A stretch of DNA of 64,000 nt from Candidatus Woykebacteria bacterium RBG_13_40_15 (GCA_001816655.1 MHCP01000030.1:5623-69622), one strand, 5' to 3'. Shown: positions 1 to 64,000, numbered from the stretch's first letter. A program made the numbers and translations. The notes: generated by a model from the letters alone, not told the origin.

Positions 1-199
1 AACCATTTTTCTTTAGGTAATCGAGAAAAATTCCAGCACCACAACCAATTTCCAAAATCTCCTTTCCTTTTAAATAAACTTTTATTGCCTTTAGTCTCTT
101 CTCATAACCCAATCGGTATGCTACTTTTGGGTTCTCAAGATATTCTAAGGCTAAATCTTCTTTTTCAGCGTTAACAGAAATAACTTGTTTATCGTACAT
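1..199 (-). CDS. class I SAM-dependent methyltransferase, N-terminal part (continues beyond window start)
   Basis: The minus-strand translation from the ATG at about 199 reads MYDKQVISVNAEKEDLALEYLENPKVAYRLGYEKRLKAIKVYLKGKEILEIGCGAGIFLDYLKKNG. The ILEIGCGAG glycine-rich segment is SAM-binding motif I. The ORF runs off the window edge. Confidence 0.55.
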   Translation of the reverse strand, partial: MYDKQVISVNAEKEDLALEYLENPKVAYRLGYEKRLKAIKVYLKGKEILEIGCGAGIFLDYLKKNG

Positions 200-335
200 C
201 TCTTTTAAGTATTTCCTGGTTGGCTTAGGATAAGTTGAAATTAAATTACAATTTAAGCATTTAACTACACTGTAGCCATTCACATTTTTGTAAACAGTCG
301 AAAAGTTTTTTGAATTACAAAGAATGCATGTAAAG

Positions 336-1268
336 CTAATCTTTTTTGAATTTACTTTCATAAATTCCCTTCAAATAACCACTAAACTCTGCTAGGTCGT
401 AAGTAACAGTTAGAATAGGTGCCAAAATGATGGTTTCAATTTTTGGAATCTTTCCCGCAACCCTCAAATCTCTTTTCAGGAAAAATAAAATTAACCCCAA
501 AAAAAAGATAACGAACAAATATTTGAACCAGAAACTTAAAATAAACAAACCCAATCCAAAAATATAAATTGAAAACTTTTTCAAATATGCTTGCCAGCTA
601 ATAAGATCTAAACCATCACCAATTGCGTAATTGTGATACTGCTTAAAAAACTCAATTAGATTACTTCTTGGTCTCCAGTAAACAACTGCTTTTGGCGCGA
701 AAACAAATTTGTAGCTTGATTTTTTTACGGCTATATCAAATGGTGTGTCTTCGTTGTAACGAGTGTACTCTGGGTAACCGCCTGCTTTTTCCCAAACCTC
801 CCTGCGAAAAGCTATAGAACGAGCTGATGGAAGCCAATTTTCAGGATCAATTTCTTCAGGACTTTGAGTCAGCATTGTTGAGTAAATTCTTTCAAAAAAG
901 GTTTCTGGTTTACTTTCGAAAAAGCCAGCTACGGCCATGACAGAGCTATCTTCAAAGGGCTTTATAATTTCGTTGAACCAATTTCGGTCTGCAACCGTAC
1001 CGCCATCTGTAACAGCGATAACAGAGTTTCTTGATTCCTTAATTGCCGCATTTCTACCGATAGATCGATTGCCTGGTTTAGTTATTAGTTTTATTAGTGC
1101 ACCATCTTTTATTAATTTTTTTACTTTCTCAACAGTACTATCCGTAGAACCACCATCACAAATTACAATTTCGTCTGGTTTAACAGACTGATTCAGTAAG
1201 GCCTGGATGAATTTTTCAATTGTTCCTTCCTCATTCAATACTGTTGTAACTATTGAAGCCTTGATCAT
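336..1268 (-). CDS. glycosyltransferase family 2 with C-terminal transmembrane segments
   Basis: The N-terminus has the GT-A pattern SIVTTVLNEEGTIEKFIQALLNQSVKPDEIVICDGGSTDST with a DxD-like AVTDGG. The C-terminus is hydrophobic. Confidence 0.85.
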   Translation of the reverse strand: MIKASIVTTVLNEEGTIEKFIQALLNQSVKPDEIVICDGGSTDSTVEKVKKLIKDGALIKLITKPGNRSIGRNAAIKESRNSVIAVTDGGTVADRNWFNEIIKPFEDSSVMAVAGFFESKPETFFERIYSTMLTQSPEEIDPENWLPSARSIAFRREVWEKAGGYPEYTRYNEDTPFDIAVKKSSYKFVFAPKAVVYWRPRSNLIEFFKQYHNYAIGDGLDLISWQAYLKKFSIYIFGLGLFILSFWFKYLFVIFFLGLILFFLKRDLRVAGKIPKIETIILAPILTVTYDLAEFSGYLKGIYESKFKKD

Positions 1269-2350
1269 AAAATTGATTTGTAGATATTCTCTACTTGATC
1301 AGTCGATTTTTCCCAGTCGAATCTTTTTATGTTCTCCTGGCCTAATTCAATTAGTTTTATTCTAAGGTTTTTATCCAGCAAAACCCGACTCATTGCCTCA
1401 GAAATTTCCTTTTCTGAATCCACATCTATTAACAAACCTCCTTTGCCTGTAATTTCCGGCAAAGAAGAATTATTTCCTGTTATAACAGCTGTTCCAGCCT
1501 TTTGCGCCTCCAAAACTGGAAACCCAAAACCCTCGTAAACGGATGGGTAAACTAAAGCTACCGCCGAGGCAAGAGTTCTTTCAAGGGAATCTTGATCCAA
1601 ATAGCCAGGAAATATAACATTATCTTTAATTCTCAAAGAATCAATAAGTGAATCGAACTGTCCTAAGTATTTCCCAACAATTAACAGGCTTATCTTTTCT
1701 CTTTTTCTCAATTCAGCAAAGGCTTTGATTAAATTTGGAATATTTTTTCTCGGATCGATACCGCCAAGATAAACAAAGTAAGGGCCGAATTTTTCTAAAT
1801 CTTGATTTATTTTCTTACCACAAACCTTAATTTTGTGATTAATTCCTGGGTAGCAAACTTCGGTTTTACCAGCCGACTTTGGAAAATATTTTTTTAAATC
1901 ATTACTTGTGTTTTCTGAGTCTGTCAGTACTTTTCTTGATTTTTTTACCGACGTAGTCATATTAAAATTATACAGAGGTTGGTCCAACAACTTGCTTTTT
2001 GCAGAAGAAAAATAACCTCCCCAAGCCTTCGGAATTACGTCATGAACTGTGAGAACGGACGGTATATTGGAGAAAACTGGCAGTCCAAAGTTCCAAGTCG
2101 CATGATAAATATCTGGCTTTTCCTTATTCAAAAATTTTGGCAAAATAATCTGTTCCCAATAAGTCCTGCTTTTTCCCTTAAGAATTTTTATAGAAATGTT
2201 GGAGTGCTTCGGAACAAAGTTTGGGATTGAGTGATAAAGCAGACTGACTTTGTATCCCCTCTCCGCCAATCTTAATGCGGTTTCAAGAACTATTCGTCCT
2301 ACTCCGGTAACTTCCAGACAGGCTGCTCTGGCATCAAAAAATATTTTCAT
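1265..2350 (-). CDS. glycosyltransferase family 4 (group 1 GT)
   Basis: The C-terminal EGFGFPVLEAQKAGTAVI motif is typical of GT4/GT-B enzymes. It overlaps the downstream GT2 by 4 nt, which suggests an operon. Confidence 0.85.
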   Translation of the reverse strand: MKIFFDARAACLEVTGVGRIVLETALRLAERGYKVSLLYHSIPNFVPKHSNISIKILKGKSRTYWEQIILPKFLNKEKPDIYHATWNFGLPVFSNIPSVLTVHDVIPKAWGGYFSSAKSKLLDQPLYNFNMTTSVKKSRKVLTDSENTSNDLKKYFPKSAGKTEVCYPGINHKIKVCGKKINQDLEKFGPYFVYLGGIDPRKNIPNLIKAFAELRKREKISLLIVGKYLGQFDSLIDSLRIKDNVIFPGYLDQDSLERTLASAVALVYPSVYEGFGFPVLEAQKAGTAVITGNNSSLPEITGKGGLLIDVDSEKEISEAMSRVLLDKNLRIKLIELGQENIKRFDWEKSTDQVENIYKSIL

Positions 2351-2369
2351 TATTAAAACCTATTAATAC

Positions 2370-3713
2370 TTAAAAATTGTTTTGTTTATCTGCTGTGCTT
2401 AACTCTGGTAATTTATTTGAAATATAAATACTATAGATAATTACAGCAAGGGAGCCAAAAATTGTCGATATAAGAAAGGTCAACGCAGCCCCCACACTCC
2501 CCATTCTAGGTATTAAAAGCAGATTAAGACCAAAAACAAGCGCTAATTGAATATAGTTGGTCAAGGTAATATAAGCGTTTTTATGCAAACTAAATATAAC
2601 AAGGCTAATTGGGTTTGCGATTGTAGCAATCATATACGAAATTGTAAGAATAGCAAAAGACGGCACTGCCTGGGAATACTTTGCTCCAAATACAATAGAA
2701 ATAACATATGGCGCGAGAATAATTAAAGGTAGTAGCAAAACTACAAAAGCAACAGACAAGGAAAATGTTTTTTTTATGTAACTAAAAAATTTTTCTTTTG
2801 TTCTTTCAATTTTAGAAGCTTTCGGATAAAGCACACTTGTGATAGCGCTTATGAATAGTGGAAAGATTGTTGATAATTGAAATGCAGCACTGTATATTCC
2901 AACCTCGCTACTTTGCCTGAAGTGGGAAAGCATCAATATATCTAGCCTTCCAGCCAAACTAGTCGCAAAAAAGGACAGCATAATCCATTTACTAAAATGG
3001 AAAACTTCTGAAAAAACACTTCTTTGTTCCGCAGCAGTCGATTTATTATAAAGGTAATCTTTTTTAACTAGTAAAAGCCCAATAAAAAATCCCAGTAAAG
3101 GTACCAAAGCGTAAACCCACAAAGCGTTTATTAAAGTAAACTTAGCAATTAAAATGAGGCCTAATATTGATAGAAATCGGAAAGTATTTATAACTATAGG
3201 AAATAAACTAAGACGGGTAAATTGCTCGTAAGTCTGAAAGGCTGCGGGAATAAAAGCCCCAATTGATAGACCAAACCCGCCAATTATCGCTAACCTAAGA
3301 GGGAAAACTAATTGTCCCGGATTGCTTGGTGAAAGAAGATGAGAAAGTGGACCGACTAGTAACATTCCAACGATAAGAATCAATAAACCGATTATTAACT
3401 CAAGTTTGAAAATTAAATTAACAAAGATTTTTGCTTTGTGGCTATCCCGTTCAAGATTTAAATTAAAAAATCTTACCAAGCTACTGCCAAGACCAAAATC
3501 GGTAAAACCAGCTATCAATGTGGCTAATGCCGTTGCTAAAGAAAAGATTCCGAAGGAAGCAGGACCAAGTGTTCTAGAAATTACAGCGATCGTAAAGAAT
3601 GTCACAATAGCTGCCAAAATATTGCCTGAAAAAACCAGACCTGTGTTTACTGCTGTTCTCGAGAAAACCAGAGAATAAATTTTTGGAAAGTGGGACCTAA
3701 AAGTTTCAAGCAT
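2370..3713 (-). CDS. polysaccharide biosynthesis protein / Wzx-like flippase (MOP superfamily)
   Basis: The 447-aa product is polytopic with about 12 hydrophobic segments. It sits inside a glycosyltransferase and epimerase cluster. Confidence 0.7.
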   Translation of the reverse strand: MLETFRSHFPKIYSLVFSRTAVNTGLVFSGNILAAIVTFFTIAVISRTLGPASFGIFSLATALATLIAGFTDFGLGSSLVRFFNLNLERDSHKAKIFVNLIFKLELIIGLLILIVGMLLVGPLSHLLSPSNPGQLVFPLRLAIIGGFGLSIGAFIPAAFQTYEQFTRLSLFPIVINTFRFLSILGLILIAKFTLINALWVYALVPLLGFFIGLLLVKKDYLYNKSTAAEQRSVFSEVFHFSKWIMLSFFATSLAGRLDILMLSHFRQSSEVGIYSAAFQLSTIFPLFISAITSVLYPKASKIERTKEKFFSYIKKTFSLSVAFVVLLLPLIILAPYVISIVFGAKYSQAVPSFAILTISYMIATIANPISLVIFSLHKNAYITLTNYIQLALVFGLNLLLIPRMGSVGAALTFLISTIFGSLAVIIYSIYISNKLPELSTADKQNNF

Positions 3714-4857
3714 TGAATTTTTTTAAAATTACCTTAACAATTCTACCTGAAGCTTTACCATCACCATAGGGGTTTATTGCCTTTGCCATTTTTTGATAAA
3801 CAGTCTTATCTTTTAATAGTATGTTAGCCTCTTTTACAATTTTCTTTGGGTCTACTCCGATAAGCTTTGCCGTACCAGCGATAACACCCTCTGGTCGCTC
3901 TGTTGTACGACGCAATACAAGAACGGGTTTACCTAGTGCCGGCGCTTCCTCCTGCAAACCCCCTGAATCCGTCATTACAAAATAGACTTTCTTCAAAAGA
4001 GCTGACATATCTGGATAATCTAGTGGTTTAACTAGATAGACTCTCTTATTTTGACCTAATACCTTGTTAGCACTTTCTTTAATTTTTGGGTTTGGGTGAA
4101 CTGGAAATATTACTTCAACATCTGGATTTTTATCGACTACTTCTTTAATCGCCTTATGGATTTTCTCAATTGTTTCTCCCCAGTTTTCCCTTCTGTGCGT
4201 AGTAACCAAAATTACTTTTTTTCTGAAATCTACTTTATTTAATGACTTGTCTAAAAACTTCCTTTCTTTTTCCGTCGCCAAAAAAAGCGCATCGATAACA
4301 GTGTTACCCGTGACAAAAATATTTTCTTTGGGGTGGTTTTCTCGCAGCAAATTGTCTTTTGCGGTCTCTGTATGAGCAAAGTAAATATCACAAAGCACGT
4401 CAATAAGTTGGCGATTCATTTCCTCCGGAAAAGGATCGTATTTGTTGTAGGTACGCAAGCCCGCTTCAATATGAGCAATCGGAATTTTTTGGTAAAACGC
4501 TGCAGTAGCTGCTGAAAAAGCAGTAGGCGTATCTCCTTGTATCAAAACCAAATCTGGCTTTTCATATTCCAAAATTCGCTCCAGTTTATTAAGTATATCT
4601 ACAGAAATTGTCGTTAATGTTTGCTCGGGCATCATAACACCCAAATCGTAATCTGGCTTTATCTTAAAAAATTTCAAAACTTGATCCAAAAGTTCCCTAT
4701 GCTGCGCGGTGACCACTACTTTGTGTTCTACGACTTTCCCTTCAAGTTTTTTTATAACCGGAGCCATCTTTATAGCTTCTGGCCTAGTCCCAAAAATGCT
4801 AAGGATTTTAGCTTTTTTCATGGTTGTATTGGATTTTAACAGAAGCCCATTTAACAA
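3706..4857 (-). CDS. wecB: UDP-N-acetylglucosamine 2-epimerase (non-hydrolysing)
   Basis: The N-terminus KILSIFGTRPEAIKMAPVIKKL and the later HIEAGLRT and DSGGLQEE motifs are characteristic of WecB/MnaA. Confidence 0.85.
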   Translation of the reverse strand: MLNGLLLKSNTTMKKAKILSIFGTRPEAIKMAPVIKKLEGKVVEHKVVVTAQHRELLDQVLKFFKIKPDYDLGVMMPEQTLTTISVDILNKLERILEYEKPDLVLIQGDTPTAFSAATAAFYQKIPIAHIEAGLRTYNKYDPFPEEMNRQLIDVLCDIYFAHTETAKDNLLRENHPKENIFVTGNTVIDALFLATEKERKFLDKSLNKVDFRKKVILVTTHRRENWGETIEKIHKAIKEVVDKNPDVEVIFPVHPNPKIKESANKVLGQNKRVYLVKPLDYPDMSALLKKVYFVMTDSGGLQEEAPALGKPVLVLRRTTERPEGVIAGTAKLIGVDPKKIVKEANILLKDKTVYQKMAKAINPYGDGKASGRIVKVILKKFNA

Positions 4858-4916
4858 TCAACCAAGTTTAAAATAACTGTTGCAGATTTTTTACCGATAT
4901 CTTATAATTTTTATTC

Positions 4917-5156
4917 ATGAGGAACAAAGACTATCTCTCCATATTTACTTTAATACTTGCACTCTTGATCCTTTCAACCAAAGAGGCCTATGCTTACCTT
5001 GACCCTGGGACAGGCAGCTATATCCTCCAAATACTTATTGCTGGTATATTGGGTGGCCTAGTTGCTATTAGAGCCTTCTGGTCTAATATCAGAGATTTTG
5101 TAAAAGGTTTGTTTAAAAAAGACAAAAAATCTGCTCGCAAGAAAAATGGCAAGTAA
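4917..5156 (+). CDS. small membrane protein, hypothetical
   Basis: The 79-aa product has two hydrophobic segments and a lysine-rich C-tail. It overlaps the next ORF start by 11 nt. Support is weak. Confidence 0.35.
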   Translation: MRNKDYLSIFTLILALLILSTKEAYAYLDPGTGSYILQILIAGILGGLVAIRAFWSNIRDFVKGLFKKDKKSARKKNGK

Positions 5157-6534
5157 TCTAGCCTCATCCTCCTTCCGAGACCCATCTGGTTTTGTGTTTA
5201 AGAAGAACAATGTAATCTACCGACAAATAAGTAAGGATTATAAGGAAAACTATGACTATTTAATTAGCTCTGGTTTATACAAAAAGTTAGTTGACGAAGG
5301 TTTGCTGATTCCTCACAAAGAAGTTTCTGAAAATTACTCGCAAAAAGCAGACGCCTACAAAGTTATAAAACCAAAAGAAGTAAGTTTTATCTCTTACCCA
5401 TATGAATGGTGTTTTAGCCAACTGAAAGATGCAGCCCTACTTACATTAAAAATCCAACGGATTTCTCTTGATCACGGCATGTCCTTGAAAGACGCAAGTG
5501 CTTTTAATATACAATTTGTTGAGGGGAAGCCTGTTATAATCGATACTTTATCCTTCGAAAAATACCCTGAAGGGAAACCATGGGTGGCTTATAAACAGTT
5601 TTGCCAGCATTTTTTAGCCCCACTAGCTCTGATGTCTTATACAGATATAGGACTTAATAAATTAGCCCAAATTTATATTGACGGGGTACCTTTGGATCTA
5701 GCCTCAAAGCTGTTGCCTTTCAGATCAAAACTAAAACTAGCACTGTTAATTCATATACATTTGCATGCCGCAAGTCAAAAAAGATACGCTGATAAAAAAC
5801 TAAAAAGTGGTTCGCTTAATTTTAGTCGCAACTCCTTTATTGGTTTGGTAGATAGCCTAGAAAGCGCTATTAAAAATTTAAAATGGAAACCATCAGGTAC
5901 CGAATGGGCAGATTATTACCCTTCAAATAATAACTACGTTTCAGTCTCTTTAAAACAAAAGGGAAAACTCGTCAGCGATTTTCTAAAAATAGCTAAACCG
6001 AAAAACGTCTGGGACATTGGAGGAAACACTGGGCTATTTAGCCGAATTGCTTCCGATAAAGGAATCCAAACAATTTCTTTTGACATAGATCCTGCGGCAG
6101 TTGAACTAAACTACCAAGAAGTTGTAAGAAGAAATGAGCCTAATATTTTGCCGCTTGTAATTGATCTAACAAATCCCAGCCCAGCCATAGGTTGGGTAAA
6201 CAATGAAAGAGAGGCTTTTCTAGATCGCGGCCCTACGGACATGGCTCTGGCTCTCGCTCTTGTACATCATCTTGCTATTTCAAACAACGTACCTTTAGCT
6301 AATCTAGCTGAATTTTTTTCCGTACTTTGCAAAAGTATTATAATAGAATTTGTCCCAAAGGAAGACTCCCAAGTTAAGAAGCTACTTTCTACTAGGGAAG
6401 ATATTTTTCCTAATTACACGCAAAGTGATTTCGAAAAAGAATTTACTAAATTTTTCAAAATAAAAAAATCAGTACCTATAAAAGGCAGCCAAAGAGTCTT
6501 GTACTTAATGACCAATGGTAAAAAGGACAAGTAG
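5146..6534 (+). CDS. bifunctional-looking protein: N-terminal protein-kinase-like fold domain plus C-terminal class I SAM-dependent methyltransferase
   Basis: The C-terminal region has the methyltransferase motif VWDIGGNTGLFSRIA followed by an acidic FDIDP. The N-terminal half has a kinase-like catalytic pattern, LKDASAFN followed by VIID, which resembles the D-x4-N plus DFG-like Asp of phosphotransferases. Confidence 0.55.
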   Translation: MASNLASSSFRDPSGFVFKKNNVIYRQISKDYKENYDYLISSGLYKKLVDEGLLIPHKEVSENYSQKADAYKVIKPKEVSFISYPYEWCFSQLKDAALLTLKIQRISLDHGMSLKDASAFNIQFVEGKPVIIDTLSFEKYPEGKPWVAYKQFCQHFLAPLALMSYTDIGLNKLAQIYIDGVPLDLASKLLPFRSKLKLALLIHIHLHAASQKRYADKKLKSGSLNFSRNSFIGLVDSLESAIKNLKWKPSGTEWADYYPSNNNYVSVSLKQKGKLVSDFLKIAKPKNVWDIGGNTGLFSRIASDKGIQTISFDIDPAAVELNYQEVVRRNEPNILPLVIDLTNPSPAIGWVNNEREAFLDRGPTDMALALALVHHLAISNNVPLANLAEFFSVLCKSIIIEFVPKEDSQVKKLLSTREDIFPNYTQSDFEKEFTKFFKIKKSVPIKGSQRVLYLMTNGKKDK

Positions 6535-8155
6535 GCTAAAAATCCCGAAAAAATATAATCAAGTTGTAAAAACTATACAAAATTCAGGGGCTAAAATTTT
6601 CTTATTTCCTTTTCACCCAATCTTATTTGCCATTTACCCAATATTGTTTTTATATAACCAGAACATAAAAGAAGTTTATTTATCCGAAACAATAATTCCC
6701 TTATCAATCTCATTAATCTCTGCCACAATTATTTTGGTGAGCTTTAATTTCGTCTTCAAGAGTATAAACAAGGCAGCTTTTTTTTCTTCTTTGTTCATAA
6801 TTATATTCTTTTCTCACGGCCATCTTCATAAATTAATTGGGGAAAGGCCCTTCTGGATCTGGTCTTTCAAAATAGGCGTGGACAAGACTTTATTTTTTGT
6901 TTGGGTTTTATTGCTCACCTCTACAATTTTTTTTCTTTTGAGAACAAGAAAGAAATTGTTGACATTTAAAATCACTTTAAATATTGTTGCTATCTTCCTT
7001 GTTTTAATACCCCTATCGAGTATTACTTTGTATGAATTGTCGTCTGGAAGAATCTTAAAGAGAGGCTATTCCGAAAAAACGGCAAAGGAGTTAACAGAAG
7101 ATAAAAGAAACCCCGCCGGTAAAAACCCTGACATATATTACTTAATATTTGATTCTTACGCTGGTAATGATACTATCGAAGGCCTTTATAAATATGATAA
7201 CAGTAGCTTTATGAACTTCCTAAAAGAAAGGGGATTTTATATAGCTACAAAAAGTAACGCAAATTATGCTAAATCATCTCTCTCCTTAGCCTCTTCTCTA
7301 AACATAATGTTCCTCAACGATTTAAGCCAGAGGGCGGGTAATAACTCAAGCGAAACCTTACTTTATCCTTTGATTGAAGACAACAAAGTGGTTTCGTTTT
7401 TAAAATCCGCAGGGTACAACTACTACCATGTAGGGTCTTGGTGGCCCCCCACAAGCAAAAATAGAAATGCGACAAAGAGTTATCAACCAAATGGTGTTTC
7501 ATATTCAGATAATTTTTCTTCTAGATTAATCGACACTACTGCCCTGCTCCCTATAATAAGAGTTCTTTTCCCAAATACTGTTTATTGGGATGATTGGGAA
7601 AGACATTACAAAATAGCTATATTTCAACTTAATACTCTTGAAACAGTAGTTAATAAAAGAGGGCCGAAATTTGTCTTTGCCCACGTCCTACTACCCCATG
7701 GGCCGTTTGTTTTTGGAAAAAATTGTGAATACGTATCAAGAGGGCAACTGGAAAAGAAACCGTCTCGAAATGGCTATTTAGATCAGTTGTCTTGCACTAA
7801 CAAAAAAATCGAGACCCTTGTCGATAAAATACTAGAAGTATCAAAAGAGCCGCCTATAATCATATTGCAAGCTGATGAGGGCGGACCATTCATTAAATAC
7901 AAAAATAATGGAAATAATTATAAGGATTTTAATGACGAGACCCTAAAAGAAAGATATCGGATCATAAACGCTTACTATCTCCCAGGTGTTAAGGATAATC
8001 ATTTGTATAGTACAATAACGCCGGTAAATTCTTTTCGTCTTATCTTTAATCTATATTTTGATAAAAAACTTGATCTTCTTCCAGATAAAAGCTACGCCTA
8101 TGAAAACCTTGACCATCTTTATAAATTTTTTGAGATAACTGAAAGGATAAACTAG
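6515..8155 (+). CDS. membrane-anchored protein with large extracytoplasmic domain, putative alkaline-phosphatase-superfamily (sulfatase/LtaS/EptA-like) enzyme; tandem paralog 1
   Basis: The N-terminus has about 5 TM segments. After it come PDIYYLIFDSYAGNDT, FVFAHVLLPHGPFVFG and IILQADEGGPF. It shares all of these motifs with the neighbouring paralog at 8251..9864. Confidence 0.4.
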   Translation: MVKRTSRLKIPKKYNQVVKTIQNSGAKIFLFPFHPILFAIYPILFLYNQNIKEVYLSETIIPLSISLISATIILVSFNFVFKSINKAAFFSSLFIIIFFSHGHLHKLIGERPFWIWSFKIGVDKTLFFVWVLLLTSTIFFLLRTRKKLLTFKITLNIVAIFLVLIPLSSITLYELSSGRILKRGYSEKTAKELTEDKRNPAGKNPDIYYLIFDSYAGNDTIEGLYKYDNSSFMNFLKERGFYIATKSNANYAKSSLSLASSLNIMFLNDLSQRAGNNSSETLLYPLIEDNKVVSFLKSAGYNYYHVGSWWPPTSKNRNATKSYQPNGVSYSDNFSSRLIDTTALLPIIRVLFPNTVYWDDWERHYKIAIFQLNTLETVVNKRGPKFVFAHVLLPHGPFVFGKNCEYVSRGQLEKKPSRNGYLDQLSCTNKKIETLVDKILEVSKEPPIIILQADEGGPFIKYKNNGNNYKDFNDETLKERYRIINAYYLPGVKDNHLYSTITPVNSFRLIFNLYFDKKLDLLPDKSYAYENLDHLYKFFEITERIN

Positions 8156-8250
8156 CTAAACCAAGACAGGTTTGAAGTAATCTCGCAACTTGTTTAGAAT
8201 AAAAATTCTTTATCAGTTTAAATATTAGCGACTTACCTAACTAGCAACAA

Positions 8251-9864
8251 ATGACAAGAACACAAAACAGGATTAAAACTTCGTACAATTATTCCCAAAT
8301 TTTAAAAGGCGCCCAGTCTTTTGGAAACAAAATTTTGTCTTTTCCTTTTCACCCATTTCTTTTCGCCCTATTTCCCATTTTGTTTTTCTATTCAATTAAT
8401 ATAAAGGAGGCTATTTTTAGTGAAGCGATTCCTGTTTTAGCAATATCGATTGTCGCAACTGCTGTTTTATTTGCAATCTTTAGTTTTAGTGTCAAGAACG
8501 TTCAAAAAAGTGCTATCCTGTTATCGACCATAATTTTAGAATTTTTTTCCTACGGCCACGCAAGCAAAGTGATTGGAACTATAAACTTCAAGCTATTTAT
8601 ATTCCCCATTGGTAACGACAAAATTCTTTTTAGTATCTGCGTCTTGGTACTTGCCGTAGTAATATATTTTTTGTTTGCCAAAAGACTCAGCTATTTTAAA
8701 GCTACGAGAGTATTAAATATCATTTCAATAATCCTTGTATCTATTTCACTTTTTAACATTATCTCTTATCACTTAAGTCAAAGGGATTTTAATCTTCCGA
8801 TACAAAAAACAAAAATACTTGGACAATCAACGGTTTCAAATAACAAACCAGACATCTACTATATTATTTTGGATAGGTATGCTGGCGAAAAAACATTAAA
8901 AAGTTACAATTACGACAATAGCGATTTTACAAATTATCTAACCAGCAAGGGCTTTTTTGTTACTGAAGAGAGTACCAGCAATTACCCAAGAACCTCACTT
9001 TCGCTTGCTTCATCACTGAATATGGATTTCGTTCAAAACCTGATAGGAGGGCGGAACAGAGACGCTTCCGGGGAAAATTTGATGTACCCACTTTTGCAGG
9101 ATAACACCGTAGAAAAATTTTTGAAATCTCAGGGTTATAAATATTTTCACTTTGGGTCGTGGTGGGAACCAACGAAAGTAAACAAAAATGCTGATAAAAA
9201 CTTTTATCTGGAAGCAACAAGCTTCATAAAGCCAGGCGAATTTACAAGTAAGTTTCTAAGTACCACAATGGCCGAACCAATTATCGAACTAGTGTCTCCG
9301 AAAACAATACTTGATGAACCAATGAACCACCGAAATCGAATTTATTTACAGTTTGAAAAGTTACCAACAGTTGTTTCCGAAAAAGGGCCAAAATTTGTTT
9401 TTGCCCACATTTTAATCCCACACCCACCATATGTTTTTGGAAAAAAATGCGAAGAAAAAACCCAAGAACAAGCTAAAAAAGAGACTGAGATGGAAAATTA
9501 CAAAGAACAATTAAGTTGCGCCAATATCAAGGTAAAAAAATTGGTGTATGAGATACTAAAAAAATCAAAAAATCCCCCAGTAATAATTTTGCAAGCAGAT
9601 GAAGGCCCATATCCAATCAAAAATGGCGGTAAAACAGCAGCAAGTAACGAATGGCTCAAGGAAAAATTTCCTATCTTAAATGCTTATTATCTAGCAGGGA
9701 AAAAAGTAGATATTCCAAATGATATTACCCCTGTTAACTCATTTCGGTTGGTATTCAATGTCTTTTTTGACACCAATTTAAAGTTTTTTCCCAACAAGAA
9801 CTATATGTACGAAAGTCTCAACCACCTTTATAGGCTCACCGAAGTTACTGATAAACTGAAGTAA
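8251..9864 (+). CDS. membrane-anchored putative sulfatase-like protein; tandem paralog 2
   Basis: It has the same architecture and the motifs PDIYYIILDRYAGEKT, FVFAHILIPHPPYVFG, VIILQADEGPYP and TPVNSFRLVFNVFFD. It is collinear with the 6515..8155 paralog. Confidence 0.4.
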   Translation: MTRTQNRIKTSYNYSQILKGAQSFGNKILSFPFHPFLFALFPILFFYSINIKEAIFSEAIPVLAISIVATAVLFAIFSFSVKNVQKSAILLSTIILEFFSYGHASKVIGTINFKLFIFPIGNDKILFSICVLVLAVVIYFLFAKRLSYFKATRVLNIISIILVSISLFNIISYHLSQRDFNLPIQKTKILGQSTVSNNKPDIYYIILDRYAGEKTLKSYNYDNSDFTNYLTSKGFFVTEESTSNYPRTSLSLASSLNMDFVQNLIGGRNRDASGENLMYPLLQDNTVEKFLKSQGYKYFHFGSWWEPTKVNKNADKNFYLEATSFIKPGEFTSKFLSTTMAEPIIELVSPKTILDEPMNHRNRIYLQFEKLPTVVSEKGPKFVFAHILIPHPPYVFGKKCEEKTQEQAKKETEMENYKEQLSCANIKVKKLVYEILKKSKNPPVIILQADEGPYPIKNGGKTAASNEWLKEKFPILNAYYLAGKKVDIPNDITPVNSFRLVFNVFFDTNLKFFPNKNYMYESLNHLYRLTEVTDKLK

Positions 9865-9878
9865 ATAAAAAATTTAGC

Positions 9879-10750
9879 TTATTTTAAAACGAGAGCTTTT
9901 GCGATATCCCAACCAATCCAATAAGCATAATTAGATTTGTAGAAAGGCAGAGAAGAACCTAAAGGATGGATGCCTCCCAAACCATCCAAAACATAGCCAC
10001 CAGTACCATCAGTATTTAGACTGATTGACCTAGCAATATCTCTGCCGGGCCAGTAAGAATGAATAGAAATTGAAGGCGCCGCCCCAAAATTATGGACTCC
10101 ACCGTAACCGTCTAAAATATAACCCCCGCCTCCTGGCACTAAGACTACATCTCTAGCAATATCCCAAAGGGGCCAATAAGCGTGGGTGTTGTGAGCAATT
10201 GGAGTTGCCGAACCGAAAGCGTGCAAACCACCCCAACCGTCGAGAATGTAGCCTCCAGTATCATTTGTGTTCAACACGACTGCATTCACAATATCCCATT
10301 TCGGCCAGTAGGCATGCGAAGAATTAGGTATTGTCGGCGCTCCTCCAAAGGCGTGCAACCCACCCCAACCGTCAAGGATGTAGCCTTTTGGTGAAGAAGG
10401 TGTTGAGGATGAGAGTAGAATAACATCCCGTGCAATATCCCATTTCGGCCAGTAGGCATGGGTATTGTGAGCAATTGGAGTTGCCGAACCGAAAGCATGC
10501 AAACCACCCCAGCCATCCAGAACATAGCCCCCGCTATGATCTGGAAGTAACGCAATAGACCGTGCTATATCCCATGGCCATCTATTTCCGTTATCTGCCT
10601 TTGAAGCTGTACCAAATTCATGCACTCCCCCTCTCCCATCAAGTATGTATCCACCTATGTACAAATAATTTATTGCTGACAGTGGGTTTATCCTCCCATA
10701 ACCAAAATTCGCATCGAAACCAGAACTACCTAAATCAGTAGCCGTAGAGC
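9879..10750. repeat. tandem ~120-bp coding repeats (seven copies) forming the C-terminal repeat domain of the 1017-aa protein
   Basis: Near-identical DNA units recur, for example around 10155-10230 and 10428-10500. They produce the periodic small ORFs on both strands in the ORF track. Confidence 0.8.
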
Positions 10751-12932
10751 GCATTATGGCTTCTATATTTCCAGGGGTAGCATCTCCAAACCTTTCCGTC
10801 ATCAAGGAGGCTGTTGCCGCAACTACTGCTGAAGCAATTGAAGTGCCTGCAACAGTACCATAACTAAAGTTGGTACAGACCCTTCCAGACGTACATGTAA
10901 GTTTTTGATAAATTAGATCTTGGGTTCCTCCATATCCAGTACCACCAGGCGCCATCAAATCAAGATCTTTTCCATAGCTTGAATAATAAGCTCTAGTGCT
11001 TGTTTTCGTTAGAGCTCCCACCGCAGTTACAAGATTTCCCCTAGCTGGGTATGAAAGGTTACTTGAAGCACCATTCCCAGCTGCCGCAGAGATAAAATTA
11101 CCAGACAACCAAGCAGAATTTATTACTGCTTGAATTACTTCCGAATAATCGTCACCAACAATGGATAGGTTGATTACCTTTGAACCGTTTGCCTTAGCAA
11201 AATCAATACCTGATGCAACATCGCTATCAATACACCAACCTGAAGAATCGCAAACTTTCACCGGCATAATTGAAATGTTATATGCAAGTGAAGCTGAACC
11301 CAAAGCGTTATTTGTGCTTTCTGCTATCACAGAGGCTACAATTGTCCCATGGCCATTATCATCATTTGGATGAGAGTCGTGATTCACAAAATCATAACCA
11401 AGAACAAAATTTGTATGCACAAAGTCGGGTCCTTTAGCATAGTTTTCGCTACCTGCCGGATCATAATTTTCGTAAGCAACACCACTGTCAAGTACCGCAA
11501 CTTTAACTGAAGGGTTGCCACCAGAAGTGTCTTTCCAAACATTTAAAGCGTCCAGTTTTACTAAATCCCATTGCGATAAATAATTCGGATCATTAGGAAG
11601 TGTACTTCCATCAGATGGAAATGTAGCAATCTTTCGAATGTAGTTTGGAGCCACTGTCCCATAATGGCCATATCGACGTAACAGATCCTCGACAGTTGTA
11701 TCATTCCCTATATCTATTCGCTGCAAGCCAGACGCGTTCCTAAAAACAATTTGCTGAGGTAAGAAGTGCGCTAGAGATATCAGAGAGGGGGTAAACTTGT
11801 TTAAGTACGTTCCAGCGCAAGCAGTATTTGCAACCCGGCCATGAACAAACACCGCCGGTAAAGCAAAGCCATCTCTACCAAAGACAGAAATCTCATCGGG
11901 ATCAATATTATGTGAATAGAGCTTCCAAACAACAATTTTGTGTAGGGCATTTTGCACCCTCTTATTCGGGCCAACGTAGCGGAAATCTCCTAAAACAGCT
12001 ACCCCCACGCTACCGCTATTGTAACCACTAGTATGAGCTCCAATTACCCCATCACCTCCCCTTCTACCTTCATAAATAGTACCGTTATTTTGATCAATAA
12101 CAAAGTTGTAGCCTATATCTCCCCAACCCCTAACAACATTATGGTAATAATAAATTGCTCGTACCGTAGACACTGGATCTGGATCATTATTGGAAGTAAC
12201 CGTATGATGGATAATTATTTTTTTAATCGGCGCGTAGTCTTCGCCGGGAACATAAATTGACTCATCGGCTCCCCAGCAAGTTCTAGAACAAATAGCTGGA
12301 GCATCTGTTGGCCTTTTTGGTGCATCATATGCAGCAAAGACTTTTTCAAGGCTAATCTTTAGCTTTTTCAAAATTTTTTCTAGTAAACTTATTTTTTCTT
12401 TGCTATCAATATAAGTAAGGTTGAGCTTTTTCACTTCTGGAATTTTGTTAATATCCGTTGTTTTTAACACTACTTGTTCCTGAAAAAACTTTCCTTCTAG
12501 GGTTATTAATCGTCCGTACTTTTTGTTCGATAGTTCGTAATCTGAACCATCATCATCCACCTCTATCTCTTTCCACTCTGTCCAGATTTTTCCGTCTTTA
12601 CTTGTCCTCACTTGAATGTGTATTTCTGCACCTTTGGGAAGCGCGACTTCCCAGGAAGAAGATAATGCATTAAAAGAAAAGGGAGATGTTTTTACTTGAC
12701 CAATTTTTTTAACCTCGATTGGAGCAGCTTGTCCAAGCACAAAGTGATTGTTTTTGGAAGACAGCTCCTTTGCGAAAAGTTTTAACGTATCAGTTTTGGT
12801 TACTGAAGTAATGAAATGGCCTGCTCTTACTTTAACTGGTTTTTGGGGATTATAAAAAGCAACCAGAAGACCGAAGAAAACAAGTAGAACTAATAGAATT
12901 AGTACAGAAAAGACTTTTATTCTCACCTTCAC
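9879..12932 (-). CDS. secreted/anchored multidomain cell-wall hydrolase: N-acetylmuramoyl-L-alanine amidase (PGRP/Amidase_2) + subtilisin-like S8 peptidase + seven C-terminal ~40-aa tandem repeats
   Basis: It has an N-terminal signal/anchor, FSVLILLVLLVFFGLLVAF. The amidase_2 signature is GWGDIGYNFVIDQNNGTIYEGRRGG and GAHTSGYNSGSVGVAVLG. The S8 triad contexts are VAVLDSGVAY (Asp), NGHGTIVASVIA (His) and GTSIASAVVAATASL (Ser). There are seven repeats of the form GGYILDGWGGLHAFG...YWPKWDIARDVVL. Confidence 0.85.
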   Translation of the reverse strand: MKVRIKVFSVLILLVLLVFFGLLVAFYNPQKPVKVRAGHFITSVTKTDTLKLFAKELSSKNNHFVLGQAAPIEVKKIGQVKTSPFSFNALSSSWEVALPKGAEIHIQVRTSKDGKIWTEWKEIEVDDDGSDYELSNKKYGRLITLEGKFFQEQVVLKTTDINKIPEVKKLNLTYIDSKEKISLLEKILKKLKISLEKVFAAYDAPKRPTDAPAICSRTCWGADESIYVPGEDYAPIKKIIIHHTVTSNNDPDPVSTVRAIYYYHNVVRGWGDIGYNFVIDQNNGTIYEGRRGGDGVIGAHTSGYNSGSVGVAVLGDFRYVGPNKRVQNALHKIVVWKLYSHNIDPDEISVFGRDGFALPAVFVHGRVANTACAGTYLNKFTPSLISLAHFLPQQIVFRNASGLQRIDIGNDTTVEDLLRRYGHYGTVAPNYIRKIATFPSDGSTLPNDPNYLSQWDLVKLDALNVWKDTSGGNPSVKVAVLDSGVAYENYDPAGSENYAKGPDFVHTNFVLGYDFVNHDSHPNDDNGHGTIVASVIAESTNNALGSASLAYNISIMPVKVCDSSGWCIDSDVASGIDFAKANGSKVINLSIVGDDYSEVIQAVINSAWLSGNFISAAAGNGASSNLSYPARGNLVTAVGALTKTSTRAYYSSYGKDLDLMAPGGTGYGGTQDLIYQKLTCTSGRVCTNFSYGTVAGTSIASAVVAATASLMTERFGDATPGNIEAIMRSTATDLGSSGFDANFGYGRINPLSAINYLYIGGYILDGRGGVHEFGTASKADNGNRWPWDIARSIALLPDHSGGYVLDGWGGLHAFGSATPIAHNTHAYWPKWDIARDVILLSSSTPSSPKGYILDGWGGLHAFGGAPTIPNSSHAYWPKWDIVNAVVLNTNDTGGYILDGWGGLHAFGSATPIAHNTHAYWPLWDIARDVVLVPGGGGYILDGYGGVHNFGAAPSISIHSYWPGRDIARSISLNTDGTGGYVLDGLGGIHPLGSSLPFYKSNYAYWIGWDIAKALVLK

Positions 12933-12964
12933 AGCATCTGCCTCAAGAAAATTTTATCACACTT

Positions 12965-14767
12965 TTACTTAACAGTAACGGATTTTGCTAGGTTTCTCGG
13001 TTTGTCTGGATCGGCTTTTCTCTCTAGGGCTAAAAAGTACGCTAAAAGTTGGGCGACAACTATCTGCGAGATACAAGAAGCACTTCCTGCATCTTTTACT
13101 GGCAACCAATAATCGAATACCTGATTTTTCTTTGGTGATACTCCAATAATAAAACCGCCTCTACTTTTAATCTCAGTAGCCCCGGAGATTATCGAATCAT
13201 ATGTTTCATCGAACGGTGCAAACACAATTACAGGAGTACCCTTTTCAATCAAGGCAATAGCCCCATGTTTCAATTCTCCACCAGCAAATCCTTCCGCATG
13301 AATGTAACTTACTTCCTTTATTTTTAATGCTGCTTCAAGAGCTGTGGGGTAATTCAAACCTCGACCTATTGTGTAAATATGGTCGTGGGAAGAAATTTTC
13401 TTAGCTAATTTTTTTACATTTTCGACATATTTTTTCCTTAAGATTTCTTCGATTGATTCACTTGCCTTTGCAACTTGCTTCATACCGCTTACCACATCAT
13501 CTGCTAAAGCCGACGCTAATATGGCAAGTATTGCTAACTTCGAGACGTAGCTTTTTGTCGCACATACGGATTTTTCTGGTCCTGCCCCTAAAAGGATTTT
13601 ATAATCAGAATTCCGATACAAAGTTGAACCAAGATTGTTCACTAAACTAGCAATTTTAGCTCCTCTTTTCTTTGCCTCCATTACAGAATCAATAATATCT
13701 ATCGTTTCGCCTGATTGAGATAGGGCAATAACCAAACTTCTTGGAGTCAAAAAATTAGTTAGGTAAATAAATTCGCTCCCAAAGGAAAAATTAACATGTC
13801 GCGAAGCTATTTTTGAAAATAAGTAACTGCCGGCTAATGCTGCGTGAGCCGCAGTACCACAACCAATTATGTAAGTCCCGTAAGAACTCTTAACAACCCC
13901 TGAAAGAGCCAAAATCGCGTCTTTATAATTTCTGACAATATGGGAAAGAACTTTCGGTTGCTCATAAATTTCCTTAAGCATGTAGTGTGCATATTTACCA
14001 AGACTGGAGGAGCCTATTGACCATTCCAAATGGGTTGGCTCTCTGTTAATTACTTGCCCCGAATTCAAATCGTATAATTTTATACCCTCACTGTTAATCA
14101 ATGCGCCCTGGTTGTCTTCAAGAAAAATCACTTCTTTCGTGTACGGTAGGATTGCTACTGCATCTGAAGAAACCAAATATTCCTCTTTCCCTAAGCCCAG
14201 GCAAAGAGGAGAACCGGTTTTGGCAAGCACAATTTCGTTATTCGGTGAAAGTAATGCTACTGCGTTTAAACCAGTTAATTTTTTAAAAGAGTGCCTAAAG
14301 GCTTCAAATAACAGAGGACCACTATCCTTAGAGTTTGAATTCGTTTTTTTAATTTCATCCTCAACCAAATGATTAACCACTTCTGTATCGGTCTCTGATT
14401 TAAAGCGATGCCCCTTTTTTAGTAACGCTTTTTTTAATTCAGTGTAATTTTCAATTATGCCATTATGAACCAACGCATATTTATCATTACAATCAGTGTG
14501 AGGATGGGCGTTTTCATCTGTAACACCACCGTGAGTTGCCCACCTAGTATGCCCCAGGGCTGCTACGAATGAATTTCGAACGGGAGTTGAATTTATAGTT
14601 TTTACATTGGATATTTTGCCAACTGCTTTTTTTACAACTATTTTATCGTTCTCAAGCCAAGCAAAGCCCCAACTGTCATACCCCCGATACTCCAAAGTCT
14701 TGAGCCCCTCCAAAACTGCCTTAGGGGCACTTGTTTTCTTTCCGACATAGCCAAAAATGCCGCACAT
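12965..14767 (-). CDS. glmS: glutamine--fructose-6-phosphate aminotransferase (isomerising)
   Basis: The N-terminal MCGIFGYVG has the Cys2 nucleophile. The product is 600 aa with two SIS-domain regions and ends in KSVTVK. Confidence 0.9.
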   Translation of the reverse strand: MCGIFGYVGKKTSAPKAVLEGLKTLEYRGYDSWGFAWLENDKIVVKKAVGKISNVKTINSTPVRNSFVAALGHTRWATHGGVTDENAHPHTDCNDKYALVHNGIIENYTELKKALLKKGHRFKSETDTEVVNHLVEDEIKKTNSNSKDSGPLLFEAFRHSFKKLTGLNAVALLSPNNEIVLAKTGSPLCLGLGKEEYLVSSDAVAILPYTKEVIFLEDNQGALINSEGIKLYDLNSGQVINREPTHLEWSIGSSSLGKYAHYMLKEIYEQPKVLSHIVRNYKDAILALSGVVKSSYGTYIIGCGTAAHAALAGSYLFSKIASRHVNFSFGSEFIYLTNFLTPRSLVIALSQSGETIDIIDSVMEAKKRGAKIASLVNNLGSTLYRNSDYKILLGAGPEKSVCATKSYVSKLAILAILASALADDVVSGMKQVAKASESIEEILRKKYVENVKKLAKKISSHDHIYTIGRGLNYPTALEAALKIKEVSYIHAEGFAGGELKHGAIALIEKGTPVIVFAPFDETYDSIISGATEIKSRGGFIIGVSPKKNQVFDYWLPVKDAGSASCISQIVVAQLLAYFLALERKADPDKPRNLAKSVTVK

Positions 14768-14770
14768 AAA

Positions 14771-15781
14771 TTATTTTCTGGAAGCTATATTAATAATTAA
14801 CCTTGCAAGTTTTCCTTCATCGTGCCGAATTAACGTACCTTGAATTACCAAATCTTTTACTAAGATATTTTTTGCCATTTTTTCACATTCAGCCAAGTCC
14901 GACTCAACTGGGAAAGCAAGCTCTTTAGAGTATCTTTTTAATATTTTTTCTGGAAAACTACTCTTATTCAGAATTGCGTAATCAATGCTTCCGTCTTCCA
15001 AGTAATTATGGATCTCCCGGATAAAATCACTAGCCTTAAAATTGTCTGATTCTCCATGCTTGGTCATTAAATTGCAGGCGTATACTTTTTTTGCTTTTGA
15101 GAAATTGATCGCCTCAGCAATACCATCTACCAAGAGATTTGGAATAATGCTTGTATACAGATCTCCTGGTCCTAAAACTACAATATCTGCCTTTGCAATC
15201 TCTTCAATTGCAGGAGCATAAGCGTAGGCTTTAGGATCAAGATAAACATAGTCTATTGGAATATTAACTTTCTCTTTTCTCACATCTATGTTCGTCTCCC
15301 CAACAATTTCACTACCGTCTTCAAGTCTTGCAACTAAATTGGAACTTGTTAGCGTTACAGGCATCACTTTTCCTTTAATACCAAGAATCCGCCCTGCTTG
15401 AGCAATCGCTTTGTCAGCACCACCAGTTACCTCGGTAAGAGCAGTTAAAAATAGGTTTCCAAAAGAATGCCCCTCTAATCCTTCGCCTTTAGCAAAACGG
15501 TAATTGAAGAGCTGACGCAAAATTAATAAGGATCGATCATCGTTTGTCAAAGCAACCAGAGCCTGCCGACTATCTCCAGGTGGCAAGTGCCCAAATTCGT
15601 CCCGCAATCTACCCGAGGAACCCCCCGAATCCATCATTGTCACAATTGCAGTTATATTGTCAGTGTATTTCTTTAAACCACGTAAAAGGCCGTGAATTCC
15701 CGTACCACCACCAATTACTACAATATGAGGATCAGAATTTTTATTTGAAGAAGAGGGTGTATTTTTTCGTTTTTGTGCCAT
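14771..15781 (-). CDS. YvcK/UPF0052 family (CofD-like) gluconeogenesis-factor-like protein
   Basis: IVVIGGGTGIHGLLRGLKKYTDNITAIVTMMDSGGSSGRLRDEFGHLPPGDSRQALVAL matches the CofD/YvcK family signature. Confidence 0.8.
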   Translation of the reverse strand: MAQKRKNTPSSSNKNSDPHIVVIGGGTGIHGLLRGLKKYTDNITAIVTMMDSGGSSGRLRDEFGHLPPGDSRQALVALTNDDRSLLILRQLFNYRFAKGEGLEGHSFGNLFLTALTEVTGGADKAIAQAGRILGIKGKVMPVTLTSSNLVARLEDGSEIVGETNIDVRKEKVNIPIDYVYLDPKAYAYAPAIEEIAKADIVVLGPGDLYTSIIPNLLVDGIAEAINFSKAKKVYACNLMTKHGESDNFKASDFIREIHNYLEDGSIDYAILNKSSFPEKILKRYSKELAFPVESDLAECEKMAKNILVKDLVIQGTLIRHDEGKLARLIINIASRK

Positions 15782-15857
15782 GAGTTAGGTTCTGGACAAG
15801 CAATCTGATTCTAGCAAACAAGCTTCAAATTATCAAGCAAAGCAGTCAAGCGGGCTG

Positions 15858-16772
15858 TCAAAAAGTTTTAAAAAATTTGATTGTTTTTTCTAGCCCTTGA
15901 TCTAAAGTTGTCTTTGACTGCCAAGAGATCGCATTTTTTATCTTTTCTGCTGCTGTATAAAGTGATGGCGCATCACCTACTCGTTCACCTAAATTTTTGA
16001 TAGGAACACTGTAACCTACTATTTCAAAGATTTTTTTAACAACGTCAATTACCTTCGTTCCGAATCCTGTACCAACATTGAATATATTTAAACCTCCCAA
16101 GGAAAGTACGGCTGTGTGGGCAGACGCTAAATCCTCCACGTATATGAAGTCGCGAATCTGTTCCCCGTTCCAATAAAGTGGGATCGGTTTTCTATTCAGC
16201 GTCGACAAAATGAAATTTGGTATTGCATGAGTTTCAGGGCTGTGAAGTTCATTTGGACCATAAGGATTAAAATAGCGCAAGATTACTGCGTTTAAACCAG
16301 AATTTTCATGCTCTTTTTCGATTAATTTCTCCATTTCAATTTTTGTTTGCCCATAAGGGTTAGCTGCCTTTTTAATTACGGACTCCTCTGTAATCGGAAG
16401 TTTGTCCGGTTCGCCATAAACACAAGCTGAGGAGGAAAAAATTAACTTTTTAACCCCTGCTTCCCTCATGGCCTCCAGCAAAATCTTGCTTCCAACTACA
16501 TTGTTTTCCCAATAAAGATCTGGTTTTTCAACGCTTTCGGGAACAATAATTAAAGCAGCCATATGAATTATGGCATCAATGTTTTTAAGAGCTTCGGTAA
16601 GCTTTTCTTTTTCTGAGAGATCGCCCAACACAAATTCTGCTCTCTCGTCGACTAACTTTTTAAATCCGCGGCTAAGATTATCGTAAACAACTACCCCATG
16701 GCTTTGGTCTAGGAGTTGCTTGGTCACATGCGATCCAATGAAACCAGCGCCGCCAGTCACTAAAATTTTCAT
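15858..16772 (-). CDS. NAD-dependent epimerase/dehydratase (UDP-sugar 4-epimerase-like, SDR family)
   Basis: The N-terminus has the Rossmann motif MKILVTGGAGFIGSHV. A YxxxK pattern follows in ACVYGEPDKLPITEESVIKKAANPYGQTK. Confidence 0.8.
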   Translation of the reverse strand: MKILVTGGAGFIGSHVTKQLLDQSHGVVVYDNLSRGFKKLVDERAEFVLGDLSEKEKLTEALKNIDAIIHMAALIIVPESVEKPDLYWENNVVGSKILLEAMREAGVKKLIFSSSACVYGEPDKLPITEESVIKKAANPYGQTKIEMEKLIEKEHENSGLNAVILRYFNPYGPNELHSPETHAIPNFILSTLNRKPIPLYWNGEQIRDFIYVEDLASAHTAVLSLGGLNIFNVGTGFGTKVIDVVKKIFEIVGYSVPIKNLGERVGDAPSLYTAAEKIKNAISWQSKTTLDQGLEKTIKFFKTF

Positions 16773-16837
16773 AATTTATAACCCCAAAGAAATTTTTGTT
16801 TTTACTATATTAATAGATAGTAATATAGTGGCTAAAG

Positions 16838-17620
16838 TTAGGTTTTTGCTTTATTTAAATAGGTTTCCGGTTTAGAATACCGCCTTTTTATGGATAAACC
16901 CTGCCTAAATCTAAGTTTAACACTGTTCCACATAAACTCAATTATATCTAAAAGCCCAATTTTCGTATGACCCCATTTTCTCTCGCAGAAATGAATCGGC
17001 ACTTCTTTTATGTTTGCCCCCTTCATATAAGCTTCATAAAGAAGATTCATCTGGAAAGAATATCCTTTTACTTTCAATTTTCTTAAGCTAATTTTTTCCA
17101 AAATTCTCCTCCTTATAACCCGAAAGCCGCTTGTGCAGTCAAGAACATTGTCAATGCCTGCGATATATCTAGCAAAGCGGTTCCCCCAACGGCTATTCGC
17201 CCGACGTAAAAAATTCCAGTTTTTTGGCACTTTGCCGCCTCTAACGTAGCGACTTCCGATAACAAAGTCAGCTCCTCTGTCAATTTCTTTTATAAGAATG
17301 GGTAATTCACTCGGCTGGTGAGAAAAATCAGCATCCATTTCTACAACTGCGTCTGCTTTCAGCTCACCTAACGCATAATCAAATCCCCTAATATAAGCCG
17401 CCCCAAGTCCTTGTTTTTTACCAACCAACAAATGGATATTCTTATACTTTTTCGATAAATCGCGGACTACATCCCCTGTTCCATCTGGGCTTTTATCATC
17501 GACAACAAGAATTTGAAATCTGTGAGGTTTGATAAGCGCAAATTGATCAAGCAATTCTGGAATGAGTCGGGCGATATTTTCTCGTTCGCGATAGGTCGGA
17601 AGAACTATAACAATCTCCAT
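16838..17620 (-). CDS. GT2 polyprenyl-phosphate glycosyltransferase (dolichyl-phosphate mannose synthase-like)
   Basis: IVIVLPTYRERENIARLIPELL followed by ILVVDDKSPDGTGDVV and VVEMDADFSHQP is typical of the Dpm1/GtrB-like GT2 family. Confidence 0.8.
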   Translation of the reverse strand: MEIVIVLPTYRERENIARLIPELLDQFALIKPHRFQILVVDDKSPDGTGDVVRDLSKKYKNIHLLVGKKQGLGAAYIRGFDYALGELKADAVVEMDADFSHQPSELPILIKEIDRGADFVIGSRYVRGGKVPKNWNFLRRANSRWGNRFARYIAGIDNVLDCTSGFRVIRRRILEKISLRKLKVKGYSFQMNLLYEAYMKGANIKEVPIHFCERKWGHTKIGLLDIIEFMWNSVKLRFRQGLSIKRRYSKPETYLNKAKT

Positions 17621-17772
17621 AATTTCAAAATTTCATTACCTTCATAGAACACAGTTCACAGAACGCGAAGCGGTCTATTTTTCAGTATTCTCGATTGTTG
17701 CGACCACTTTGTGGACTATACAATTTGCACAAGGGGATAATAAACTTATAGGGCTTTTTTGTCAAAATAGTG

Positions 17773-19002
17773 TTATTTTGCGACTTCGTAAAAAGTATTA
17801 TTTTGGAGATTTATCACAACAAAGGTGTTTTCTACAGCAGTGTAACATTCAACTCCAACCTCGCAACTACAATTTTGATCTTGATCGTCTGCAGCGCATT
17901 TCCTTGTTTTTCCACCAACCAAGTAATTATTTCCCACCCAAACACCTCCTAGAACAGAGGTTTTAACCAGTTTTTCTTCTTTCGTCTCGATATTGTAAGT
18001 GTAAACATTTCTATCCCCATCAAGACCGCTCATCATTTGGAAATTATTGCCAATATTGTAAGAAATCTTTTTTCTGTCAGAAGATACATCTACAATAGTC
18101 CAATCCTTATTACTATTTAGTTTGGTTGATTTATCTTTTGACAGATCGTATGTAAACACTCCCTCATCCCAATTACTATAAAGAATGGTGTTATTGTTTG
18201 TCCAAAATGGTGCGGTTAGTTTTCCAGTGATCTCTCCTAATTTTTCTCCATTAATATTCCAAATAATAATTTTTACTGATTCAAGATTCATCGTATTGAT
18301 AAGGAAAAATTTTGATGATTCCGGAGAAAATTCCAACTTGAAACAATCACGACTGCTACCACCCCGACCGCCTACTACCCCAAGATCAAAAGTTAGTTTC
18401 TTATCCGACCCAGATGATTTTAAGTCCACTATTGTAACCTCACCACTATCATATTTGGAATAAATTAATATGTTTAAGTTTGGATCAACTTCATAAAATG
18501 TGTTAACAGGAATTTTCTTAAGTTGGCTTTTTTCAAACTGATTTTGCTCTAGATCCACTAGCCAAATTTCACAACTTGAGTCACCACATATTTCGTAACT
18601 GAAAGTATCCGAATCTATAAACTCCCCAACCGAATAATAATGGCTTTGACTTCCATCCGAAGTTACCTGAATTTTTCCCTTTGTAACAACATCCAAAACC
18701 CATATGTTCCCATCGCTACCTGTATAGGCATATTTTGTTTTCTCTTTTTTGGTTTCTGGTTTTGAAGAGGAGGTTGCAGATGACTTTGATGTAGTGCCCT
18801 TTGACTCCTTCGAAAAAGGTTTTGCTAACCAGACCCACAAACCTACCCCGACCAAAAGCAGAATTAAAATCACAACTAGTGAAATCCAAAGCCACTTTTT
18901 TGATCTCTTAGGCTTTTTATTCAAGGAAACATCTATGACTTGTGGTGAATCGGTTTTTTGATCTGAAACCGGTTGCTCTTCTCCAGGTTGTTGCAAAGGC
19001 AT
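17773..19002 (-). CDS. membrane-anchored hypothetical protein with Ser/Thr/Lys-rich linker and probable beta-propeller (TolB-like) ectodomain
   Basis: A single N-terminal TM segment, WLWISLVVILILLLVGVGLWVWLA, is followed by a low-complexity linker. The rest is beta-rich with repetitive W/Y-x-x-D segments and ends in a Cys-rich tail. Confidence 0.55.
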   Translation of the reverse strand: MPLQQPGEEQPVSDQKTDSPQVIDVSLNKKPKRSKKWLWISLVVILILLLVGVGLWVWLAKPFSKESKGTTSKSSATSSSKPETKKEKTKYAYTGSDGNIWVLDVVTKGKIQVTSDGSQSHYYSVGEFIDSDTFSYEICGDSSCEIWLVDLEQNQFEKSQLKKIPVNTFYEVDPNLNILIYSKYDSGEVTIVDLKSSGSDKKLTFDLGVVGGRGGSSRDCFKLEFSPESSKFFLINTMNLESVKIIIWNINGEKLGEITGKLTAPFWTNNNTILYSNWDEGVFTYDLSKDKSTKLNSNKDWTIVDVSSDRKKISYNIGNNFQMMSGLDGDRNVYTYNIETKEEKLVKTSVLGGVWVGNNYLVGGKTRKCAADDQDQNCSCEVGVECYTAVENTFVVINLQNNTFYEVAK

Positions 19003-19106
19003 TAGTTTAATTGTATCTGTAATAAGTTTGATTTGTCAAAAAGGAAATAGAATTTACAAAATAAGATCGCCCCGTATTGCGAAATCTTTGATTTCTTGAT
19101 ACTTTC

Positions 19107-19183
19107 GCGTCTTTATTTGTCGCTTTGCTCCAAAATAAGATCGCTTGTGCGTCTTTATTTGTCGCTTTGCTCCAAAATAAGAA
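19107..19183. repeat. 33-bp perfect direct repeat (two copies, 11-bp spacer) in divergent intergenic region
   Basis: The unit cgtctttatttgtcgctttgctccaaaataaga occurs at 19107-19139 and 19151-19183. Confidence 0.8.
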
Positions 19184-19222
19184 ACCCCGTACTTCGAAAA
19201 CTCTTGGCACGGGGTTTGGGTA
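19184..19222 (-). terminator. possible intrinsic terminator-like hairpin (minus-strand reading)
   Basis: A stem of aaccccgt with acggggtt and an 18-nt loop. In the minus-strand reading it is followed by TTCTTATTTTGG. No obvious minus-strand gene lies upstream of it, so it may end a short sRNA. Confidence 0.3.
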
Positions 19223-19373
19223 ACACCCGCAGCAATCTTATCAATAATTTTTTTGTTGTCAAGACCCCTAATTGGTGAATAGTCAATGGTAACTAGTGCT
19301 TAGTAACAAGGTGGATTACGGCTAGCGTATTTGAACGGAAGATGGTAGAATTAGTTGTCCTTGCGAAGCTAAA

Positions 19374-19745
19374 ATGGAGAAAATAAAAGATTTTACTGAT
19401 TTAAGAATATGGCAGCAAGCACATAAACTAATGCTAGAGATTTATAAGTTAGGTGCAAAATTGCCAAGAGAAGAAAAATTTAACCTTATAGACCAGCTAA
19501 AACGCGCTTCCTTGTCAGTACCAACAAATATAGCCGAAGCTTTTGGTAGGTTTCATTTCACAGACTCCAATCATTTTCTACTAAATGCTAGGGGATCGGC
19601 GTACGAGGTTAGGAGTTTATTAATGGCTGTACGAGATATACAAGGAAAGAATATTATTAATTTTGATAGTTTAGATCATGATTACCAGGAACTAATTAAA
19701 GGAATAAACGCGTTAATTAAATCGCGAAAAGGAAGTAATGGTTAA
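19374..19745 (+). CDS. four-helix-bundle protein (23S rRNA intervening-sequence protein family)
   Basis: MEKIKDFTDLRIWQQAHKLMLEIYKLGAKLPREEKFNLIDQLKRASLSVPTNIAEAFGRF matches the conserved four-helix-bundle family signature. Confidence 0.8.
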   Translation: MEKIKDFTDLRIWQQAHKLMLEIYKLGAKLPREEKFNLIDQLKRASLSVPTNIAEAFGRFHFTDSNHFLLNARGSAYEVRSLLMAVRDIQGKNIINFDSLDHDYQELIKGINALIKSRKGSNG

Positions 19746-19819
19746 GTGGCTTGCCATTAGTAACTACTGGGATTTTGTTTACTAGTGACTATTGCACTAA
19801 TGACCATTGACTAATAAAA

Positions 19820-22534
19820 ATGCTTAAATTTTTAGGTTCTCTCTTAGATTCAAACGAACGAGAATTGAAAAAAATTGATCCCTTGGTCGCCAAAATCAAT
19901 TCTTTGGAAGATGGGGTAAAAAAACTCTCCCCCACAAAGTTTAAAGAAAAAGCAGACCTCTTTAGAAAAGAGATGGAAAAAGGCGAAAATCCAGACGAGT
20001 TTCTACCCGAAGTTTTTGCCTTAGTAAGAGAAGCCGCCCGAAGAACCCTAGGTCAGAGGCATTTTGATGTACAAATAGCTGGCGGTATTATCCTTCACCA
20101 GGGGAAAATAGCTGAGATGAAAACGGGTGAAGGAAAAACTCTTGTTGCCACACTCCCTCTCTCCCTAAACGCTTTAACAGGCAGGGGTGCTCATCTAGTA
20201 ACCGTGAATGATTATTTAGCCAAACGCGATGCCGAATGGATGGGTCCTATCTACCATTACCTGGGTTTATCTGTCGGGGTTATAAATCACGATGTAAGCT
20301 ACCTTTTCGACCCGAACAAAGAAGAGGAGGAAAAAGAGGAATTGAAAGAACAAAGCACAACCCCAGAAGCAGAAGGTTTGGGAGTAGGAAAATTTTTGCG
20401 AGAAGTAACAAGAAGAGAAGCTTACGCAGCTGATATCACCTACGGTACTAATAATGAGTATGGCTTTGATTATTTGCGCGATAATATGGCAGGAAGCCTA
20501 GAGGAAATGGTTCAGCGACCACTCAACTACGCAATCGTCGACGAAGTAGACTCAATTTTAATTGATGAAGCCCGCACTCCTCTTATAATCTCAGCTCCAG
20601 CAGAAGAAAGCACGGAAAAATATTTTCAATTTGCTTCTTTAGTCAGCCGATTAGTTAAAGACACAGATTACGTGATCGATGAGAAACTAAGGACCGCAAA
20701 TTTGACTGAAATTGGCGTGTCTAAAATCGAGCGGATGCTTGGAGTTAAAAATCTTTACGAAAGTGATTTTGAAGCTATTCACCACATCGAAGAGGCCCTA
20801 AAAGCGCAAACTCTTTACCACAAAGATAAGGACTACGTTGTGAAGGAAGGTGAGGTAATAATTGTTGACGAATTTACTGGAAGAATGCTTCCTGGCCGCC
20901 GTTACTCCGAAGGATTGCACCAGGCAATTGAAGCCAAAGAAGGAGTTGCGGTTCAGAAAGAAAGCAAAACCATGGCGACAATTTCTTTTCAAAATCTTTT
21001 CCGATTGTATGAAAAATTAGCCGGAATGACTGGTACTGCAACAACCAGCGCAGAAGAGTTCCACAAAGTTTACAAACTAGATGTGGTTAGTACTCCAACT
21101 CATAAGCCAATGATCAGAGAGGACTTTCCGGATAGTGTCTACAAAACAGAAAAAGCAAAATGGCAGGCTGTGGCAGCAGAGATTGAAGAAAATCACGCTA
21201 AAGGGCAGCCAGTTCTGGTTGGAACTACTTCAATTGAAAAGAATGAGTTGCTCTCAGATTTATTAAAACGCAAGAAAATCCCTCATGAACTGCTTAATGC
21301 AAAAAATCATGAGAGAGAGGCGCAAATTATTGCCAATGCAGGACAGAACGGTAGTGTGACTGTTGCAACCAACATGGCCGGCCGTGGTGTTGATATAAAA
21401 CTTGGCGATGGTGTTGAAAAAATCGGTGGTCTCCATGTAATCGGTACAGAGAGACACGAGGCAAGGAGAATTGATAATCAGCTTCGAGGCAGGTGTGGCC
21501 GGCAAGGAGATCGGGGATCTAGCCGTTTCTTTGTTTCTCTGCAAGACGATATTATGAGGCTTTTTGGCGGAGATACGGTTGCAAAAGTTATGGACACGCT
21601 GAAGATCCCAGAAAATGTCCCAATTGAAAACTCAATGATTTCAAAAGCAATTGAAAGTGCGCAATCTAGAGTCGAGGGGCACAATTTTGATATCAGGAAA
21701 CGTTTAGTAGATTACGACGACGTTTTAAATAAACAAAGAGAAATAATTTATTCGCAACGTCGAAAAATTTTGGAACAGATTACTAAAAAAGACGAAACAG
21801 ATAAAAGTGAGAAAAACCAAAATTTGAAGGACCTGATGCTAGAAAAAATAGGTTCGGAAATTGATCAGATTATAGCGATATCCCAAACGGAGAGCAAAGT
21901 ACCAGACTACGAACAAATCGCAAAAGAGTTTTTTACTGTTACCCCGTTTGATGAAAAATCTCAAGGCCAAATAAAAGATCAGATTGAAAAACTTGGGATA
22001 CCTGAAAAAATAAGTGAGTTTCTATTCGACTTAGCAAAGAAGGTTTACAATGCCAGGGAAGAGCAATATGGTGCGGATGTTACAAGAGAAATAGAAAAGC
22101 TCGTTTTGCTCAACACAATTGATAGCCTCTGGATAAATCACTTGGAAGACATCGATTACTTGCGTGAAGGAATTGGTCTTCGCGGCTACGCTTCAAGAGA
22201 CCCGCTTGTAGAATACAAAGGAGAGGCTTTTAAACTGTTTGAAGATTTAATACGGGCGATTGATTTTGAAGTAACACATAGGATTTTCAAAATCCAACTT
22301 GTCCCACAAAATCAGCAAGCGCAGACAACAACTACAACAAGCGGCAGCTCAAGCTCTACAAGCGAGACTATCGCGTCAACCCCCCTCGCCAATAACCAAT
22401 CACCACTAACCAGTCATAAAAACAAGATTAGCCGCAACGACCCCTGTCCCTGTGGATCTGGATTGAAGTATAAACGTTGTGGCCTTGTAGATAGCCCGAT
22501 ACATCAAGAAAATATGGCCAAGGCTAGAGCCTAA
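19820..22534 (+). CDS. secA: preprotein translocase ATPase SecA
   Basis: The 904-aa product has DEAD-like motor motifs, GEGKTLVATLP with DEVDSILIDEARTPLIIS, and the C-terminal zinc-binding tail CPCGSGLKYKRCG. Confidence 0.95.
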   Translation: MLKFLGSLLDSNERELKKIDPLVAKINSLEDGVKKLSPTKFKEKADLFRKEMEKGENPDEFLPEVFALVREAARRTLGQRHFDVQIAGGIILHQGKIAEMKTGEGKTLVATLPLSLNALTGRGAHLVTVNDYLAKRDAEWMGPIYHYLGLSVGVINHDVSYLFDPNKEEEEKEELKEQSTTPEAEGLGVGKFLREVTRREAYAADITYGTNNEYGFDYLRDNMAGSLEEMVQRPLNYAIVDEVDSILIDEARTPLIISAPAEESTEKYFQFASLVSRLVKDTDYVIDEKLRTANLTEIGVSKIERMLGVKNLYESDFEAIHHIEEALKAQTLYHKDKDYVVKEGEVIIVDEFTGRMLPGRRYSEGLHQAIEAKEGVAVQKESKTMATISFQNLFRLYEKLAGMTGTATTSAEEFHKVYKLDVVSTPTHKPMIREDFPDSVYKTEKAKWQAVAAEIEENHAKGQPVLVGTTSIEKNELLSDLLKRKKIPHELLNAKNHEREAQIIANAGQNGSVTVATNMAGRGVDIKLGDGVEKIGGLHVIGTERHEARRIDNQLRGRCGRQGDRGSSRFFVSLQDDIMRLFGGDTVAKVMDTLKIPENVPIENSMISKAIESAQSRVEGHNFDIRKRLVDYDDVLNKQREIIYSQRRKILEQITKKDETDKSEKNQNLKDLMLEKIGSEIDQIIAISQTESKVPDYEQIAKEFFTVTPFDEKSQGQIKDQIEKLGIPEKISEFLFDLAKKVYNAREEQYGADVTREIEKLVLLNTIDSLWINHLEDIDYLREGIGLRGYASRDPLVEYKGEAFKLFEDLIRAIDFEVTHRIFKIQLVPQNQQAQTTTTTSGSSSSTSETIASTPLANNQSPLTSHKNKISRNDPCPCGSGLKYKRCGLVDSPIHQENMAKARA

Positions 22535-22600
22535 AATCACACTAATTTCTCTAAACTATAGGGCTAAATTTTGGGGTGTTTGTAACTTATTACCTCCGTG
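22470..22600 (+). repeat. repeat copy A: native secA 3' end plus downstream segment (master copy of island-boundary repeat)
   Basis: The sequence cgttgtggccttgtagatagcccgatacatcaagaaaatatggccaaggctagagcctaaaat...ctatagggctaaattttggggtgttt recurs in degenerate form at 24235-24335 and 25085-25230. Confidence 0.7.
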
Positions 22601-22701
22601 TGGGGTCCAAATTTGTTTATTCAATAATGATTATTAGATTAATCGCTCAGCCAAAACCTCAAAATAGTTCTAATTATGTAGAAACAGTATCGGATTCTTA
22701 G

Positions 22702-23670
22702 CTATAAGACGATATTGAACAGGTAACCTGTGAAAATTATCCCTAAACCAACAATCGAGGCAAAAGTAATTATTAGTTTAGGTTTCAAAACCTTCCTAAG
22801 GATGATAAATTCAGGTAATGATAAGGCTGTGACAGACATCATAAAGGCCAAAGCAGTTCCCATTGCCATACCTTTATCAATCAAAACAGAAACGATAGGG
22901 ATTGTTCCTGCTGCGTTTGAATAGAGTGGGATACCGATTACGGTTGCCAAAGGAACAGCAAAAAAGTTTCCTTTACCTGCATAACTAACAAGAAAATCGT
23001 TTGGAATATAACCGTGTATAACTGACCCTAGAGCAACACCGCTAATAATATAAAGCCAAACTTTACCTACTATTTCTTTTGAGTAATTAACTGCGTAGTT
23101 TACCCTGTCTTTGAAAGTTAGTGTTTGTTCACTGCCATTTGCTGCCTTTACCTTATAAACAAATTCCTCTACCCACTTTTCAAGTTTTAATTTGCCTAGG
23201 ATACTTCCGGCAACAGTAGCTATCAAAACACCGCTGACAACATAGATTAAAGCGATTTTCCAACCAAACAGGCCCCAAAGAAGAATAAGGGCGACTTCAT
23301 TTACCATAGGAGAAGATATTAAGAAGGAAAAAGTGACACCTAAAGGAACTCCCGCCTCAACAAATCCGATAAATAATGGTACTGCAGAGCAAGAGCAAAA
23401 TGGCGTAACAATTCCAACCGTGGCAGCTAAGAAGTTATTTAGTAGTGGAAATTTTTGATTCGATAGATACTTCTTTGTTTTTTTAGGAGGGAAGTAAGAG
23501 CGAATAATGGATACAATAAAAATAATAGCCGATAAGAGAATGATGATTTTGATTGTGTCGTAGATAAAAAAGTTTAATGACTTTGCTAACGCAGAACTTT
23601 GGTCAACTTTAAGCAGAGTTTCGGTAATAAATTTAGAAAATAACTCTAACGGATAGAATATCTTATCCAT
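22702..23670 (-). CDS. arsP: ArsP-like permease (DUF318/UPF0718 family, putative organoarsenical efflux)
   Basis: The product is polytopic and carries the TPFCSCS motif in VTPFCSCSAVPLFIGFVEAG. It sits in an operon with arsR and a thioredoxin-like protein. Confidence 0.7.
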   Translation of the reverse strand: MDKIFYPLELFSKFITETLLKVDQSSALAKSLNFFIYDTIKIIILLSAIIFIVSIIRSYFPPKKTKKYLSNQKFPLLNNFLAATVGIVTPFCSCSAVPLFIGFVEAGVPLGVTFSFLISSPMVNEVALILLWGLFGWKIALIYVVSGVLIATVAGSILGKLKLEKWVEEFVYKVKAANGSEQTLTFKDRVNYAVNYSKEIVGKVWLYIISGVALGSVIHGYIPNDFLVSYAGKGNFFAVPLATVIGIPLYSNAAGTIPIVSVLIDKGMAMGTALAFMMSVTALSLPEFIILRKVLKPKLIITFASIVGLGIIFTGYLFNIVL

Positions 23671-23942
23671 TAACAGCAGTCCTTATCAGAACAACAGTTA
23701 TCACCACAAGTATTTTCTAGAATTGCCTCTTTTACGCCCTCAACACTAAAACTTTTGACTTCCGCTAGTGTTCCATCGACTGTAAGTATAGGGCCGTGCA
23801 CAAGACTCATCTCAACTATCTCTTGGACATTTGTTGAGTACTCAATTTCAGCATCAATGTTCGCTTCTTTAACTGCTTCTTTTGCCATTTCGTACAGTTT
23901 TTTACAAGTGGGACAACCCGAACCGATAATTTTAATTTTCAT
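23670..23942 (-). CDS. thioredoxin-fold redox-active disulfide protein 2 (ars-operon associated)
   Basis: The N-terminal CPTCKKLYEMAKEAV has a CxxC in a thioredoxin-like small protein. The C-terminal Cys cluster is GDNCCSDKDCC. Confidence 0.7.
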   Translation of the reverse strand: MKIKIIGSGCPTCKKLYEMAKEAVKEANIDAEIEYSTNVQEIVEMSLVHGPILTVDGTLAEVKSFSVEGVKEAILENTCGDNCCSDKDCC

Positions 23943-24201
23943 TATTTCCTCCTATTTTATTTAATGCTTTTATAATGTTATGAAGGCCATTTTTATTGAG
24001 TGAATAGTAGTTATTCTTACCACAACGACAGTTTTCAATTATTCCTGCTTCTTTTAGTACGCCTAGGTGATGGGAGACAAGATTTTGAGGAAGTTTTACT
24101 TTTTTCTCGATTTCGCAAACGCACAAAGAACCTTTTGATAGTAGTTCAACTATCTTTAATCTATTTTCTTCCGCTAAGGCCTTAAACATATCAATCATCA
24201 T
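23932..24201 (-). CDS. arsR: ArsR/SmtB family metalloregulatory transcriptional repressor
   Basis: It has a wHTH domain with the metal-binding CVC, LSKGSLCVCEIEKKVKLPQNLVSHHLGVLKEAGII. Confidence 0.85.
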   Translation of the reverse strand: MMIDMFKALAEENRLKIVELLSKGSLCVCEIEKKVKLPQNLVSHHLGVLKEAGIIENCRCGKNNYYSLNKNGLHNIIKALNKIGGNNEN

Positions 24202-24234
24202 TGATATGATACAACTGGTTGCTTGTTTTAGTCA

Positions 24235-24335
24235 AGGGCTATATGTGCACCATTACACAAGCACTTCAAAAAATGCGGGCTTGTAGATAGCCCTACCCAT
24301 CAAGAAAATATGGCTAAGGCTAAACCATAATATTA
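24235..24335 (+). repeat. repeat copy B: degenerate in-frame copy of secA 3' end
   Basis: tgcgggcttgtagatagccctacccatcaagaaaatatggctaaggctaaaccataa translates in frame to CGLVDSPTHQENMAKAKP* with the stop codon retained. The secA end reads CGLVDSPIHQENMAKARA*. Most differences are at synonymous positions. Confidence 0.7.
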
Positions 24336-24394
24336 TTCTAATCTTCCAAGTAACTCCAAATGCGACTTGACAAGATACAACAATATGTAATACA

Positions 24395-24643
24395 ATGTGT
24401 TACGTAATGAAACCCGAATCATTGCCAAGAAAAATTTTAAATGTATCTATTACCCCAACAATCGAAAATGAAGTAACTTCAATTGCAAAGCAGGAGCAAA
24501 AAACTAAAAGTGAAGTGGTACGCGATGCTATACGCCAGTACAGTATTTCAAGATCCTTAAACAAAATCTATGCTTATGGAAGAGAACGATCCCAAAGTTT
24601 AGGCATCGAAACCTACGAAGATATTGAAAGAATAGCTGGTTAA
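24395..24643 (+). CDS. putative ribbon-helix-helix antitoxin
   Basis: This small ORF immediately precedes the PIN toxin and overlaps it at taATGa. A CopG/RHH-like segment, KTKSEVVRDAIRQY, is present. Confidence 0.5.
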   Translation: MCYVMKPESLPRKILNVSITPTIENEVTSIAKQEQKTKSEVVRDAIRQYSISRSLNKIYAYGRERSQSLGIETYEDIERIAG

Positions 24644-25065
24644 TGAAAGTAGTTTTTGATACTAACGTCCTGATTGCTAACGCTTTAAAAGATGGATTTA
24701 CCAGAGAAATATTTAAACTAGCCGCCAACGGCACTATAGATCTCTTAACCTCAAATCCAATCCTTTCCGAATTAGAAGAAAAACTTAAGATCAAATTTTC
24801 TTGGGAAGAATCAAAAATAAACCAGTATCTGACCGTAATACGAGAAATATCCCAAGTTATAGAGCCTACGGAAAAAATAGATGTCATAAAAAACGATCCA
24901 GATGATAATAAAATTCTCGAGTGTGCGGCAGCTGGAAAAGCTGATCTAATAGTATCGTCAGATAAGGATTTAATAAAACTTAAAAATTTCCAGAGTATTG
25001 GGATAATTCACCCTAGGACTTTATCTTGGACCTTTCCTAAATATTTCAAGAAGAACAAGCCTTAA
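24643..25065 (+). CDS. PIN-domain toxin (VapC-like ribonuclease)
   Basis: MKVVFDTNVLI has the first acidic residue. Further acidic residues are in SELEEKL and DPDDNKILECA...LIVSSDKDL. The fold is a typical PIN and the product is 140 aa. Confidence 0.75.
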   Translation: MKVVFDTNVLIANALKDGFTREIFKLAANGTIDLLTSNPILSELEEKLKIKFSWEESKINQYLTVIREISQVIEPTEKIDVIKNDPDDNKILECAAAGKADLIVSSDKDLIKLKNFQSIGIIHPRTLSWTFPKYFKKNKP

Positions 25066-25084
25066 AGGTTTTAGCAGTCGTTTA

Positions 25085-25230
25085 AACCTATATGTGTACC
25101 ATTACACTAGCACTTCAAACGTTGTGGGGTTGTAAATAGTCCGATAAATCAAGAAAATATGGCTGAAGCTAGAGCCTAAAACTCCCTTAAATTTCTAAAA
25201 TTATAGGATTAAAATTTGGGTGTTTTAGTC
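25085..25230 (+). repeat. repeat copy C: degenerate in-frame copy of secA 3' end plus downstream segment
   Basis: aaacgttgtggggttgtaaatagtccgataaatcaagaaaatatggctgaagctagagcctaaaa is in frame as KRCGVVNSPINQENMAEARA*. The following ttataggattaaaatttgggtgtttt matches the region downstream of secA. Confidence 0.7.
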
Positions 25231-25311
25231 CACGAAGTGGTTGCATAACTCAAGGAGATCTATAACTTATTACACCCCCAGAAGTCTCAATAAAGTTACC
25301 CAAAAGAGTTT

Positions 25312-25845
25312 TTATTTTTTAGCAACCTGCAAGATATCTTTCTTTTTCAGGACAATATTTGAAGAACAATTATTTAGAAGTGCTCGGCTTATAAAATTTT
25401 CAAATCCAACATATATTATTTCTTTACCTTCGTCTTTTGCAGTTTTTATGGCAGGCAAAAGATCTGTGTCTGAAGAGATTAAATAGCATTTGTCATATTC
25501 ATTCTTGATAGAACCACGAACAATATCCACAGCAATCTGAACATCAACACCCTTCTCGTGAAATTTACCATCGGACATTAATAAATAACCCAGTTTTATC
25601 TCAATACGTTGATTTCTTAAGCTAGTAAAAAGTTTTTGTTGGTTAGAATAAAGAGTAAGGGATTTTTTATTGTTGTCATATTGCTTTATCTCCCCAACGT
25701 AGTAAATCAAATTTATATTTCCAGCTTTTACAATAGATTTTGCTAATGCAGCGTAATCAAATTCTGTCAGATGAAGTTTAGGAAGAATTTTCTTCACCTT
25801 ATTGTAAAAATTACTGCCATCAAACTGGACTAATATTTTTTCCAT
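25312..25845 (-). CDS. NYN-domain (LabA-like) putative ribonuclease
   Basis: The NYN motifs are LVQFDGSNFYNKV, HEKGVDVQIAVDIV and LISSDTDLLPAIK. Confidence 0.7.
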   Translation of the reverse strand: MEKILVQFDGSNFYNKVKKILPKLHLTEFDYAALAKSIVKAGNINLIYYVGEIKQYDNNKKSLTLYSNQQKLFTSLRNQRIEIKLGYLLMSDGKFHEKGVDVQIAVDIVRGSIKNEYDKCYLISSDTDLLPAIKTAKDEGKEIIYVGFENFISRALLNNCSSNIVLKKKDILQVAKK

Positions 25846-25989
25846 TTTGTTTATTGTAAGGTAAATAAAACTGACTGCAACAAAAACCCCCAGCTCGAAT
25901 TGAACTGGGGGGAATTAGCAACTTAATAGTTCTTTTCAGAACCAGCCTTATACTATCACAATTATAGAAACAACACAATATTAAATGTA

Positions 25990-26045
25990 TCCCATTAAAC
26001 AAGCACTTCAAGAAGTGTGGTCTAATCAACGCACCGCAACACAAG
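25990..26045 (+). repeat. repeat copy D: partial copy of the element-side part of the boundary repeat
   Basis: cccattaaacaagcacttcaagaagtgtggtctaatcaacgcaccgcaacac is similar to the upstream halves of copies B and C, accattacac(a/t)agcacttcaaa. It shares taatcaacgcac with copy E. Confidence 0.45.
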
Positions 26046-26171
26046 GGATAAAGTGTAGGAAAGAAAGCCCTATTAATCCTCATTAGTTGGAGCCAAATTA
26101 CCACATTTTTGTTAAAATGGTTTGTTAGTTTAAGAAATTAGGGTGGGAATTGAATTATAATTTGGTCGCTA

Positions 26172-29027
26172 TTGATGAAAGACCAACCTCGAAGCAACAA
26201 AAAAAAGAGGATTGATACAAGTTCGGAATTTTTCTACTCAGAAACGCTTCATAAGTATATCCCCTTGGATTTTCTTAAGGTCGATGAACGAATTGTGGTA
26301 GCAGCGAATAAGTTACACCTAAAACTAGATTGGGATGATGAAGGGCGGATTTGCAATATAAGTTTTATCGATGCCAAGAGACTTATTGATGTGTTAGGAT
26401 CCCATCTTTTAACCCCTGCCGAATACTGGCAGGTTTATGAGGAGATTCGAAAAAGTGGGAATAATCAGATGCTTAGTTTATTGCAATCCAATACTGCGAC
26501 TGAATGGTTAGACGCAGTGTTTGAAAGAAACGCTAACGGAGTTGTCTACATGACTGGGCACCCAAAGATTAAATATAGCAGCGGAAAAGCTGAGTTCGTA
26601 GGCGACCGTCGGAAGATTATTCAACCGGTTGCCACACCTGGTTGGTTTAACCCCACAAACAATATTGATAAACAAACCGGAATGCCGCTTAGGGTAGAAA
26701 CACGAAGAGAAAAAGGCTCCCCCAGCTGGAGTGAAACTACCTGGAAGTATTGGTCAACATTTAAAGTTGGGTACTTTGTAGCCGGCATACGCGGTTATGT
26801 AACTTCTTCAGGAACACCTTCACTCGATATGGGTATCCCGGTTGAAAACACACAGCGCTTCCTAATGATCCGAGAATGTCGGGACAAATTAGTGATCCCA
26901 GAGTTACCACCGCAACTTCTAGCAAAAGCAAAACGTTTGATAGAAGCTTATATAAAGACGACCGTGGGCACCCCTGGGATAAAAAATCCTAAAGAACACG
27001 AAAAGTTTTATGGGATGAAAGAAACGGTATTTAAATTTCTAACAAAATGTAGAAATGGGCTATTTACATCACGGGGGAAAGAAGCAAGGGAAATACAAGA
27101 GAAATTAATTGATATGTTAGGTATATTGAAGATTGAGGCGTTGAGAAAAAAAGATAATGACACTATAAAAGCTCTTGAAAGGATCACCCCAAATCTTTTC
27201 CCAAGACCTTCAAAGTTTGGTTTTTATCACTCTTTGGTAGATTTTTTAGAAAAATCCCGCGAAAGGCTTAAAAAGGCAATATCGGAAAACAAACCAATCG
27301 TGTTTGTGATGGGCCATAAGAACCCAGACACCGACACGGTAATAAGTTCTTTATTTGAAGCATATCGTAATTTTTCCTTAGACCAAACCACTTGTTTTGT
27401 ACCGTTAGTTCAAGCTTCCCGTATTCCAGATGAGATAAAACGCCTTTTGGGCCAGCGAATATCTAATGGCTTTCTTTTATCAACCGAGAAAATCTACCAA
27501 CAGGCGTTGGCGCTAGGCCAAGCTAGGTGGATTATGGTCGACCATAGTAGAAGTGAGCAACAGAAATTTACAATCAGTATTGTTGATCATCATATTTTAT
27601 CGACAACCGCCGCGCGCCAGGCAATTCCCAAAACGTGGGAGATGATTGGATCTTGCTCCGCCCAAATTACGCAAAAGATTTTTGGGGTCGGGATAGTACC
27701 CGATCAAGAGATGGCACGACTTCTGCAAGGAGCAGCGCTTATGGATACGGAAAACCGGGGGCCTAAAAAGATGACTTACAAGGACGAATTGATAATGGAT
27801 GCCTTGAGAGCTATTTCCGGGATACAGGATGAGAACCGTTTCTATCAGGATTTGATGAGCAGCCTCCTAAATACCGACGACCCAACCCGTCTGTTTGAGC
27901 GAGATTATAAGGAGGACTGGGGCATATTTGGATTTGCAGTAGCTAAAGTCAAAAATGTCTTTGATACACGAGGAGACGAACTTAAACCGGAACTTCTGAT
28001 TAAGATAGTAAGCGAAGCGGAAAGGAACAACAAACAAAAAAATTTTTGTCTGACAATAGTCAAAGTGGTTGACTATGAGGATGATAACGAGAGAGTAAAT
28101 CGTGAAAGAGTATATTTGGTTTTTAACGATTACGCCCCGGAAAAGTTTAGAGCTGTGACGTTCGAATGTCTGGAGAGAATAATCAGACATGAATTCGGAG
28201 AACGAGTAAAAATCAGAAGGCTTAATAATGCAGTCGAGTTTTGGGGAGTAGGCGATCAACTCTCTCGCAAGGTAACCGCTCCAACGTTTGAACCAATTGT
28301 ATCGGCATTTAATGAATACTATTATTCTCCTGCTATTGGGGTTCACGTTAAAAGAGACTTCTTAAGAGTAGATGAAGAAATTACTAGCTTCGCAAAAGAA
28401 CTAGGAATAAAACTTTACACTGATAAGGAAGGTAGGGTTTGTAACATTACATTTAATGAAGCTAAATGTTTGCTTGATAGCCTTGGTTTTACAATGTTAA
28501 GCTTACCGGAATATTGGCGGGTCTTGAGCGAAGTTACTAAAGTTAATGATGTTCAAATGAACCAACATTTACGCTCTAGAGGATTTGTGGAATTTCTGGA
28601 TACAGTGATTCTCGATCATCAGTTTTCGCTAAATCATCCACATATTACCGGATCGGGCGAAAATATAACATATAAAGGAAAAATAAACAAAGTCGAGATT
28701 CCGGTGGCTCTTCCAGCTCTAATTTATCCCAACGAAATTGACCAAAAGACTGGTTTACCAACTAAAACTTACGAAGCGCAGGAAAGCTATGCCGATGTAA
28801 AAGCCTGGCGATATTGGTCCCCAGATGCTCCCGTATGTATACCCACTCGTGGATATATATTTTTAATCGATAAACCAGCGTTGGATTTAAAGATTCACCC
28901 CAATGATGCTTTACCAAACTTGGGGATTAGAGTAGCCGCTAAAAAGCTTATATATCCAAATATCGAATTTCAGGAGACAAAAAAAGGACTTGAGATTAAA
29001 ATAGTTAGACCTCGGACAGCAGTTTGA
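26172..29027 (+). CDS. 951-aa protein with central DHH-family phosphoesterase domain flanked by an internally duplicated ~200-aa domain of unknown function
   Basis: The DHH motifs are FVMGHKNPDTDTVISS (I/II), MVDHSRS, IVDHHILST (DHH motif III) and GAALMDTENRG (motif IV-like). The N-terminal segment FLKVDERIVVAANKLHLKLDWDDEGRICNISFIDAKRLIDVLG...YWQVYEEI is repeated near the C-terminus as FLRVDEEITSFAKELGIKLYTDKEGRVCNITFNEAKCLLDSLG...YWRVLSEV, including the IDKQTGMPL/IDQKTGLPT motif. Confidence 0.7.
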   Translation: MMKDQPRSNKKKRIDTSSEFFYSETLHKYIPLDFLKVDERIVVAANKLHLKLDWDDEGRICNISFIDAKRLIDVLGSHLLTPAEYWQVYEEIRKSGNNQMLSLLQSNTATEWLDAVFERNANGVVYMTGHPKIKYSSGKAEFVGDRRKIIQPVATPGWFNPTNNIDKQTGMPLRVETRREKGSPSWSETTWKYWSTFKVGYFVAGIRGYVTSSGTPSLDMGIPVENTQRFLMIRECRDKLVIPELPPQLLAKAKRLIEAYIKTTVGTPGIKNPKEHEKFYGMKETVFKFLTKCRNGLFTSRGKEAREIQEKLIDMLGILKIEALRKKDNDTIKALERITPNLFPRPSKFGFYHSLVDFLEKSRERLKKAISENKPIVFVMGHKNPDTDTVISSLFEAYRNFSLDQTTCFVPLVQASRIPDEIKRLLGQRISNGFLLSTEKIYQQALALGQARWIMVDHSRSEQQKFTISIVDHHILSTTAARQAIPKTWEMIGSCSAQITQKIFGVGIVPDQEMARLLQGAALMDTENRGPKKMTYKDELIMDALRAISGIQDENRFYQDLMSSLLNTDDPTRLFERDYKEDWGIFGFAVAKVKNVFDTRGDELKPELLIKIVSEAERNNKQKNFCLTIVKVVDYEDDNERVNRERVYLVFNDYAPEKFRAVTFECLERIIRHEFGERVKIRRLNNAVEFWGVGDQLSRKVTAPTFEPIVSAFNEYYYSPAIGVHVKRDFLRVDEEITSFAKELGIKLYTDKEGRVCNITFNEAKCLLDSLGFTMLSLPEYWRVLSEVTKVNDVQMNQHLRSRGFVEFLDTVILDHQFSLNHPHITGSGENITYKGKINKVEIPVALPALIYPNEIDQKTGLPTKTYEAQESYADVKAWRYWSPDAPVCIPTRGYIFLIDKPALDLKIHPNDALPNLGIRVAAKKLIYPNIEFQETKKGLEIKIVRPRTAV

Positions 29028-29054
29028 GGCGCATTGTCCTAATAGTATTTCAAG

Positions 29055-29090
29055 AATTTTTGTTTAATCAACGCACTACAGTATAAAGGT
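29055..29090 (+). repeat. repeat copy E: short partial copy resembling copy D (putative far boundary of the cassette region)
   Basis: tttcaagaatttttgtttaatcaacgcactacag is compared with D, cttcaagaagtgtggtctaatcaacgcaccgcaac. They share the 12-mer taatcaacgcac and its flanks. Confidence 0.35.
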
Positions 29091-29167
29091 TAGCAATTTC
29101 TAATTTCTCATAAAGCACCCTTATACAATAAAGCAGTTGACTAGCAGGCTGTTTCAATCGATAATAT

Positions 29168-30388
29168 GTGCTGATTATGATTTCAATTGTCATTCCCACG
29201 TACAACGAGGAAAAAAGAATTAGTTCTTCTCTAGAGAAAGTAGTTTCATTCTTGAAAAACAGAGTCGAGGAATTCGAAATTATTGTGTCTGATGAAGGAA
29301 GCAGCGATAAGACAGGGGAAAAAGTCGAGGACTTTAAGGGAAGAATCAAAAACTTAAAGCTAATCAAAAGCGAGAGAAAGTCTTGGGCAAGAAAAGGGTT
29401 AGCCGTAAACAAAGGTGTTCTCGCGGCTAGTGGAGATATAATAGTTTTTACAGATGCCGATTTCTCAACACCAATCGAAGAAATCGACAAACTGTTATCC
29501 AAGTTAAATGCTGGGTACGATATTGCTATTGGCTCCCGCGCCCTGGATCGCTCAACTGTGAAAAGGCACCAAAATATTTTCCGCGAAACCATGGGAAGAA
29601 TTTTCAATATTCTAGTAAGAATTTTGACTGTAAGAGGTATTGTTGACACACAGTGCGGTTTCAAAGCCTTCAAACGATCCGCTGCGCGCGATCTTTTTGA
29701 ATCACAGCGAATTTTTGATTTTGGGTTTGATGTAGAGATACTTTTTCTCGCTCAACAAAGAAATTTAAAAATTGCTGAAGTACCAGTCCTTTGGTACAAC
29801 GATCCGACAAGTACTGTAAGTCCATTCAAGGACTCCCTAAATGCGTTTTTAGATCTAATCAAGATACGTTTATTTCACTCTAAGAAAAGTGGTTCTCTAT
29901 TGGATAAATTCTTCTACGCAATATTCAAATATCGAACCTTTTGGCGCTTTTCTATCGTTGGGTTGTCAAACACAGTGGTCGATTACGGGTTGTTCTTCGT
30001 CTTAACAAGTATCGTTTTCCTACCTCCTCTTGTTTCCAACCCAATTTCAGTTGAAACCGCGATTGTCTGGAGTTTTGTTTGGAATAATCTCTGGACTTTT
30101 TCAAAAAGACAAACCGAAAAGACTCTTATAAACCGCTTTTTCATATTCCAATTTGTTTCTCTCGGGGCTTTAATTCTTTCCCAAATTGGCCTTCTTATTC
30201 TAAATCAATTTTTTGGTGTTTATGCCCTCCTTGCAAAAGCAATAACAATACCAATTGTTTTGATATTTAACTATTTGCTAAACAGCCGCTGGACCTTCCG
30301 TGAAACAAGTACTGGGAAAGCAAATTGGTATATGTATGCGGCCTTCATTATTCTTCTATCAATTATCTATCTAGTTCTAGCTTTGTAA
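29168..30388 (+). CDS. GT2 glycosyltransferase fused to C-terminal GtrA-like membrane domain
   Basis: The N-terminus has ISIVIPTYNEEKRISSSLEKV, EIIVSDEGSSDKTGEKV and VFTDADFSTP. The C-terminus has four TM helices with the GtrA-like ending YLLNSRWTFRE. Confidence 0.85.
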   Translation: MLIMISIVIPTYNEEKRISSSLEKVVSFLKNRVEEFEIIVSDEGSSDKTGEKVEDFKGRIKNLKLIKSERKSWARKGLAVNKGVLAASGDIIVFTDADFSTPIEEIDKLLSKLNAGYDIAIGSRALDRSTVKRHQNIFRETMGRIFNILVRILTVRGIVDTQCGFKAFKRSAARDLFESQRIFDFGFDVEILFLAQQRNLKIAEVPVLWYNDPTSTVSPFKDSLNAFLDLIKIRLFHSKKSGSLLDKFFYAIFKYRTFWRFSIVGLSNTVVDYGLFFVLTSIVFLPPLVSNPISVETAIVWSFVWNNLWTFSKRQTEKTLINRFFIFQFVSLGALILSQIGLLILNQFFGVYALLAKAITIPIVLIFNYLLNSRWTFRETSTGKANWYMYAAFIILLSIIYLVLAL

Positions 30389-30562
30389 ATCAGTAGTAAT
30401 TGCTATCAGCCGATCGCTTTACACAAGTTATACAAGCTATATCAATAAAAATTACAAATAGTTTTCACTATTGACTAATCATATAAAAAACCGATAATAT
30501 TGTTGTAGTAAACTTCTGCCCATATCCCCCGACAAATCGGGGTGAAAGGGGGTGAAACACAC

Positions 30563-30949
30563 ATGGACCAACGCGCAATTCGCGCTGGTGTGGGCTCTTC
30601 GATTGTAGCTCTTCTTGTTGGAGCTACTCTAGGTACTTATGGTGGTTGGGCACCTGTATTCGACTTAGCATCAACTTCCCTCGGTTCTTGGCTGGTAGCA
30701 ATTGTTCTCGGTACAGTTTTGGCTTATATCTACGGCTACTGGTTCAACGCTTTTCTTCCTGGCACTACTGTAACTCGAGGTATAATTTTTGGGGTTTTAG
30801 CCTGGATTCTGATGCTAATCTTAGGCGGGGTCTCTGGTTTCTTCAAAGAAGCTACTTATCCAAACCCGGCCGGCCCAACAATATTCCTCACCCTATTACT
30901 CCATGTAGTTTGGGGCTCGATCTTGGGAATATTGTACGAAACTAGATAG
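30563..30949 (+). CDS. small polytopic membrane protein, hypothetical (GC-richer than surroundings)
   Basis: The internal Met at 30563, MDQRAIRAG, is preferred as the start because a GGGGG Shine-Dalgarno lies 9 nt upstream. A TTGACT-18-TAATAT promoter-like element lies at about 30471-30500. The product has four hydrophobic helices. Confidence 0.5.
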   Translation: MDQRAIRAGVGSSIVALLVGATLGTYGGWAPVFDLASTSLGSWLVAIVLGTVLAYIYGYWFNAFLPGTTVTRGIIFGVLAWILMLILGGVSGFFKEATYPNPAGPTIFLTLLLHVVWGSILGILYETR

Positions 30950-30993
30950 AAACGAAAAAGAAGCTTTTATAATCTTGTTTGAAAATGAAAGTG

Positions 30994-31032
30994 CCCACGA
31001 GACTTTTGTGGGCACTTTTAGTTGTCGGAAAA
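30994..31032 (+). terminator. intrinsic terminator
   Basis: An 8-bp stem of agtgcccac with gtgggcact has loop gagactttt and is followed by ttttag. It lies directly after the 30563..30949 gene. Confidence 0.55.
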
Positions 31033-31077
31033 ACCTCGAGAGAATTTGGAAGCTGTTTGATGCTATAATTTAGGACT

Positions 31078-32154
31078 ATGCAACCTTTGATCAATAAACT
31101 AAATACTTTACAAAAAAACCTCTCTAGTTTTGAGGAGAAATTAAATATAAGAGAGAAGAACTTGCAGTTAAACAAACTCTTGGCGGAAAGCGCAAAAAGC
31201 AATTTCTGGAAAGATATAGCAGAGGCAAACTCGGTTATGGAAAGGGTTTCTTTTTTGAAAAAAGAACTCGAGGAGGTTACAAGCCTAAAGAGCCGTATCT
31301 CAAACGCAATTGATCTGGCAAATCTTGGTTCCGGGAGTAATTTAGAAAACGATTTGGAGAAAGAGGCAGCGTATATTGAAGACGAATTCAAGAAAATTGA
31401 ATTTCATCTTTTTTTATCTGGAAAGTACGATGCAGGATCTGCAATTTTGGCGGTTCACTCAGGTCAAGGTGGTGTGGAAGCAATGGATTGGGCACAAATG
31501 TTACTTCGAATGTACCTGAGATTTTTTGAAAGACGTGGATGGAAAGCTAGTTTACTTTCTGAAACCAGAGGTGAAGAAGCAGGAATAAAGAGTGCTGCTG
31601 TTGAAGTTTCTGGCTACTACGCTTATGGGTTTTTGAAAAATGAAGCAGGAACTCACCGATTGGTAAGACAATCCCCTTTTAACGCCGATCGCTTAAGGCA
31701 GACTTCCTTTGCCTTAGTTGAAATACTACCAGTAATTGAAGGTATCAAAGAGGTAACAATCTCTCCTGATGATCTGGAAATCGAAACCTTTCGCTCTAGC
31801 GGGCCGGGCGGCCAAAACGTCCAAAAGGTAGAAACCGCCGTGCGAATCCGTCACATTCCAACCGGTATTGTTGTCTCAACTCAATCTGAACGATCGCAAG
31901 CACAAAATAAAGAAAATGCTCTCAAGCTACTCCGATCAAAAGTTTTTGCACTGAAGGAAGAGGAAAAGAAAACAGAGAAAAAGAAGTTAAAAGGAGGGTT
32001 TAAGATAGCCTCCTGGGGAAACCAAATAAGAAGCTACGTCCTCCACCCTTACAAAATGGTAAAGGATTTACGCACAAAAATAGAAAGCAGGGACCCATTC
32101 GCCGTACTTGATGGAGATTTAGACAAATTTATCGAAGCCGAAATCAAGCTCTAA
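31078..32154 (+). CDS. prfB: peptide chain release factor 2
   Basis: The GGQ motif is in SGPGGQNVQKVETAVRIRHIPTGIVVSTQSERSQAQNKENALKLL. The upstream SPF-like region is consistent with RF2. The ORF is continuous, so no programmed +1 frameshift is needed here. Confidence 0.9.
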   Translation: MQPLINKLNTLQKNLSSFEEKLNIREKNLQLNKLLAESAKSNFWKDIAEANSVMERVSFLKKELEEVTSLKSRISNAIDLANLGSGSNLENDLEKEAAYIEDEFKKIEFHLFLSGKYDAGSAILAVHSGQGGVEAMDWAQMLLRMYLRFFERRGWKASLLSETRGEEAGIKSAAVEVSGYYAYGFLKNEAGTHRLVRQSPFNADRLRQTSFALVEILPVIEGIKEVTISPDDLEIETFRSSGPGGQNVQKVETAVRIRHIPTGIVVSTQSERSQAQNKENALKLLRSKVFALKEEEKKTEKKKLKGGFKIASWGNQIRSYVLHPYKMVKDLRTKIESRDPFAVLDGDLDKFIEAEIKL

Positions 32155-32228
32155 ATTAGTGACATGCAACAGGTAACAAGTTGGCAAAGTACAATTGAAA
32201 TCTGAAATCTTTTTACTTTTGACTTTCA

Positions 32229-33380
32229 CTATTGGATGTGCCCGTATACTGTTCTCCAACCATTGTAATGTTCTATGGTGATCCATTTCCCTGGAACGCT
32301 ACCAGTAATTCCAGGAACACCAGGGCAACCATTATCAGTGTTTAAGTAAGCTACTCCATCAGCCGCTGCCAAAATTGGGGCTCCATAATAACTGTACATA
32401 TCGATACCGTTGTGGGGAGGAATAAAGGGAGACCACTGCTGACCATAATACTGGCTAATTGTGTACCCAGTCATTGGCCAACTAATACTTCCCGAATTTA
32501 AATAAGGCAGTGGATTAACGTGGCTGTTTGGGGACGCTGATAAGTATAGACCAAAATGTAAATGGCTTCCAGTTGAACAGCCAGTGTTTCCTTGAGAAGC
32601 GATGTACTCCCCCCTTCTTACAGGCCCTAGCCGAACACCGCCCCCACCCAAAAGTCTTGCAATTGTCGCAATTTCATTTTGTACCTGGGCCAACATTCCT
32701 TGATAAACACGCTCATCATTCTTTGTAGCACTTAAAAGATAGTTTTTAGAACTTTCTTCTGATGATAAGTTTGCTTTTTCAGTTTCTAGATTCGCCTTGA
32801 GGCTTTCTTCTTTGGCTTTTTTATCTTCAAGTTCATTTTTTTGTTGGCTGTAATCGTTCTTCAAACTATCTAGTTGATGCAAAAGCTCAAGATCAGAATT
32901 TCTAATCGCCTCTAGGTATTTTTTCTTGGTTAGAAAATCGTTAAAGCTTGAAGACCCTAAAAATCTGTTTAGAGACCCCGAAAAGCTTTCCATGTAAAGC
33001 TGTCGTAGCCGTGTATTTGCAACCTCTGTTGAAAAATCTAGATTGTTTTTTGTCTCTTCAAGTTTCCCTGAAACAGTACCGATATCTCCAACGAGTTGTT
33101 CGAGCCGGTTTTCAGTTTCTTCAATTTTCAATTTCGTAAGTTCGATTTGATTTTCCAAATAAGAGATTTCGGAAGCAAGGGTTTTCTCTTTTGCTTGTGC
33201 GTCAGAAAGTTTCCGTCGCAACTCTTCTTGTTTACGTAAATTTTCATTCAATTGATCAATCAAAGACCCGTGGGGTAATTCGCTCCCCGACGAGGAAACA
33301 CTAACGCTGTAGGCAAACGCGTTTGGAGACAGAATTGTTATTAAAGTTAGAAGGATTACAAAAATGTAGCGCTTTAACAT
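32229..33380 (-). CDS. M23 family metallopeptidase with N-terminal coiled-coil (EnvC-like activator of cell separation)
   Basis: The N-terminus has a signal peptide. A long heptad-like coiled-coil region is rich in E, K and L. The C-terminal M23 core contains GSHLHFGLY and IEHYNGWRTVYGHI. Confidence 0.8.
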   Translation of the reverse strand: MLKRYIFVILLTLITILSPNAFAYSVSVSSSGSELPHGSLIDQLNENLRKQEELRRKLSDAQAKEKTLASEISYLENQIELTKLKIEETENRLEQLVGDIGTVSGKLEETKNNLDFSTEVANTRLRQLYMESFSGSLNRFLGSSSFNDFLTKKKYLEAIRNSDLELLHQLDSLKNDYSQQKNELEDKKAKEESLKANLETEKANLSSEESSKNYLLSATKNDERVYQGMLAQVQNEIATIARLLGGGGVRLGPVRRGEYIASQGNTGCSTGSHLHFGLYLSASPNSHVNPLPYLNSGSISWPMTGYTISQYYGQQWSPFIPPHNGIDMYSYYGAPILAAADGVAYLNTDNGCPGVPGITGSVPGKWITIEHYNGWRTVYGHIQ

Positions 33381-33385
33381 ATTTA

Positions 33386-34267
33386 TTAGGAAGACAGATA
33401 TTTTCTAGTCGCCACAAACGAACCAATTATCCCAATTGTAGCTCCAATCAAAAATTCCCCAAGTAGAAGATATATAAAAATTAGAGGAGCGCTTGGCAAA
33501 ATATCGATCCCTGCGAAAGTTCTATGCAGAGTAGGTGAGGCCCAAAGGAAAAATGAAAATAAGAGCATAGCAGCAACTAACCCACTAAAAACTCCGTAAA
33601 AGACCCCTTCCAAGATAAATGGCGTACGGATGTACCAACTAGTCGCTCCAACAAGTCTCATAATCTCAATCTCATCTTTATGAATAGAGATATTTAGACC
33701 AATTACAATTAGGGTGATAAGAAACGAGGTTAAAAGCAAAAAGATCACTACCCCAATGCCTACAAGGCGAATTGTGTTGGACCATTTTGTAAGGGTGTTG
33801 ACTATGTCTTTTTCGAAAACTACCTCTTCCACTGACGACTCTTTTTTAAGAACTTCCGCAACTTTTGAAAGATCTGCTAGTTTATATGTCGAAACTTCAA
33901 TACTCGCCGGTAAAATATCACTTGTAACAAACTGGGTGAGAAGGGGTTCATTTTTGTTCCTCTCTTTATAAATCCTCAAAGCCTCCTCTTTAGAAACATA
34001 TTTAGTTTTGGAAACTACTCCGCTGTCGGAAAGTGTCTGTTGAATCTTTTTCACTTGGTCGCCGGTAGTATTATCTTTCAAAAAGGCTGTTACTTCGGGT
34101 CGCGATTCAAAATAGTGAAGGAGTGCCCCTGAGGCTACAGTTACCAAGACAAATGCACCACAAATAAAGAAAGCTGAAAACATCACAAGGACTGCTGCTA
34201 ACGCATTAGAAGGGTTTCGAAAAATTCTCTGTATTGCAACTTTTATTAATCGAGGAAACTTTATCAT
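33386..34267 (-). CDS. ftsX: cell division permease FtsX
   Basis: It has four TM helices with a periplasmic loop. It directly follows ftsE with a 4-nt overlap. Confidence 0.85.
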   Translation of the reverse strand: MIKFPRLIKVAIQRIFRNPSNALAAVLVMFSAFFICGAFVLVTVASGALLHYFESRPEVTAFLKDNTTGDQVKKIQQTLSDSGVVSKTKYVSKEEALRIYKERNKNEPLLTQFVTSDILPASIEVSTYKLADLSKVAEVLKKESSVEEVVFEKDIVNTLTKWSNTIRLVGIGVVIFLLLTSFLITLIVIGLNISIHKDEIEIMRLVGATSWYIRTPFILEGVFYGVFSGLVAAMLLFSFFLWASPTLHRTFAGIDILPSAPLIFIYLLLGEFLIGATIGIIGSFVATRKYLSS

Positions 34268-34962
34268 TTTTCCTTTTCTTTCTTTGAGGCTCCTTTAGTT
34301 TTTTGTTTTGTGTCTCTTACTAATCTACCTCTCTGTAGCTCTAATTTTCGGTGAGGCAAACTAGAAGAAATATCAACGTTGTGAGTTGCCATAACTACTG
34401 TTGTTCCTAAACTATTAAGTTTAGCTAATAGTTGCATCACTTCCCATGCGCTACCTGAATCAAGATTGCCGGTTGGTTCATCGGCCAAAATTATCTCGGG
34501 GCGGAGAACCATTGCCCTAGCAATCGCTGTACGTTGCAGCTCACCACCGGAAAGCTGATCTGGGAAATTTGCTGCTTTTGAATTTAAATCAACTAATCTC
34601 AATATCTCATCTGTTGTTTTTTCTATCTCATCGTCTGGTAATCCTAAAATTTCCAAGGGAAATGAGACATTTTCGAATACTGTTCTCTGGGGAAGAAGTT
34701 TGAAATCTTGAAATATTGTACCTACTTTTCGGCGCAAATGAGGAACACCAGAGGAGGGGATTTTTGACACTTCTTCACCGTCTACAAAAAGCGAACCTTC
34801 AGTCGGTAGCTCTTCCCGAATAATCAATTTAAGAAGTGTGGATTTACCAGCCCCTGAAGGGCCAACTAGAAAAACGAACTCCCCTCCTTCAATATCAAGA
34901 GAAAAATCGGCTAAAGCTTTGACACCATCATATTGTTTTGAAACTTCGTTAAAGACAATCAT
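34264..34962 (-). CDS. ftsE: cell division ATP-binding protein FtsE
   Basis: The Walker A is GPSGAGKST, the ABC signature is LSGGELQR and the Walker B is [11 protein letters not shown]. Confidence 0.9.
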
Positions 34963-35087
34963 CGGGCAAGACCCTCAAAAGACCTATCTGTAGGTTTAAG
35001 GATATCAAATAACAGGCTAAAAAGCAACCTTATAGAACTAAAAAATCACTTGACTTGCCCCTTTTTTAATAATATCCTTTTCGCTAA

Positions 35088-36200
35088 ATGCCTGCTTTGC
35101 TTGCCCTAATACTACTTTTAATAATTCCTAAGCCTACTTATGCTTCCAGCTCGGATATAGTTTTTAACGAGATCTTTCCACATCCCGAAACTGGTTCTAA
35201 AGAATGGATCGAGCTCTATAATAATTCTTCGCTAGAAGTCAATTTAAGCAGCTGGAAAATATTCGATAATACAATGAATGCTGAAAAAAGCAATCCTATA
35301 ATTAAACTTGCTGACGAAACTAAAATAGGTGCGAAGAGTTTCTTAATACTGGAGCTTTCAGCAGCGAAACTTAATAACGATGGTGATAATTTAACATTAA
35401 TTACCAATAATGATAGCTTTGTCAGCAGTTGTGAATACACTGGTTCTGAGTTAGATAAATCTCACGCCCTAATACCGGACGGGATAGGAATTTTGCTACC
35501 TGGTAAAACTCCAACGAAAGGGTATTCAAATGGAGCTAACAATCCTGCCCCACCTACAATACCAAAAACCGGAAACATTATCTTGAGTGAATTTATGCCT
35601 TATCCGGCTGATAATGATGAGTGGGTAGAAATTTATAACTTGGAATTTTTTGACATTGATATCGGCGGCTGGAAAATAGATGATATTGAAGGGGGCTCTT
35701 CTCCATTTCCTATACCAGAAGGAACGATCATTGGGGCAAAAAGCTACAGGGTTTTTTCTTTTTCTTCCAAACTAAACAACGCCGGCGACACAGTACGTTT
35801 GATAAATTCTACTGGGAAAGTCTTGGAGACTTACACTTACGAAAAGGCGGTTGAGGAAGTCTCTTTTGCGAAAGACTCTAGTGGTAGCTGGCAATTAACT
35901 ACCACACCAACTCCACTATCAGGAAACAGAATAACTCAATTAAACCCAACTAATGAATCGGATGAAGGTACGAAAAACAAGAAAAAAACAACCTCCAAAA
36001 CAGAAGGAAAAAGCAAACAATCTACCTTAAGTAGTTTAAAAAATAATTCTAATGATAGCGGAAACATAGCCGGTGCAACCAATACGAAGCAATCTAATCA
36101 CAAACTATCAACGTTGATAACCGCAGTTGGTTTCTCCTTGTTAATATCATCTGCCGCTTATCCTTTTGTTAAAAAGCAATTTTTGAACGAACATCACTAA
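35088..36200 (+). CDS. surface protein with two lamin-tail domains (LTD) and C-terminal membrane anchor
   Basis: After a signal peptide come two LTD-like units, IVFNEIFPHPETGSKEWIELYNNSSLEVNLSSWKIFD and IILSEFMPYPADNDEWVEIYNLEFFDIDIGGWKIDD. A low-complexity S/T/K/N linker and a C-terminal hydrophobic segment follow. Confidence 0.7.
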   Translation: MPALLALILLLIIPKPTYASSSDIVFNEIFPHPETGSKEWIELYNNSSLEVNLSSWKIFDNTMNAEKSNPIIKLADETKIGAKSFLILELSAAKLNNDGDNLTLITNNDSFVSSCEYTGSELDKSHALIPDGIGILLPGKTPTKGYSNGANNPAPPTIPKTGNIILSEFMPYPADNDEWVEIYNLEFFDIDIGGWKIDDIEGGSSPFPIPEGTIIGAKSYRVFSFSSKLNNAGDTVRLINSTGKVLETYTYEKAVEEVSFAKDSSGSWQLTTTPTPLSGNRITQLNPTNESDEGTKNKKKTTSKTEGKSKQSTLSSLKNNSNDSGNIAGATNTKQSNHKLSTLITAVGFSLLISSAAYPFVKKQFLNEHH

Positions 36201-36226
36201 AAGCTACTTTCTGTTAAAATCTTAAT

Positions 36227-36667
36227 GTGGAAATAATTACAAACTCTGCTGAAGAAACAAGAAGTTTTGCAAAAAAAATATCTAAAAACTTGAAGCCAGG
36301 GAATATCTTATCTCTATACGGATCTCTCGGTGCTGGCAAAACCACCTTTATACAAGGCTTGGCACAAGGTCTAGGTTTCAGGCAGAGAGTCTTTTCGCCT
36401 ACTTTTGTAATTGCTCGCCCATACAAAATTGAACAAGGTAACATAAAAACCTTATATCATATAGATCTCTACCGCCTGGAAGGGGTAGGAGACATTGAAA
36501 ATACCGGAATAGAAGAGCTTTTGCTGGATAAAGAAGCCGTATCTACCATTGAGTGGCCTGAAAAAATCGAAAAATGGCTGCCGAAGAAGGCTATAAAGGT
36601 ACGATTGGAAACTCTTGGTAAAGAAAAGAGAAAAATTACCGTAGATCTACCAAACTCGCGGCTCTAA
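36227..36667 (+). CDS. tsaE: tRNA threonylcarbamoyladenosine biosynthesis ATPase TsaE
   Basis: The P-loop is LSLYGSLGAGKTTFIQGLAQGLG. The product is 146 aa, which matches the size of the YjeE family. Confidence 0.8.
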   Translation: MEIITNSAEETRSFAKKISKNLKPGNILSLYGSLGAGKTTFIQGLAQGLGFRQRVFSPTFVIARPYKIEQGNIKTLYHIDLYRLEGVGDIENTGIEELLLDKEAVSTIEWPEKIEKWLPKKAIKVRLETLGKEKRKITVDLPNSRL

Positions 36668-37781
36668 CTAAAAGAAAATCGCAAATTTGTAAAAGATAGT
36701 TTTTGCCCTCTTCTGCTAATTTTGAAGCTGTCATTACTCCTCTAGCTTGGTTTATCAGTTCTCTCGCTAGAGTATCTGAGTATTTCAAGGAACCAGTAGA
36801 TTTTATTATTTCTCGAACCTTTTCTATTTGCCCCTCACTTGCTTTTTTGTTGCCAACTACTTTATTTAAAACCGACTTTTCCAAAAGGTTGGTAAGTTCA
36901 TAAGCTTTTATTATTAAAAGGGTTTTCTTCCCTTCTTTAATATCTGAATCTACTGATTTACCAATTTCTTCTTCTTTTCCGAAAGTCCCAAGGATATCGT
37001 CCTGAATCTGAAAAGCTTGTCCAAGTGGCACCCCATAGGCAGAAAAAATCTGAAAATATTTCTCATCAGCCCCGGCCAGCGCAGCTCCAATGTGAAGTGG
37101 CCGCTCGATTGTATATTTGGCTGTTTTATATTCTAGAATTTTCAAGACATCTGCTTCGGAAATTTGTTTTTTAAATTGCGAAATAACATCCAGATGCTCA
37201 CCATAAGCAGTCTGTTGCTTCATTGCGTTGTAGTAAATTTTGGCGCGGCGAATTCTCTCGGCAGGGAAAGGAGCACTATCAAGCAACTCGTCCGCAAAAG
37301 AAAAGGCTAAATCTCCTGCTAGAATTGCCGCAGAGATACCAAATCTCTGAGAGTCGCCTGAAAAATTGCGGTTTTGGTGAAATTTATCAAAAGCAATGTG
37401 CGCTGTGGGTTGGCCGCGCCGCAAATTCGATTCATCAATAATATCGTCATGAATTATTGCAAAGGTGTGCCAGAGTTCTAAAGCAGCAGAAGCATATAAT
37501 ATCGCCTCGTGGGAACGCCCACCGCTAGCTACGTAAGCAGCGTAGGCAAACGCCGAACGTATTTTTTTACCTCCCGCTCCAACCATTCTTCTGATTTCTT
37601 CAACCAAAACAACGGCCTCCGGGTGAACTTCCGATGCTTCTCTTATCTTTTCGTCGAAATACTCTTCCAAAAAAGGTTCGATTTCTTTTTTAAACCAAGC
37701 GAGAAATTCACTTGCCTTCTTTCCGGAAGTTTCAAGTGATCTGTCGATATAAAGCTCGGGGTATAAAAAAGGTTCTACCAT
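36636..37781 (-). CDS. polyprenyl diphosphate synthase (trans-isoprenyl transferase family)
   Basis: The first DDxxD is FAIIHDDIID and the second is FQIQDDILG. Confidence 0.85.
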   Translation of the reverse strand: MVEPFLYPELYIDRSLETSGKKASEFLAWFKKEIEPFLEEYFDEKIREASEVHPEAVVLVEEIRRMVGAGGKKIRSAFAYAAYVASGGRSHEAILYASAALELWHTFAIIHDDIIDESNLRRGQPTAHIAFDKFHQNRNFSGDSQRFGISAAILAGDLAFSFADELLDSAPFPAERIRRAKIYYNAMKQQTAYGEHLDVISQFKKQISEADVLKILEYKTAKYTIERPLHIGAALAGADEKYFQIFSAYGVPLGQAFQIQDDILGTFGKEEEIGKSVDSDIKEGKKTLLIIKAYELTNLLEKSVLNKVVGNKKASEGQIEKVREIIKSTGSLKYSDTLARELINQARGVMTASKLAEEGKNYLLQICDFLLVRAASLVDLR

Positions 37782-37908
37782 AAGTACCAGCTATATTTAC
37801 ATAATAGTAAGCAGGCAAGTCTATCTGCTTATTTTAGCACAAATTTAATTTCAATAAAACGGATTTTAATCTTTACAAAGTTGATCGTTTTCTAAAAATG
37901 GTTTATTA

Positions 37909-38616
37909 TTGCCCTCTATGGAAGACCCAACAATCATTTCTCTTGGCGGCTCTTTAATCGTACCAAAAGAGTTTACCAACCCAACAACTGTGGATACCTC
38001 TTTTTTGAAAAATTTCAGACAAATAATTTTAGACTTTGCAGGCAAAGGAAAGTCTTTTTTTATCATAGCCGGCGGTGGTAAGACTTGCCGAAATTACCAG
38101 GAAGCAGCTAAGCAAATTGTAGAACTTTCAGTCACCGAACTTGATTGGCTCGGAATAGCCGCAACCCATCTCAATGGAAGCCTTTTGAAAACACTTTTCA
38201 AGGAAAACGTTTTTCCAAAAGTAATAACTTCTTATGACAAAAAGGAGGAGATTAAGGAATCTTTGGCGGTTGGTGCTGGTTGGGAACCAGGCCATTCAAC
38301 TGACTTTGATGCTTGTTTAGTAGCTGAAATATATAGTAGCCACACTGTAATAAATATGTCCGATGTTTCTTTTGTTTACGATAAAGATCCAAGATCTTCT
38401 CCAGACGCTAAACCGCAAAAAAATCTTAACTGGGACCAGTATCTTACAATTGTTGGAGAAACCTGGGTTGCTGGCAAAAATTTTCCCTTTGACCCTGTAG
38501 CAGCTAAAAAAGCAAGAGAACTTGGAATAAAAGTGGTAATAATAAAGGGTCAAGATTTGCAAAACTTCCAAAATTTCCTCGAAGGCAAAGATTTTGAAGG
38601 GACAACTATCACTTAA
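37909..38616 (+). CDS. pyrH: uridylate kinase, archaeal-type (amino-acid-kinase fold)
   Basis: ISLGGSLIVPKE, FFIIAGGGKTCRNY, GAGWEPGHSTD and VSFVYDKDPRSSPDAKP align with the motifs of archaeal-type UMP kinase. Confidence 0.65.
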   Translation: MPSMEDPTIISLGGSLIVPKEFTNPTTVDTSFLKNFRQIILDFAGKGKSFFIIAGGGKTCRNYQEAAKQIVELSVTELDWLGIAATHLNGSLLKTLFKENVFPKVITSYDKKEEIKESLAVGAGWEPGHSTDFDACLVAEIYSSHTVINMSDVSFVYDKDPRSSPDAKPQKNLNWDQYLTIVGETWVAGKNFPFDPVAAKKARELGIKVVIIKGQDLQNFQNFLEGKDFEGTTIT

Positions 38617-38685
38617 AATGTAGAAGCGCCGCTGGTTTGCGACGCTTCAAGCTCTTAAATGCTAACTAATACTGCCTCCTTTGCC

Positions 38686-39537
38686 CTAAGGCGCCTCATT
38701 TTCCAGCTTAGAGATCCGTAGCTTGACATCCGATGGCTCTTCGAAGCCGTCAATACTCACCAGATGAAACTCGCGGACCTCCGTTTCCATACAGAGGAAA
38801 TCTGTTGAGAGAATCAGGCCGTATTCGATGTTCACGGTCTGACTCCCTGGCTGGATCTCAAACTCCCAGTTTCCCTCCACAGTCTCAGGTGGGTACCAAT
38901 GAAGGATGGGGAGCCCAGAGGCCTCACCACACCTGCTCTCATCGACCGGGTCGGTAGGGGGTAGGAAAGTATCGAACGACACGTACACTTCTACCTTATG
39001 GGCCTCTTGAGTCGGGTTCTCTACTTGGATCGGTATAGCTAGGATTCGTTCATCCTCGTAACCCCTACCCCTCATATTAGGGTTAGACGACTCCTCGGTC
39101 GTTATGAACTTTGGAGCAAGCGGAGTGAGCCCCATTCTGTCGAAGGCTTCCAAGACGTCCCGAAGTCTTATGATCTCATCTCTTCTCTTGGCTTCGTCGG
39201 GAAGCATCTTGAACTCACTTAAGGGGGAAGGCACGGGGTTGCTACCTCCCGGCCATGTAACAGTAATGGTGGCTCCCTTTTTCCACCACCCATCGCTATC
39301 CTGGAACTCCCCAGAAATAGCTGCTGTCACGGACATGATATTATCCGTGTAGTCGATCGTTACCTCCCTGTTTGGCTCGGGAATCTTGCCTTCGACCTCC
39401 TTTATGATCAGTTCTTTCGCCTGCGCGAGCCTTCCCTCAGAAGTCTTTGGCATGCTTGCCTTACTACTATCACAGCCGCATCCTACCAATGCGGCAGCCA
39501 TAAGGATCAAGGAAAAACCTGCTAATAGCGTTCTCAC
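38686..39537 (-). CDS. lipoprotein, hypothetical (GC-rich island gene)
   Basis: The lipobox is LILMAAALVGC. GC is markedly higher than in the flanks. Confidence 0.55.
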   Translation of the reverse strand: MRTLLAGFSLILMAAALVGCGCDSSKASMPKTSEGRLAQAKELIIKEVEGKIPEPNREVTIDYTDNIMSVTAAISGEFQDSDGWWKKGATITVTWPGGSNPVPSPLSEFKMLPDEAKRRDEIIRLRDVLEAFDRMGLTPLAPKFITTEESSNPNMRGRGYEDERILAIPIQVENPTQEAHKVEVYVSFDTFLPPTDPVDESRCGEASGLPILHWYPPETVEGNWEFEIQPGSQTVNIEYGLILSTDFLCMETEVREFHLVSIDGFEEPSDVKLRISKLENEAP

Positions 39538-39784
39538 CGGTCACTCCCCCTTTTTCCGATTTTCCAATCTCGCTCTAACCAATTTGGGCTTATAATAGTA
39601 TTGTTTGCAGCAAAAAGCAAATTTTAAGAGCTTTTTTAGCGCAAGCAGACAAAAAAATTGATTATTTTAACCTATACCCGTAGCCTTCTTGTTCTAATTT
39701 GATACTTTGGGATATAATTAAGTTAATAACCCGCTAAAGCGTGATGTAAATAATTAACACGCCAATTAAGCGTAGTTATTACTT

Positions 39785-40282
39785 ATGAAAATAATTGTAA
39801 CAGCAGGGCGTGGTGAAGGTAGTACCACACTTTCAGCATTTGATGCCGCTTTGAAAGAGGCGGGGATTTTAAATTACAACATAATCCGTCTAACCTCGGT
39901 CATTCCACCTGGGACTGAAGTTGTTGAAGGAAAATGGCCAAACGGGCCGGCTGAACATGGTAAAAAACTCTATACCGTTTTATCTGACATGAGAACAGAC
40001 CTTCTTGGCCGATCGATTGCAGCTGGAATCGGTTGGTATCAAGACAAAGACGGAAGAGGAATCTTCGCAGAACATACAGATATAATAGAAAGTTTAAATG
40101 GAAAAGAAGCAGAAAGAAATGTCAGGCTAAAGATTCAAGCAACCATTAAAGATCTGTGTAAACATAGAGAGTATCAATTCGAATTGAAAAAACTAAAAAT
40201 GATTGTTTCTTCAGCCGAAGTAACAAATAAACCTACTTGCACACTCGTTGCGGCAGTTTACCAGTCAGAACCATTCAAATAG
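39785..40282 (+). CDS. pdaD: pyruvoyl-dependent arginine decarboxylase family protein (PdaD-like)
   Basis: AGRGEGSTTLSAFDAALKEAGILNYNIIRLTSVIPPGTEV matches the PdaD signature around the self-cleavage serine. The product is 165 aa, which fits the expected size. Confidence 0.65.
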   Translation: MKIIVTAGRGEGSTTLSAFDAALKEAGILNYNIIRLTSVIPPGTEVVEGKWPNGPAEHGKKLYTVLSDMRTDLLGRSIAAGIGWYQDKDGRGIFAEHTDIIESLNGKEAERNVRLKIQATIKDLCKHREYQFELKKLKMIVSSAEVTNKPTCTLVAAVYQSEPFK

Positions 40283-40307
40283 CCTGAACTAGCCTCAAAA
40301 CTATAGG

Positions 40308-40907
40308 TTGATTTCCCTACTCAAATGTGGTAGAATTTATGCACAAAATAAATACAGAAGGAAGGGGATGGCTAAATTGGCACTTTTAACAACTGCAAAG
40401 CGTCCACTCAGGTTTGCCATTACGGCCCTCCTTGCTATTCCAGTTATCGCTGGGGTGGTATGGGATGAGGTCTTGCTGGCAGGCCCAATCATATTCCTGG
40501 TCGACGTCTTTGGATTTTGGCTGGGGTATGTAGTTTTCTGCCTTGCGTGGGCAGGAATCGGCCTTTTTGTTCTCTCCGTATGGCTTCGAATCGAGCCGTG
40601 GGTCAAGAAGCATCTGCTCCACCCCATCTTTGGCAAGAGAGAATCCAAAAACAAAAAGGAGGAAAGGTCGAAAAGCTGGCGTGAAAGGCTAGTGTTTTGG
40701 TTTGCTCGTATGACACGGGCAATCGGAGCGCTAGCAGCAGCGGTAATCCTAGGACCTGTATACGGCTGGGCGGTTTTCAAACTGCTTGGTTATCGTGAGC
40801 GGGACGTCTACATCCTAACCCTAATCGCCACCTGGATCTTTGGCGCGATCTGGGTACCGTTTTATGGCTTGGGCGTATGGGGTTTCGGCCTCAGCCGACT
40901 GTTCTAA
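40308..40907 (+). CDS. membrane protein, hypothetical (GC-rich island gene; real start may be the internal Met near 40368)
   Basis: It has 4-5 hydrophobic helices with a basic linker. It overlaps the next ORF. Confidence 0.45.
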   Translation: MISLLKCGRIYAQNKYRRKGMAKLALLTTAKRPLRFAITALLAIPVIAGVVWDEVLLAGPIIFLVDVFGFWLGYVVFCLAWAGIGLFVLSVWLRIEPWVKKHLLHPIFGKRESKNKKEERSKSWRERLVFWFARMTRAIGALAAAVILGPVYGWAVFKLLGYRERDVYILTLIATWIFGAIWVPFYGLGVWGFGLSRLF

Positions 40908-40926
40908 AGAAGGAGGCAGACCAGTC

Positions 40927-41514
40927 ATGACAATCGGTACACCACGGACAGATGTTGTGGTCTCTACCAAGGACGATTTCTCGGAAGAGGAGATCGAACA
41001 TCTCTGGGAGATGTACGACGAAGCCTTTAAGGCTAAACGTACGGAAAACCCATGCAGACAGTACTATCGCCACAACGATTTCTGCGATGCGATGAAGCAT
41101 CCCGATTTCGTCAGGCTAATTGGCACTGACCGTGGGGAGGTAAGGTTCTTCTGCCTCTTAACCCGGCAGTTTGAACTGATCCCCTGGATAGAACCAGCCT
41201 ACTACGAGTGCCACTACCCGCAGTTTGTAGGGCACATGATCTACATCCCTGTGATCTTCGTGCCAATCAATCTGAAGGGAGCTGGGTACTTCAGACCCCT
41301 CGTCGAGGCGATTCAACGGCATATGTGGGAATACAACATCTGGGCAGTCCTCTACGACCATGGTGGTGCAGGAGCAATCAGTCTACTAACTGAGATGATC
41401 CTTCGCACCCCCAACATAAAATCTCTGGGGACCATCGGCACCCAGGTGTACAAAGGTGTCGTGACATTCCCACCCGGTAAATGGCCTGAAGGACTCCGCT
41501 TGAAGGCGATGTAG
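40927..41514 (+). CDS. hypothetical protein, possibly acyltransferase-like (GC-rich island gene)
   Basis: The start was chosen at the internal Met, MTIGTPRTD, to avoid a 68-nt overlap. No confident motif was found. The product is rich in Tyr and Trp. Confidence 0.4.
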   Translation: MTIGTPRTDVVVSTKDDFSEEEIEHLWEMYDEAFKAKRTENPCRQYYRHNDFCDAMKHPDFVRLIGTDRGEVRFFCLLTRQFELIPWIEPAYYECHYPQFVGHMIYIPVIFVPINLKGAGYFRPLVEAIQRHMWEYNIWAVLYDHGGAGAISLLTEMILRTPNIKSLGTIGTQVYKGVVTFPPGKWPEGLRLKAM

Positions 41515-41626
41515 CATCAGGACATGCAGTAGTGTTTTGGACCCATGATCACTGAGGGTAGCCATCCAGGTTACCCTCTCCCTTTTTCATTGAAAAAAAA
41601 TAAGCAATCAATTAATATAGAACCAG

Positions 41627-43882
41627 ATGGCCACAAATAACTTTATTTCAATAGCCACAGTTATTACCTCTTTTTTACTTGGTACGTACATAATTTATAA
41701 AGACCCCAGGAATAAAATAAATCTAGCTTTCGCTGTGTCGACTTTTTGTGTAACAGGTTGGGTGTTAGTAAATTATTTAGCTGACACCGCTAAAACTCCA
41801 GAACAAGCACTATTTTGGGCACGCATGGCACTAGCCACACCTATAATAATACCCTTGAGCTTACTATATTTTTCTCGGGTCTTTCCAATACAAAGCAAGC
41901 CATTTAAGAGATTAAATTGGTTTTTAATTTCTCTTCCAACTATTATTATTCTGATTCTAACTCCAACAAAACTTAACATAGGAAATGTAAGCTTTACTGA
42001 TTCAGGTCAAGAAACCATCGTCGGACCACTTTATATCCCGTTCGCCATTTATTTTATTGCTTATATATTTGCAACTTTTTTTAACTTATTTAAGTCATAT
42101 AAAACGTTGGGCGGTAGTTATAAAAACCAAATTAGGTACTTATTTCTTGGCTTAACTGGATTTTTCGTAATAGCATTATTAACAAATGCGGTACTTCCAA
42201 TATTTGGGTTGTCTTCATTAGTCAGTTTTGGCCCATTAGCTTCCTTGATATTCTTATTCTCAGTAAGCTATGCCATAGTAAAGCATAGACTCTTAGATAT
42301 AGAAGTTATTATTCGGCGGTCTCTTGTCTATTCAATCCTCTTAGCCACCCTAACCGGTCTTTACTCAATTCTCGTCTTTGGTTTGAATCGTGTTTTTCTA
42401 CCGGAAGGAACCGCAGCTTTCCCAAGAATCACAGATATTATCGCTATTGTTTTAGTTGCTTTGACAGTGGATCCTCTCAAGCGAATAATTGAAAGGTCCA
42501 CAGACAAAGTTTTCTTCAAAGCCCGTTACAATATGGAAGAGACTCTAAACCAAGTCTCGGAAAAGATAGCTTCTGTTATTGAGCTACCTCAACTTGTTGC
42601 AGAAATAAAAAAAGTACTAAAGGAGAGTGTTAAAGTAAGTAAAGTAGCTATTTATGCAAAGGCTGATCACCATTATGTACTCCTAGACAGTACTAATGAT
42701 TTCCACCACCACTTAGATATCTCAACCGAGAAAAAACATTTCATTAAAGACTATCTTGAAAAAAACCCCAAGCTCGTTGTTCTCAGTGACGTAAATCAAG
42801 ACCTGCAAGACAATAAATGGGTGGATCCCAGTCTTGCTGAAACAGTAAAAGCTTTAAGCGAGCACAAGGTTGAAATAATTGCCCCGCTTCTCGTCAAAGG
42901 AGGGCTAACGGGTGCAATGTTTCTAGGCGAAAAACTTTCCCAAGATATTTACTCCAACGAAGACCTACGATTTATTGAGATCCTATCCCACCAAGCAGCT
43001 TTAGCACTTGAAAACGCAAAGCTTTATCAAGAAGAAAAATTGTATGGCGTCCACTTAAAACAAGAGGTGGAAAATGCAACTACGAATCTGCGGGCGGCAA
43101 ATGAAAGATTGAAGGAACTTGATCAGGCGAAGGATGAATTTGTTTCTGTCGCAAGCCATGAACTGCGTACCCCTATGACGGCTATTAAATCTTATATCTG
43201 GCTTGCTTTGCACAATCGAGCTGGTGAAGTAAACGATAAGCTACGCGACTATTTAGATAAAGTCTATACTTCTTCCGAGCGAATGATTGCTCTAATCGGC
43301 GATATGTTGAATGTTTCAAGAATTGAAACAGGCAGAATCCAAATGGAAATTGCGGTTGTTTCTGTTTATAAAGTAGTCGAAATGATCTTAAGCGACCTGT
43401 CTGCAAAGGCTGCGGAACTTGGGGTAACCTTAACGGCTGAAAAAGAAAATATAATTCCCCTAGTCAAAGCTGACAGGAATAAACTAGCAGAAATTCTAAT
43501 GAATCTTGCTGGCAATTCCTTGAAATTCACACCGAGAGGAGGGAAAGTGGTCATTACAGCTAAAAAGAATGGCAGCGCTGTCGAAATTTCCGTAGCTGAC
43601 ACTGGTGTTGGAATTTCCAAGGAAAATATGACCAGGCTTTTTGCGAAATTTGGCCGGATTGAGAGTTCTTATGCAACGGCTGGCCAGGCCGCCTCAACTG
43701 GCACAGGACTTGGACTATGGATCTCCAAAAACTACGTAGAAAAAATGGGCGGTAAGATCTGGGTAAATAGCACTCTCGGCAAAGGTACTACATTTACCTT
43801 CTCCCTTCCGGTAGCTTCCGGAGCCAAGGAAGAAACGGAAATCAAAGAAGAATCTTTTGTCCCTCGGAAAGTCATAACCTAA
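41627..43882 (+). CDS. sensor histidine kinase with N-terminal multi-TM sensor, GAF domain, HisKA and HATPase_c
   Basis: It has about 8 TM helices. The H-box is FVSVASHELRTPMTAI. The N-box LMNLAGNSLKFT and the G-boxes DTGVGIS and GTGLGLWISK are present. No response regulator lies adjacent. Confidence 0.85.
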   Translation: MATNNFISIATVITSFLLGTYIIYKDPRNKINLAFAVSTFCVTGWVLVNYLADTAKTPEQALFWARMALATPIIIPLSLLYFSRVFPIQSKPFKRLNWFLISLPTIIILILTPTKLNIGNVSFTDSGQETIVGPLYIPFAIYFIAYIFATFFNLFKSYKTLGGSYKNQIRYLFLGLTGFFVIALLTNAVLPIFGLSSLVSFGPLASLIFLFSVSYAIVKHRLLDIEVIIRRSLVYSILLATLTGLYSILVFGLNRVFLPEGTAAFPRITDIIAIVLVALTVDPLKRIIERSTDKVFFKARYNMEETLNQVSEKIASVIELPQLVAEIKKVLKESVKVSKVAIYAKADHHYVLLDSTNDFHHHLDISTEKKHFIKDYLEKNPKLVVLSDVNQDLQDNKWVDPSLAETVKALSEHKVEIIAPLLVKGGLTGAMFLGEKLSQDIYSNEDLRFIEILSHQAALALENAKLYQEEKLYGVHLKQEVENATTNLRAANERLKELDQAKDEFVSVASHELRTPMTAIKSYIWLALHNRAGEVNDKLRDYLDKVYTSSERMIALIGDMLNVSRIETGRIQMEIAVVSVYKVVEMILSDLSAKAAELGVTLTAEKENIIPLVKADRNKLAEILMNLAGNSLKFTPRGGKVVITAKKNGSAVEISVADTGVGISKENMTRLFAKFGRIESSYATAGQAASTGTGLGLWISKNYVEKMGGKIWVNSTLGKGTTFTFSLPVASGAKEETEIKEESFVPRKVIT

Positions 43883-43884
43883 AG

Positions 43885-44178
43885 ATGAGATTATTTATTG
43901 ACACCGCAGTCGCAAAAAAAGCAGTTGTTTCAATTTTTGATGGGAAAAAACTAATTGCTAGTGAGGAGGCTTCTCAGCCGTTAGTCGCGATTGACAAACT
44001 TTTGAAAAAAACCAGCAAGAAACTGGAAGATTTTGACGAAATTTCCTCCCATCCTGGTCCTGGCTCTTTCACGGGCTTACGCGTTGGCACCGCAGTTGCG
44101 ATGACCTTAAATTTCGCCCTCGGGAGAAAAGTTGAAATTCCAGATTTGAAGTACGAATGGCCACCAAAAAAGAAATAG
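43885..44178 (+). CDS. tsaB: short TsaB-like protein (tRNA t6A biosynthesis, YeaZ N-domain only)
   Basis: The Kae1/YeaZ signature is SSHPGPGSFTGLRVGTAVAMTL. The product is only 97 aa, as is seen in reduced genomes. Confidence 0.6.
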   Translation: MRLFIDTAVAKKAVVSIFDGKKLIASEEASQPLVAIDKLLKKTSKKLEDFDEISSHPGPGSFTGLRVGTAVAMTLNFALGRKVEIPDLKYEWPPKKK

Positions 44179-44179
44179 A

Positions 44180-44998
44180 TTACTTAATTAGTATGGCCCA
44201 AGCGATTAAGAAAATCCCAAATAAAACTCTATAAACAACAAAAATATTGAAATCGTGCTTTTGGACAAATCCAAGTAAAAGCTTTATCGCTAAAATCCCG
44301 GAAATAGTTGCAAAAATAAAGCCCGTCAGAAAGATTGGAAAATCAGCCCCTCCTTGAAAATCTTTAGCTGAAAGTAGTCCTGCTCCTAAAACTGCCGGAG
44401 TTGACAGCAAAAATGAGAAGCGAACAGCAGAAGTTCTATCAAACTTTTGCGAGCGGCCTGCAGTAATTGTAATACCACTTCGCGAAACGCCAGGAATTAA
44501 AGAAATTGTCTGGGCTACTCCAATAAAAATTGAATCGAACAAATTTGCCTGCGCAGTTTTTCTTTCTTGAACGCTTACCTTGTCCGTCCACCAAAGAAGT
44601 AAGCCAAAAATAACCATAGTCACACCAACAAGTAGAGCACTTCGAAAAGCGGTTTCAATCGTATCTTTAAATAAGATTCCAACGAAAGCAGCTGGAATAG
44701 AACCAACTATTAATAAAATTAGTAATCTCGCATCCGAATCTGAAGAAATACCCCTAAAACCTCTCAGCGTTTGAGCAATAAAAGAGGTTGTTAACCTTAC
44801 CCAATCTCTCCAGAAAAAACCTATTAAAGCAGCTGCTGTCCCAAGATGGGCTGCAATATCAAAATCCAAAGAATTGACTACGCCATTCCAACCAAAAATC
44901 TGCGGCAAGACAATCAAATGTCCCGATGAAGAAATCGGGAAAAATTCAGTTAATCCCTGTATTATTCCTAAAACAGCTGCTTGAAAAATTTGGATCAC
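44180..44998 (-). CDS. uppP: undecaprenyl-diphosphatase
   Basis: The N-terminus AVLGIIQGLTEFFPISSSGHLI and eight TM helices match the BacA/UppP signature. Confidence 0.9.
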   Translation of the reverse strand: MIQIFQAAVLGIIQGLTEFFPISSSGHLIVLPQIFGWNGVVNSLDFDIAAHLGTAAALIGFFWRDWVRLTTSFIAQTLRGFRGISSDSDARLLILLIVGSIPAAFVGILFKDTIETAFRSALLVGVTMVIFGLLLWWTDKVSVQERKTAQANLFDSIFIGVAQTISLIPGVSRSGITITAGRSQKFDRTSAVRFSFLLSTPAVLGAGLLSAKDFQGGADFPIFLTGFIFATISGILAIKLLLGFVQKHDFNIFVVYRVLFGIFLIAWAILIK

Positions 44999-45003
44999 GT
45001 AAA

Positions 45004-45654
45004 CTAAGCCCTTTCAGCAACAACAATTACGTTATCAAGCGTCCTACTACCCCGTACTATAAAAAAACTTACCTTTGAAAAAATACTATTTATAAAATTT
45101 TCGTAATCTTCCAATTCCTGCTTTCCTTTGAAAATTTTGTTAATAGTTACTCTTCCACCGTCTTTCAGCAAATTTTTTACAGAAGAGAAAAACTCGTCTG
45201 TCTCAACACCAGGTGGCGCCCTGTTACTCATAAAAAGATCTATGCATATAAGATCGTATTTAAACCTAGCTTCTTTAACAAACTTAATAGCGTCGTCAAT
45301 GATGATGTTTACATTTGGTTCGTTCAAGGAAAAGTAGTTTTTTGCGATCTTAATAACCTCTGGGTCTATTTCTACCCCATCGATTGCAATAGGACCAAAA
45401 CGCCTTGTAAGCATCTTGGCCACAGTCCCAGCCCCTAACCCTAAAATGAGTACTCTAGAATCCTCCCTTAAAGAAATGTCTTCGGGTATCATCCTATCCC
45501 AACAAGGTTGCCCTGTACAACCGTCAGATCTAAGAGATTGACTTTGAGTAAAACCGCCGATAATGAGGCGGCGTATTCCGGAATTTTCAGCAACTTTTAT
45601 TTCACCACTAATCTCGCTTCTATCTTTGAATAGAATCTTGTCCCATATACTCAT
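45004..45654 (-). CDS. spermidine-synthase-like class I methyltransferase-fold protein
   Basis: VLILGLGAGTVAKML, IDGVEIDPEVIKIAKNYF and DLICIDLF match the glycine motif and the Asp positions of polyamine aminopropyltransferases. The protein is shorter than a canonical SpeE. Confidence 0.5.
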   Translation of the reverse strand: MSIWDKILFKDRSEISGEIKVAENSGIRRLIIGGFTQSQSLRSDGCTGQPCWDRMIPEDISLREDSRVLILGLGAGTVAKMLTRRFGPIAIDGVEIDPEVIKIAKNYFSLNEPNVNIIIDDAIKFVKEARFKYDLICIDLFMSNRAPPGVETDEFFSSVKNLLKDGGRVTINKIFKGKQELEDYENFINSIFSKVSFFIVRGSRTLDNVIVVAERA

Positions 45655-46849
45655 GGAGAGCCTTTGGAAGTTTTACACTGCCATCTTTTTGTTGGTGGTT
45701 TTCTAGAATTGCGATAATCGTCCGAGAAAGAGCAATTGCAGTTCCGTTTAATGTATAAACATATTTAATTTCGTTTCCTTCTCTGTATCGAATATTCAAT
45801 CGCCGTGCTTGATAATCAGTTGTGTTGGACGCACTCGTAAGCTCCCTGTAAATTTTATTAACCGGATCCCAATATTCAATATCGTATTTAAGGTAAGCCG
45901 GTGCGCTCATTTCACCAGAGCAAATATTAACTATACGGTAGGGGATTTCTAGAGCTTGGCAGATTTCTTCTTGCAATGAAATTATTTCCTCGAAGGCTTT
46001 ATCCGAGTCGGAAGGATTAACGAATTTGAAGATTTCTACTTTATCAAATTCATGAACTCGAAATATCCCGTGAGTATATTTTCCGTAGGTGCCGGCTTCC
46101 TTCCGGAAACACGGGGAAAAACCAGCATAATTTTTTGGTAGCTCCTTTTCGGACAATACTTCGTCGGAATGCAGACCAGCAAGAGGAATCTCTGCTGTAG
46201 CGATCAAATAAAGATCTTCGCCCTCGATTTTGTAAATATCGGGTTCTTCCCTCTTGGGAAGGTACCCCGTGCCTTCAACAAACTGTTTCCTAACAAGAGC
46301 CGGGGTAATTACCGGTGGGTATCCTTTTTTGGAGAGAAAATCGGTAACCCAATTGAGTAAAGCTAACTCTAGATTAGCTCCCAATCCCATAAGAAAATAA
46401 AATCCGTGACCTGAAATTTTTGCCGCTCTTTCCTGATCGATAATTCCCAAACTTTTTCCTAGATCCAAATGATCCTTTGGTTCAAAATCAAATTCGGTTG
46501 GCTTTCCCCATTTTTTTATTTCAACGTTATCTTCTTCCCCCTTACCTCTCGGAACATTTGGAGAAAGAATATTTGGAACCTGCTCCATATACTCGTTCAG
46601 CTCTGCCTCTACAGCTGCTAACCCTGCTTCTTTTTTCGATAGTTCTTCTTTTAGCTTTTTTCCCTTTTCGATTTCCTTTTTGGTAGCAATTTCTCGTCTA
46701 CCATGCCTCAACTCTTCCACTTCTCTAATAAGCTTTCTTCTTTCCTCGTCAATTTCCAAAATATGCGCTAGATCAACAACTACGCGCCTTTTTTCAAGTA
46801 TTTCTGAAACTTCTTTTAAATTATCCCTAATATAATTTACGTCTAACAT
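45620..46849 (-). CDS. serS: seryl-tRNA synthetase
   Basis: It has an N-terminal coiled-coil arm. The class II motifs are in FRKEAGTYGKYTHGIFRVHEFDKVE and the C-terminal GSGMAIGRT-like segment NGTAIALSRTIIAILEN. Confidence 0.95.
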   Translation of the reverse strand: MLDVNYIRDNLKEVSEILEKRRVVVDLAHILEIDEERRKLIREVEELRHGRREIATKKEIEKGKKLKEELSKKEAGLAAVEAELNEYMEQVPNILSPNVPRGKGEEDNVEIKKWGKPTEFDFEPKDHLDLGKSLGIIDQERAAKISGHGFYFLMGLGANLELALLNWVTDFLSKKGYPPVITPALVRKQFVEGTGYLPKREEPDIYKIEGEDLYLIATAEIPLAGLHSDEVLSEKELPKNYAGFSPCFRKEAGTYGKYTHGIFRVHEFDKVEIFKFVNPSDSDKAFEEIISLQEEICQALEIPYRIVNICSGEMSAPAYLKYDIEYWDPVNKIYRELTSASNTTDYQARRLNIRYREGNEIKYVYTLNGTAIALSRTIIAILENHQQKDGSVKLPKALHEYMGQDSIQR

Positions 46850-46850
46850 A

Positions 46851-47078
46851 CTATTTACCTGATTTTAAAATATTCCTTGCACTACTCGCAAATTTTTCCG
46901 GCACCCAAATTGTCCGGCTAGCCCCCGGAACACCAAAGACACCAGCGCCAGCAGATTCATTACCAAGCCTTGTTGGGATACCTAGGTTAGAAAGTTTTTC
47001 AATCAACATCTCTGCCATCGCCGACGATTCTGCAGTATAAACAGCAATCTCTACTAGATTTTCTTTCTTTTTAGCCAT
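46851..47078 (-). CDS. small hypothetical protein (possibly DUF2007-like)
   Basis: The 75-aa ORF is tightly packed between serS and lysK and is compositionally native. No diagnostic motif was found. Confidence 0.4.
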   Translation of the reverse strand: MAKKKENLVEIAVYTAESSAMAEMLIEKLSNLGIPTRLGNESAGAGVFGVPGASRTIWVPEKFASSARNILKSGK

Positions 47079-48618
47079 TTACAACTTCCGTAAATCTTTT
47101 CTTAACGAATTCTCTATCTAAACTCAACATAAGCCAAGCTGCTTTTGGTCCTGATTCTTTTCCGAGAAGTGCGACATAAATTGCGGAGAACGTTTCGGCG
47201 GAAGAAAGTCCTAGATCCTTACCGACTTTGTAAATTTCATTTTGGAAATCCTCCGGTCCGCCAGCTGGCGGATCTTCCAGCTCTTCTGCAATTTTTAAAA
47301 GTAACTTTCTTTGACTTTCAGAAAGTTCTTTTACTTCTTTTGGCAAGCTCTCTTTAACGCTGAATTTAACATTTTCTGGGGCGAATCTTTCAATGTAGAT
47401 TTTTACGTAGCCAACACGTTTCTCAAGCGCTTTTCTTTCTTCTTCAGTTAAATCTTTTCCTTTTTGCTTTTTAGCTTCGTCGGAAATGTTGATGTTTGGC
47501 ATCTGTACTAAATTAACTAAATCCCGGAATCTTAGAACAAAAATTTCCGAGGGCTGGGAGTCAGTGTGGGACAATCCCCAGACTTCTTTAATTTCTGGAT
47601 CTTTCGAGACTTTTGCCGAATCAAAATCATCAAAAAGCTTTGGAATTGTGTCTGGCTCTGTCGGATCAAAATCTAAATGCTGCGCAGGCCTGGTTCTAAT
47701 TATTAAAAAGCGCAGAACTACTGGTGGTAATATTTCTGAAATTTCTTTTGCTGACACCCCAATTCCCTTGGAACTACTCATCTTTTTACCAGAAACCAGG
47801 AAGTGTTCGTACGGAATGTTGTACGCTGGTTCTATTTTGAAAACCTCCTTTGCGATTGCCTCAGCAGTGTCCCGGGTGCCACCTTTTGAAATATGATCTT
47901 TGCCGGCACCTTCTACAGTAATACAGAAAGCCGCCCATTTTGCCGGCCACTCAACCCTAAATGGAAGCTTCCCGGTTCCTCCATATGGGCTAACACTACC
48001 CTCATAACCACAGCCCTTTGCCCAATCCACCTTTTTTTCGTCGCATTTATAATAAACTAGCTTACCATCCCAATCTGTAGCAATGGTTGTACCTATTTTC
48101 CCGCATTTCTCGCAGACTGGTTGGAATGGAATAAAATCGCGAGGTCTCTTTGAACCGGAAACTTTTTCGTAAATTTCTTGAATTTTTTCTGCCGAGTCTA
48201 GTGCTATTTTTATTTGCTTATCAAGCTTGCCCTCCTTATAAATCTTTGATGTCCACAAAATTTCTGGATTTGCTCCAAGCTCTTTAAAAACGTTGATGAA
48301 TTCTGTGGCAAAATATTCTGCGTAAGAAACCTTGCCTTCCGGTGCTGGAACATCTTTAAGAGGAGTTCCCATATATTTTTCATATTTTTCTTTTGGTAAA
48401 TAAGTGGGGAGGGAGTCCATTGGATCAAAATCGTCAATAATATAGGTGTATTTGGCTTCTACTTTTTCGGTGAGAAGCGATTTGTAAATTAGATCGTGAA
48501 TGAGAACCCCACGTAAAGCGCCAACGTGAACTCTGCCTGAAGGGGTTTTGGCGTCGTTGACAAGTTGGGCTCTCCCTTTTTCTTTCAGTTTTTTCGCTAT
48601 TTCACCTGCCCAAAACAT
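47071..48618 (-). CDS. lysK: class I lysyl-tRNA synthetase
   Basis: The HIGH-type motif is PSGRVHVGALRG and the KMSKS-type motif is KMSSSKG. The N-terminus is MFWAGEIAKKL. Confidence 0.9.
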   Translation of the reverse strand: MFWAGEIAKKLKEKGRAQLVNDAKTPSGRVHVGALRGVLIHDLIYKSLLTEKVEAKYTYIIDDFDPMDSLPTYLPKEKYEKYMGTPLKDVPAPEGKVSYAEYFATEFINVFKELGANPEILWTSKIYKEGKLDKQIKIALDSAEKIQEIYEKVSGSKRPRDFIPFQPVCEKCGKIGTTIATDWDGKLVYYKCDEKKVDWAKGCGYEGSVSPYGGTGKLPFRVEWPAKWAAFCITVEGAGKDHISKGGTRDTAEAIAKEVFKIEPAYNIPYEHFLVSGKKMSSSKGIGVSAKEISEILPPVVLRFLIIRTRPAQHLDFDPTEPDTIPKLFDDFDSAKVSKDPEIKEVWGLSHTDSQPSEIFVLRFRDLVNLVQMPNINISDEAKKQKGKDLTEEERKALEKRVGYVKIYIERFAPENVKFSVKESLPKEVKELSESQRKLLLKIAEELEDPPAGGPEDFQNEIYKVGKDLGLSSAETFSAIYVALLGKESGPKAAWLMLSLDREFVKKRFTEVVNG

Positions 48619-48691
48619 ACGTCTTTAGTATAGACGAATAGTAATTTGGTAGCAATAACGATTGAAGCCCCCACGGTTACCCGAAGGGGCT

Positions 48692-49303
48692 TCAGTTATT
48701 CTTTGCTCCAAATGCTTTCCTCACCTTCTCCTGAACTTCCAGCAGAAGCTTTCGGAGATAGAGGTCCGTTATTATCTGGTCCCCCTCGGCGAAGAAGGAG
48801 TTTAGGGAAGCCATTCCTTCGTTACCTGGCTGCTCCCGGCAGAACAAACCCCAGCTAGCCCCTACAAGCGGATGGATCTCCCGCAGGTAGCGATCTTCTC
48901 GGGTTTTCCCCTCGTAGTACTCTACCCATGCTTCCCGAAGGACATTACGAACTTTCCTACTCAGCGGCCTCGTCAACTTCCACATCGCTCTCTTCTCCTC
49001 AGCGAAAAAGAGAGTCTCCCAATCACGCCAATCCTTCACCCGTTCTCGGGCTCTTTCCCAGAAGCGCCTGATTTGAGCTCTCGTCCGCCCCTTCGAGTAA
49101 ACTTGGGCGGGGTTACGATCGGTAGTCAGTATCTCGTGCAAATCGTGAGCTATTGCTTTGATCGCAAGCTTCGCGAGGTCCAGCTCAAGCCCCCTTGACA
49201 GATTGTCGAAAAACCCGAAGAAGAAAAGGCTTGCACTGTGCTCGAGACTAGACTCAAATCTCGTTTGGACATCCCTATCCGGCCAACCACTCCTAATCGT
49301 CAA
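48692..49303 (-). CDS. hypothetical Arg/Trp-rich protein in a short GC-rich insert (ORFan)
   Basis: The ORF has a long open frame and strongly elevated GC relative to the neighbours. No recognisable domain was found. Confidence 0.4.
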   Translation of the reverse strand: MTIRSGWPDRDVQTRFESSLEHSASLFFFGFFDNLSRGLELDLAKLAIKAIAHDLHEILTTDRNPAQVYSKGRTRAQIRRFWERARERVKDWRDWETLFFAEEKRAMWKLTRPLSRKVRNVLREAWVEYYEGKTREDRYLREIHPLVGASWGLFCREQPGNEGMASLNSFFAEGDQIITDLYLRKLLLEVQEKVRKAFGAKNN

Positions 49304-49461
49304 TTGCCAACCGGAAGATTAGCCTTAAGAGAATCCAGGAGTCTTGATTTTGCGCCATCGTTCTCTCCTCCTTCTAGGATCAAGTCCTATTAGAAACTGC
49401 CGATCGACGCAAAGGTGGAGCGTATTATATATTATTTAGGGTATATTTGCAAGCTACAGGA

Positions 49462-50736
49462 TTACAACTTGGTGCTGTAGTAGTGACGGTCGAGGGCTTC
49501 TACAAATCTTAAAAGAAAAGGGTCGTCTACAAGTTCTTTTAAACCTAGCCAAAAAGAGGTAGGTGAAACGCTTTTGTCCTTCTTGTGATACTCCATCGCC
49601 TGCAAAACTGTCTCAATCCGATCTACTTGTCTAGCATATCTTCCTTCTTTACTTGTCCCTGTTCTAAATTCAAGCCATAAATACTTTAGTTCATGACGCT
49701 GGTAATGCGGCAGGTATTTAAAAAGCTTTTCCATGGCACTACTTTCTTTTTGCAAAGCCTCTTTCATAATAACTTCTTTTTCCTGTTTCAAACCAATCCA
49801 AGGAAAGGTCTCTATAACACGGTCTATATCTTTTAATTTTTCTAGGAAAACATCATGAGGTGTGTGATCACCAATATCTACTGTAAACAAATTGTGGATC
49901 CCCGACATTACAATCATCGCCTCTTGATCCAACCTGCGGCTTACCGAAAAGATCCAAGAAGCAAAGGCTACTAAGAATGAGTGGGAAGCAACTGATTCTG
50001 GGTCCTTCACTCCTCTCAAAACCCACCCTTTTCTTTTTATCTCCTTCAATTTGCCAATTTCGAGTAAGAATTCAATGATATTTCTGTCTTTTTTGGTTTT
50101 TACATCTCCCTTACCACTCTTAATGTATATCTGCAAACTCTCAACGAATTTCAAAAGTTGTTTGTCATAGGTAAACTCTTTAATTTGAACTAAAAACGGA
50201 GTTAGAATATCCTCTTTCACTTTATCTTTGTATTCAAAAGCTTGTATAAGATTTTCTATTTTGTCTAGAGCTCTTAAAAATTTAGCTTCCCTGGAACTGC
50301 GTTGCTGAAATTCCAACCAAAGATAATTAATCTCGTGATTAATTGGTTCAGGAAGGTTTCTAGTAAGTTTTTCCATAGCTTTCTTTTCTTCCTCTAGTCT
50401 TTGTTTAGCTATCTTACCTTTTTGATCTATTGGAGCCCGAAGGGCCAAGGCTGGGTATCTCTTTATAATTTCTTTTCTGTTTTTTAGTTCGAGCAATTTA
50501 TCGTAGGGGCTTATGTAATCAATATAAACGGCTGAAAGGCTATGGACTAAAGCGAGTTTTAGAAGTCTTTTGATGTTTAAGTTTCTTTCTTTTCCAAATA
50601 CCCAAGCGAGAATTAGAACCCGAAAAGCATGGTCGGCTACACTCTCTGGGTTATTTATGCCGCGGAGGAGCCAACCTCTTCGCTGAATAGTCTTTAGCCT
50701 TCCTACTTCAACAAAAAATTTTATAAATTCTTCCAT
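49462..50736 (-). CDS. tandem HD-domain phosphohydrolase (two YfbR-like 5'-nucleotidase-type HD modules)
   Basis: IQRRGWLLRGINNPESVADHAFRVLILAWVFG is repeated as IKRKGWVLRGVKDPESVASHSFLVAFASWIFS. Both copies carry the RAL/RQVDRIE-type downstream helices. Confidence 0.75.
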   Translation of the reverse strand: MEEFIKFFVEVGRLKTIQRRGWLLRGINNPESVADHAFRVLILAWVFGKERNLNIKRLLKLALVHSLSAVYIDYISPYDKLLELKNRKEIIKRYPALALRAPIDQKGKIAKQRLEEEKKAMEKLTRNLPEPINHEINYLWLEFQQRSSREAKFLRALDKIENLIQAFEYKDKVKEDILTPFLVQIKEFTYDKQLLKFVESLQIYIKSGKGDVKTKKDRNIIEFLLEIGKLKEIKRKGWVLRGVKDPESVASHSFLVAFASWIFSVSRRLDQEAMIVMSGIHNLFTVDIGDHTPHDVFLEKLKDIDRVIETFPWIGLKQEKEVIMKEALQKESSAMEKLFKYLPHYQRHELKYLWLEFRTGTSKEGRYARQVDRIETVLQAMEYHKKDKSVSPTSFWLGLKELVDDPFLLRFVEALDRHYYSTKL

Positions 50737-50858
50737 AAATACCTATTATAATGCTTAAAGAGGTTGTTGCCAATACTCTAGGATATTCAACTTGTTAACT
50801 AAATCAAAATTAGGAAAGAGTCACCAAAAGAGTAATTAGAAGAAGCCAGACGGGAAAT

Positions 50859-51320
50859 CTAATTAATCTCGATTATGGTATAAGTAGACTTAATAGTCGA
50901 CGCAACAGTAACGACATCTCCTACCTTTGTTCCTATCAGTGTTTTTCCAACAGGGCTTTGATCGGAGATTTTTCCTTGCATGGGATCTGCCTCAATCGAG
51001 GAAACAATGATAAATTCATCTCTCTCGCCATTTACTTCAACTTTTACACGTGAGCCTACCTGAACTAAACCGGGTTTTTCTACTTGAGTAACTACTTTTG
51101 CATTCCGAAGTATCTCTTCAAGTTCGATTATTCTTCCTTCAATAAACGACTGTTCTTCTCTCGCACTGTCATATTCTGAATTTTCAGCAATATCACCAAA
51201 TTCTCTTGCGCGGGCAATGCGTTTTGTAACTTCTTTTCTTCTTATCTTCGTAAGATCTTCGTATTCTTTTTGAAGTTTTTCTAATCCCTGTTTAGTCAGG
51301 AAAATCTTGGCTTTTTCCAT
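50859..51320 (-). CDS. greA: transcription elongation factor GreA
   Basis: The N-terminus is MEKAKIFLTKQGLEKLQKEYEDL. The coiled-coil has acidic tip residues in FGDIAENSEYD. A C-terminal FKBP-like domain follows. The start was chosen at the internal Met. Confidence 0.9.
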   Translation of the reverse strand: MEKAKIFLTKQGLEKLQKEYEDLTKIRRKEVTKRIARAREFGDIAENSEYDSAREEQSFIEGRIIELEEILRNAKVVTQVEKPGLVQVGSRVKVEVNGERDEFIIVSSIEADPMQGKISDQSPVGKTLIGTKVGDVVTVASTIKSTYTIIEIN

Positions 51321-51538
51321 AAATTCTCCTTCTGTCTGAAATAAAAAACCCCACACTGGGGACTTGGAGGTCTTTTACTTTTACCCTTAATGGTTTAGGT
51401 TTCAGGAGGAACAATAGCACAAATGGGTCGTTTTTGTCAACAACCAATCACCAAGCTAGCCTCTTAATTCGAGTAGGTTGCCTCTTGCATCTTCCAAGTA
51501 GACAGCCTTAAAATGATTATGTTACTCTGTTTAATCGT

Positions 51539-52306
51539 ATGGAAAATAACTATAAAAACCTCAGAGTCTACAACACTATAATGGGTTTTTTACATTTGGC
51601 TCAAGGTACAACTGTACTTCTTCTTAGCAACGATTTTAAACTTCCAATAAACACAACTTATTTAAGTTTCAACTCTACTTTAAAAGTGTTGGAACCAGTT
51701 ACAAAGCAGCTTTTCCAAGTCAAATTTGGAATATTGGTTGCCGCCTTTCTACTCATTTCCGCAGCCGCCCACTTTATAATCTCGACTGTTTATTACAAAA
51801 ATTACCAACAAAACTTAAGTAAAGGAATAAATAAAGCTAGGTGGTTTGAATATGCTTTCTCCGCTTCGCTAATGATTGTATTGATTGGAATGTTGAGCGG
51901 AATTTACGATCTTTCAAGCTTACTAATGATGTTTGGGCTGGTAGCAATTATGAACCTTTGTGGGTTACTAATGGAACTTTACAATCAGGGTAAAGAACAG
52001 GTCAATTGGGCTTCTTTCATTGTTGGTTGTATTGCGGGTATTATCCCTTGGATTGTAATTGCGATTTATTTCTGGGCAGCAGAAATAAACGGCAGCAGCA
52101 ACAATATCCCAACCTTTGTCTATTGGATTTTTGTTTCAATCTTCCTTTTCTTCAACAGCTTTGCCCTCAATATGTTTTTGCAATATAAAAAGGTGGAACC
52201 ATGGAAAGACTATCTTTTTGGAGAAAGAGTGTATATTCTGCTTAGCCTAACTGCCAAATCGGCTCTGGCCTGGCAAATCTTCGCCGGCACTTTGCGCCCA
52301 ATGTAA
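51539..52306 (+). CDS. heliorhodopsin
   Basis: It has 7 TM helices. The family motifs are GFLHLAQG (His in TM1), AAHFIIS (His in TM2) and RWFEYAFSASLMIVLIG, where the Glu corresponds to the Schiff-base counterion position. Also present are FIVGCIAGIIPW and FLFFNSFALNMFLQYKK, followed by GERVYILLSLTAKSALAWQIFAGTLRP with the retinal-binding Lys. Confidence 0.85.
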   Translation: MENNYKNLRVYNTIMGFLHLAQGTTVLLLSNDFKLPINTTYLSFNSTLKVLEPVTKQLFQVKFGILVAAFLLISAAAHFIISTVYYKNYQQNLSKGINKARWFEYAFSASLMIVLIGMLSGIYDLSSLLMMFGLVAIMNLCGLLMELYNQGKEQVNWASFIVGCIAGIIPWIVIAIYFWAAEINGSSNNIPTFVYWIFVSIFLFFNSFALNMFLQYKKVEPWKDYLFGERVYILLSLTAKSALAWQIFAGTLRPM

Positions 52307-52355
52307 TTAAATCGATTAACTAAACTCGACAACCGCCATTCAGTTTATTAGAATC

Positions 52356-53201
52356 TTGTTAATGACTAAATTATTAATTTACAGAGAAGATTTAAAGATA
52401 CTTGTACAAGAAAAAGCAAATGAACTAACTTTGCCCAACACTGATTTGACTAATCATGAGGATATAAGATTATTTGCACTTAAAAATCTTGGTTTTTCGA
52501 TCCGAAGTTTTGGACAAAGACATAAAGATATCTTGATAGCGAGAAGGATATTTGGAGACCAAAAAGAAGGATTAAAATGGGTAGGCCTAGAAGAAGCTTC
52601 CAAATTGATCGGAATGAAAGAGGAAATCATCAAAACATGGATCGATAAAGACATTGAATACTCAACAAAGAAGCAACTTGAACTTATCAAAAAAGTTTTT
52701 GATGAATTTAAGAAACAAAAGATTGATATTTTTATGTGGGGAGGTTGGGCGATTGATTTTTTGGTAGGGCATGTGACAAGACTACATATTGACATCGATA
52801 CACTTGTCTGGAAAAAGGATAAAGAAAAGGTAGAGAAGATAATGGGAAATTTAGGCTTTTCGATGCAAGATAAGATACGAAAATTTCAAAATGAATATGA
52901 AGGCTTTCAATTCGATACTGATTTTGTAGAACCCTACAACAGTGACTTTATTTCCAGCAGATCACCGCAAACAAAAGGGTTAAAATGGTCAAAAGAAACT
53001 TTTTATGAAGCATTTGAAGCGAAAATGGGCGATGTCCAAGTTACAGTGATAAATCCTAAATCCCTTTATTCTTCTCTTGAGTATAAACTTAAGTTTTACA
53101 AAAGAAAGATAGGTGAGACAAGCGGACCAGTAGAAAAGACAAAGCAAGATTTGGAAACTTTAAAGAACCTGAAGCTTTATTTTCCTACTCAAAAAAGTTA
53201 A
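52356..53201 (+). CDS. nucleotidyltransferase-domain protein of the ANT(2'')/Lnu-like family with ~110-aa N-terminal extension
   Basis: IDIFMWGGWAIDFLVGHVTRLHIDIDTLV matches the characteristic LWIGGGWAIDARLGRVTRKHDDIDL core of aminoglycoside-2''-adenylyltransferase-family NTases. Confidence 0.6.
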   Translation: MLMTKLLIYREDLKILVQEKANELTLPNTDLTNHEDIRLFALKNLGFSIRSFGQRHKDILIARRIFGDQKEGLKWVGLEEASKLIGMKEEIIKTWIDKDIEYSTKKQLELIKKVFDEFKKQKIDIFMWGGWAIDFLVGHVTRLHIDIDTLVWKKDKEKVEKIMGNLGFSMQDKIRKFQNEYEGFQFDTDFVEPYNSDFISSRSPQTKGLKWSKETFYEAFEAKMGDVQVTVINPKSLYSSLEYKLKFYKRKIGETSGPVEKTKQDLETLKNLKLYFPTQKS

Positions 53202-54034
53202 ACAACTCTTTCAAATTTATTTTCGGCAACATCTCCGATATATAACCCAACCCTATTTTCATGACACTGCTCAACTAAAACTTTTCTCACTGCATCATCA
53301 AAAGAAAATCCTTGCTCAACCAACCTGTCTTCCTGTTCATTCATCCCTTTTGCGTAAGCTGACCGCCCTGCTGATTCAAAGGATGAACTTTCTTTAGTCC
53401 TTACCATCGCATACAAAGTATCTTGACCTATTACTAACCTTGTCTGATCAGCTTCACCAATGGGAAAAATCATTTTACTAAAATCTTGAGCACTTGGAGG
53501 ATTACCGGAAGGATGTGTATGAATAGAACCTAAAACTTTTTTACCTCTTTCAATCTCTACCCATTCTCTTTTCGCAAAACACTTGTTAAGAAGTGCCGCA
53601 TTCGAATAATTTGCGGGCACCAAAATGAATTCTTTATCTGGATGATCAGATAGAGGAACGTGCTTCCTCATAGCTTGATCAATCCCCACTATCATCATAT
53701 CAGTATTGTCACCAAAAGAAGATAGATCCCAAATAGTAACTCGAACACTATCTTCAGAACCTCGATTCAATTCTCTCAAGGTTAGACCATTACTAGCATT
53801 TACATACAAAACTCCGCTAACTTCTTTGCCAGATTCCTTTGACCATTTAGCCAGGGATGAAAGGCCATATTTGATCTCATCACTAAAAGAAATTTCTTTC
53901 GGTAGCTCACCAATAGACCTTTCTTCCATAAAAAGATCTTCGGCATTGGTTGATTTTTCAGGGGGCTTATTAACTGCTGTGTCTTCAGGACCAAGACCCC
54001 TGTCCTCTGCTGATGGACCAAATTCACCTGACAT
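53198..54034 (-). CDS. JAB/MPN (RadC-like) metalloprotease-fold domain protein
   Basis: The C-terminal region contains GSIHTHPSGNPPSAQD, which matches the H-x-H-P-S-G-x-P-x-P-S-x-x-D JAB/RadC signature. The N-terminal half is unknown. Confidence 0.5.
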   Translation of the reverse strand: MSGEFGPSAEDRGLGPEDTAVNKPPEKSTNAEDLFMEERSIGELPKEISFSDEIKYGLSSLAKWSKESGKEVSGVLYVNASNGLTLRELNRGSEDSVRVTIWDLSSFGDNTDMMIVGIDQAMRKHVPLSDHPDKEFILVPANYSNAALLNKCFAKREWVEIERGKKVLGSIHTHPSGNPPSAQDFSKMIFPIGEADQTRLVIGQDTLYAMVRTKESSSFESAGRSAYAKGMNEQEDRLVEQGFSFDDAVRKVLVEQCHENRVGLYIGDVAENKFERVV

Positions 54035-54103
54035 AAGACAAGTATTTCAGGAAGGTTGGTTTTAGTCAAGGAAAAACAAAAAAATAGGAGAACAAGCAAT
54101 CCT

Positions 54104-54216
54104 GGTGACGCTACGGGGGATAGAACGCTACAGCGTCCTGCGACCATTTCTCCCGATTGAATCGGGATCCGTGGACTTCGAACCCCGGTTTAGTAGGTGA
54201 CCCGCCTGCCTAGATT
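54104..54216 (-). pseudogene. tRNA-derived remnant: degenerate duplicate of tRNA-Glu 3' end (T-arm/acceptor) plus unrelated anticodon-like hairpin; not a functional tRNA
   Basis: The plus-strand tggtgacgctacgggggatagaac is compared with the tRNA-Glu 3' end tggtaccgccagggggattcgaac. The T-stem 5' strand is missing and no cloverleaf could be built. The hairpin tcccgATTGAATcggga lies between. Confidence 0.35.
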
Positions 54217-54293
54217 TGGTACCGCCAGGGGGATTCGAACCCCCGATCTCAGCGTTGAGAACGCTGCGTCCTAGACCACTAGACGATGGCGGC
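54217..54293 (-). tRNA. tRNA-Glu (anticodon CUC)
   Basis: The minus-strand read is GCCGCCATCGTCTAGTGGTCTAGGACGCAGCGTTCTCAACGCTGAGATCGGGGGTTCGAATCCCCCTGGCGGTACCA. It has a 7-bp acceptor stem, the anticodon loop TTCTCAA, the T-loop GGTTCGAATCC and an encoded CCA. Confidence 0.8.
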
Positions 54294-54479
54294 ATATTCG
54301 GGCAGGGAACCACGCTAGACGATAGCGTCAAAACTTAAAACAGAGAGATTAGATTATATATTTTTTCGCTTTTGGAGTCAAAGTTTGGAATCCAAAACAA
54401 AGTAAACTATCTTGACAATTATTAATCAAATAAAGTACCCTAAAGCAAGGAGGCTGCCCTTTTTATTAGGGCAGAAATT

Positions 54480-55124
54480 ATGCCCGAAGCACCAAATGAT
54501 CCATTAAATAATCCAACACCGCCTGCAGGAAACCCCGCGGTTGGAGGGTCGGTAAGCAACTCAACGCCAACACCACCGCCTTTAGACCCAATTGCACCAG
54601 CACCGGTTGATCCAGCTCCAATCACGCCTAACCCAGCACCGTCTGCTCCAGATCCAGTAGCTACTCAACCAACTGTTCCTCTAGCACAAGAAACAGCACC
54701 GCCTTCAGCTCCCGCGATTGACCCAGTCTCTAGCCCACAAGCGGCTCCTGAACCAGCAGCGACGCCTCCTCCAACAAGTACTGCTCCTACCACCAATCCG
54801 ATGGTAACTAGCGATCAACCAGCAACTCAAGGGGCACCTGGAGAAGAAGTTGGGCCATCTTGGCTTCGCCCAACCCCTGAACAAGGCGGCCAACCTCAAG
54901 CAGAACCACAGCAAGCTCCAGATCTTCCACCACTAACAGATGTGCCACCACCTTGGCAAGTGCCTGCAGAAAACGCCCCAGCGGAAACCCCACAACCGAT
55001 TGCTGAAGAGCGTCATAGTGGTTTTCCGGTAGCTATATTTATAATTTTAATACTAGGAATTATTGTAGCTATTGGTGCCTGGTTGTTCATAAGTGGTAAT
55101 CTGGGTTTTCCCTTTACCGGATAA
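54480..55124 (+). CDS. proline/alanine-rich low-complexity protein with C-terminal transmembrane tail anchor
   Basis: The product is 214 aa with a PxP-rich composition and ends in VAIFIILILGIIVAIGAWLFISG. Confidence 0.55.
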   Translation: MPEAPNDPLNNPTPPAGNPAVGGSVSNSTPTPPPLDPIAPAPVDPAPITPNPAPSAPDPVATQPTVPLAQETAPPSAPAIDPVSSPQAAPEPAATPPPTSTAPTTNPMVTSDQPATQGAPGEEVGPSWLRPTPEQGGQPQAEPQQAPDLPPLTDVPPPWQVPAENAPAETPQPIAEERHSGFPVAIFIILILGIIVAIGAWLFISGNLGFPFTG

Positions 55125-55132
55125 GTAACCCT

Positions 55133-55819
55133 TCAGGCGCCAAAATTTCTTACTCTCTCGTGAAAATCGTCTAACGCTTTCTTAAGTTCTTTTTCATTAA
55201 AATCCGGCCATAGAGTATCCGTAAAATACAATTCTGAGTATGTTCCTTGCCAAAGCAAGAAGTTGGAAAGCCTTTTTCGCCCACCTGTTCGAATAATTAA
55301 ATCTGGTTCAGGAATCCCTGCTGTGTATAGATTGGAATTTATAGCATCTTCACTTATTTCCTGTCGGTCGGAAACCACTTTTCTCACAGAAGAAATTATC
55401 TCGTACCGACCTCCGTAATTTATTGCTGCAGTGAGAATCAGTTTATTGTTTTTAGAAAGCTTGTCCTCTACATCCTTGAACGACTTAATAACATTTTTTG
55501 GTAGCTTACTTAGATCGCCAATGAATTTTAACCTTACACCATTTTCGTTAAGAGAGGAAAATTTACTTTTGGTCATTTTTAGCATGGTATTAAATAAAAA
55601 TGATATCTCAATAGATTTTCTAGATTTTAAATTTTCTGTAGAAAGAGCATAAACTGTTAGATACTTGATGCCGATTTTTGATGCTACTTCGACAATTCTT
55701 TGTAGGTTCTCCGCCCCAGCCTCGTGGCCAGCACTGGAAGGAAGGTTTTTATTGGCCGCCCAACGACGGTTTCCGTCCATTATTATTCCCACGTGTTTTG
55801 GAGCATTGTTTTTTTCCAT
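55133..55819 (-). CDS. uppS: undecaprenyl diphosphate synthase (cis-isoprenyl transferase)
   Basis: HVGIIMDGNRRWA and LTVYALSTENL match the cis-isoprenyl transferase signature. The C-terminus RLSNFLLWQ confirms the family. The start was chosen at the internal MEKNN. Confidence 0.9.
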   Translation of the reverse strand: MEKNNAPKHVGIIMDGNRRWAANKNLPSSAGHEAGAENLQRIVEVASKIGIKYLTVYALSTENLKSRKSIEISFLFNTMLKMTKSKFSSLNENGVRLKFIGDLSKLPKNVIKSFKDVEDKLSKNNKLILTAAINYGGRYEIISSVRKVVSDRQEISEDAINSNLYTAGIPEPDLIIRTGGRKRLSNFLLWQGTYSELYFTDTLWPDFNEKELKKALDDFHERVRNFGA

Positions 55820-55891
55820 AAAGAAGATTATATATCGCCAGAGAAACAACAGCAATCTAACACCTAGCTAATAGAAACAAGGTCTATTATT

Positions 55892-57064
55892 TTGACTAAA
55901 ATTACCAAAAAAGTTAAACTTAAAATACAAATGCGAAAACCTGCCCACCTACCAATAAAAAGGCTAAAGCCTTCGAATGGAATTGTGAATTTAAATCCGT
56001 TCAAAGAAGATGATTTTGCATCGGTACTAAAAAATACCATCAACAAAGTGGTGGCTTCGGGGCTTCCCCCAGATTTAAAAGAAGAAACTAAAGAGACTCT
56101 CACACGGCTAAACCGGGCGATGGAGCATTCCTTTTACCAAACAGAGTTTGAACAAACGACAAAATATATAGATTGGTTACTACAATTACCTTGGAATAGA
56201 CGAACAAAGGACAATCTTGACCTAGTAAAAGGGCGGCAAGCTTTAGACAAAAATCACTATGGATTATCTTCAATTAAAGAGAGGATCCTAGAATATCTAG
56301 CTGTTTTAAAAATACAATCCGATAAAGACGAAGATAATATAATCCGTTTTTCTCGCTCTCCTGTACTCTGTTTTGTTGGTCTACCAGGTACAGGTAAAAC
56401 GTCGCTTGCGGCTTCAATTGCTGAAACCTTAGGACGTCAGTTTATTAGAATTCCAATGGGTGGTATGAGCTCACCACTTTTGTTACGCGGCCAACCAAGA
56501 GCCTACCCGGAAGCTGAACCTGGATTAATAATTAAGGGCTTGCGCCGTGCTGGTACAAAAAACCCAGTCATACTGCTTGACGAAATTGATTCAATAGCAG
56601 AGGGTGCGGAAAGTGACATAATGGGCGTGCTACTGGAATTACTGGATCCCGAGCAAAATAACGCCTTTACTGATTATTACGTTGATTATCCCTTTGACTT
56701 ATCGGAAGTACTTTTTATAGCTTCCGCCAACAAAATTGGAAACGTGACACCTGCAGTATTGGATCGTTTGGAAATAATAATCATGCCCCGTTACACAGAT
56801 GATGATAAAATTCGTATTGCCAGAGATTATTTATTTCCTAGAGAGCTGGCTATAGTTGGCTTAGAAAAAAATGTAGTTAAGATTTCAGATGACGCATGGA
56901 TTCATATAATAAAACCTTTTGGTTATGACGTAGATATTCGTGCTTTGCAGAGAACAATAAATGGAATTTTACGTAAAGTTGCAAAGAAATCTATCGAAGG
57001 AAAACTAACTTCATTTGATATTAATGCCGCGAACCTCGCTGAATTCCTCCCCGAATTTATCTAG
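55892..57064 (+). CDS. Lon-protease-like AAA+ ATPase module lacking the N-terminal LON domain and the C-terminal S16 protease domain
   Basis: YIDWLLQLPWNRRTKDNLDLVKGRQALDKNHYGLSSIKERILEYLAV and the Walker A VLCFVGLPGTGKTSLAASIAETLGRQFIR are present. The Walker B with sensor region is ILLDEIDSIAEGAESDIMGVLLELLDPEQNNAFTDYYVDYPFDLSEVLFIASAN. These are collinear with the LonA ATPase core. The ORF stops before any protease domain. Confidence 0.75.
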   Translation: MTKITKKVKLKIQMRKPAHLPIKRLKPSNGIVNLNPFKEDDFASVLKNTINKVVASGLPPDLKEETKETLTRLNRAMEHSFYQTEFEQTTKYIDWLLQLPWNRRTKDNLDLVKGRQALDKNHYGLSSIKERILEYLAVLKIQSDKDEDNIIRFSRSPVLCFVGLPGTGKTSLAASIAETLGRQFIRIPMGGMSSPLLLRGQPRAYPEAEPGLIIKGLRRAGTKNPVILLDEIDSIAEGAESDIMGVLLELLDPEQNNAFTDYYVDYPFDLSEVLFIASANKIGNVTPAVLDRLEIIIMPRYTDDDKIRIARDYLFPRELAIVGLEKNVVKISDDAWIHIIKPFGYDVDIRALQRTINGILRKVAKKSIEGKLTSFDINAANLAEFLPEFI

Positions 57065-57068
57065 CGGA

Positions 57069-57836
57069 TTATTCTTTAAGAATTTCCAAAAGCTGCTCGT
57101 GGATTTTGCCGTTGGTCGCTAAAATATCTTTTGATTCTAGGGACCACGGTTTGCCACTCAATTCTGTCACCTTACCACCTGCTTCTTCTACAATTAAGAC
57201 TCCGGCAGCAAAGTCCCAAGAGCTTGGCGGAAAGACAATTGAGGCATCTAAAACCCCACTTGCAACATAGCAAAGGTGCAAAGCTGTACTACCAAGCATT
57301 TTTGGAGTTCTAGTAGAAAGTTCTACTTTTGAAAAGGTTTTTACAAATTTCTCCTTTATATACCAAGGGCGAGTATAACCAATCATCGAGTCTTTAAGTT
57401 TTTCTGTGGCTGTAACTCTTATTATCGCATCATTTAACCTTGCGCCTTTGTTTTTCTCGGCAACATACAAATTTTCATGAACTGGGTCATAAACAACACC
57501 AACTTGTACTTCATTTTTAACCACTAACGCAATTGAAACGGCAAAAAGAGGAAGATGAGTGGCGTAGTTTGTGGTACCATCCAAAGGATCTACTAGCCAG
57601 AGGTATTCTGAGTCTTTTTTCGAAAAACCGCTTTCTTCTGCGTTGATGGAATGGGTTGGGAAGTTTTCTTTAATAATCGAAATAATTTTGTTTTCAGAAA
57701 GTTTATCGATTTCGGTTGCCCAACTAGCGTCTTGCTTAAGAGTTGGCTTATTGGCCTTGTGGTAATTTTCTTTTAAAATCTTTCCGGCCTCTTTTGCAGC
57801 TTTTATTGCAACTTCAAGGTACAAGCTTACCTCCAA
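57069..57836 (-). CDS. inositol monophosphatase family protein
   Basis: WLVDPLDGTTNY and the C-terminal WDFAAG match the IMPase/SuhB family signature. Confidence 0.85.
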   Translation of the reverse strand: MEVSLYLEVAIKAAKEAGKILKENYHKANKPTLKQDASWATEIDKLSENKIISIIKENFPTHSINAEESGFSKKDSEYLWLVDPLDGTTNYATHLPLFAVSIALVVKNEVQVGVVYDPVHENLYVAEKNKGARLNDAIIRVTATEKLKDSMIGYTRPWYIKEKFVKTFSKVELSTRTPKMLGSTALHLCYVASGVLDASIVFPPSSWDFAAGVLIVEEAGGKVTELSGKPWSLESKDILATNGKIHEQLLEILKE

Positions 57837-59232
57837 TTACTTTTGAAACTTCAGATATTCTTTTTTCCAAGTCCTCTTTTTTGGTTGTTTCCACATTTAA
57901 CCTAACGAGTGGGTCGTTCAGTGATGGCCTAACATTAAAATGCCAGTCGGGAAATTCGACCGAAACTCCATCTAGAAAGTAAGCATTCGGCATATTTTTA
58001 TAGACTTCCTTAATTGATCCAATGGTTTTTTCCCGATCAGAAACCTCAAAATTTATTTCACCAGAAGGATAATATTCACCAATTTCGGATAAAAGAGCGG
58101 AGAGGGGCTTTTTTTCCTCTGTCATAATGTCCAGTATTGTTAGGAATGGGATCAAGTCATTTTCAGCATAATATGTATGCTTATAGTAATAGTGCCCACT
58201 GAGTTCACCTGCAAAAAACGCATCTACTTCACGGTTTTTTTGTTTTATAAAAGCATGCCCAGTTCTCTGCATAATCGCCCGACCGCCTAATTTCGTTACC
58301 CAATTCTTGACAGCCCAACTAGAAGGAGTATTGTAAACAACAGCGACCCCTGGGTTTCTTTTTAGGAAATATTTGGCAAAAAGAACGGTAATAAAGTCAC
58401 CCGGTACAAGATCCCCTTTCTCATCAATAAACATTATCCTATCCCCATCTCCGTCCCACATTACTCCAAGATCAGCTTTTTCTTTTAGAACCGCTTCTCG
58501 TGCCTCCTCTCGGTTTTCTGGAATCAATGGATTTGGGTCATGAGCTGGGAAGTCTCCATTCGGTTCAAAATTGAGTTTAATAACATCACTATTCAGCCTC
58601 GGAAGTATTTTTTCCAGCGGCTTAAACATCGGACCACTACTTGAATCAAGAACCAGTTTAAATTTTGCTATTTTTGCAGGGTTTATAAATCTACATACGC
58701 TTTCTACATAATCATCCACAATATCTACTTTCTTAATTGATCCTTTTGGCCCAACGCTGGTAAAATTGCCTGCCAGGGCTATATTGCGCAGTTCTTCTAT
58801 TCCTGACCCCGACCCAATAATATCAGCATCCTTGCGAACCATCTTAAAACCATTGATTTCTCTTGGGGTGTGGGACGCCGTAATATTAACAGCAGCGTCA
58901 TAATCGTATCTTCCTGAGGCAAAATAAACCATACTAGTAGTCGTAATTCCTAAATCAAAGACATCTACACCAGCATCGCCAAGGCCTTCCGTAAATTTTT
59001 CGAAAAATTTATTTGCTGAAAGACGAGTATCGCGACCAACTAGTACTTTTTTAGGTTTGAGGTATTCTGCAAAAGCTCGAGCAATTATGTAAACCTGCTC
59101 GGTGTCTATTGGGGCTAGAATTGTTTCTGGTTTTCCGACTATTCCAAAATAAATACTACGTTTATCAACTAACCATGGCACAATTCCTCTTATATCGCAG
59201 TCACGAAAAAGTCTTGGGTTTATTATCGACAT
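57814..59232 (-). CDS. phosphoglucomutase/phosphomannomutase (alpha-D-phosphohexomutase family)
   Basis: The active-site region is TASHTPREINGFKM. The metal-binding loop is DGDGDR, and GGELSGHYYY is also present. Confidence 0.85.
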   Translation of the reverse strand: MSIINPRLFRDCDIRGIVPWLVDKRSIYFGIVGKPETILAPIDTEQVYIIARAFAEYLKPKKVLVGRDTRLSANKFFEKFTEGLGDAGVDVFDLGITTTSMVYFASGRYDYDAAVNITASHTPREINGFKMVRKDADIIGSGSGIEELRNIALAGNFTSVGPKGSIKKVDIVDDYVESVCRFINPAKIAKFKLVLDSSSGPMFKPLEKILPRLNSDVIKLNFEPNGDFPAHDPNPLIPENREEAREAVLKEKADLGVMWDGDGDRIMFIDEKGDLVPGDFITVLFAKYFLKRNPGVAVVYNTPSSWAVKNWVTKLGGRAIMQRTGHAFIKQKNREVDAFFAGELSGHYYYKHTYYAENDLIPFLTILDIMTEEKKPLSALLSEIGEYYPSGEINFEVSDREKTIGSIKEVYKNMPNAYFLDGVSVEFPDWHFNVRPSLNDPLVRLNVETTKKEDLEKRISEVSKVIGGKLVP

Positions 59233-59308
59233 TTAACCTCTTGAAACTTAGATTATCGAGCTAGAAAGCAAGATCTATTATAACCAAGAATGAATAGCGG
59301 GGGCAAGT

Positions 59309-59845
59309 TTAAGCGTTTATTTCTGCTGGCTTAATTTTTTTAACAACCCTTAAAGCCAATTCATAGCCCCCAAAGAAAACGCCTGTGTAAAATAAATCGC
59401 CGAGAAGTGTGTTTCGGAAAAATGGAATGGCTAAAGTATAGCAAGTGGTCAATCCCACAAGGTTTTTTGGATACCAAGCAAACCAAACTGCAAAATTAGT
59501 TACAAGAAAAAACAAAAGAGATGAACCAATTGCGGCGAAAATAACATTTGTCGGCGACTTCCTTTTCGAAAGACCTAAACCAATTAAACCGGTCAACACA
59601 AAAGAGCCGTAAACTGAAAACATTACGATAGGGGAGTAAAAACCAATGAATAGATCACTCACCAACATTGCGACAATTGGCACCAAAAGGGCATATTTAC
59701 GGTTTAAATAAACGCCTCCAAATAGAGCCATAGCAGCGATTGGGGTGAAGTTTGGCACATGTGGTATCAAACGTAATGATACCGCAATGAAAATTATCAA
59801 TAATGGATTGACCAATCTTTCGGCACACTTCTTCAAAATTTCCAT
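59309..59845 (-). CDS. small polytopic membrane protein, possible ECF-type transporter substrate-capture (S) component
   Basis: The product is 178 aa with about 6 TM helices. It lies immediately downstream of a DUF4430-like gene and a cobalamin-riboswitch-like leader. The assignment rests on context only. Confidence 0.4.
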   Translation of the reverse strand: MEILKKCAERLVNPLLIIFIAVSLRLIPHVPNFTPIAAMALFGGVYLNRKYALLVPIVAMLVSDLFIGFYSPIVMFSVYGSFVLTGLIGLGLSKRKSPTNVIFAAIGSSLLFFLVTNFAVWFAWYPKNLVGLTTCYTLAIPFFRNTLLGDLFYTGVFFGGYELALRVVKKIKPAEINA

Positions 59846-59874
59846 ACCATATTAATAGATAGTAATATAGTGGC

Positions 59875-60321
59875 CTAAAACTTACTAAGACGCCACTCTA
59901 TTTTATCCCCGTCGCGAACTACATAAGAACCTGCACCCACTTGAGAAGATTTCCCATTAATGATCAATTCCCAATATTCGTTTTTGGAAGAGTCCGCTTT
60001 CTCGCCGTTTATAGCGGTTACAAAAGCATCTTTGCCTTCTCCGGTTTTCTCGACAGTTGCGACGCTAGAAGTCAGATCCAAAGCTGTCTTGTCTTCTTCG
60101 ATTTCTACATCTTTAGCTGTTTGACTGCTTAAAATTTTCTGATCTACAGCAGAATTGATTATTATACTTACTTTTATTTTATTTATCTCTTCTGCTTGAT
60201 TATTTGTTGCGGAGGCAACTTCACCACTACGCCGTACATTAACAATAGCCGAATAGGCACCAATTACTGTAAAGGCTATTAAAACTACCGCTATTAACTT
60301 ATTATTTTGATTATTTCTCAT
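59875..60321 (-). CDS. membrane-anchored DUF4430-like protein (transcobalamin beta-domain-like, putative B12-binding)
   Basis: The C-terminus YWELIINGKSSQVGAGSYVVRDGDKIEWRLSKF resembles the DUF4430 signature. The start was moved to the internal Met, MRNNQNN, because the annotated N-terminus overlaps a terminator hairpin. Confidence 0.5.
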   Translation of the reverse strand: MRNNQNNKLIAVVLIAFTVIGAYSAIVNVRRSGEVASATNNQAEEINKIKVSIIINSAVDQKILSSQTAKDVEIEEDKTALDLTSSVATVEKTGEGKDAFVTAINGEKADSSKNEYWELIINGKSSQVGAGSYVVRDGDKIEWRLSKF

Positions 60322-60333
60322 AAATATGGCCAC

Positions 60334-60565
60334 AAAAAACCAGCCTCGCAAAATTAGCTGGTTGCACATTCACCTCCTTTGCGCGAAGTGTCCGCCAGCT
60401 GGCGGATCAAAGGCGGGGTTCTGGGTTTTACCACGATTAAACATTGAACTTGTTCGATGTTTAACGCCTACAAAAAGCAGGCATTTTATCGGGGTTACAG
60501 TAGCGGCACTCCCCTGGAATCTCACCAGGCTTCACCCGTTTTCCTCTGAATTAAATTTTTAATGT
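60334..60565 (-). ncRNA. putative cobalamin (B12) riboswitch with terminator-type expression platform
   Basis: The minus-strand RNA reads GGAAAACGGGUGAAGCCUGGUGAGAUUCCAGGGGAGUGCCGCUACUGUAACCCCGAUAAAAUGCCUGC. Conserved blocks like GGUGAnAUUCC and GCCGCUACUGUAAC are present. It ends in the hairpin CCAGCUAAUUUUGCGAGGCUGG followed by UUUUUUGU, just upstream of the downstream start codon. Confidence 0.55.
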
Positions 60566-60695
60566 GAAACTACTTTACAAAAAATTATCTCTAGCTGTCA
60601 ATCTAGCATTCGCTATTCCCGCAAGAATAGAATCGCTCGTAGCTTATGCCTTTTCACTTCGTTTAAAGCCAGCTACTCCGCGTCCTTATCTTGCG

Positions 60696-63176
60696 CTAAC
60701 ATTCACTGTTACCGCAAGAATAGCACTTTTTGCAGCCTTCTTCGTAGACAAAAGCGGCTACACCGCATTTTGGACAAATATCACGTCGAGTTTCTATTTT
60801 TAGTGATTTTGTAGATACAGCCGGCTGTACCACCATCGGTTCTTTTATCTCCACCGGTTTTTCTTCTTTCTCAGTTTCAATCTTGCCGTTACCATTTCCA
60901 TTTTCTCCAGTCTCAAGTATTGGTCTCAGACCTTGTTCCGACAGATACTCTGACAAAACTTTAGAAACAGCATCTGCCAGGGAGTAAACTCGATCCATAC
61001 CAAAACCTCGCTGGCTTGAACCACCGATACCTGTTAATTGGTTTACTATCTGCCGAGCAACTTCTTTAGGAGAGTAGCCAGACGGTATACGAAGAGCCAG
61101 AGAAACTAATCTTCCAATGGCTTCGGCATCGGCAGCGATATCACTTCCGGCCTTACCGACAGTTATAAAAACTTCAAAAGGATTGCCCTCGCTATCAGCA
61201 TTAATTGTCACAAAAGCGTGCCCCACCGGAGTAGCAATTCGGCGGGTAATTCCTTGCAAATAATCTGGGCGCTTTCTTAAGTGTACGGGATAATTGATAT
61301 TTGGAGTTGAAACTTTGGTTGGTTGTTTCTGTTCTACTTCTTTTGTCTTCTTTTCGCTCTCAGCATGGGAAAGCACACCTTCTCTACTACCGTCACGCAT
61401 ATAAGTAATTCCCTTACAGCCAAGTTCGTAGGCTAAATTGTAAAGTTTTTTAACATCTTCAACACTATGGGTATTTGGGGCATTAACGGTTTTAGATATC
61501 GAAGCGTCTGTATATTCTTGAATTGCCGCTTGCATTTTAACATGTTCCTCTGGGGTAAGTTCGTTTGCTGAAACAAAATAATCTGGGTGAGACTCTCCTG
61601 GGTGTTCTTCCTGCCATTTTTTATAAAGTGGGTGGTAAATTATATGTTCGCCGATCCTATCACGCCGAATCATGGTAAAGTCAAAAACAGGCTCTATGCC
61701 GCTTGAAACATCGCTAAACAAACTGGTACTCCCCGTTGGGGCTTGGGTCAACAAAACTGAGTTACGGATACCGTTTTTTACAATTTTACTCCTTATACTT
61801 TCTGGCAATTTTTTTATGAAGGGACGCTGAAGGTATTTCTCTTTGTCAAATTTTTGAAAAATCCCCTTCTCGATAGCTAAATCTGCACTTGCATCGTAGA
61901 CCGCATCTCTAATTATCTTGTATATTTTATGTACAACCGATATGCTCTCATCACTACCGTATCGCAACCCCATCAAAATCAGAGCATCGCCCAAGCCTAA
62001 GGTTCCCAAACCAATTCGACGTGTATCAAGCTGAGTTTCTTCATTTTCTTTGTAGTAGTACCCAGTGGCATCAATCACATTGTCCATAAAGCGGACAGCT
62101 TTACGAACAGTGTCCTCCAGAAACTCATAATCCATCTTTCCATCTTTGACAAACTTAGTTAAATTTATGGATCCTAAATTGCAAACAGCCCAGGGACCTA
62201 GCGGCTGTTCACCACAAGGATTGGTGCAAATAAGTTTTTCAAAATACCCGGTATTGCTTTGCTTATTCGCCCTCTCCATAAAATAAATACCCGGTTCAGC
62301 CGATTCCCAAGCAGCTTGGCAAATCTTGTCCCAAATTTCTCTCGCCCTAACAGTTTTGTAGACTTTGACATTTTTACCAAGAGCAATCCAGTTTTCTAAG
62401 TTGCCGTCCCAAATCTTGTCGTAATCTGGCTCATCAATATCCGGAAAAACCAAATCCCAGTTTTTATCTTCTTTCACAGCTTCCATAAACTTGTCAGAGA
62501 TACAAATTGAAAGATTAGCTCCATTTATCCTCGTCAAATCCTTCTTTACCTCTATAAATTCAACCACATCCGGATGCCAGTCATTTAACATCAGCATCAA
62601 AGCTCCCCGCCGAGTCCCCCCTTGTTGAATAACATCATGGGTAGCTGTCGAATAGAGGGCGGCCCAGTTTACCGGCCCAGAGCTAGTACCATTTACTTTC
62701 TTTACCCTAGCACCACGGGGGCGAAGAGAAGAAATGTTAACACCCGCTCCGCCTGAACGGCTAAAAATATCAACCATCACTTTTAAGTTATCGAGTATGC
62801 CATCTCGCGAATCGTGGGGAGAGGGAATCACGAAACAATTGTAAAAAGTTACCTCATAAGGTGTTCCTGCTCCTGAAAGGATCCTTCCACCGGCTACAAA
62901 TTTGAAATCTTTCAGAATATCATAGAATTTAACTGTAAACTCTTTTCTCTTTTTCTTTGTTTTTTCGACTTGAGCAATTCCAGCTGCTACACGTCTCCAC
63001 ATCTGCTCGGGATATTTTTCGGTTGGATTTCCACTCTCATCTTTAAGGGAATAGCGATCCATAAAAACTTTTTCCCTCATACCGTCTAGAGTGGTTTGGG
63101 ATGGATCAATAATTAAAGCCTCAAGCTCATTTTGTAACTTTTGACTAAATTTTCCGCGGCTAATTTTTGCCCTCAT
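60696..63176 (-). CDS. nrdJ: adenosylcobalamin-dependent (class II) ribonucleotide reductase
   Basis: The 826-aa product has the active-site region CTNPCGEQPLGPWAVCNLGSINL and the C-terminal Cys-rich tail CPKCGVAAFVYEEGCKKCYSCGNSEC. Confidence 0.95.
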   Translation of the reverse strand: MRAKISRGKFSQKLQNELEALIIDPSQTTLDGMREKVFMDRYSLKDESGNPTEKYPEQMWRRVAAGIAQVEKTKKKRKEFTVKFYDILKDFKFVAGGRILSGAGTPYEVTFYNCFVIPSPHDSRDGILDNLKVMVDIFSRSGGAGVNISSLRPRGARVKKVNGTSSGPVNWAALYSTATHDVIQQGGTRRGALMLMLNDWHPDVVEFIEVKKDLTRINGANLSICISDKFMEAVKEDKNWDLVFPDIDEPDYDKIWDGNLENWIALGKNVKVYKTVRAREIWDKICQAAWESAEPGIYFMERANKQSNTGYFEKLICTNPCGEQPLGPWAVCNLGSINLTKFVKDGKMDYEFLEDTVRKAVRFMDNVIDATGYYYKENEETQLDTRRIGLGTLGLGDALILMGLRYGSDESISVVHKIYKIIRDAVYDASADLAIEKGIFQKFDKEKYLQRPFIKKLPESIRSKIVKNGIRNSVLLTQAPTGSTSLFSDVSSGIEPVFDFTMIRRDRIGEHIIYHPLYKKWQEEHPGESHPDYFVSANELTPEEHVKMQAAIQEYTDASISKTVNAPNTHSVEDVKKLYNLAYELGCKGITYMRDGSREGVLSHAESEKKTKEVEQKQPTKVSTPNINYPVHLRKRPDYLQGITRRIATPVGHAFVTINADSEGNPFEVFITVGKAGSDIAADAEAIGRLVSLALRIPSGYSPKEVARQIVNQLTGIGGSSQRGFGMDRVYSLADAVSKVLSEYLSEQGLRPILETGENGNGNGKIETEKEEKPVEIKEPMVVQPAVSTKSLKIETRRDICPKCGVAAFVYEEGCKKCYSCGNSEC

Positions 63177-63185
63177 ACAATCTTT

Positions 63186-63674
63186 CTAAGCCGATCTAAT
63201 TGGTTTATCTGAATTTAGCAAGTTGTGAACTTCTTTTTCAAAAGATTCTAGATCCTCAAATTGGCGATAAACCGAAGCAAATCTGATATAAGCTACCTTG
63301 TCTAGAACACGCAACCGTCTCATGACCATCTCTCCAATCACGCGGCTGGAAATTTCTGTGGTCTCTCGTTTTCTGAGATCTTGTTCAATTTCGCTAACTG
63401 TTTCTTCAATTGTTTCCATAGAGATAGGCCTTTTCTCACAAGCTTTTTTTAGACCCATTAGAAGTTTATCGCGATTAAATTGTTCTCTCCGACCATCTTT
63501 TTTTATGACAGCCAAATCAACCGTATCTACTCTCTCATATGTGGTGAAACGCTTATTACATTTCAAGCATTCCCGCCGTCTCCTGACTGAAGAAAGATCC
63601 TCGGAATCCCTTGAATCCAAAACCTGATTCTCGTTATGGGCACAATAAGGACACTTCATAGCTTTAACCTTCAA
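63186..63674 (-). CDS. nrdR: transcriptional repressor NrdR
   Basis: The zinc ribbon MKCPYCAHNENQVLDSRDSEDLSSVRRRRECLKCNKRFTTYE precedes an ATP-cone. Confidence 0.9.
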   Translation of the reverse strand: MKVKAMKCPYCAHNENQVLDSRDSEDLSSVRRRRECLKCNKRFTTYERVDTVDLAVIKKDGRREQFNRDKLLMGLKKACEKRPISMETIEETVSEIEQDLRKRETTEISSRVIGEMVMRRLRVLDKVAYIRFASVYRQFEDLESFEKEVHNLLNSDKPIRSA

Positions 63675-63754
63675 AAAAATTAGACTCTGTCCTAGAAATT
63701 CACCCGCTTCGCATCAAAAAAGAGGCCAAAACAAAGTTTACTGAAAGCTCGCCA

Positions 63755-63817
63755 AGCACAATATGTTGAGTCTATAAATAACTGTAACACCAAGATCTTG
63801 AGATTGTCAAGATAGTT
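63755..63817 (-). promoter_or_regulatory. candidate NrdR-box-like palindromes upstream of nrdR-nrdJ
   Basis: The imperfect palindromes cacaatatgttgag (about 63760) and caagatcttgag (about 63802) lie in the 5' region of the operon. This call is speculative. Confidence 0.25.
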
Positions 63818-63887
63818 TGAGACCCTTTGTAGCAGAAGTTAACCTTAGGTTATAGTAACTAACAAAAAACCTCTTATACTGCTTGCT

Positions 63888-64000
<113 letters not shown>

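Follow-up and report, generated by a model that had tools for sequence, protein, structure and literature searches.

Is the heliorhodopsin (HeR) gene of Candidatus Woykebacteria bacterium RBG_13_40_15 linked to the nucleotidyltransferase (NTase) gene that follows it on the same strand, or are the two independent neighbors? An earlier note on this DNA had proposed a conserved link between them, and had read a partial duplicate of a nearby tRNA-Glu gene as the scar of an integration event. The locus lies in the 64,000-nucleotide stretch of DNA that was analyzed here (the window), and its features are listed in Table 1. The description of the source as a CPR-like genome is correct, as Candidatus Woykebacteria RBG_13_40_15 belongs to the Microgenomates group.

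Table 1. Features of the HeR locus, with positions counted from the first nucleotide of the window
Feature	Position	Strand	Evidence or remarks
greA promoter-like site, TTGACA-18-TATTGT	51411-51440	-	10/12 matches; in the greA-HeR divergent spacer
HeR gene	51539-52306	+	255 aa, intact; Pfam, NCBIfam, alignment, tree
NTase promoter-like site, TCGACA-17-TAGAAT	52326-52354	+	10/12 matches
NTase gene, two-domain	52356-53201	+	PF10706, motifs, predicted structure
JAB/JAMM-like ORF	53198-54034	-	E162, H172-x-H174-x6-S181-x2-D184
Decayed second tRNA-Glu, 3' fragment	54103-54140	-	Shuffle-tested alignment
Degenerate tRNA-like element, immediately after tRNA-Glu	54141-54216	-	Conserved with L002
tRNA-Glu(CUC), intact, encoded CCA	54217-54293	-	Orthologous to the L002 tRNA-Glu
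5' tRNA-like fragment, GACGCTA-TC-GTCT-AGCGTGG	54301-54329	-	Score 22 versus shuffle maximum 20, borderline; conserved with L002
tRNA-Glu unit promoter-like site, TTGACT-17-TATAAT	54353-54381	-	11/12 matches; conserved in L002

The HeR ORF matched the Pfam family PF18761 over the whole profile (positions 1-242 of 242, E=1e-100, 336.5 bits, cutoff 26.7) and the NCBIfam equivalog NF038020 (348 bits, cutoff 100). Its top-scoring solved structure was 6is6 (E=1.8e-84), one of the entries for TaHeR of Thermoplasmatales archaeon SG8-52-1 (PDB 6is6, 7clj, and 7u55). The window protein is 57% identical to TaHeR over its full length with one 6-residue gap, and it has the same His/His/Glu/Ser-x3-Lys chromophore-site residues; it differs from TaHeR in a helix 5-6 loop that is 6 residues longer (GSSNNI region) and in its host, which is a CPR bacterium rather than an archaeon. 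Identity to the founding heliorhodopsin, 48C12 (PDB 6su3 and 6uh3), was just 48%, although the two belong to the same family and their chromophore-site residues align (H19=H23, H78=H80, E104=E107, S236=S237, and K240=K241, window residue first). The motifs that had been quoted for the helix 1 His, the helix 2 His, the counterion Glu, and the Schiff-base Lys are all present in the translation and align with those of known HeRs. The counterion E104 aligns with the residue mutated in the TaHeR E108D entry 7clj, and the Schiff-base K240, in the SxxxK motif of helix 7, aligns with TaHeR K238. Among 35 relatives, H78, E104, S236, and K240 were invariant, and H19 was at least 90% conserved.

In a neighbor-joining tree of 84 HeRs rooted with 48C12 (a distance tree without bootstrap), the window protein fell inside the HeR clade. 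It grouped with the HeRs of L010 and L011 within a clade dominated by Saccharibacteria, Dojkabacteria, and Patescibacteria, on a branch separate from TaHeR; this CPR-dominated clade stands beside the Chloroflexi and Thermoplasmata/TaHeR clades. From these results, we conclude that the window gene, as judged from its sequence, is a bona fide heliorhodopsin that keeps every key residue. The gap-poor 57% identity to TaHeR suggests that the protein would also have the inverted membrane orientation of HeRs, with a cytoplasmic N-terminus.

HeRs are already documented in CPR bacteria, as 86 of 1326 CPR genomes, including those of Microgenomatia, were reported to carry them (Chiriac et al. 2022, PMC9166423). 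The window HeR clusters with such sequences, which were reported to form clades of their own, and it shares the SxxxK motif with HeRs of Saccharimonadia, Dojkabacteria, ABY1, Microgenomatia, and other CPR classes described there (PMC9166423). That survey was centered on freshwater lakes, whereas the window genome comes from aquifer sediment, and a search of the supplement of PMC9166423 found neither the RBG_13_40_15 genome nor Woykebacteria. The supply of the chromophore also has a published precedent. Family searches of the 58 ORFs of at least 80 aa in the 64-kb window gave no match to retinal or carotenoid biosynthesis families, which bears out, for this window, the statement that retinal biosynthesis genes are missing; the polyprenyl synthase noted at 36636-37781 was confirmed. 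PMC9296517, citing Shihoya 2019, states that HeR quickly binds external retinal in organisms that lack the pathway, and the TaHeR host is described as likewise lacking retinal synthesis and thought to capture external retinal (PMC9296517). A HeR in a CPR bacterium and the uptake of external retinal are thus both already published and not new (PMC9166423, PMC9296517).

As the earlier note had it, the gene about 50 bp downstream of HeR encodes an ANT(2'')-type C-terminal domain preceded by an extra N-terminal domain. The NTase ORF starts 49 nt after the HeR stop codon, or 55 nt after it if translation begins at the ATG at 52362, which is likely the true start to judge from its use by homologues. 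Residues 111-253 matched PF10706 (E=4e-11, 43.7 bits, cutoff 21), and the GGW at 129-131 and the acidic pair D146-x-D148 were invariant. A Foldseek search with the AF2 model (pLDDT 90) returned LnuA (4fo1, E=6e-10) and ANT(2'')-Ia (E=7e-9), with weaker Nudix matches for the roughly 105 extra N-terminal residues, which have a degenerate Nudix-like fold (about residues 1-105); a profile search also matched LnuA (E=2e-8). The C-terminal domain shares its fold (target-normalized TM-score 0.72) and its catalytic GG...DxD motif with LnuA and ANT(2'')-Ia (PDB 4fo1 and 5cfu), but identity is only about 20%, and the degenerate Nudix-like domain is an addition. An assignment to a named resistance allele (ANT(2'')-Ia or Lnu(A-P)) was rejected, as the best scores against the NCBIfam resistance-allele models (18-31 bits over about 50-65 residues) were far below the cutoffs of 300-350 bits. 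The NTase family has about 15 members, and all those with a named source are from Woykebacteria.

The locus that holds both genes is syntenic among related genomes, running from GreA to tRNA-Glu, UppS, and Lon, and it occurs in four states. One genome (L096) has neither gene and the order greA-tRNA-Glu-...-UppS-Lon; a second (L002) has the NTase and no HeR at the locus; a third (L010) has greA, HeR, and 390 bp of non-coding DNA before tRNA-Glu, with no NTase there; and the window has both. The L010 contig is 1.9 kb long, and an NTase could sit elsewhere in that genome. A tblastn search for a HeR remnant in the greA-NTase spacer of L002 found nothing, and a search for an NTase remnant in the 390-bp spacer of L010 gave a low-complexity, non-significant alignment alone.

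Beyond this locus, the neighborhoods of HeR and of NTase were surveyed separately. The NTase was absent within ±6 kb of all 80 HeR loci surveyed in species-representative genomes (tblastn, and the family HMM at E<=1). Conversely, no HeR lay in any of four independent NTase neighborhoods, and the NTase homologues P0003, P0004, and P0008 lie in unrelated contexts without HeR. Neighbor families of any kind recurred in at most 5 of 83 loci of the HeR clade, and three published HeR neighbor surveys (one of them PMC11109279) name no nucleotidyltransferase. Adjacency to a tRNA was rejected as a general HeR trait, with a tRNA within 1 kb at about 4 of 60 loci. The proposed partnership between HeR and NTase fails because related genomes carry either gene alone at the same spot. 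Comparison of these loci shows that the two genes were apparently gained and lost independently here and that they are never neighbors elsewhere in the loci compared; their pairing as a conserved link is therefore largely refuted.

The arrangement of the two genes in the window nevertheless resembles that of HeRs with known partners, and a functional pair, in which HeR, once activated by light, would bind the NTase and regulate it in the way reported for glutamine synthetase, photolyase, and the ABC transporter OmrDE, was considered on that account. HeRs do regulate the products of adjacent genes (PMC11109279), and the NTase is a same-strand neighbor separated from HeR by 49-55 nt in which a terminator-like site was sought and none was found. 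Because such a site is missing between the genes, read-through and co-transcription of HeR and NTase in the window genome are possible. However, known partners appear beside HeR in many genomes, under a shared promoter (PMC11109279), whereas the NTase recurs at 0/80 HeR loci and has a promoter-like site of its own that is conserved in the HeR-less L002; the alignment of the NTase upstream regions of the window and L002 contains the identical stretch AGTTTATTAGAATCTT. With every combination of presence and absence seen at the orthologous locus, no HeR in any of the NTase contexts, and nucleotidyltransferases missing from the published neighbor analyses, we regard a functional pair as extremely improbable.

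The other side of the NTase gene carries a convergent ORF, the JAB/RadC-like gene of the earlier note, which overlaps the NTase end by 4 nt. Its assignment to JAB is tentative and based on motifs: E162, H172, H174, and D184 are invariant, with a spacing of x6 instead of the x7 in E...HxH-x7-S-x2-D, but the Pfam Prok-JAB score (20.3 bits) fell short of the cutoff (25). The PADLOC JAB model matched at E=9e-4 and AfJAMM at E~1, the structure prediction was poor (pLDDT 51), and RadC gave no match to this ORF. An insertion of roughly 890 bp (53202-54102), not present in L002, L010, or L096, contains the ORF.

The tRNA-Glu next to this insertion is flanked by real tRNA debris. The decayed 3' fragment retains the 3' strand of the D-stem, the 5' strand of the anticodon stem, a deletion, the 3' strand of the T-stem, the acceptor TAGCGTC, and ACCA, and it aligned to the 3' half of the L010 tRNA-Glu with a local score of 33, where 200 shuffles reached 19 at most. 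The acceptor strand of the 5' tRNA-like fragment on the other side is perfectly complementary to it. An Rfam scan (E<=10) of the tRNA region of the window and of L002 found the tRNA itself and no other RNA family. The duplicate of the tRNA 3' end is thus genuine, but its reading as an integration scar did not hold, as L002, which lacks both HeR and JAB, has the same debris next to its tRNA-Glu. Because it is orthologous there, the debris marks neither the HeR nor the JAB insertion.

These observations bear on a further possibility, namely that HeR, NTase, and JAB are the cargo of one integrative element targeted to tRNA-Glu, with the 3' fragment as its att scar. Debris on both sides of the tRNA gene would fit such an element, as would the gene content between greA and tRNA-Glu, which differs in HeR, NTase, and JAB among L096, L002, L010, and the window, and an NTase in another genome (L004) that is likewise directly adjacent to 3' ends of tRNA genes. 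However, the three genes do not travel together (NTase only in L002, HeR only in L010, and JAB only in the window), the orthology of the debris with L002 extends 5 nt past its 3' end, and the local ORFs contained no integrase or recombinase domain. The greA side provided no second boundary either: no tRNA-like repeat was found between HeR and greA in the window, and an att-like candidate in L002 (5861-5905) was rejected because its score of 22 was below the 27 reached by shuffles. In addition, the GC content is host-like (0.372 for HeR, 0.391 for the window), and viral contigs gave no match to the NTase family and one weak match to the JAB family. A single integrative element is thus a very unlikely source of this locus.

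The history of the HeR gene itself can be read from its closest counterpart. Between the window and L010, greA is 83% and HeR 84% identical at the amino acid level, and the whole greA-HeR spacer of the window can be aligned with this sister contig. The dN/dS ratios for the same pair were 0.043 for HeR and 0.055 for greA, values that are approximate, with dS saturated at 2.2. Taken together, the data make it very probable that the window encodes a retinal-binding HeR that is vertically inherited and independent of a separately promoted NTase and of a later JAB insertion, the three genes forming no functional module.

Under this explanation of independent neighbors, HeR would have been acquired between greA and tRNA-Glu in one sublineage of Woykebacteria, prior to the split of the window and L010 organisms, and would since have been passed down vertically under strong purifying selection. 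Its sequence predicts a functional TaHeR-like photoreceptor that has seven helices, binds retinal, and belongs to a CPR-dominated clade. By analogy with characterized HeRs, it most likely binds all-trans-retinal from outside the cell. It may then work as a light sensor or regulator with a slow cycle, touching a partner protein directly to modulate it; the locus does not reveal which protein this would be. The NTase would have occupied the same interval for longer, under a promoter of its own, and its sequence and model suggest an O-nucleotidylyltransferase of LnuA/ANT(2'') type that acts on small molecules and has a degenerate Nudix-like domain at its N-terminus. The JAB-like gene would be a later insertion of a single gene, and all three would be independent cargo of a variable spot next to tRNA-Glu.

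The RBG_13_40_15 bin comes from RBG13, a core of aquifer sediment taken at a depth of 3-4 m (PMC5079060), and it is mildly odd that a genome from such a dark source carries a HeR under strong purifying selection. A light-sensing role in aquifer sediment at this depth is hard to picture. The HeR of a subsurface lineage might instead have a light-independent role, in binding retinoids or another ligand or as a structural or regulatory membrane protein. Consistent with this, the sediment is permanently dark, purifying selection acts on HeR as strongly as on greA with all residues intact, and close relatives of this HeR occur in further anaerobes (Dehalococcoidia and Thermoplasmata, for example). 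However, all residues of retinal photochemistry are conserved, as a light-dependent function predicts, and the Colorado River adjoins the aquifer, from which side cells may arrive from lit habitats. To our knowledge, every characterized HeR is light-dependent. We consider a light-independent role of this HeR unlikely, and see a similarly small chance that HeRs of the window clade have a light-independent activity as well, such as the sensing or sequestration of retinoids from a host or of another ligand.

As it stands, the window supplies a further intact heliorhodopsin for the published CPR set, which matters little, and the NTase is removed as a false lead for a HeR partner. The four related genomes with four combinations of HeR and NTase at one locus provide a clean natural experiment, one that shows the shuffling of single genes beside a tRNA-Glu in reduced genomes. 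A wider reach comes from the habitat alone, as a conserved light receptor in an episymbiont from dark sediment adds to the unsettled question of HeR function. If the light-independent reading were true, the HeRs of the window clade would not be photoreceptors only.

The heliorhodopsin (HeR) gene recognized in the earlier note is genuine and ordinary. Its product covers the whole Pfam HeR model (E=1e-100) and scores 348 bits against the NCBIfam HeR equivalog (cutoff 100). The closest solved structures are those of the Thermoplasmatales archaeon SG8-52-1 protein TaHeR (6is6, E=1.8e-84, 57% identity) and the founding heliorhodopsin 48C12 (6su3, E=2.5e-60, 48% identity). Residues H19, H78, E104, S236, and K240 align with H23, H80, E107, S237, and K241 of 48C12, and E104 also falls at the position substituted in 7clj, the E108D entry of TaHeR, so that the Lys, the Glu, and both His residues are where characterized heliorhodopsins have them. 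Across 35 relatives, four of these residues (H78, E104, S236, and K240) never vary, and H19 shows at least 90% conservation; homologues at E<1e-30 number more than 7,500.

In a neighbour-joining tree of 84 sequences, the protein groups with its homologues on contigs L010 (84% identical) and L011 (66%), within a clade mostly of Saccharibacteria, Dojkabacteria, and other Patescibacteria that adjoins the Chloroflexi and Thermoplasmata/TaHeR clades. This placement matches the published picture, in which HeRs occur in 86 of 1326 CPR genomes, Microgenomatia among them, and form clades of their own (Chiriac et al., PMC9166423); the combination was already known. The CPR attribution of the window is correct, since its nucleotidyltransferase (NTase) is 100% identical to a protein on a 145-kb contig of Candidatus Woykebacteria bacterium RBG_13_40_15, which belongs to the Patescibacteria / Microgenomates group. 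ORF calling recovered the genes that had been named.

Features of the HeR locus and of other parts of the window
Feature	Position	Strand	Basis or remark
23S rRNA intervening-sequence protein gene	19374-19745		
ArsR-thioredoxin-permease trio	22702-24201		
RHH-PIN toxin-antitoxin pair	24395-25065		
NYN-domain gene	25312-25845		
Polyprenyl synthase	36636-37781		Pfam
HisKA_7TM-GAF-HisKA-HATPase histidine kinase	41627-43882	+	
Two adjacent HD-domain genes	48692-50736	-	
greA	50859-51356	-	ORF call
HeR, 255 aa	51539-52306	+	ORF call
NTase, 281 aa	52356-53201	+	ORF call
JAB-like ORF, 278 aa	53198-54034	-	convergent with NTase, 4-nt overlap with NTase stop
Degenerate tRNA-like element	54141-54216	-	sequence comparison
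tRNA-Glu(CUC)	54217-54293	-	tRNA detection
5' tRNA fragment	54301-54329	-	acceptor strand GACGCTA
Pro/Thr-rich ORF	54480-55124	+	

The point of interest in the earlier note, a conserved partnership between HeR and the NTase gene that follows it, is refuted. The decisive case is L002, a contig syntenic with the window (SerRS-HD-LysRS-x-HD_3-GreA, NTase, tRNA-Glu, Pro-rich ORF, UppS, Lon), which encodes an NTase 67% identical to that of the window and has 395 bp of non-coding DNA at the position of HeR. In L010, the closest relative on the HeR side (greA 83% and HeR 84% identical, with an alignable greA-HeR spacer), HeR is followed by ∼390 bp of AT-rich non-coding DNA and the 3' half of a convergent tRNA-Glu; both NTase and the JAB gene are absent from this contig. 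The syntenic locus in L096 runs from greA through 170 bp to tRNA-Glu and lacks both HeR and NTase. Together with the window, these contigs therefore present all four HeR/NTase presence/absence states at one locus.

A wider survey gave the same result. No NTase was found within ±6 kb of HeR, by tblastn or by the family HMM at E<=1, at any of 80 HeR loci from species-representative genomes (many of them CPR, one another Woykebacteria), and HeR was absent from all 4 independent neighbourhoods of NTase homologues. No neighbour family recurred in more than 5 of 83 HeR loci. Three published surveys of HeR neighbours list DUF2177, DegV, DUF1295, histidine kinases, glutamine synthetase, photolyase, ABC transporters, and others, a nucleotidyltransferase not being among them. 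In addition, the 49-nt HeR-NTase spacer holds a promoter-like site (TCGACA-17-TAGAAT) that aligns with the region upstream of NTase in the HeR-less L002, so that NTase came with, or retained, its own predicted promoter. The L002 greA-NTase spacer contains a ∼46-nt tandem duplication (5612-5690; ATAAATTTCCTAATTTACrTCACGCTTTAGCrGGAT).

The NTase has the architecture originally proposed, an ANT(2'')-type C-terminal domain with an extra N-terminal domain. Residues 111-253 match PF10706 above cutoff. In Foldseek, the C-terminal domain of a confident AF2 model (pLDDT 90) aligns structurally with LnuA and ANT(2'')-Ia (target-normalised TM-score 0.72; E=6e-10 to 3e-8). The window protein shares this fold with the two resistance enzymes but adds an N-terminal domain with weaker Nudix-fold matches (E ∼1e-3), whose Nudix box we infer to be degenerate. 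Among 5.8 billion proteins, only 15 belong to its family, and the few that carry a source name come from Woykebacteria. GGW129-131 and D146-x-D148 are invariant in the family alignment, and the enzyme is therefore probably active; it lies far from all named resistance alleles (∼30 bits, against cutoffs of 300-350). In a different genomic context, contig L004 (6001-7105), NTase again abuts tRNA 3' ends, here those of tRNA-Lys and tRNA-Arg; this is a hint that NTase, as a gene, relocates to positions near tRNAs.

The JAB-like ORF, absent from the L002 locus, is a window-specific single-gene insertion. It accounts for the extra ∼890 bp of the window (53202-54102), where L002 has ∼11 nt between the NTase stop and tRNA debris. 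The ORF scores below the Pfam JAB cutoff, its motif is E...HxH-x6-S-x2-D, one residue shorter than the usual JAMM motif, and its structure model is unusable. Its only five homologues, distant ones, all lie in unannotated contexts, among hypothetical genes in CPR-type contigs; one weak match to the family occurs in an IMG/VR contig.

The tRNA-derived fragment at 54103-54140, which had been read as an integration scar, is real: its final 24 nt align with the tRNA-Glu 3' end of L010 (score 33, shuffle maximum 19). The debris exceeds what had been seen, including also a 5' fragment and a degenerate element. The GACGCTA of the 5' fragment is the exact complement of TAGCGTC in the 3' fragment, where ACCA follows. 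The intact tRNA-Glu is nested in another, decayed tRNA-Glu, whose two halves bracket it (54103-54329, minus strand) and whose 3' end is the same as that of the apparently intact tRNA-Glu 3' half ending L010 (1813-1862). Orthologous, more decayed debris lies directly after tRNA-Glu in L002 (6823-7110), aligned to the 3' end and 5 nt past it and matching the L096 tRNA 3' end (score 31, shuffle maximum 20). Since L002 lacks both HeR and JAB, the debris marks the insertion of neither. No integrase was found near the tRNA-Glu locus, nor any matching repeat on the greA side, and the scar reading is wrong in its specifics. L096 has one clean tRNA-Glu (6236-6312). A Saccharimonadales HeR (6001-6741 of its contig) has a tRNA-Glu(CTC) 117 bp upstream (5808-5884), probably by coincidence, because only about 4 of 60 HeR loci have some tRNA within 1 kb.

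A Pro/Thr-rich ORF comes next after tRNA-Glu, and then uppS and a gene for a Lon-like AAA+ protein. The first, divergent from the tRNA-Glu promoter and anchored in the membrane by one transmembrane helix at its C terminus, keeps its position in relatives (L002, 7231-7872; L096, 6382-7218) with hardly any conservation of sequence, and its GC content is unusually high (0.52, window 0.39). The paired HD-domain genes are also conserved in L002 and L096; one, of 424 aa, contains the HD_3 / YfbR-like 5'-deoxynucleotidase domain twice, as an internal duplication.

As had been claimed, retinal-synthesis genes are absent within the 64-kb window: none of its 58 ORFs of at least 80 aa matched the Blh, CrtI, CrtB, or CrtY families in Pfam, the sole related genes being the polyprenyl synthase and UppS. 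That HeR takes up external retinal in hosts without the pathway is already published (PMC9296517, citing Shihoya 2019). The base composition of HeR is host-like. HeR is intact, has been inherited vertically since the window and L010 diverged, and is constrained by purifying selection as strongly as greA (dN/dS 0.043 and 0.055, respectively, with dS saturated).

The genome was binned from the RBG13 sample, Rifle aquifer sediment taken at a depth of 3-4 m (PMC5079060), a dark habitat, yet HeR is as constrained as greA. A conserved light receptor is odd in such a place. A light-independent role has a small probability; alternatively, lit water may also be among the habitats of the source organism. 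The locus itself points to no partner protein for HeR. The histidine kinase 7.7 kb from HeR fits a loose pattern and is a possible lead: Bulzu et al. (2021) report that several phyla, Patescibacteria among them, have histidine kinases no more than 10 kb from HeRs. By analogy with characterized heliorhodopsins, the window HeR would most likely bind scavenged all-trans-retinal and serve as a slow photoreceptor, controlling a partner protein through direct contact.
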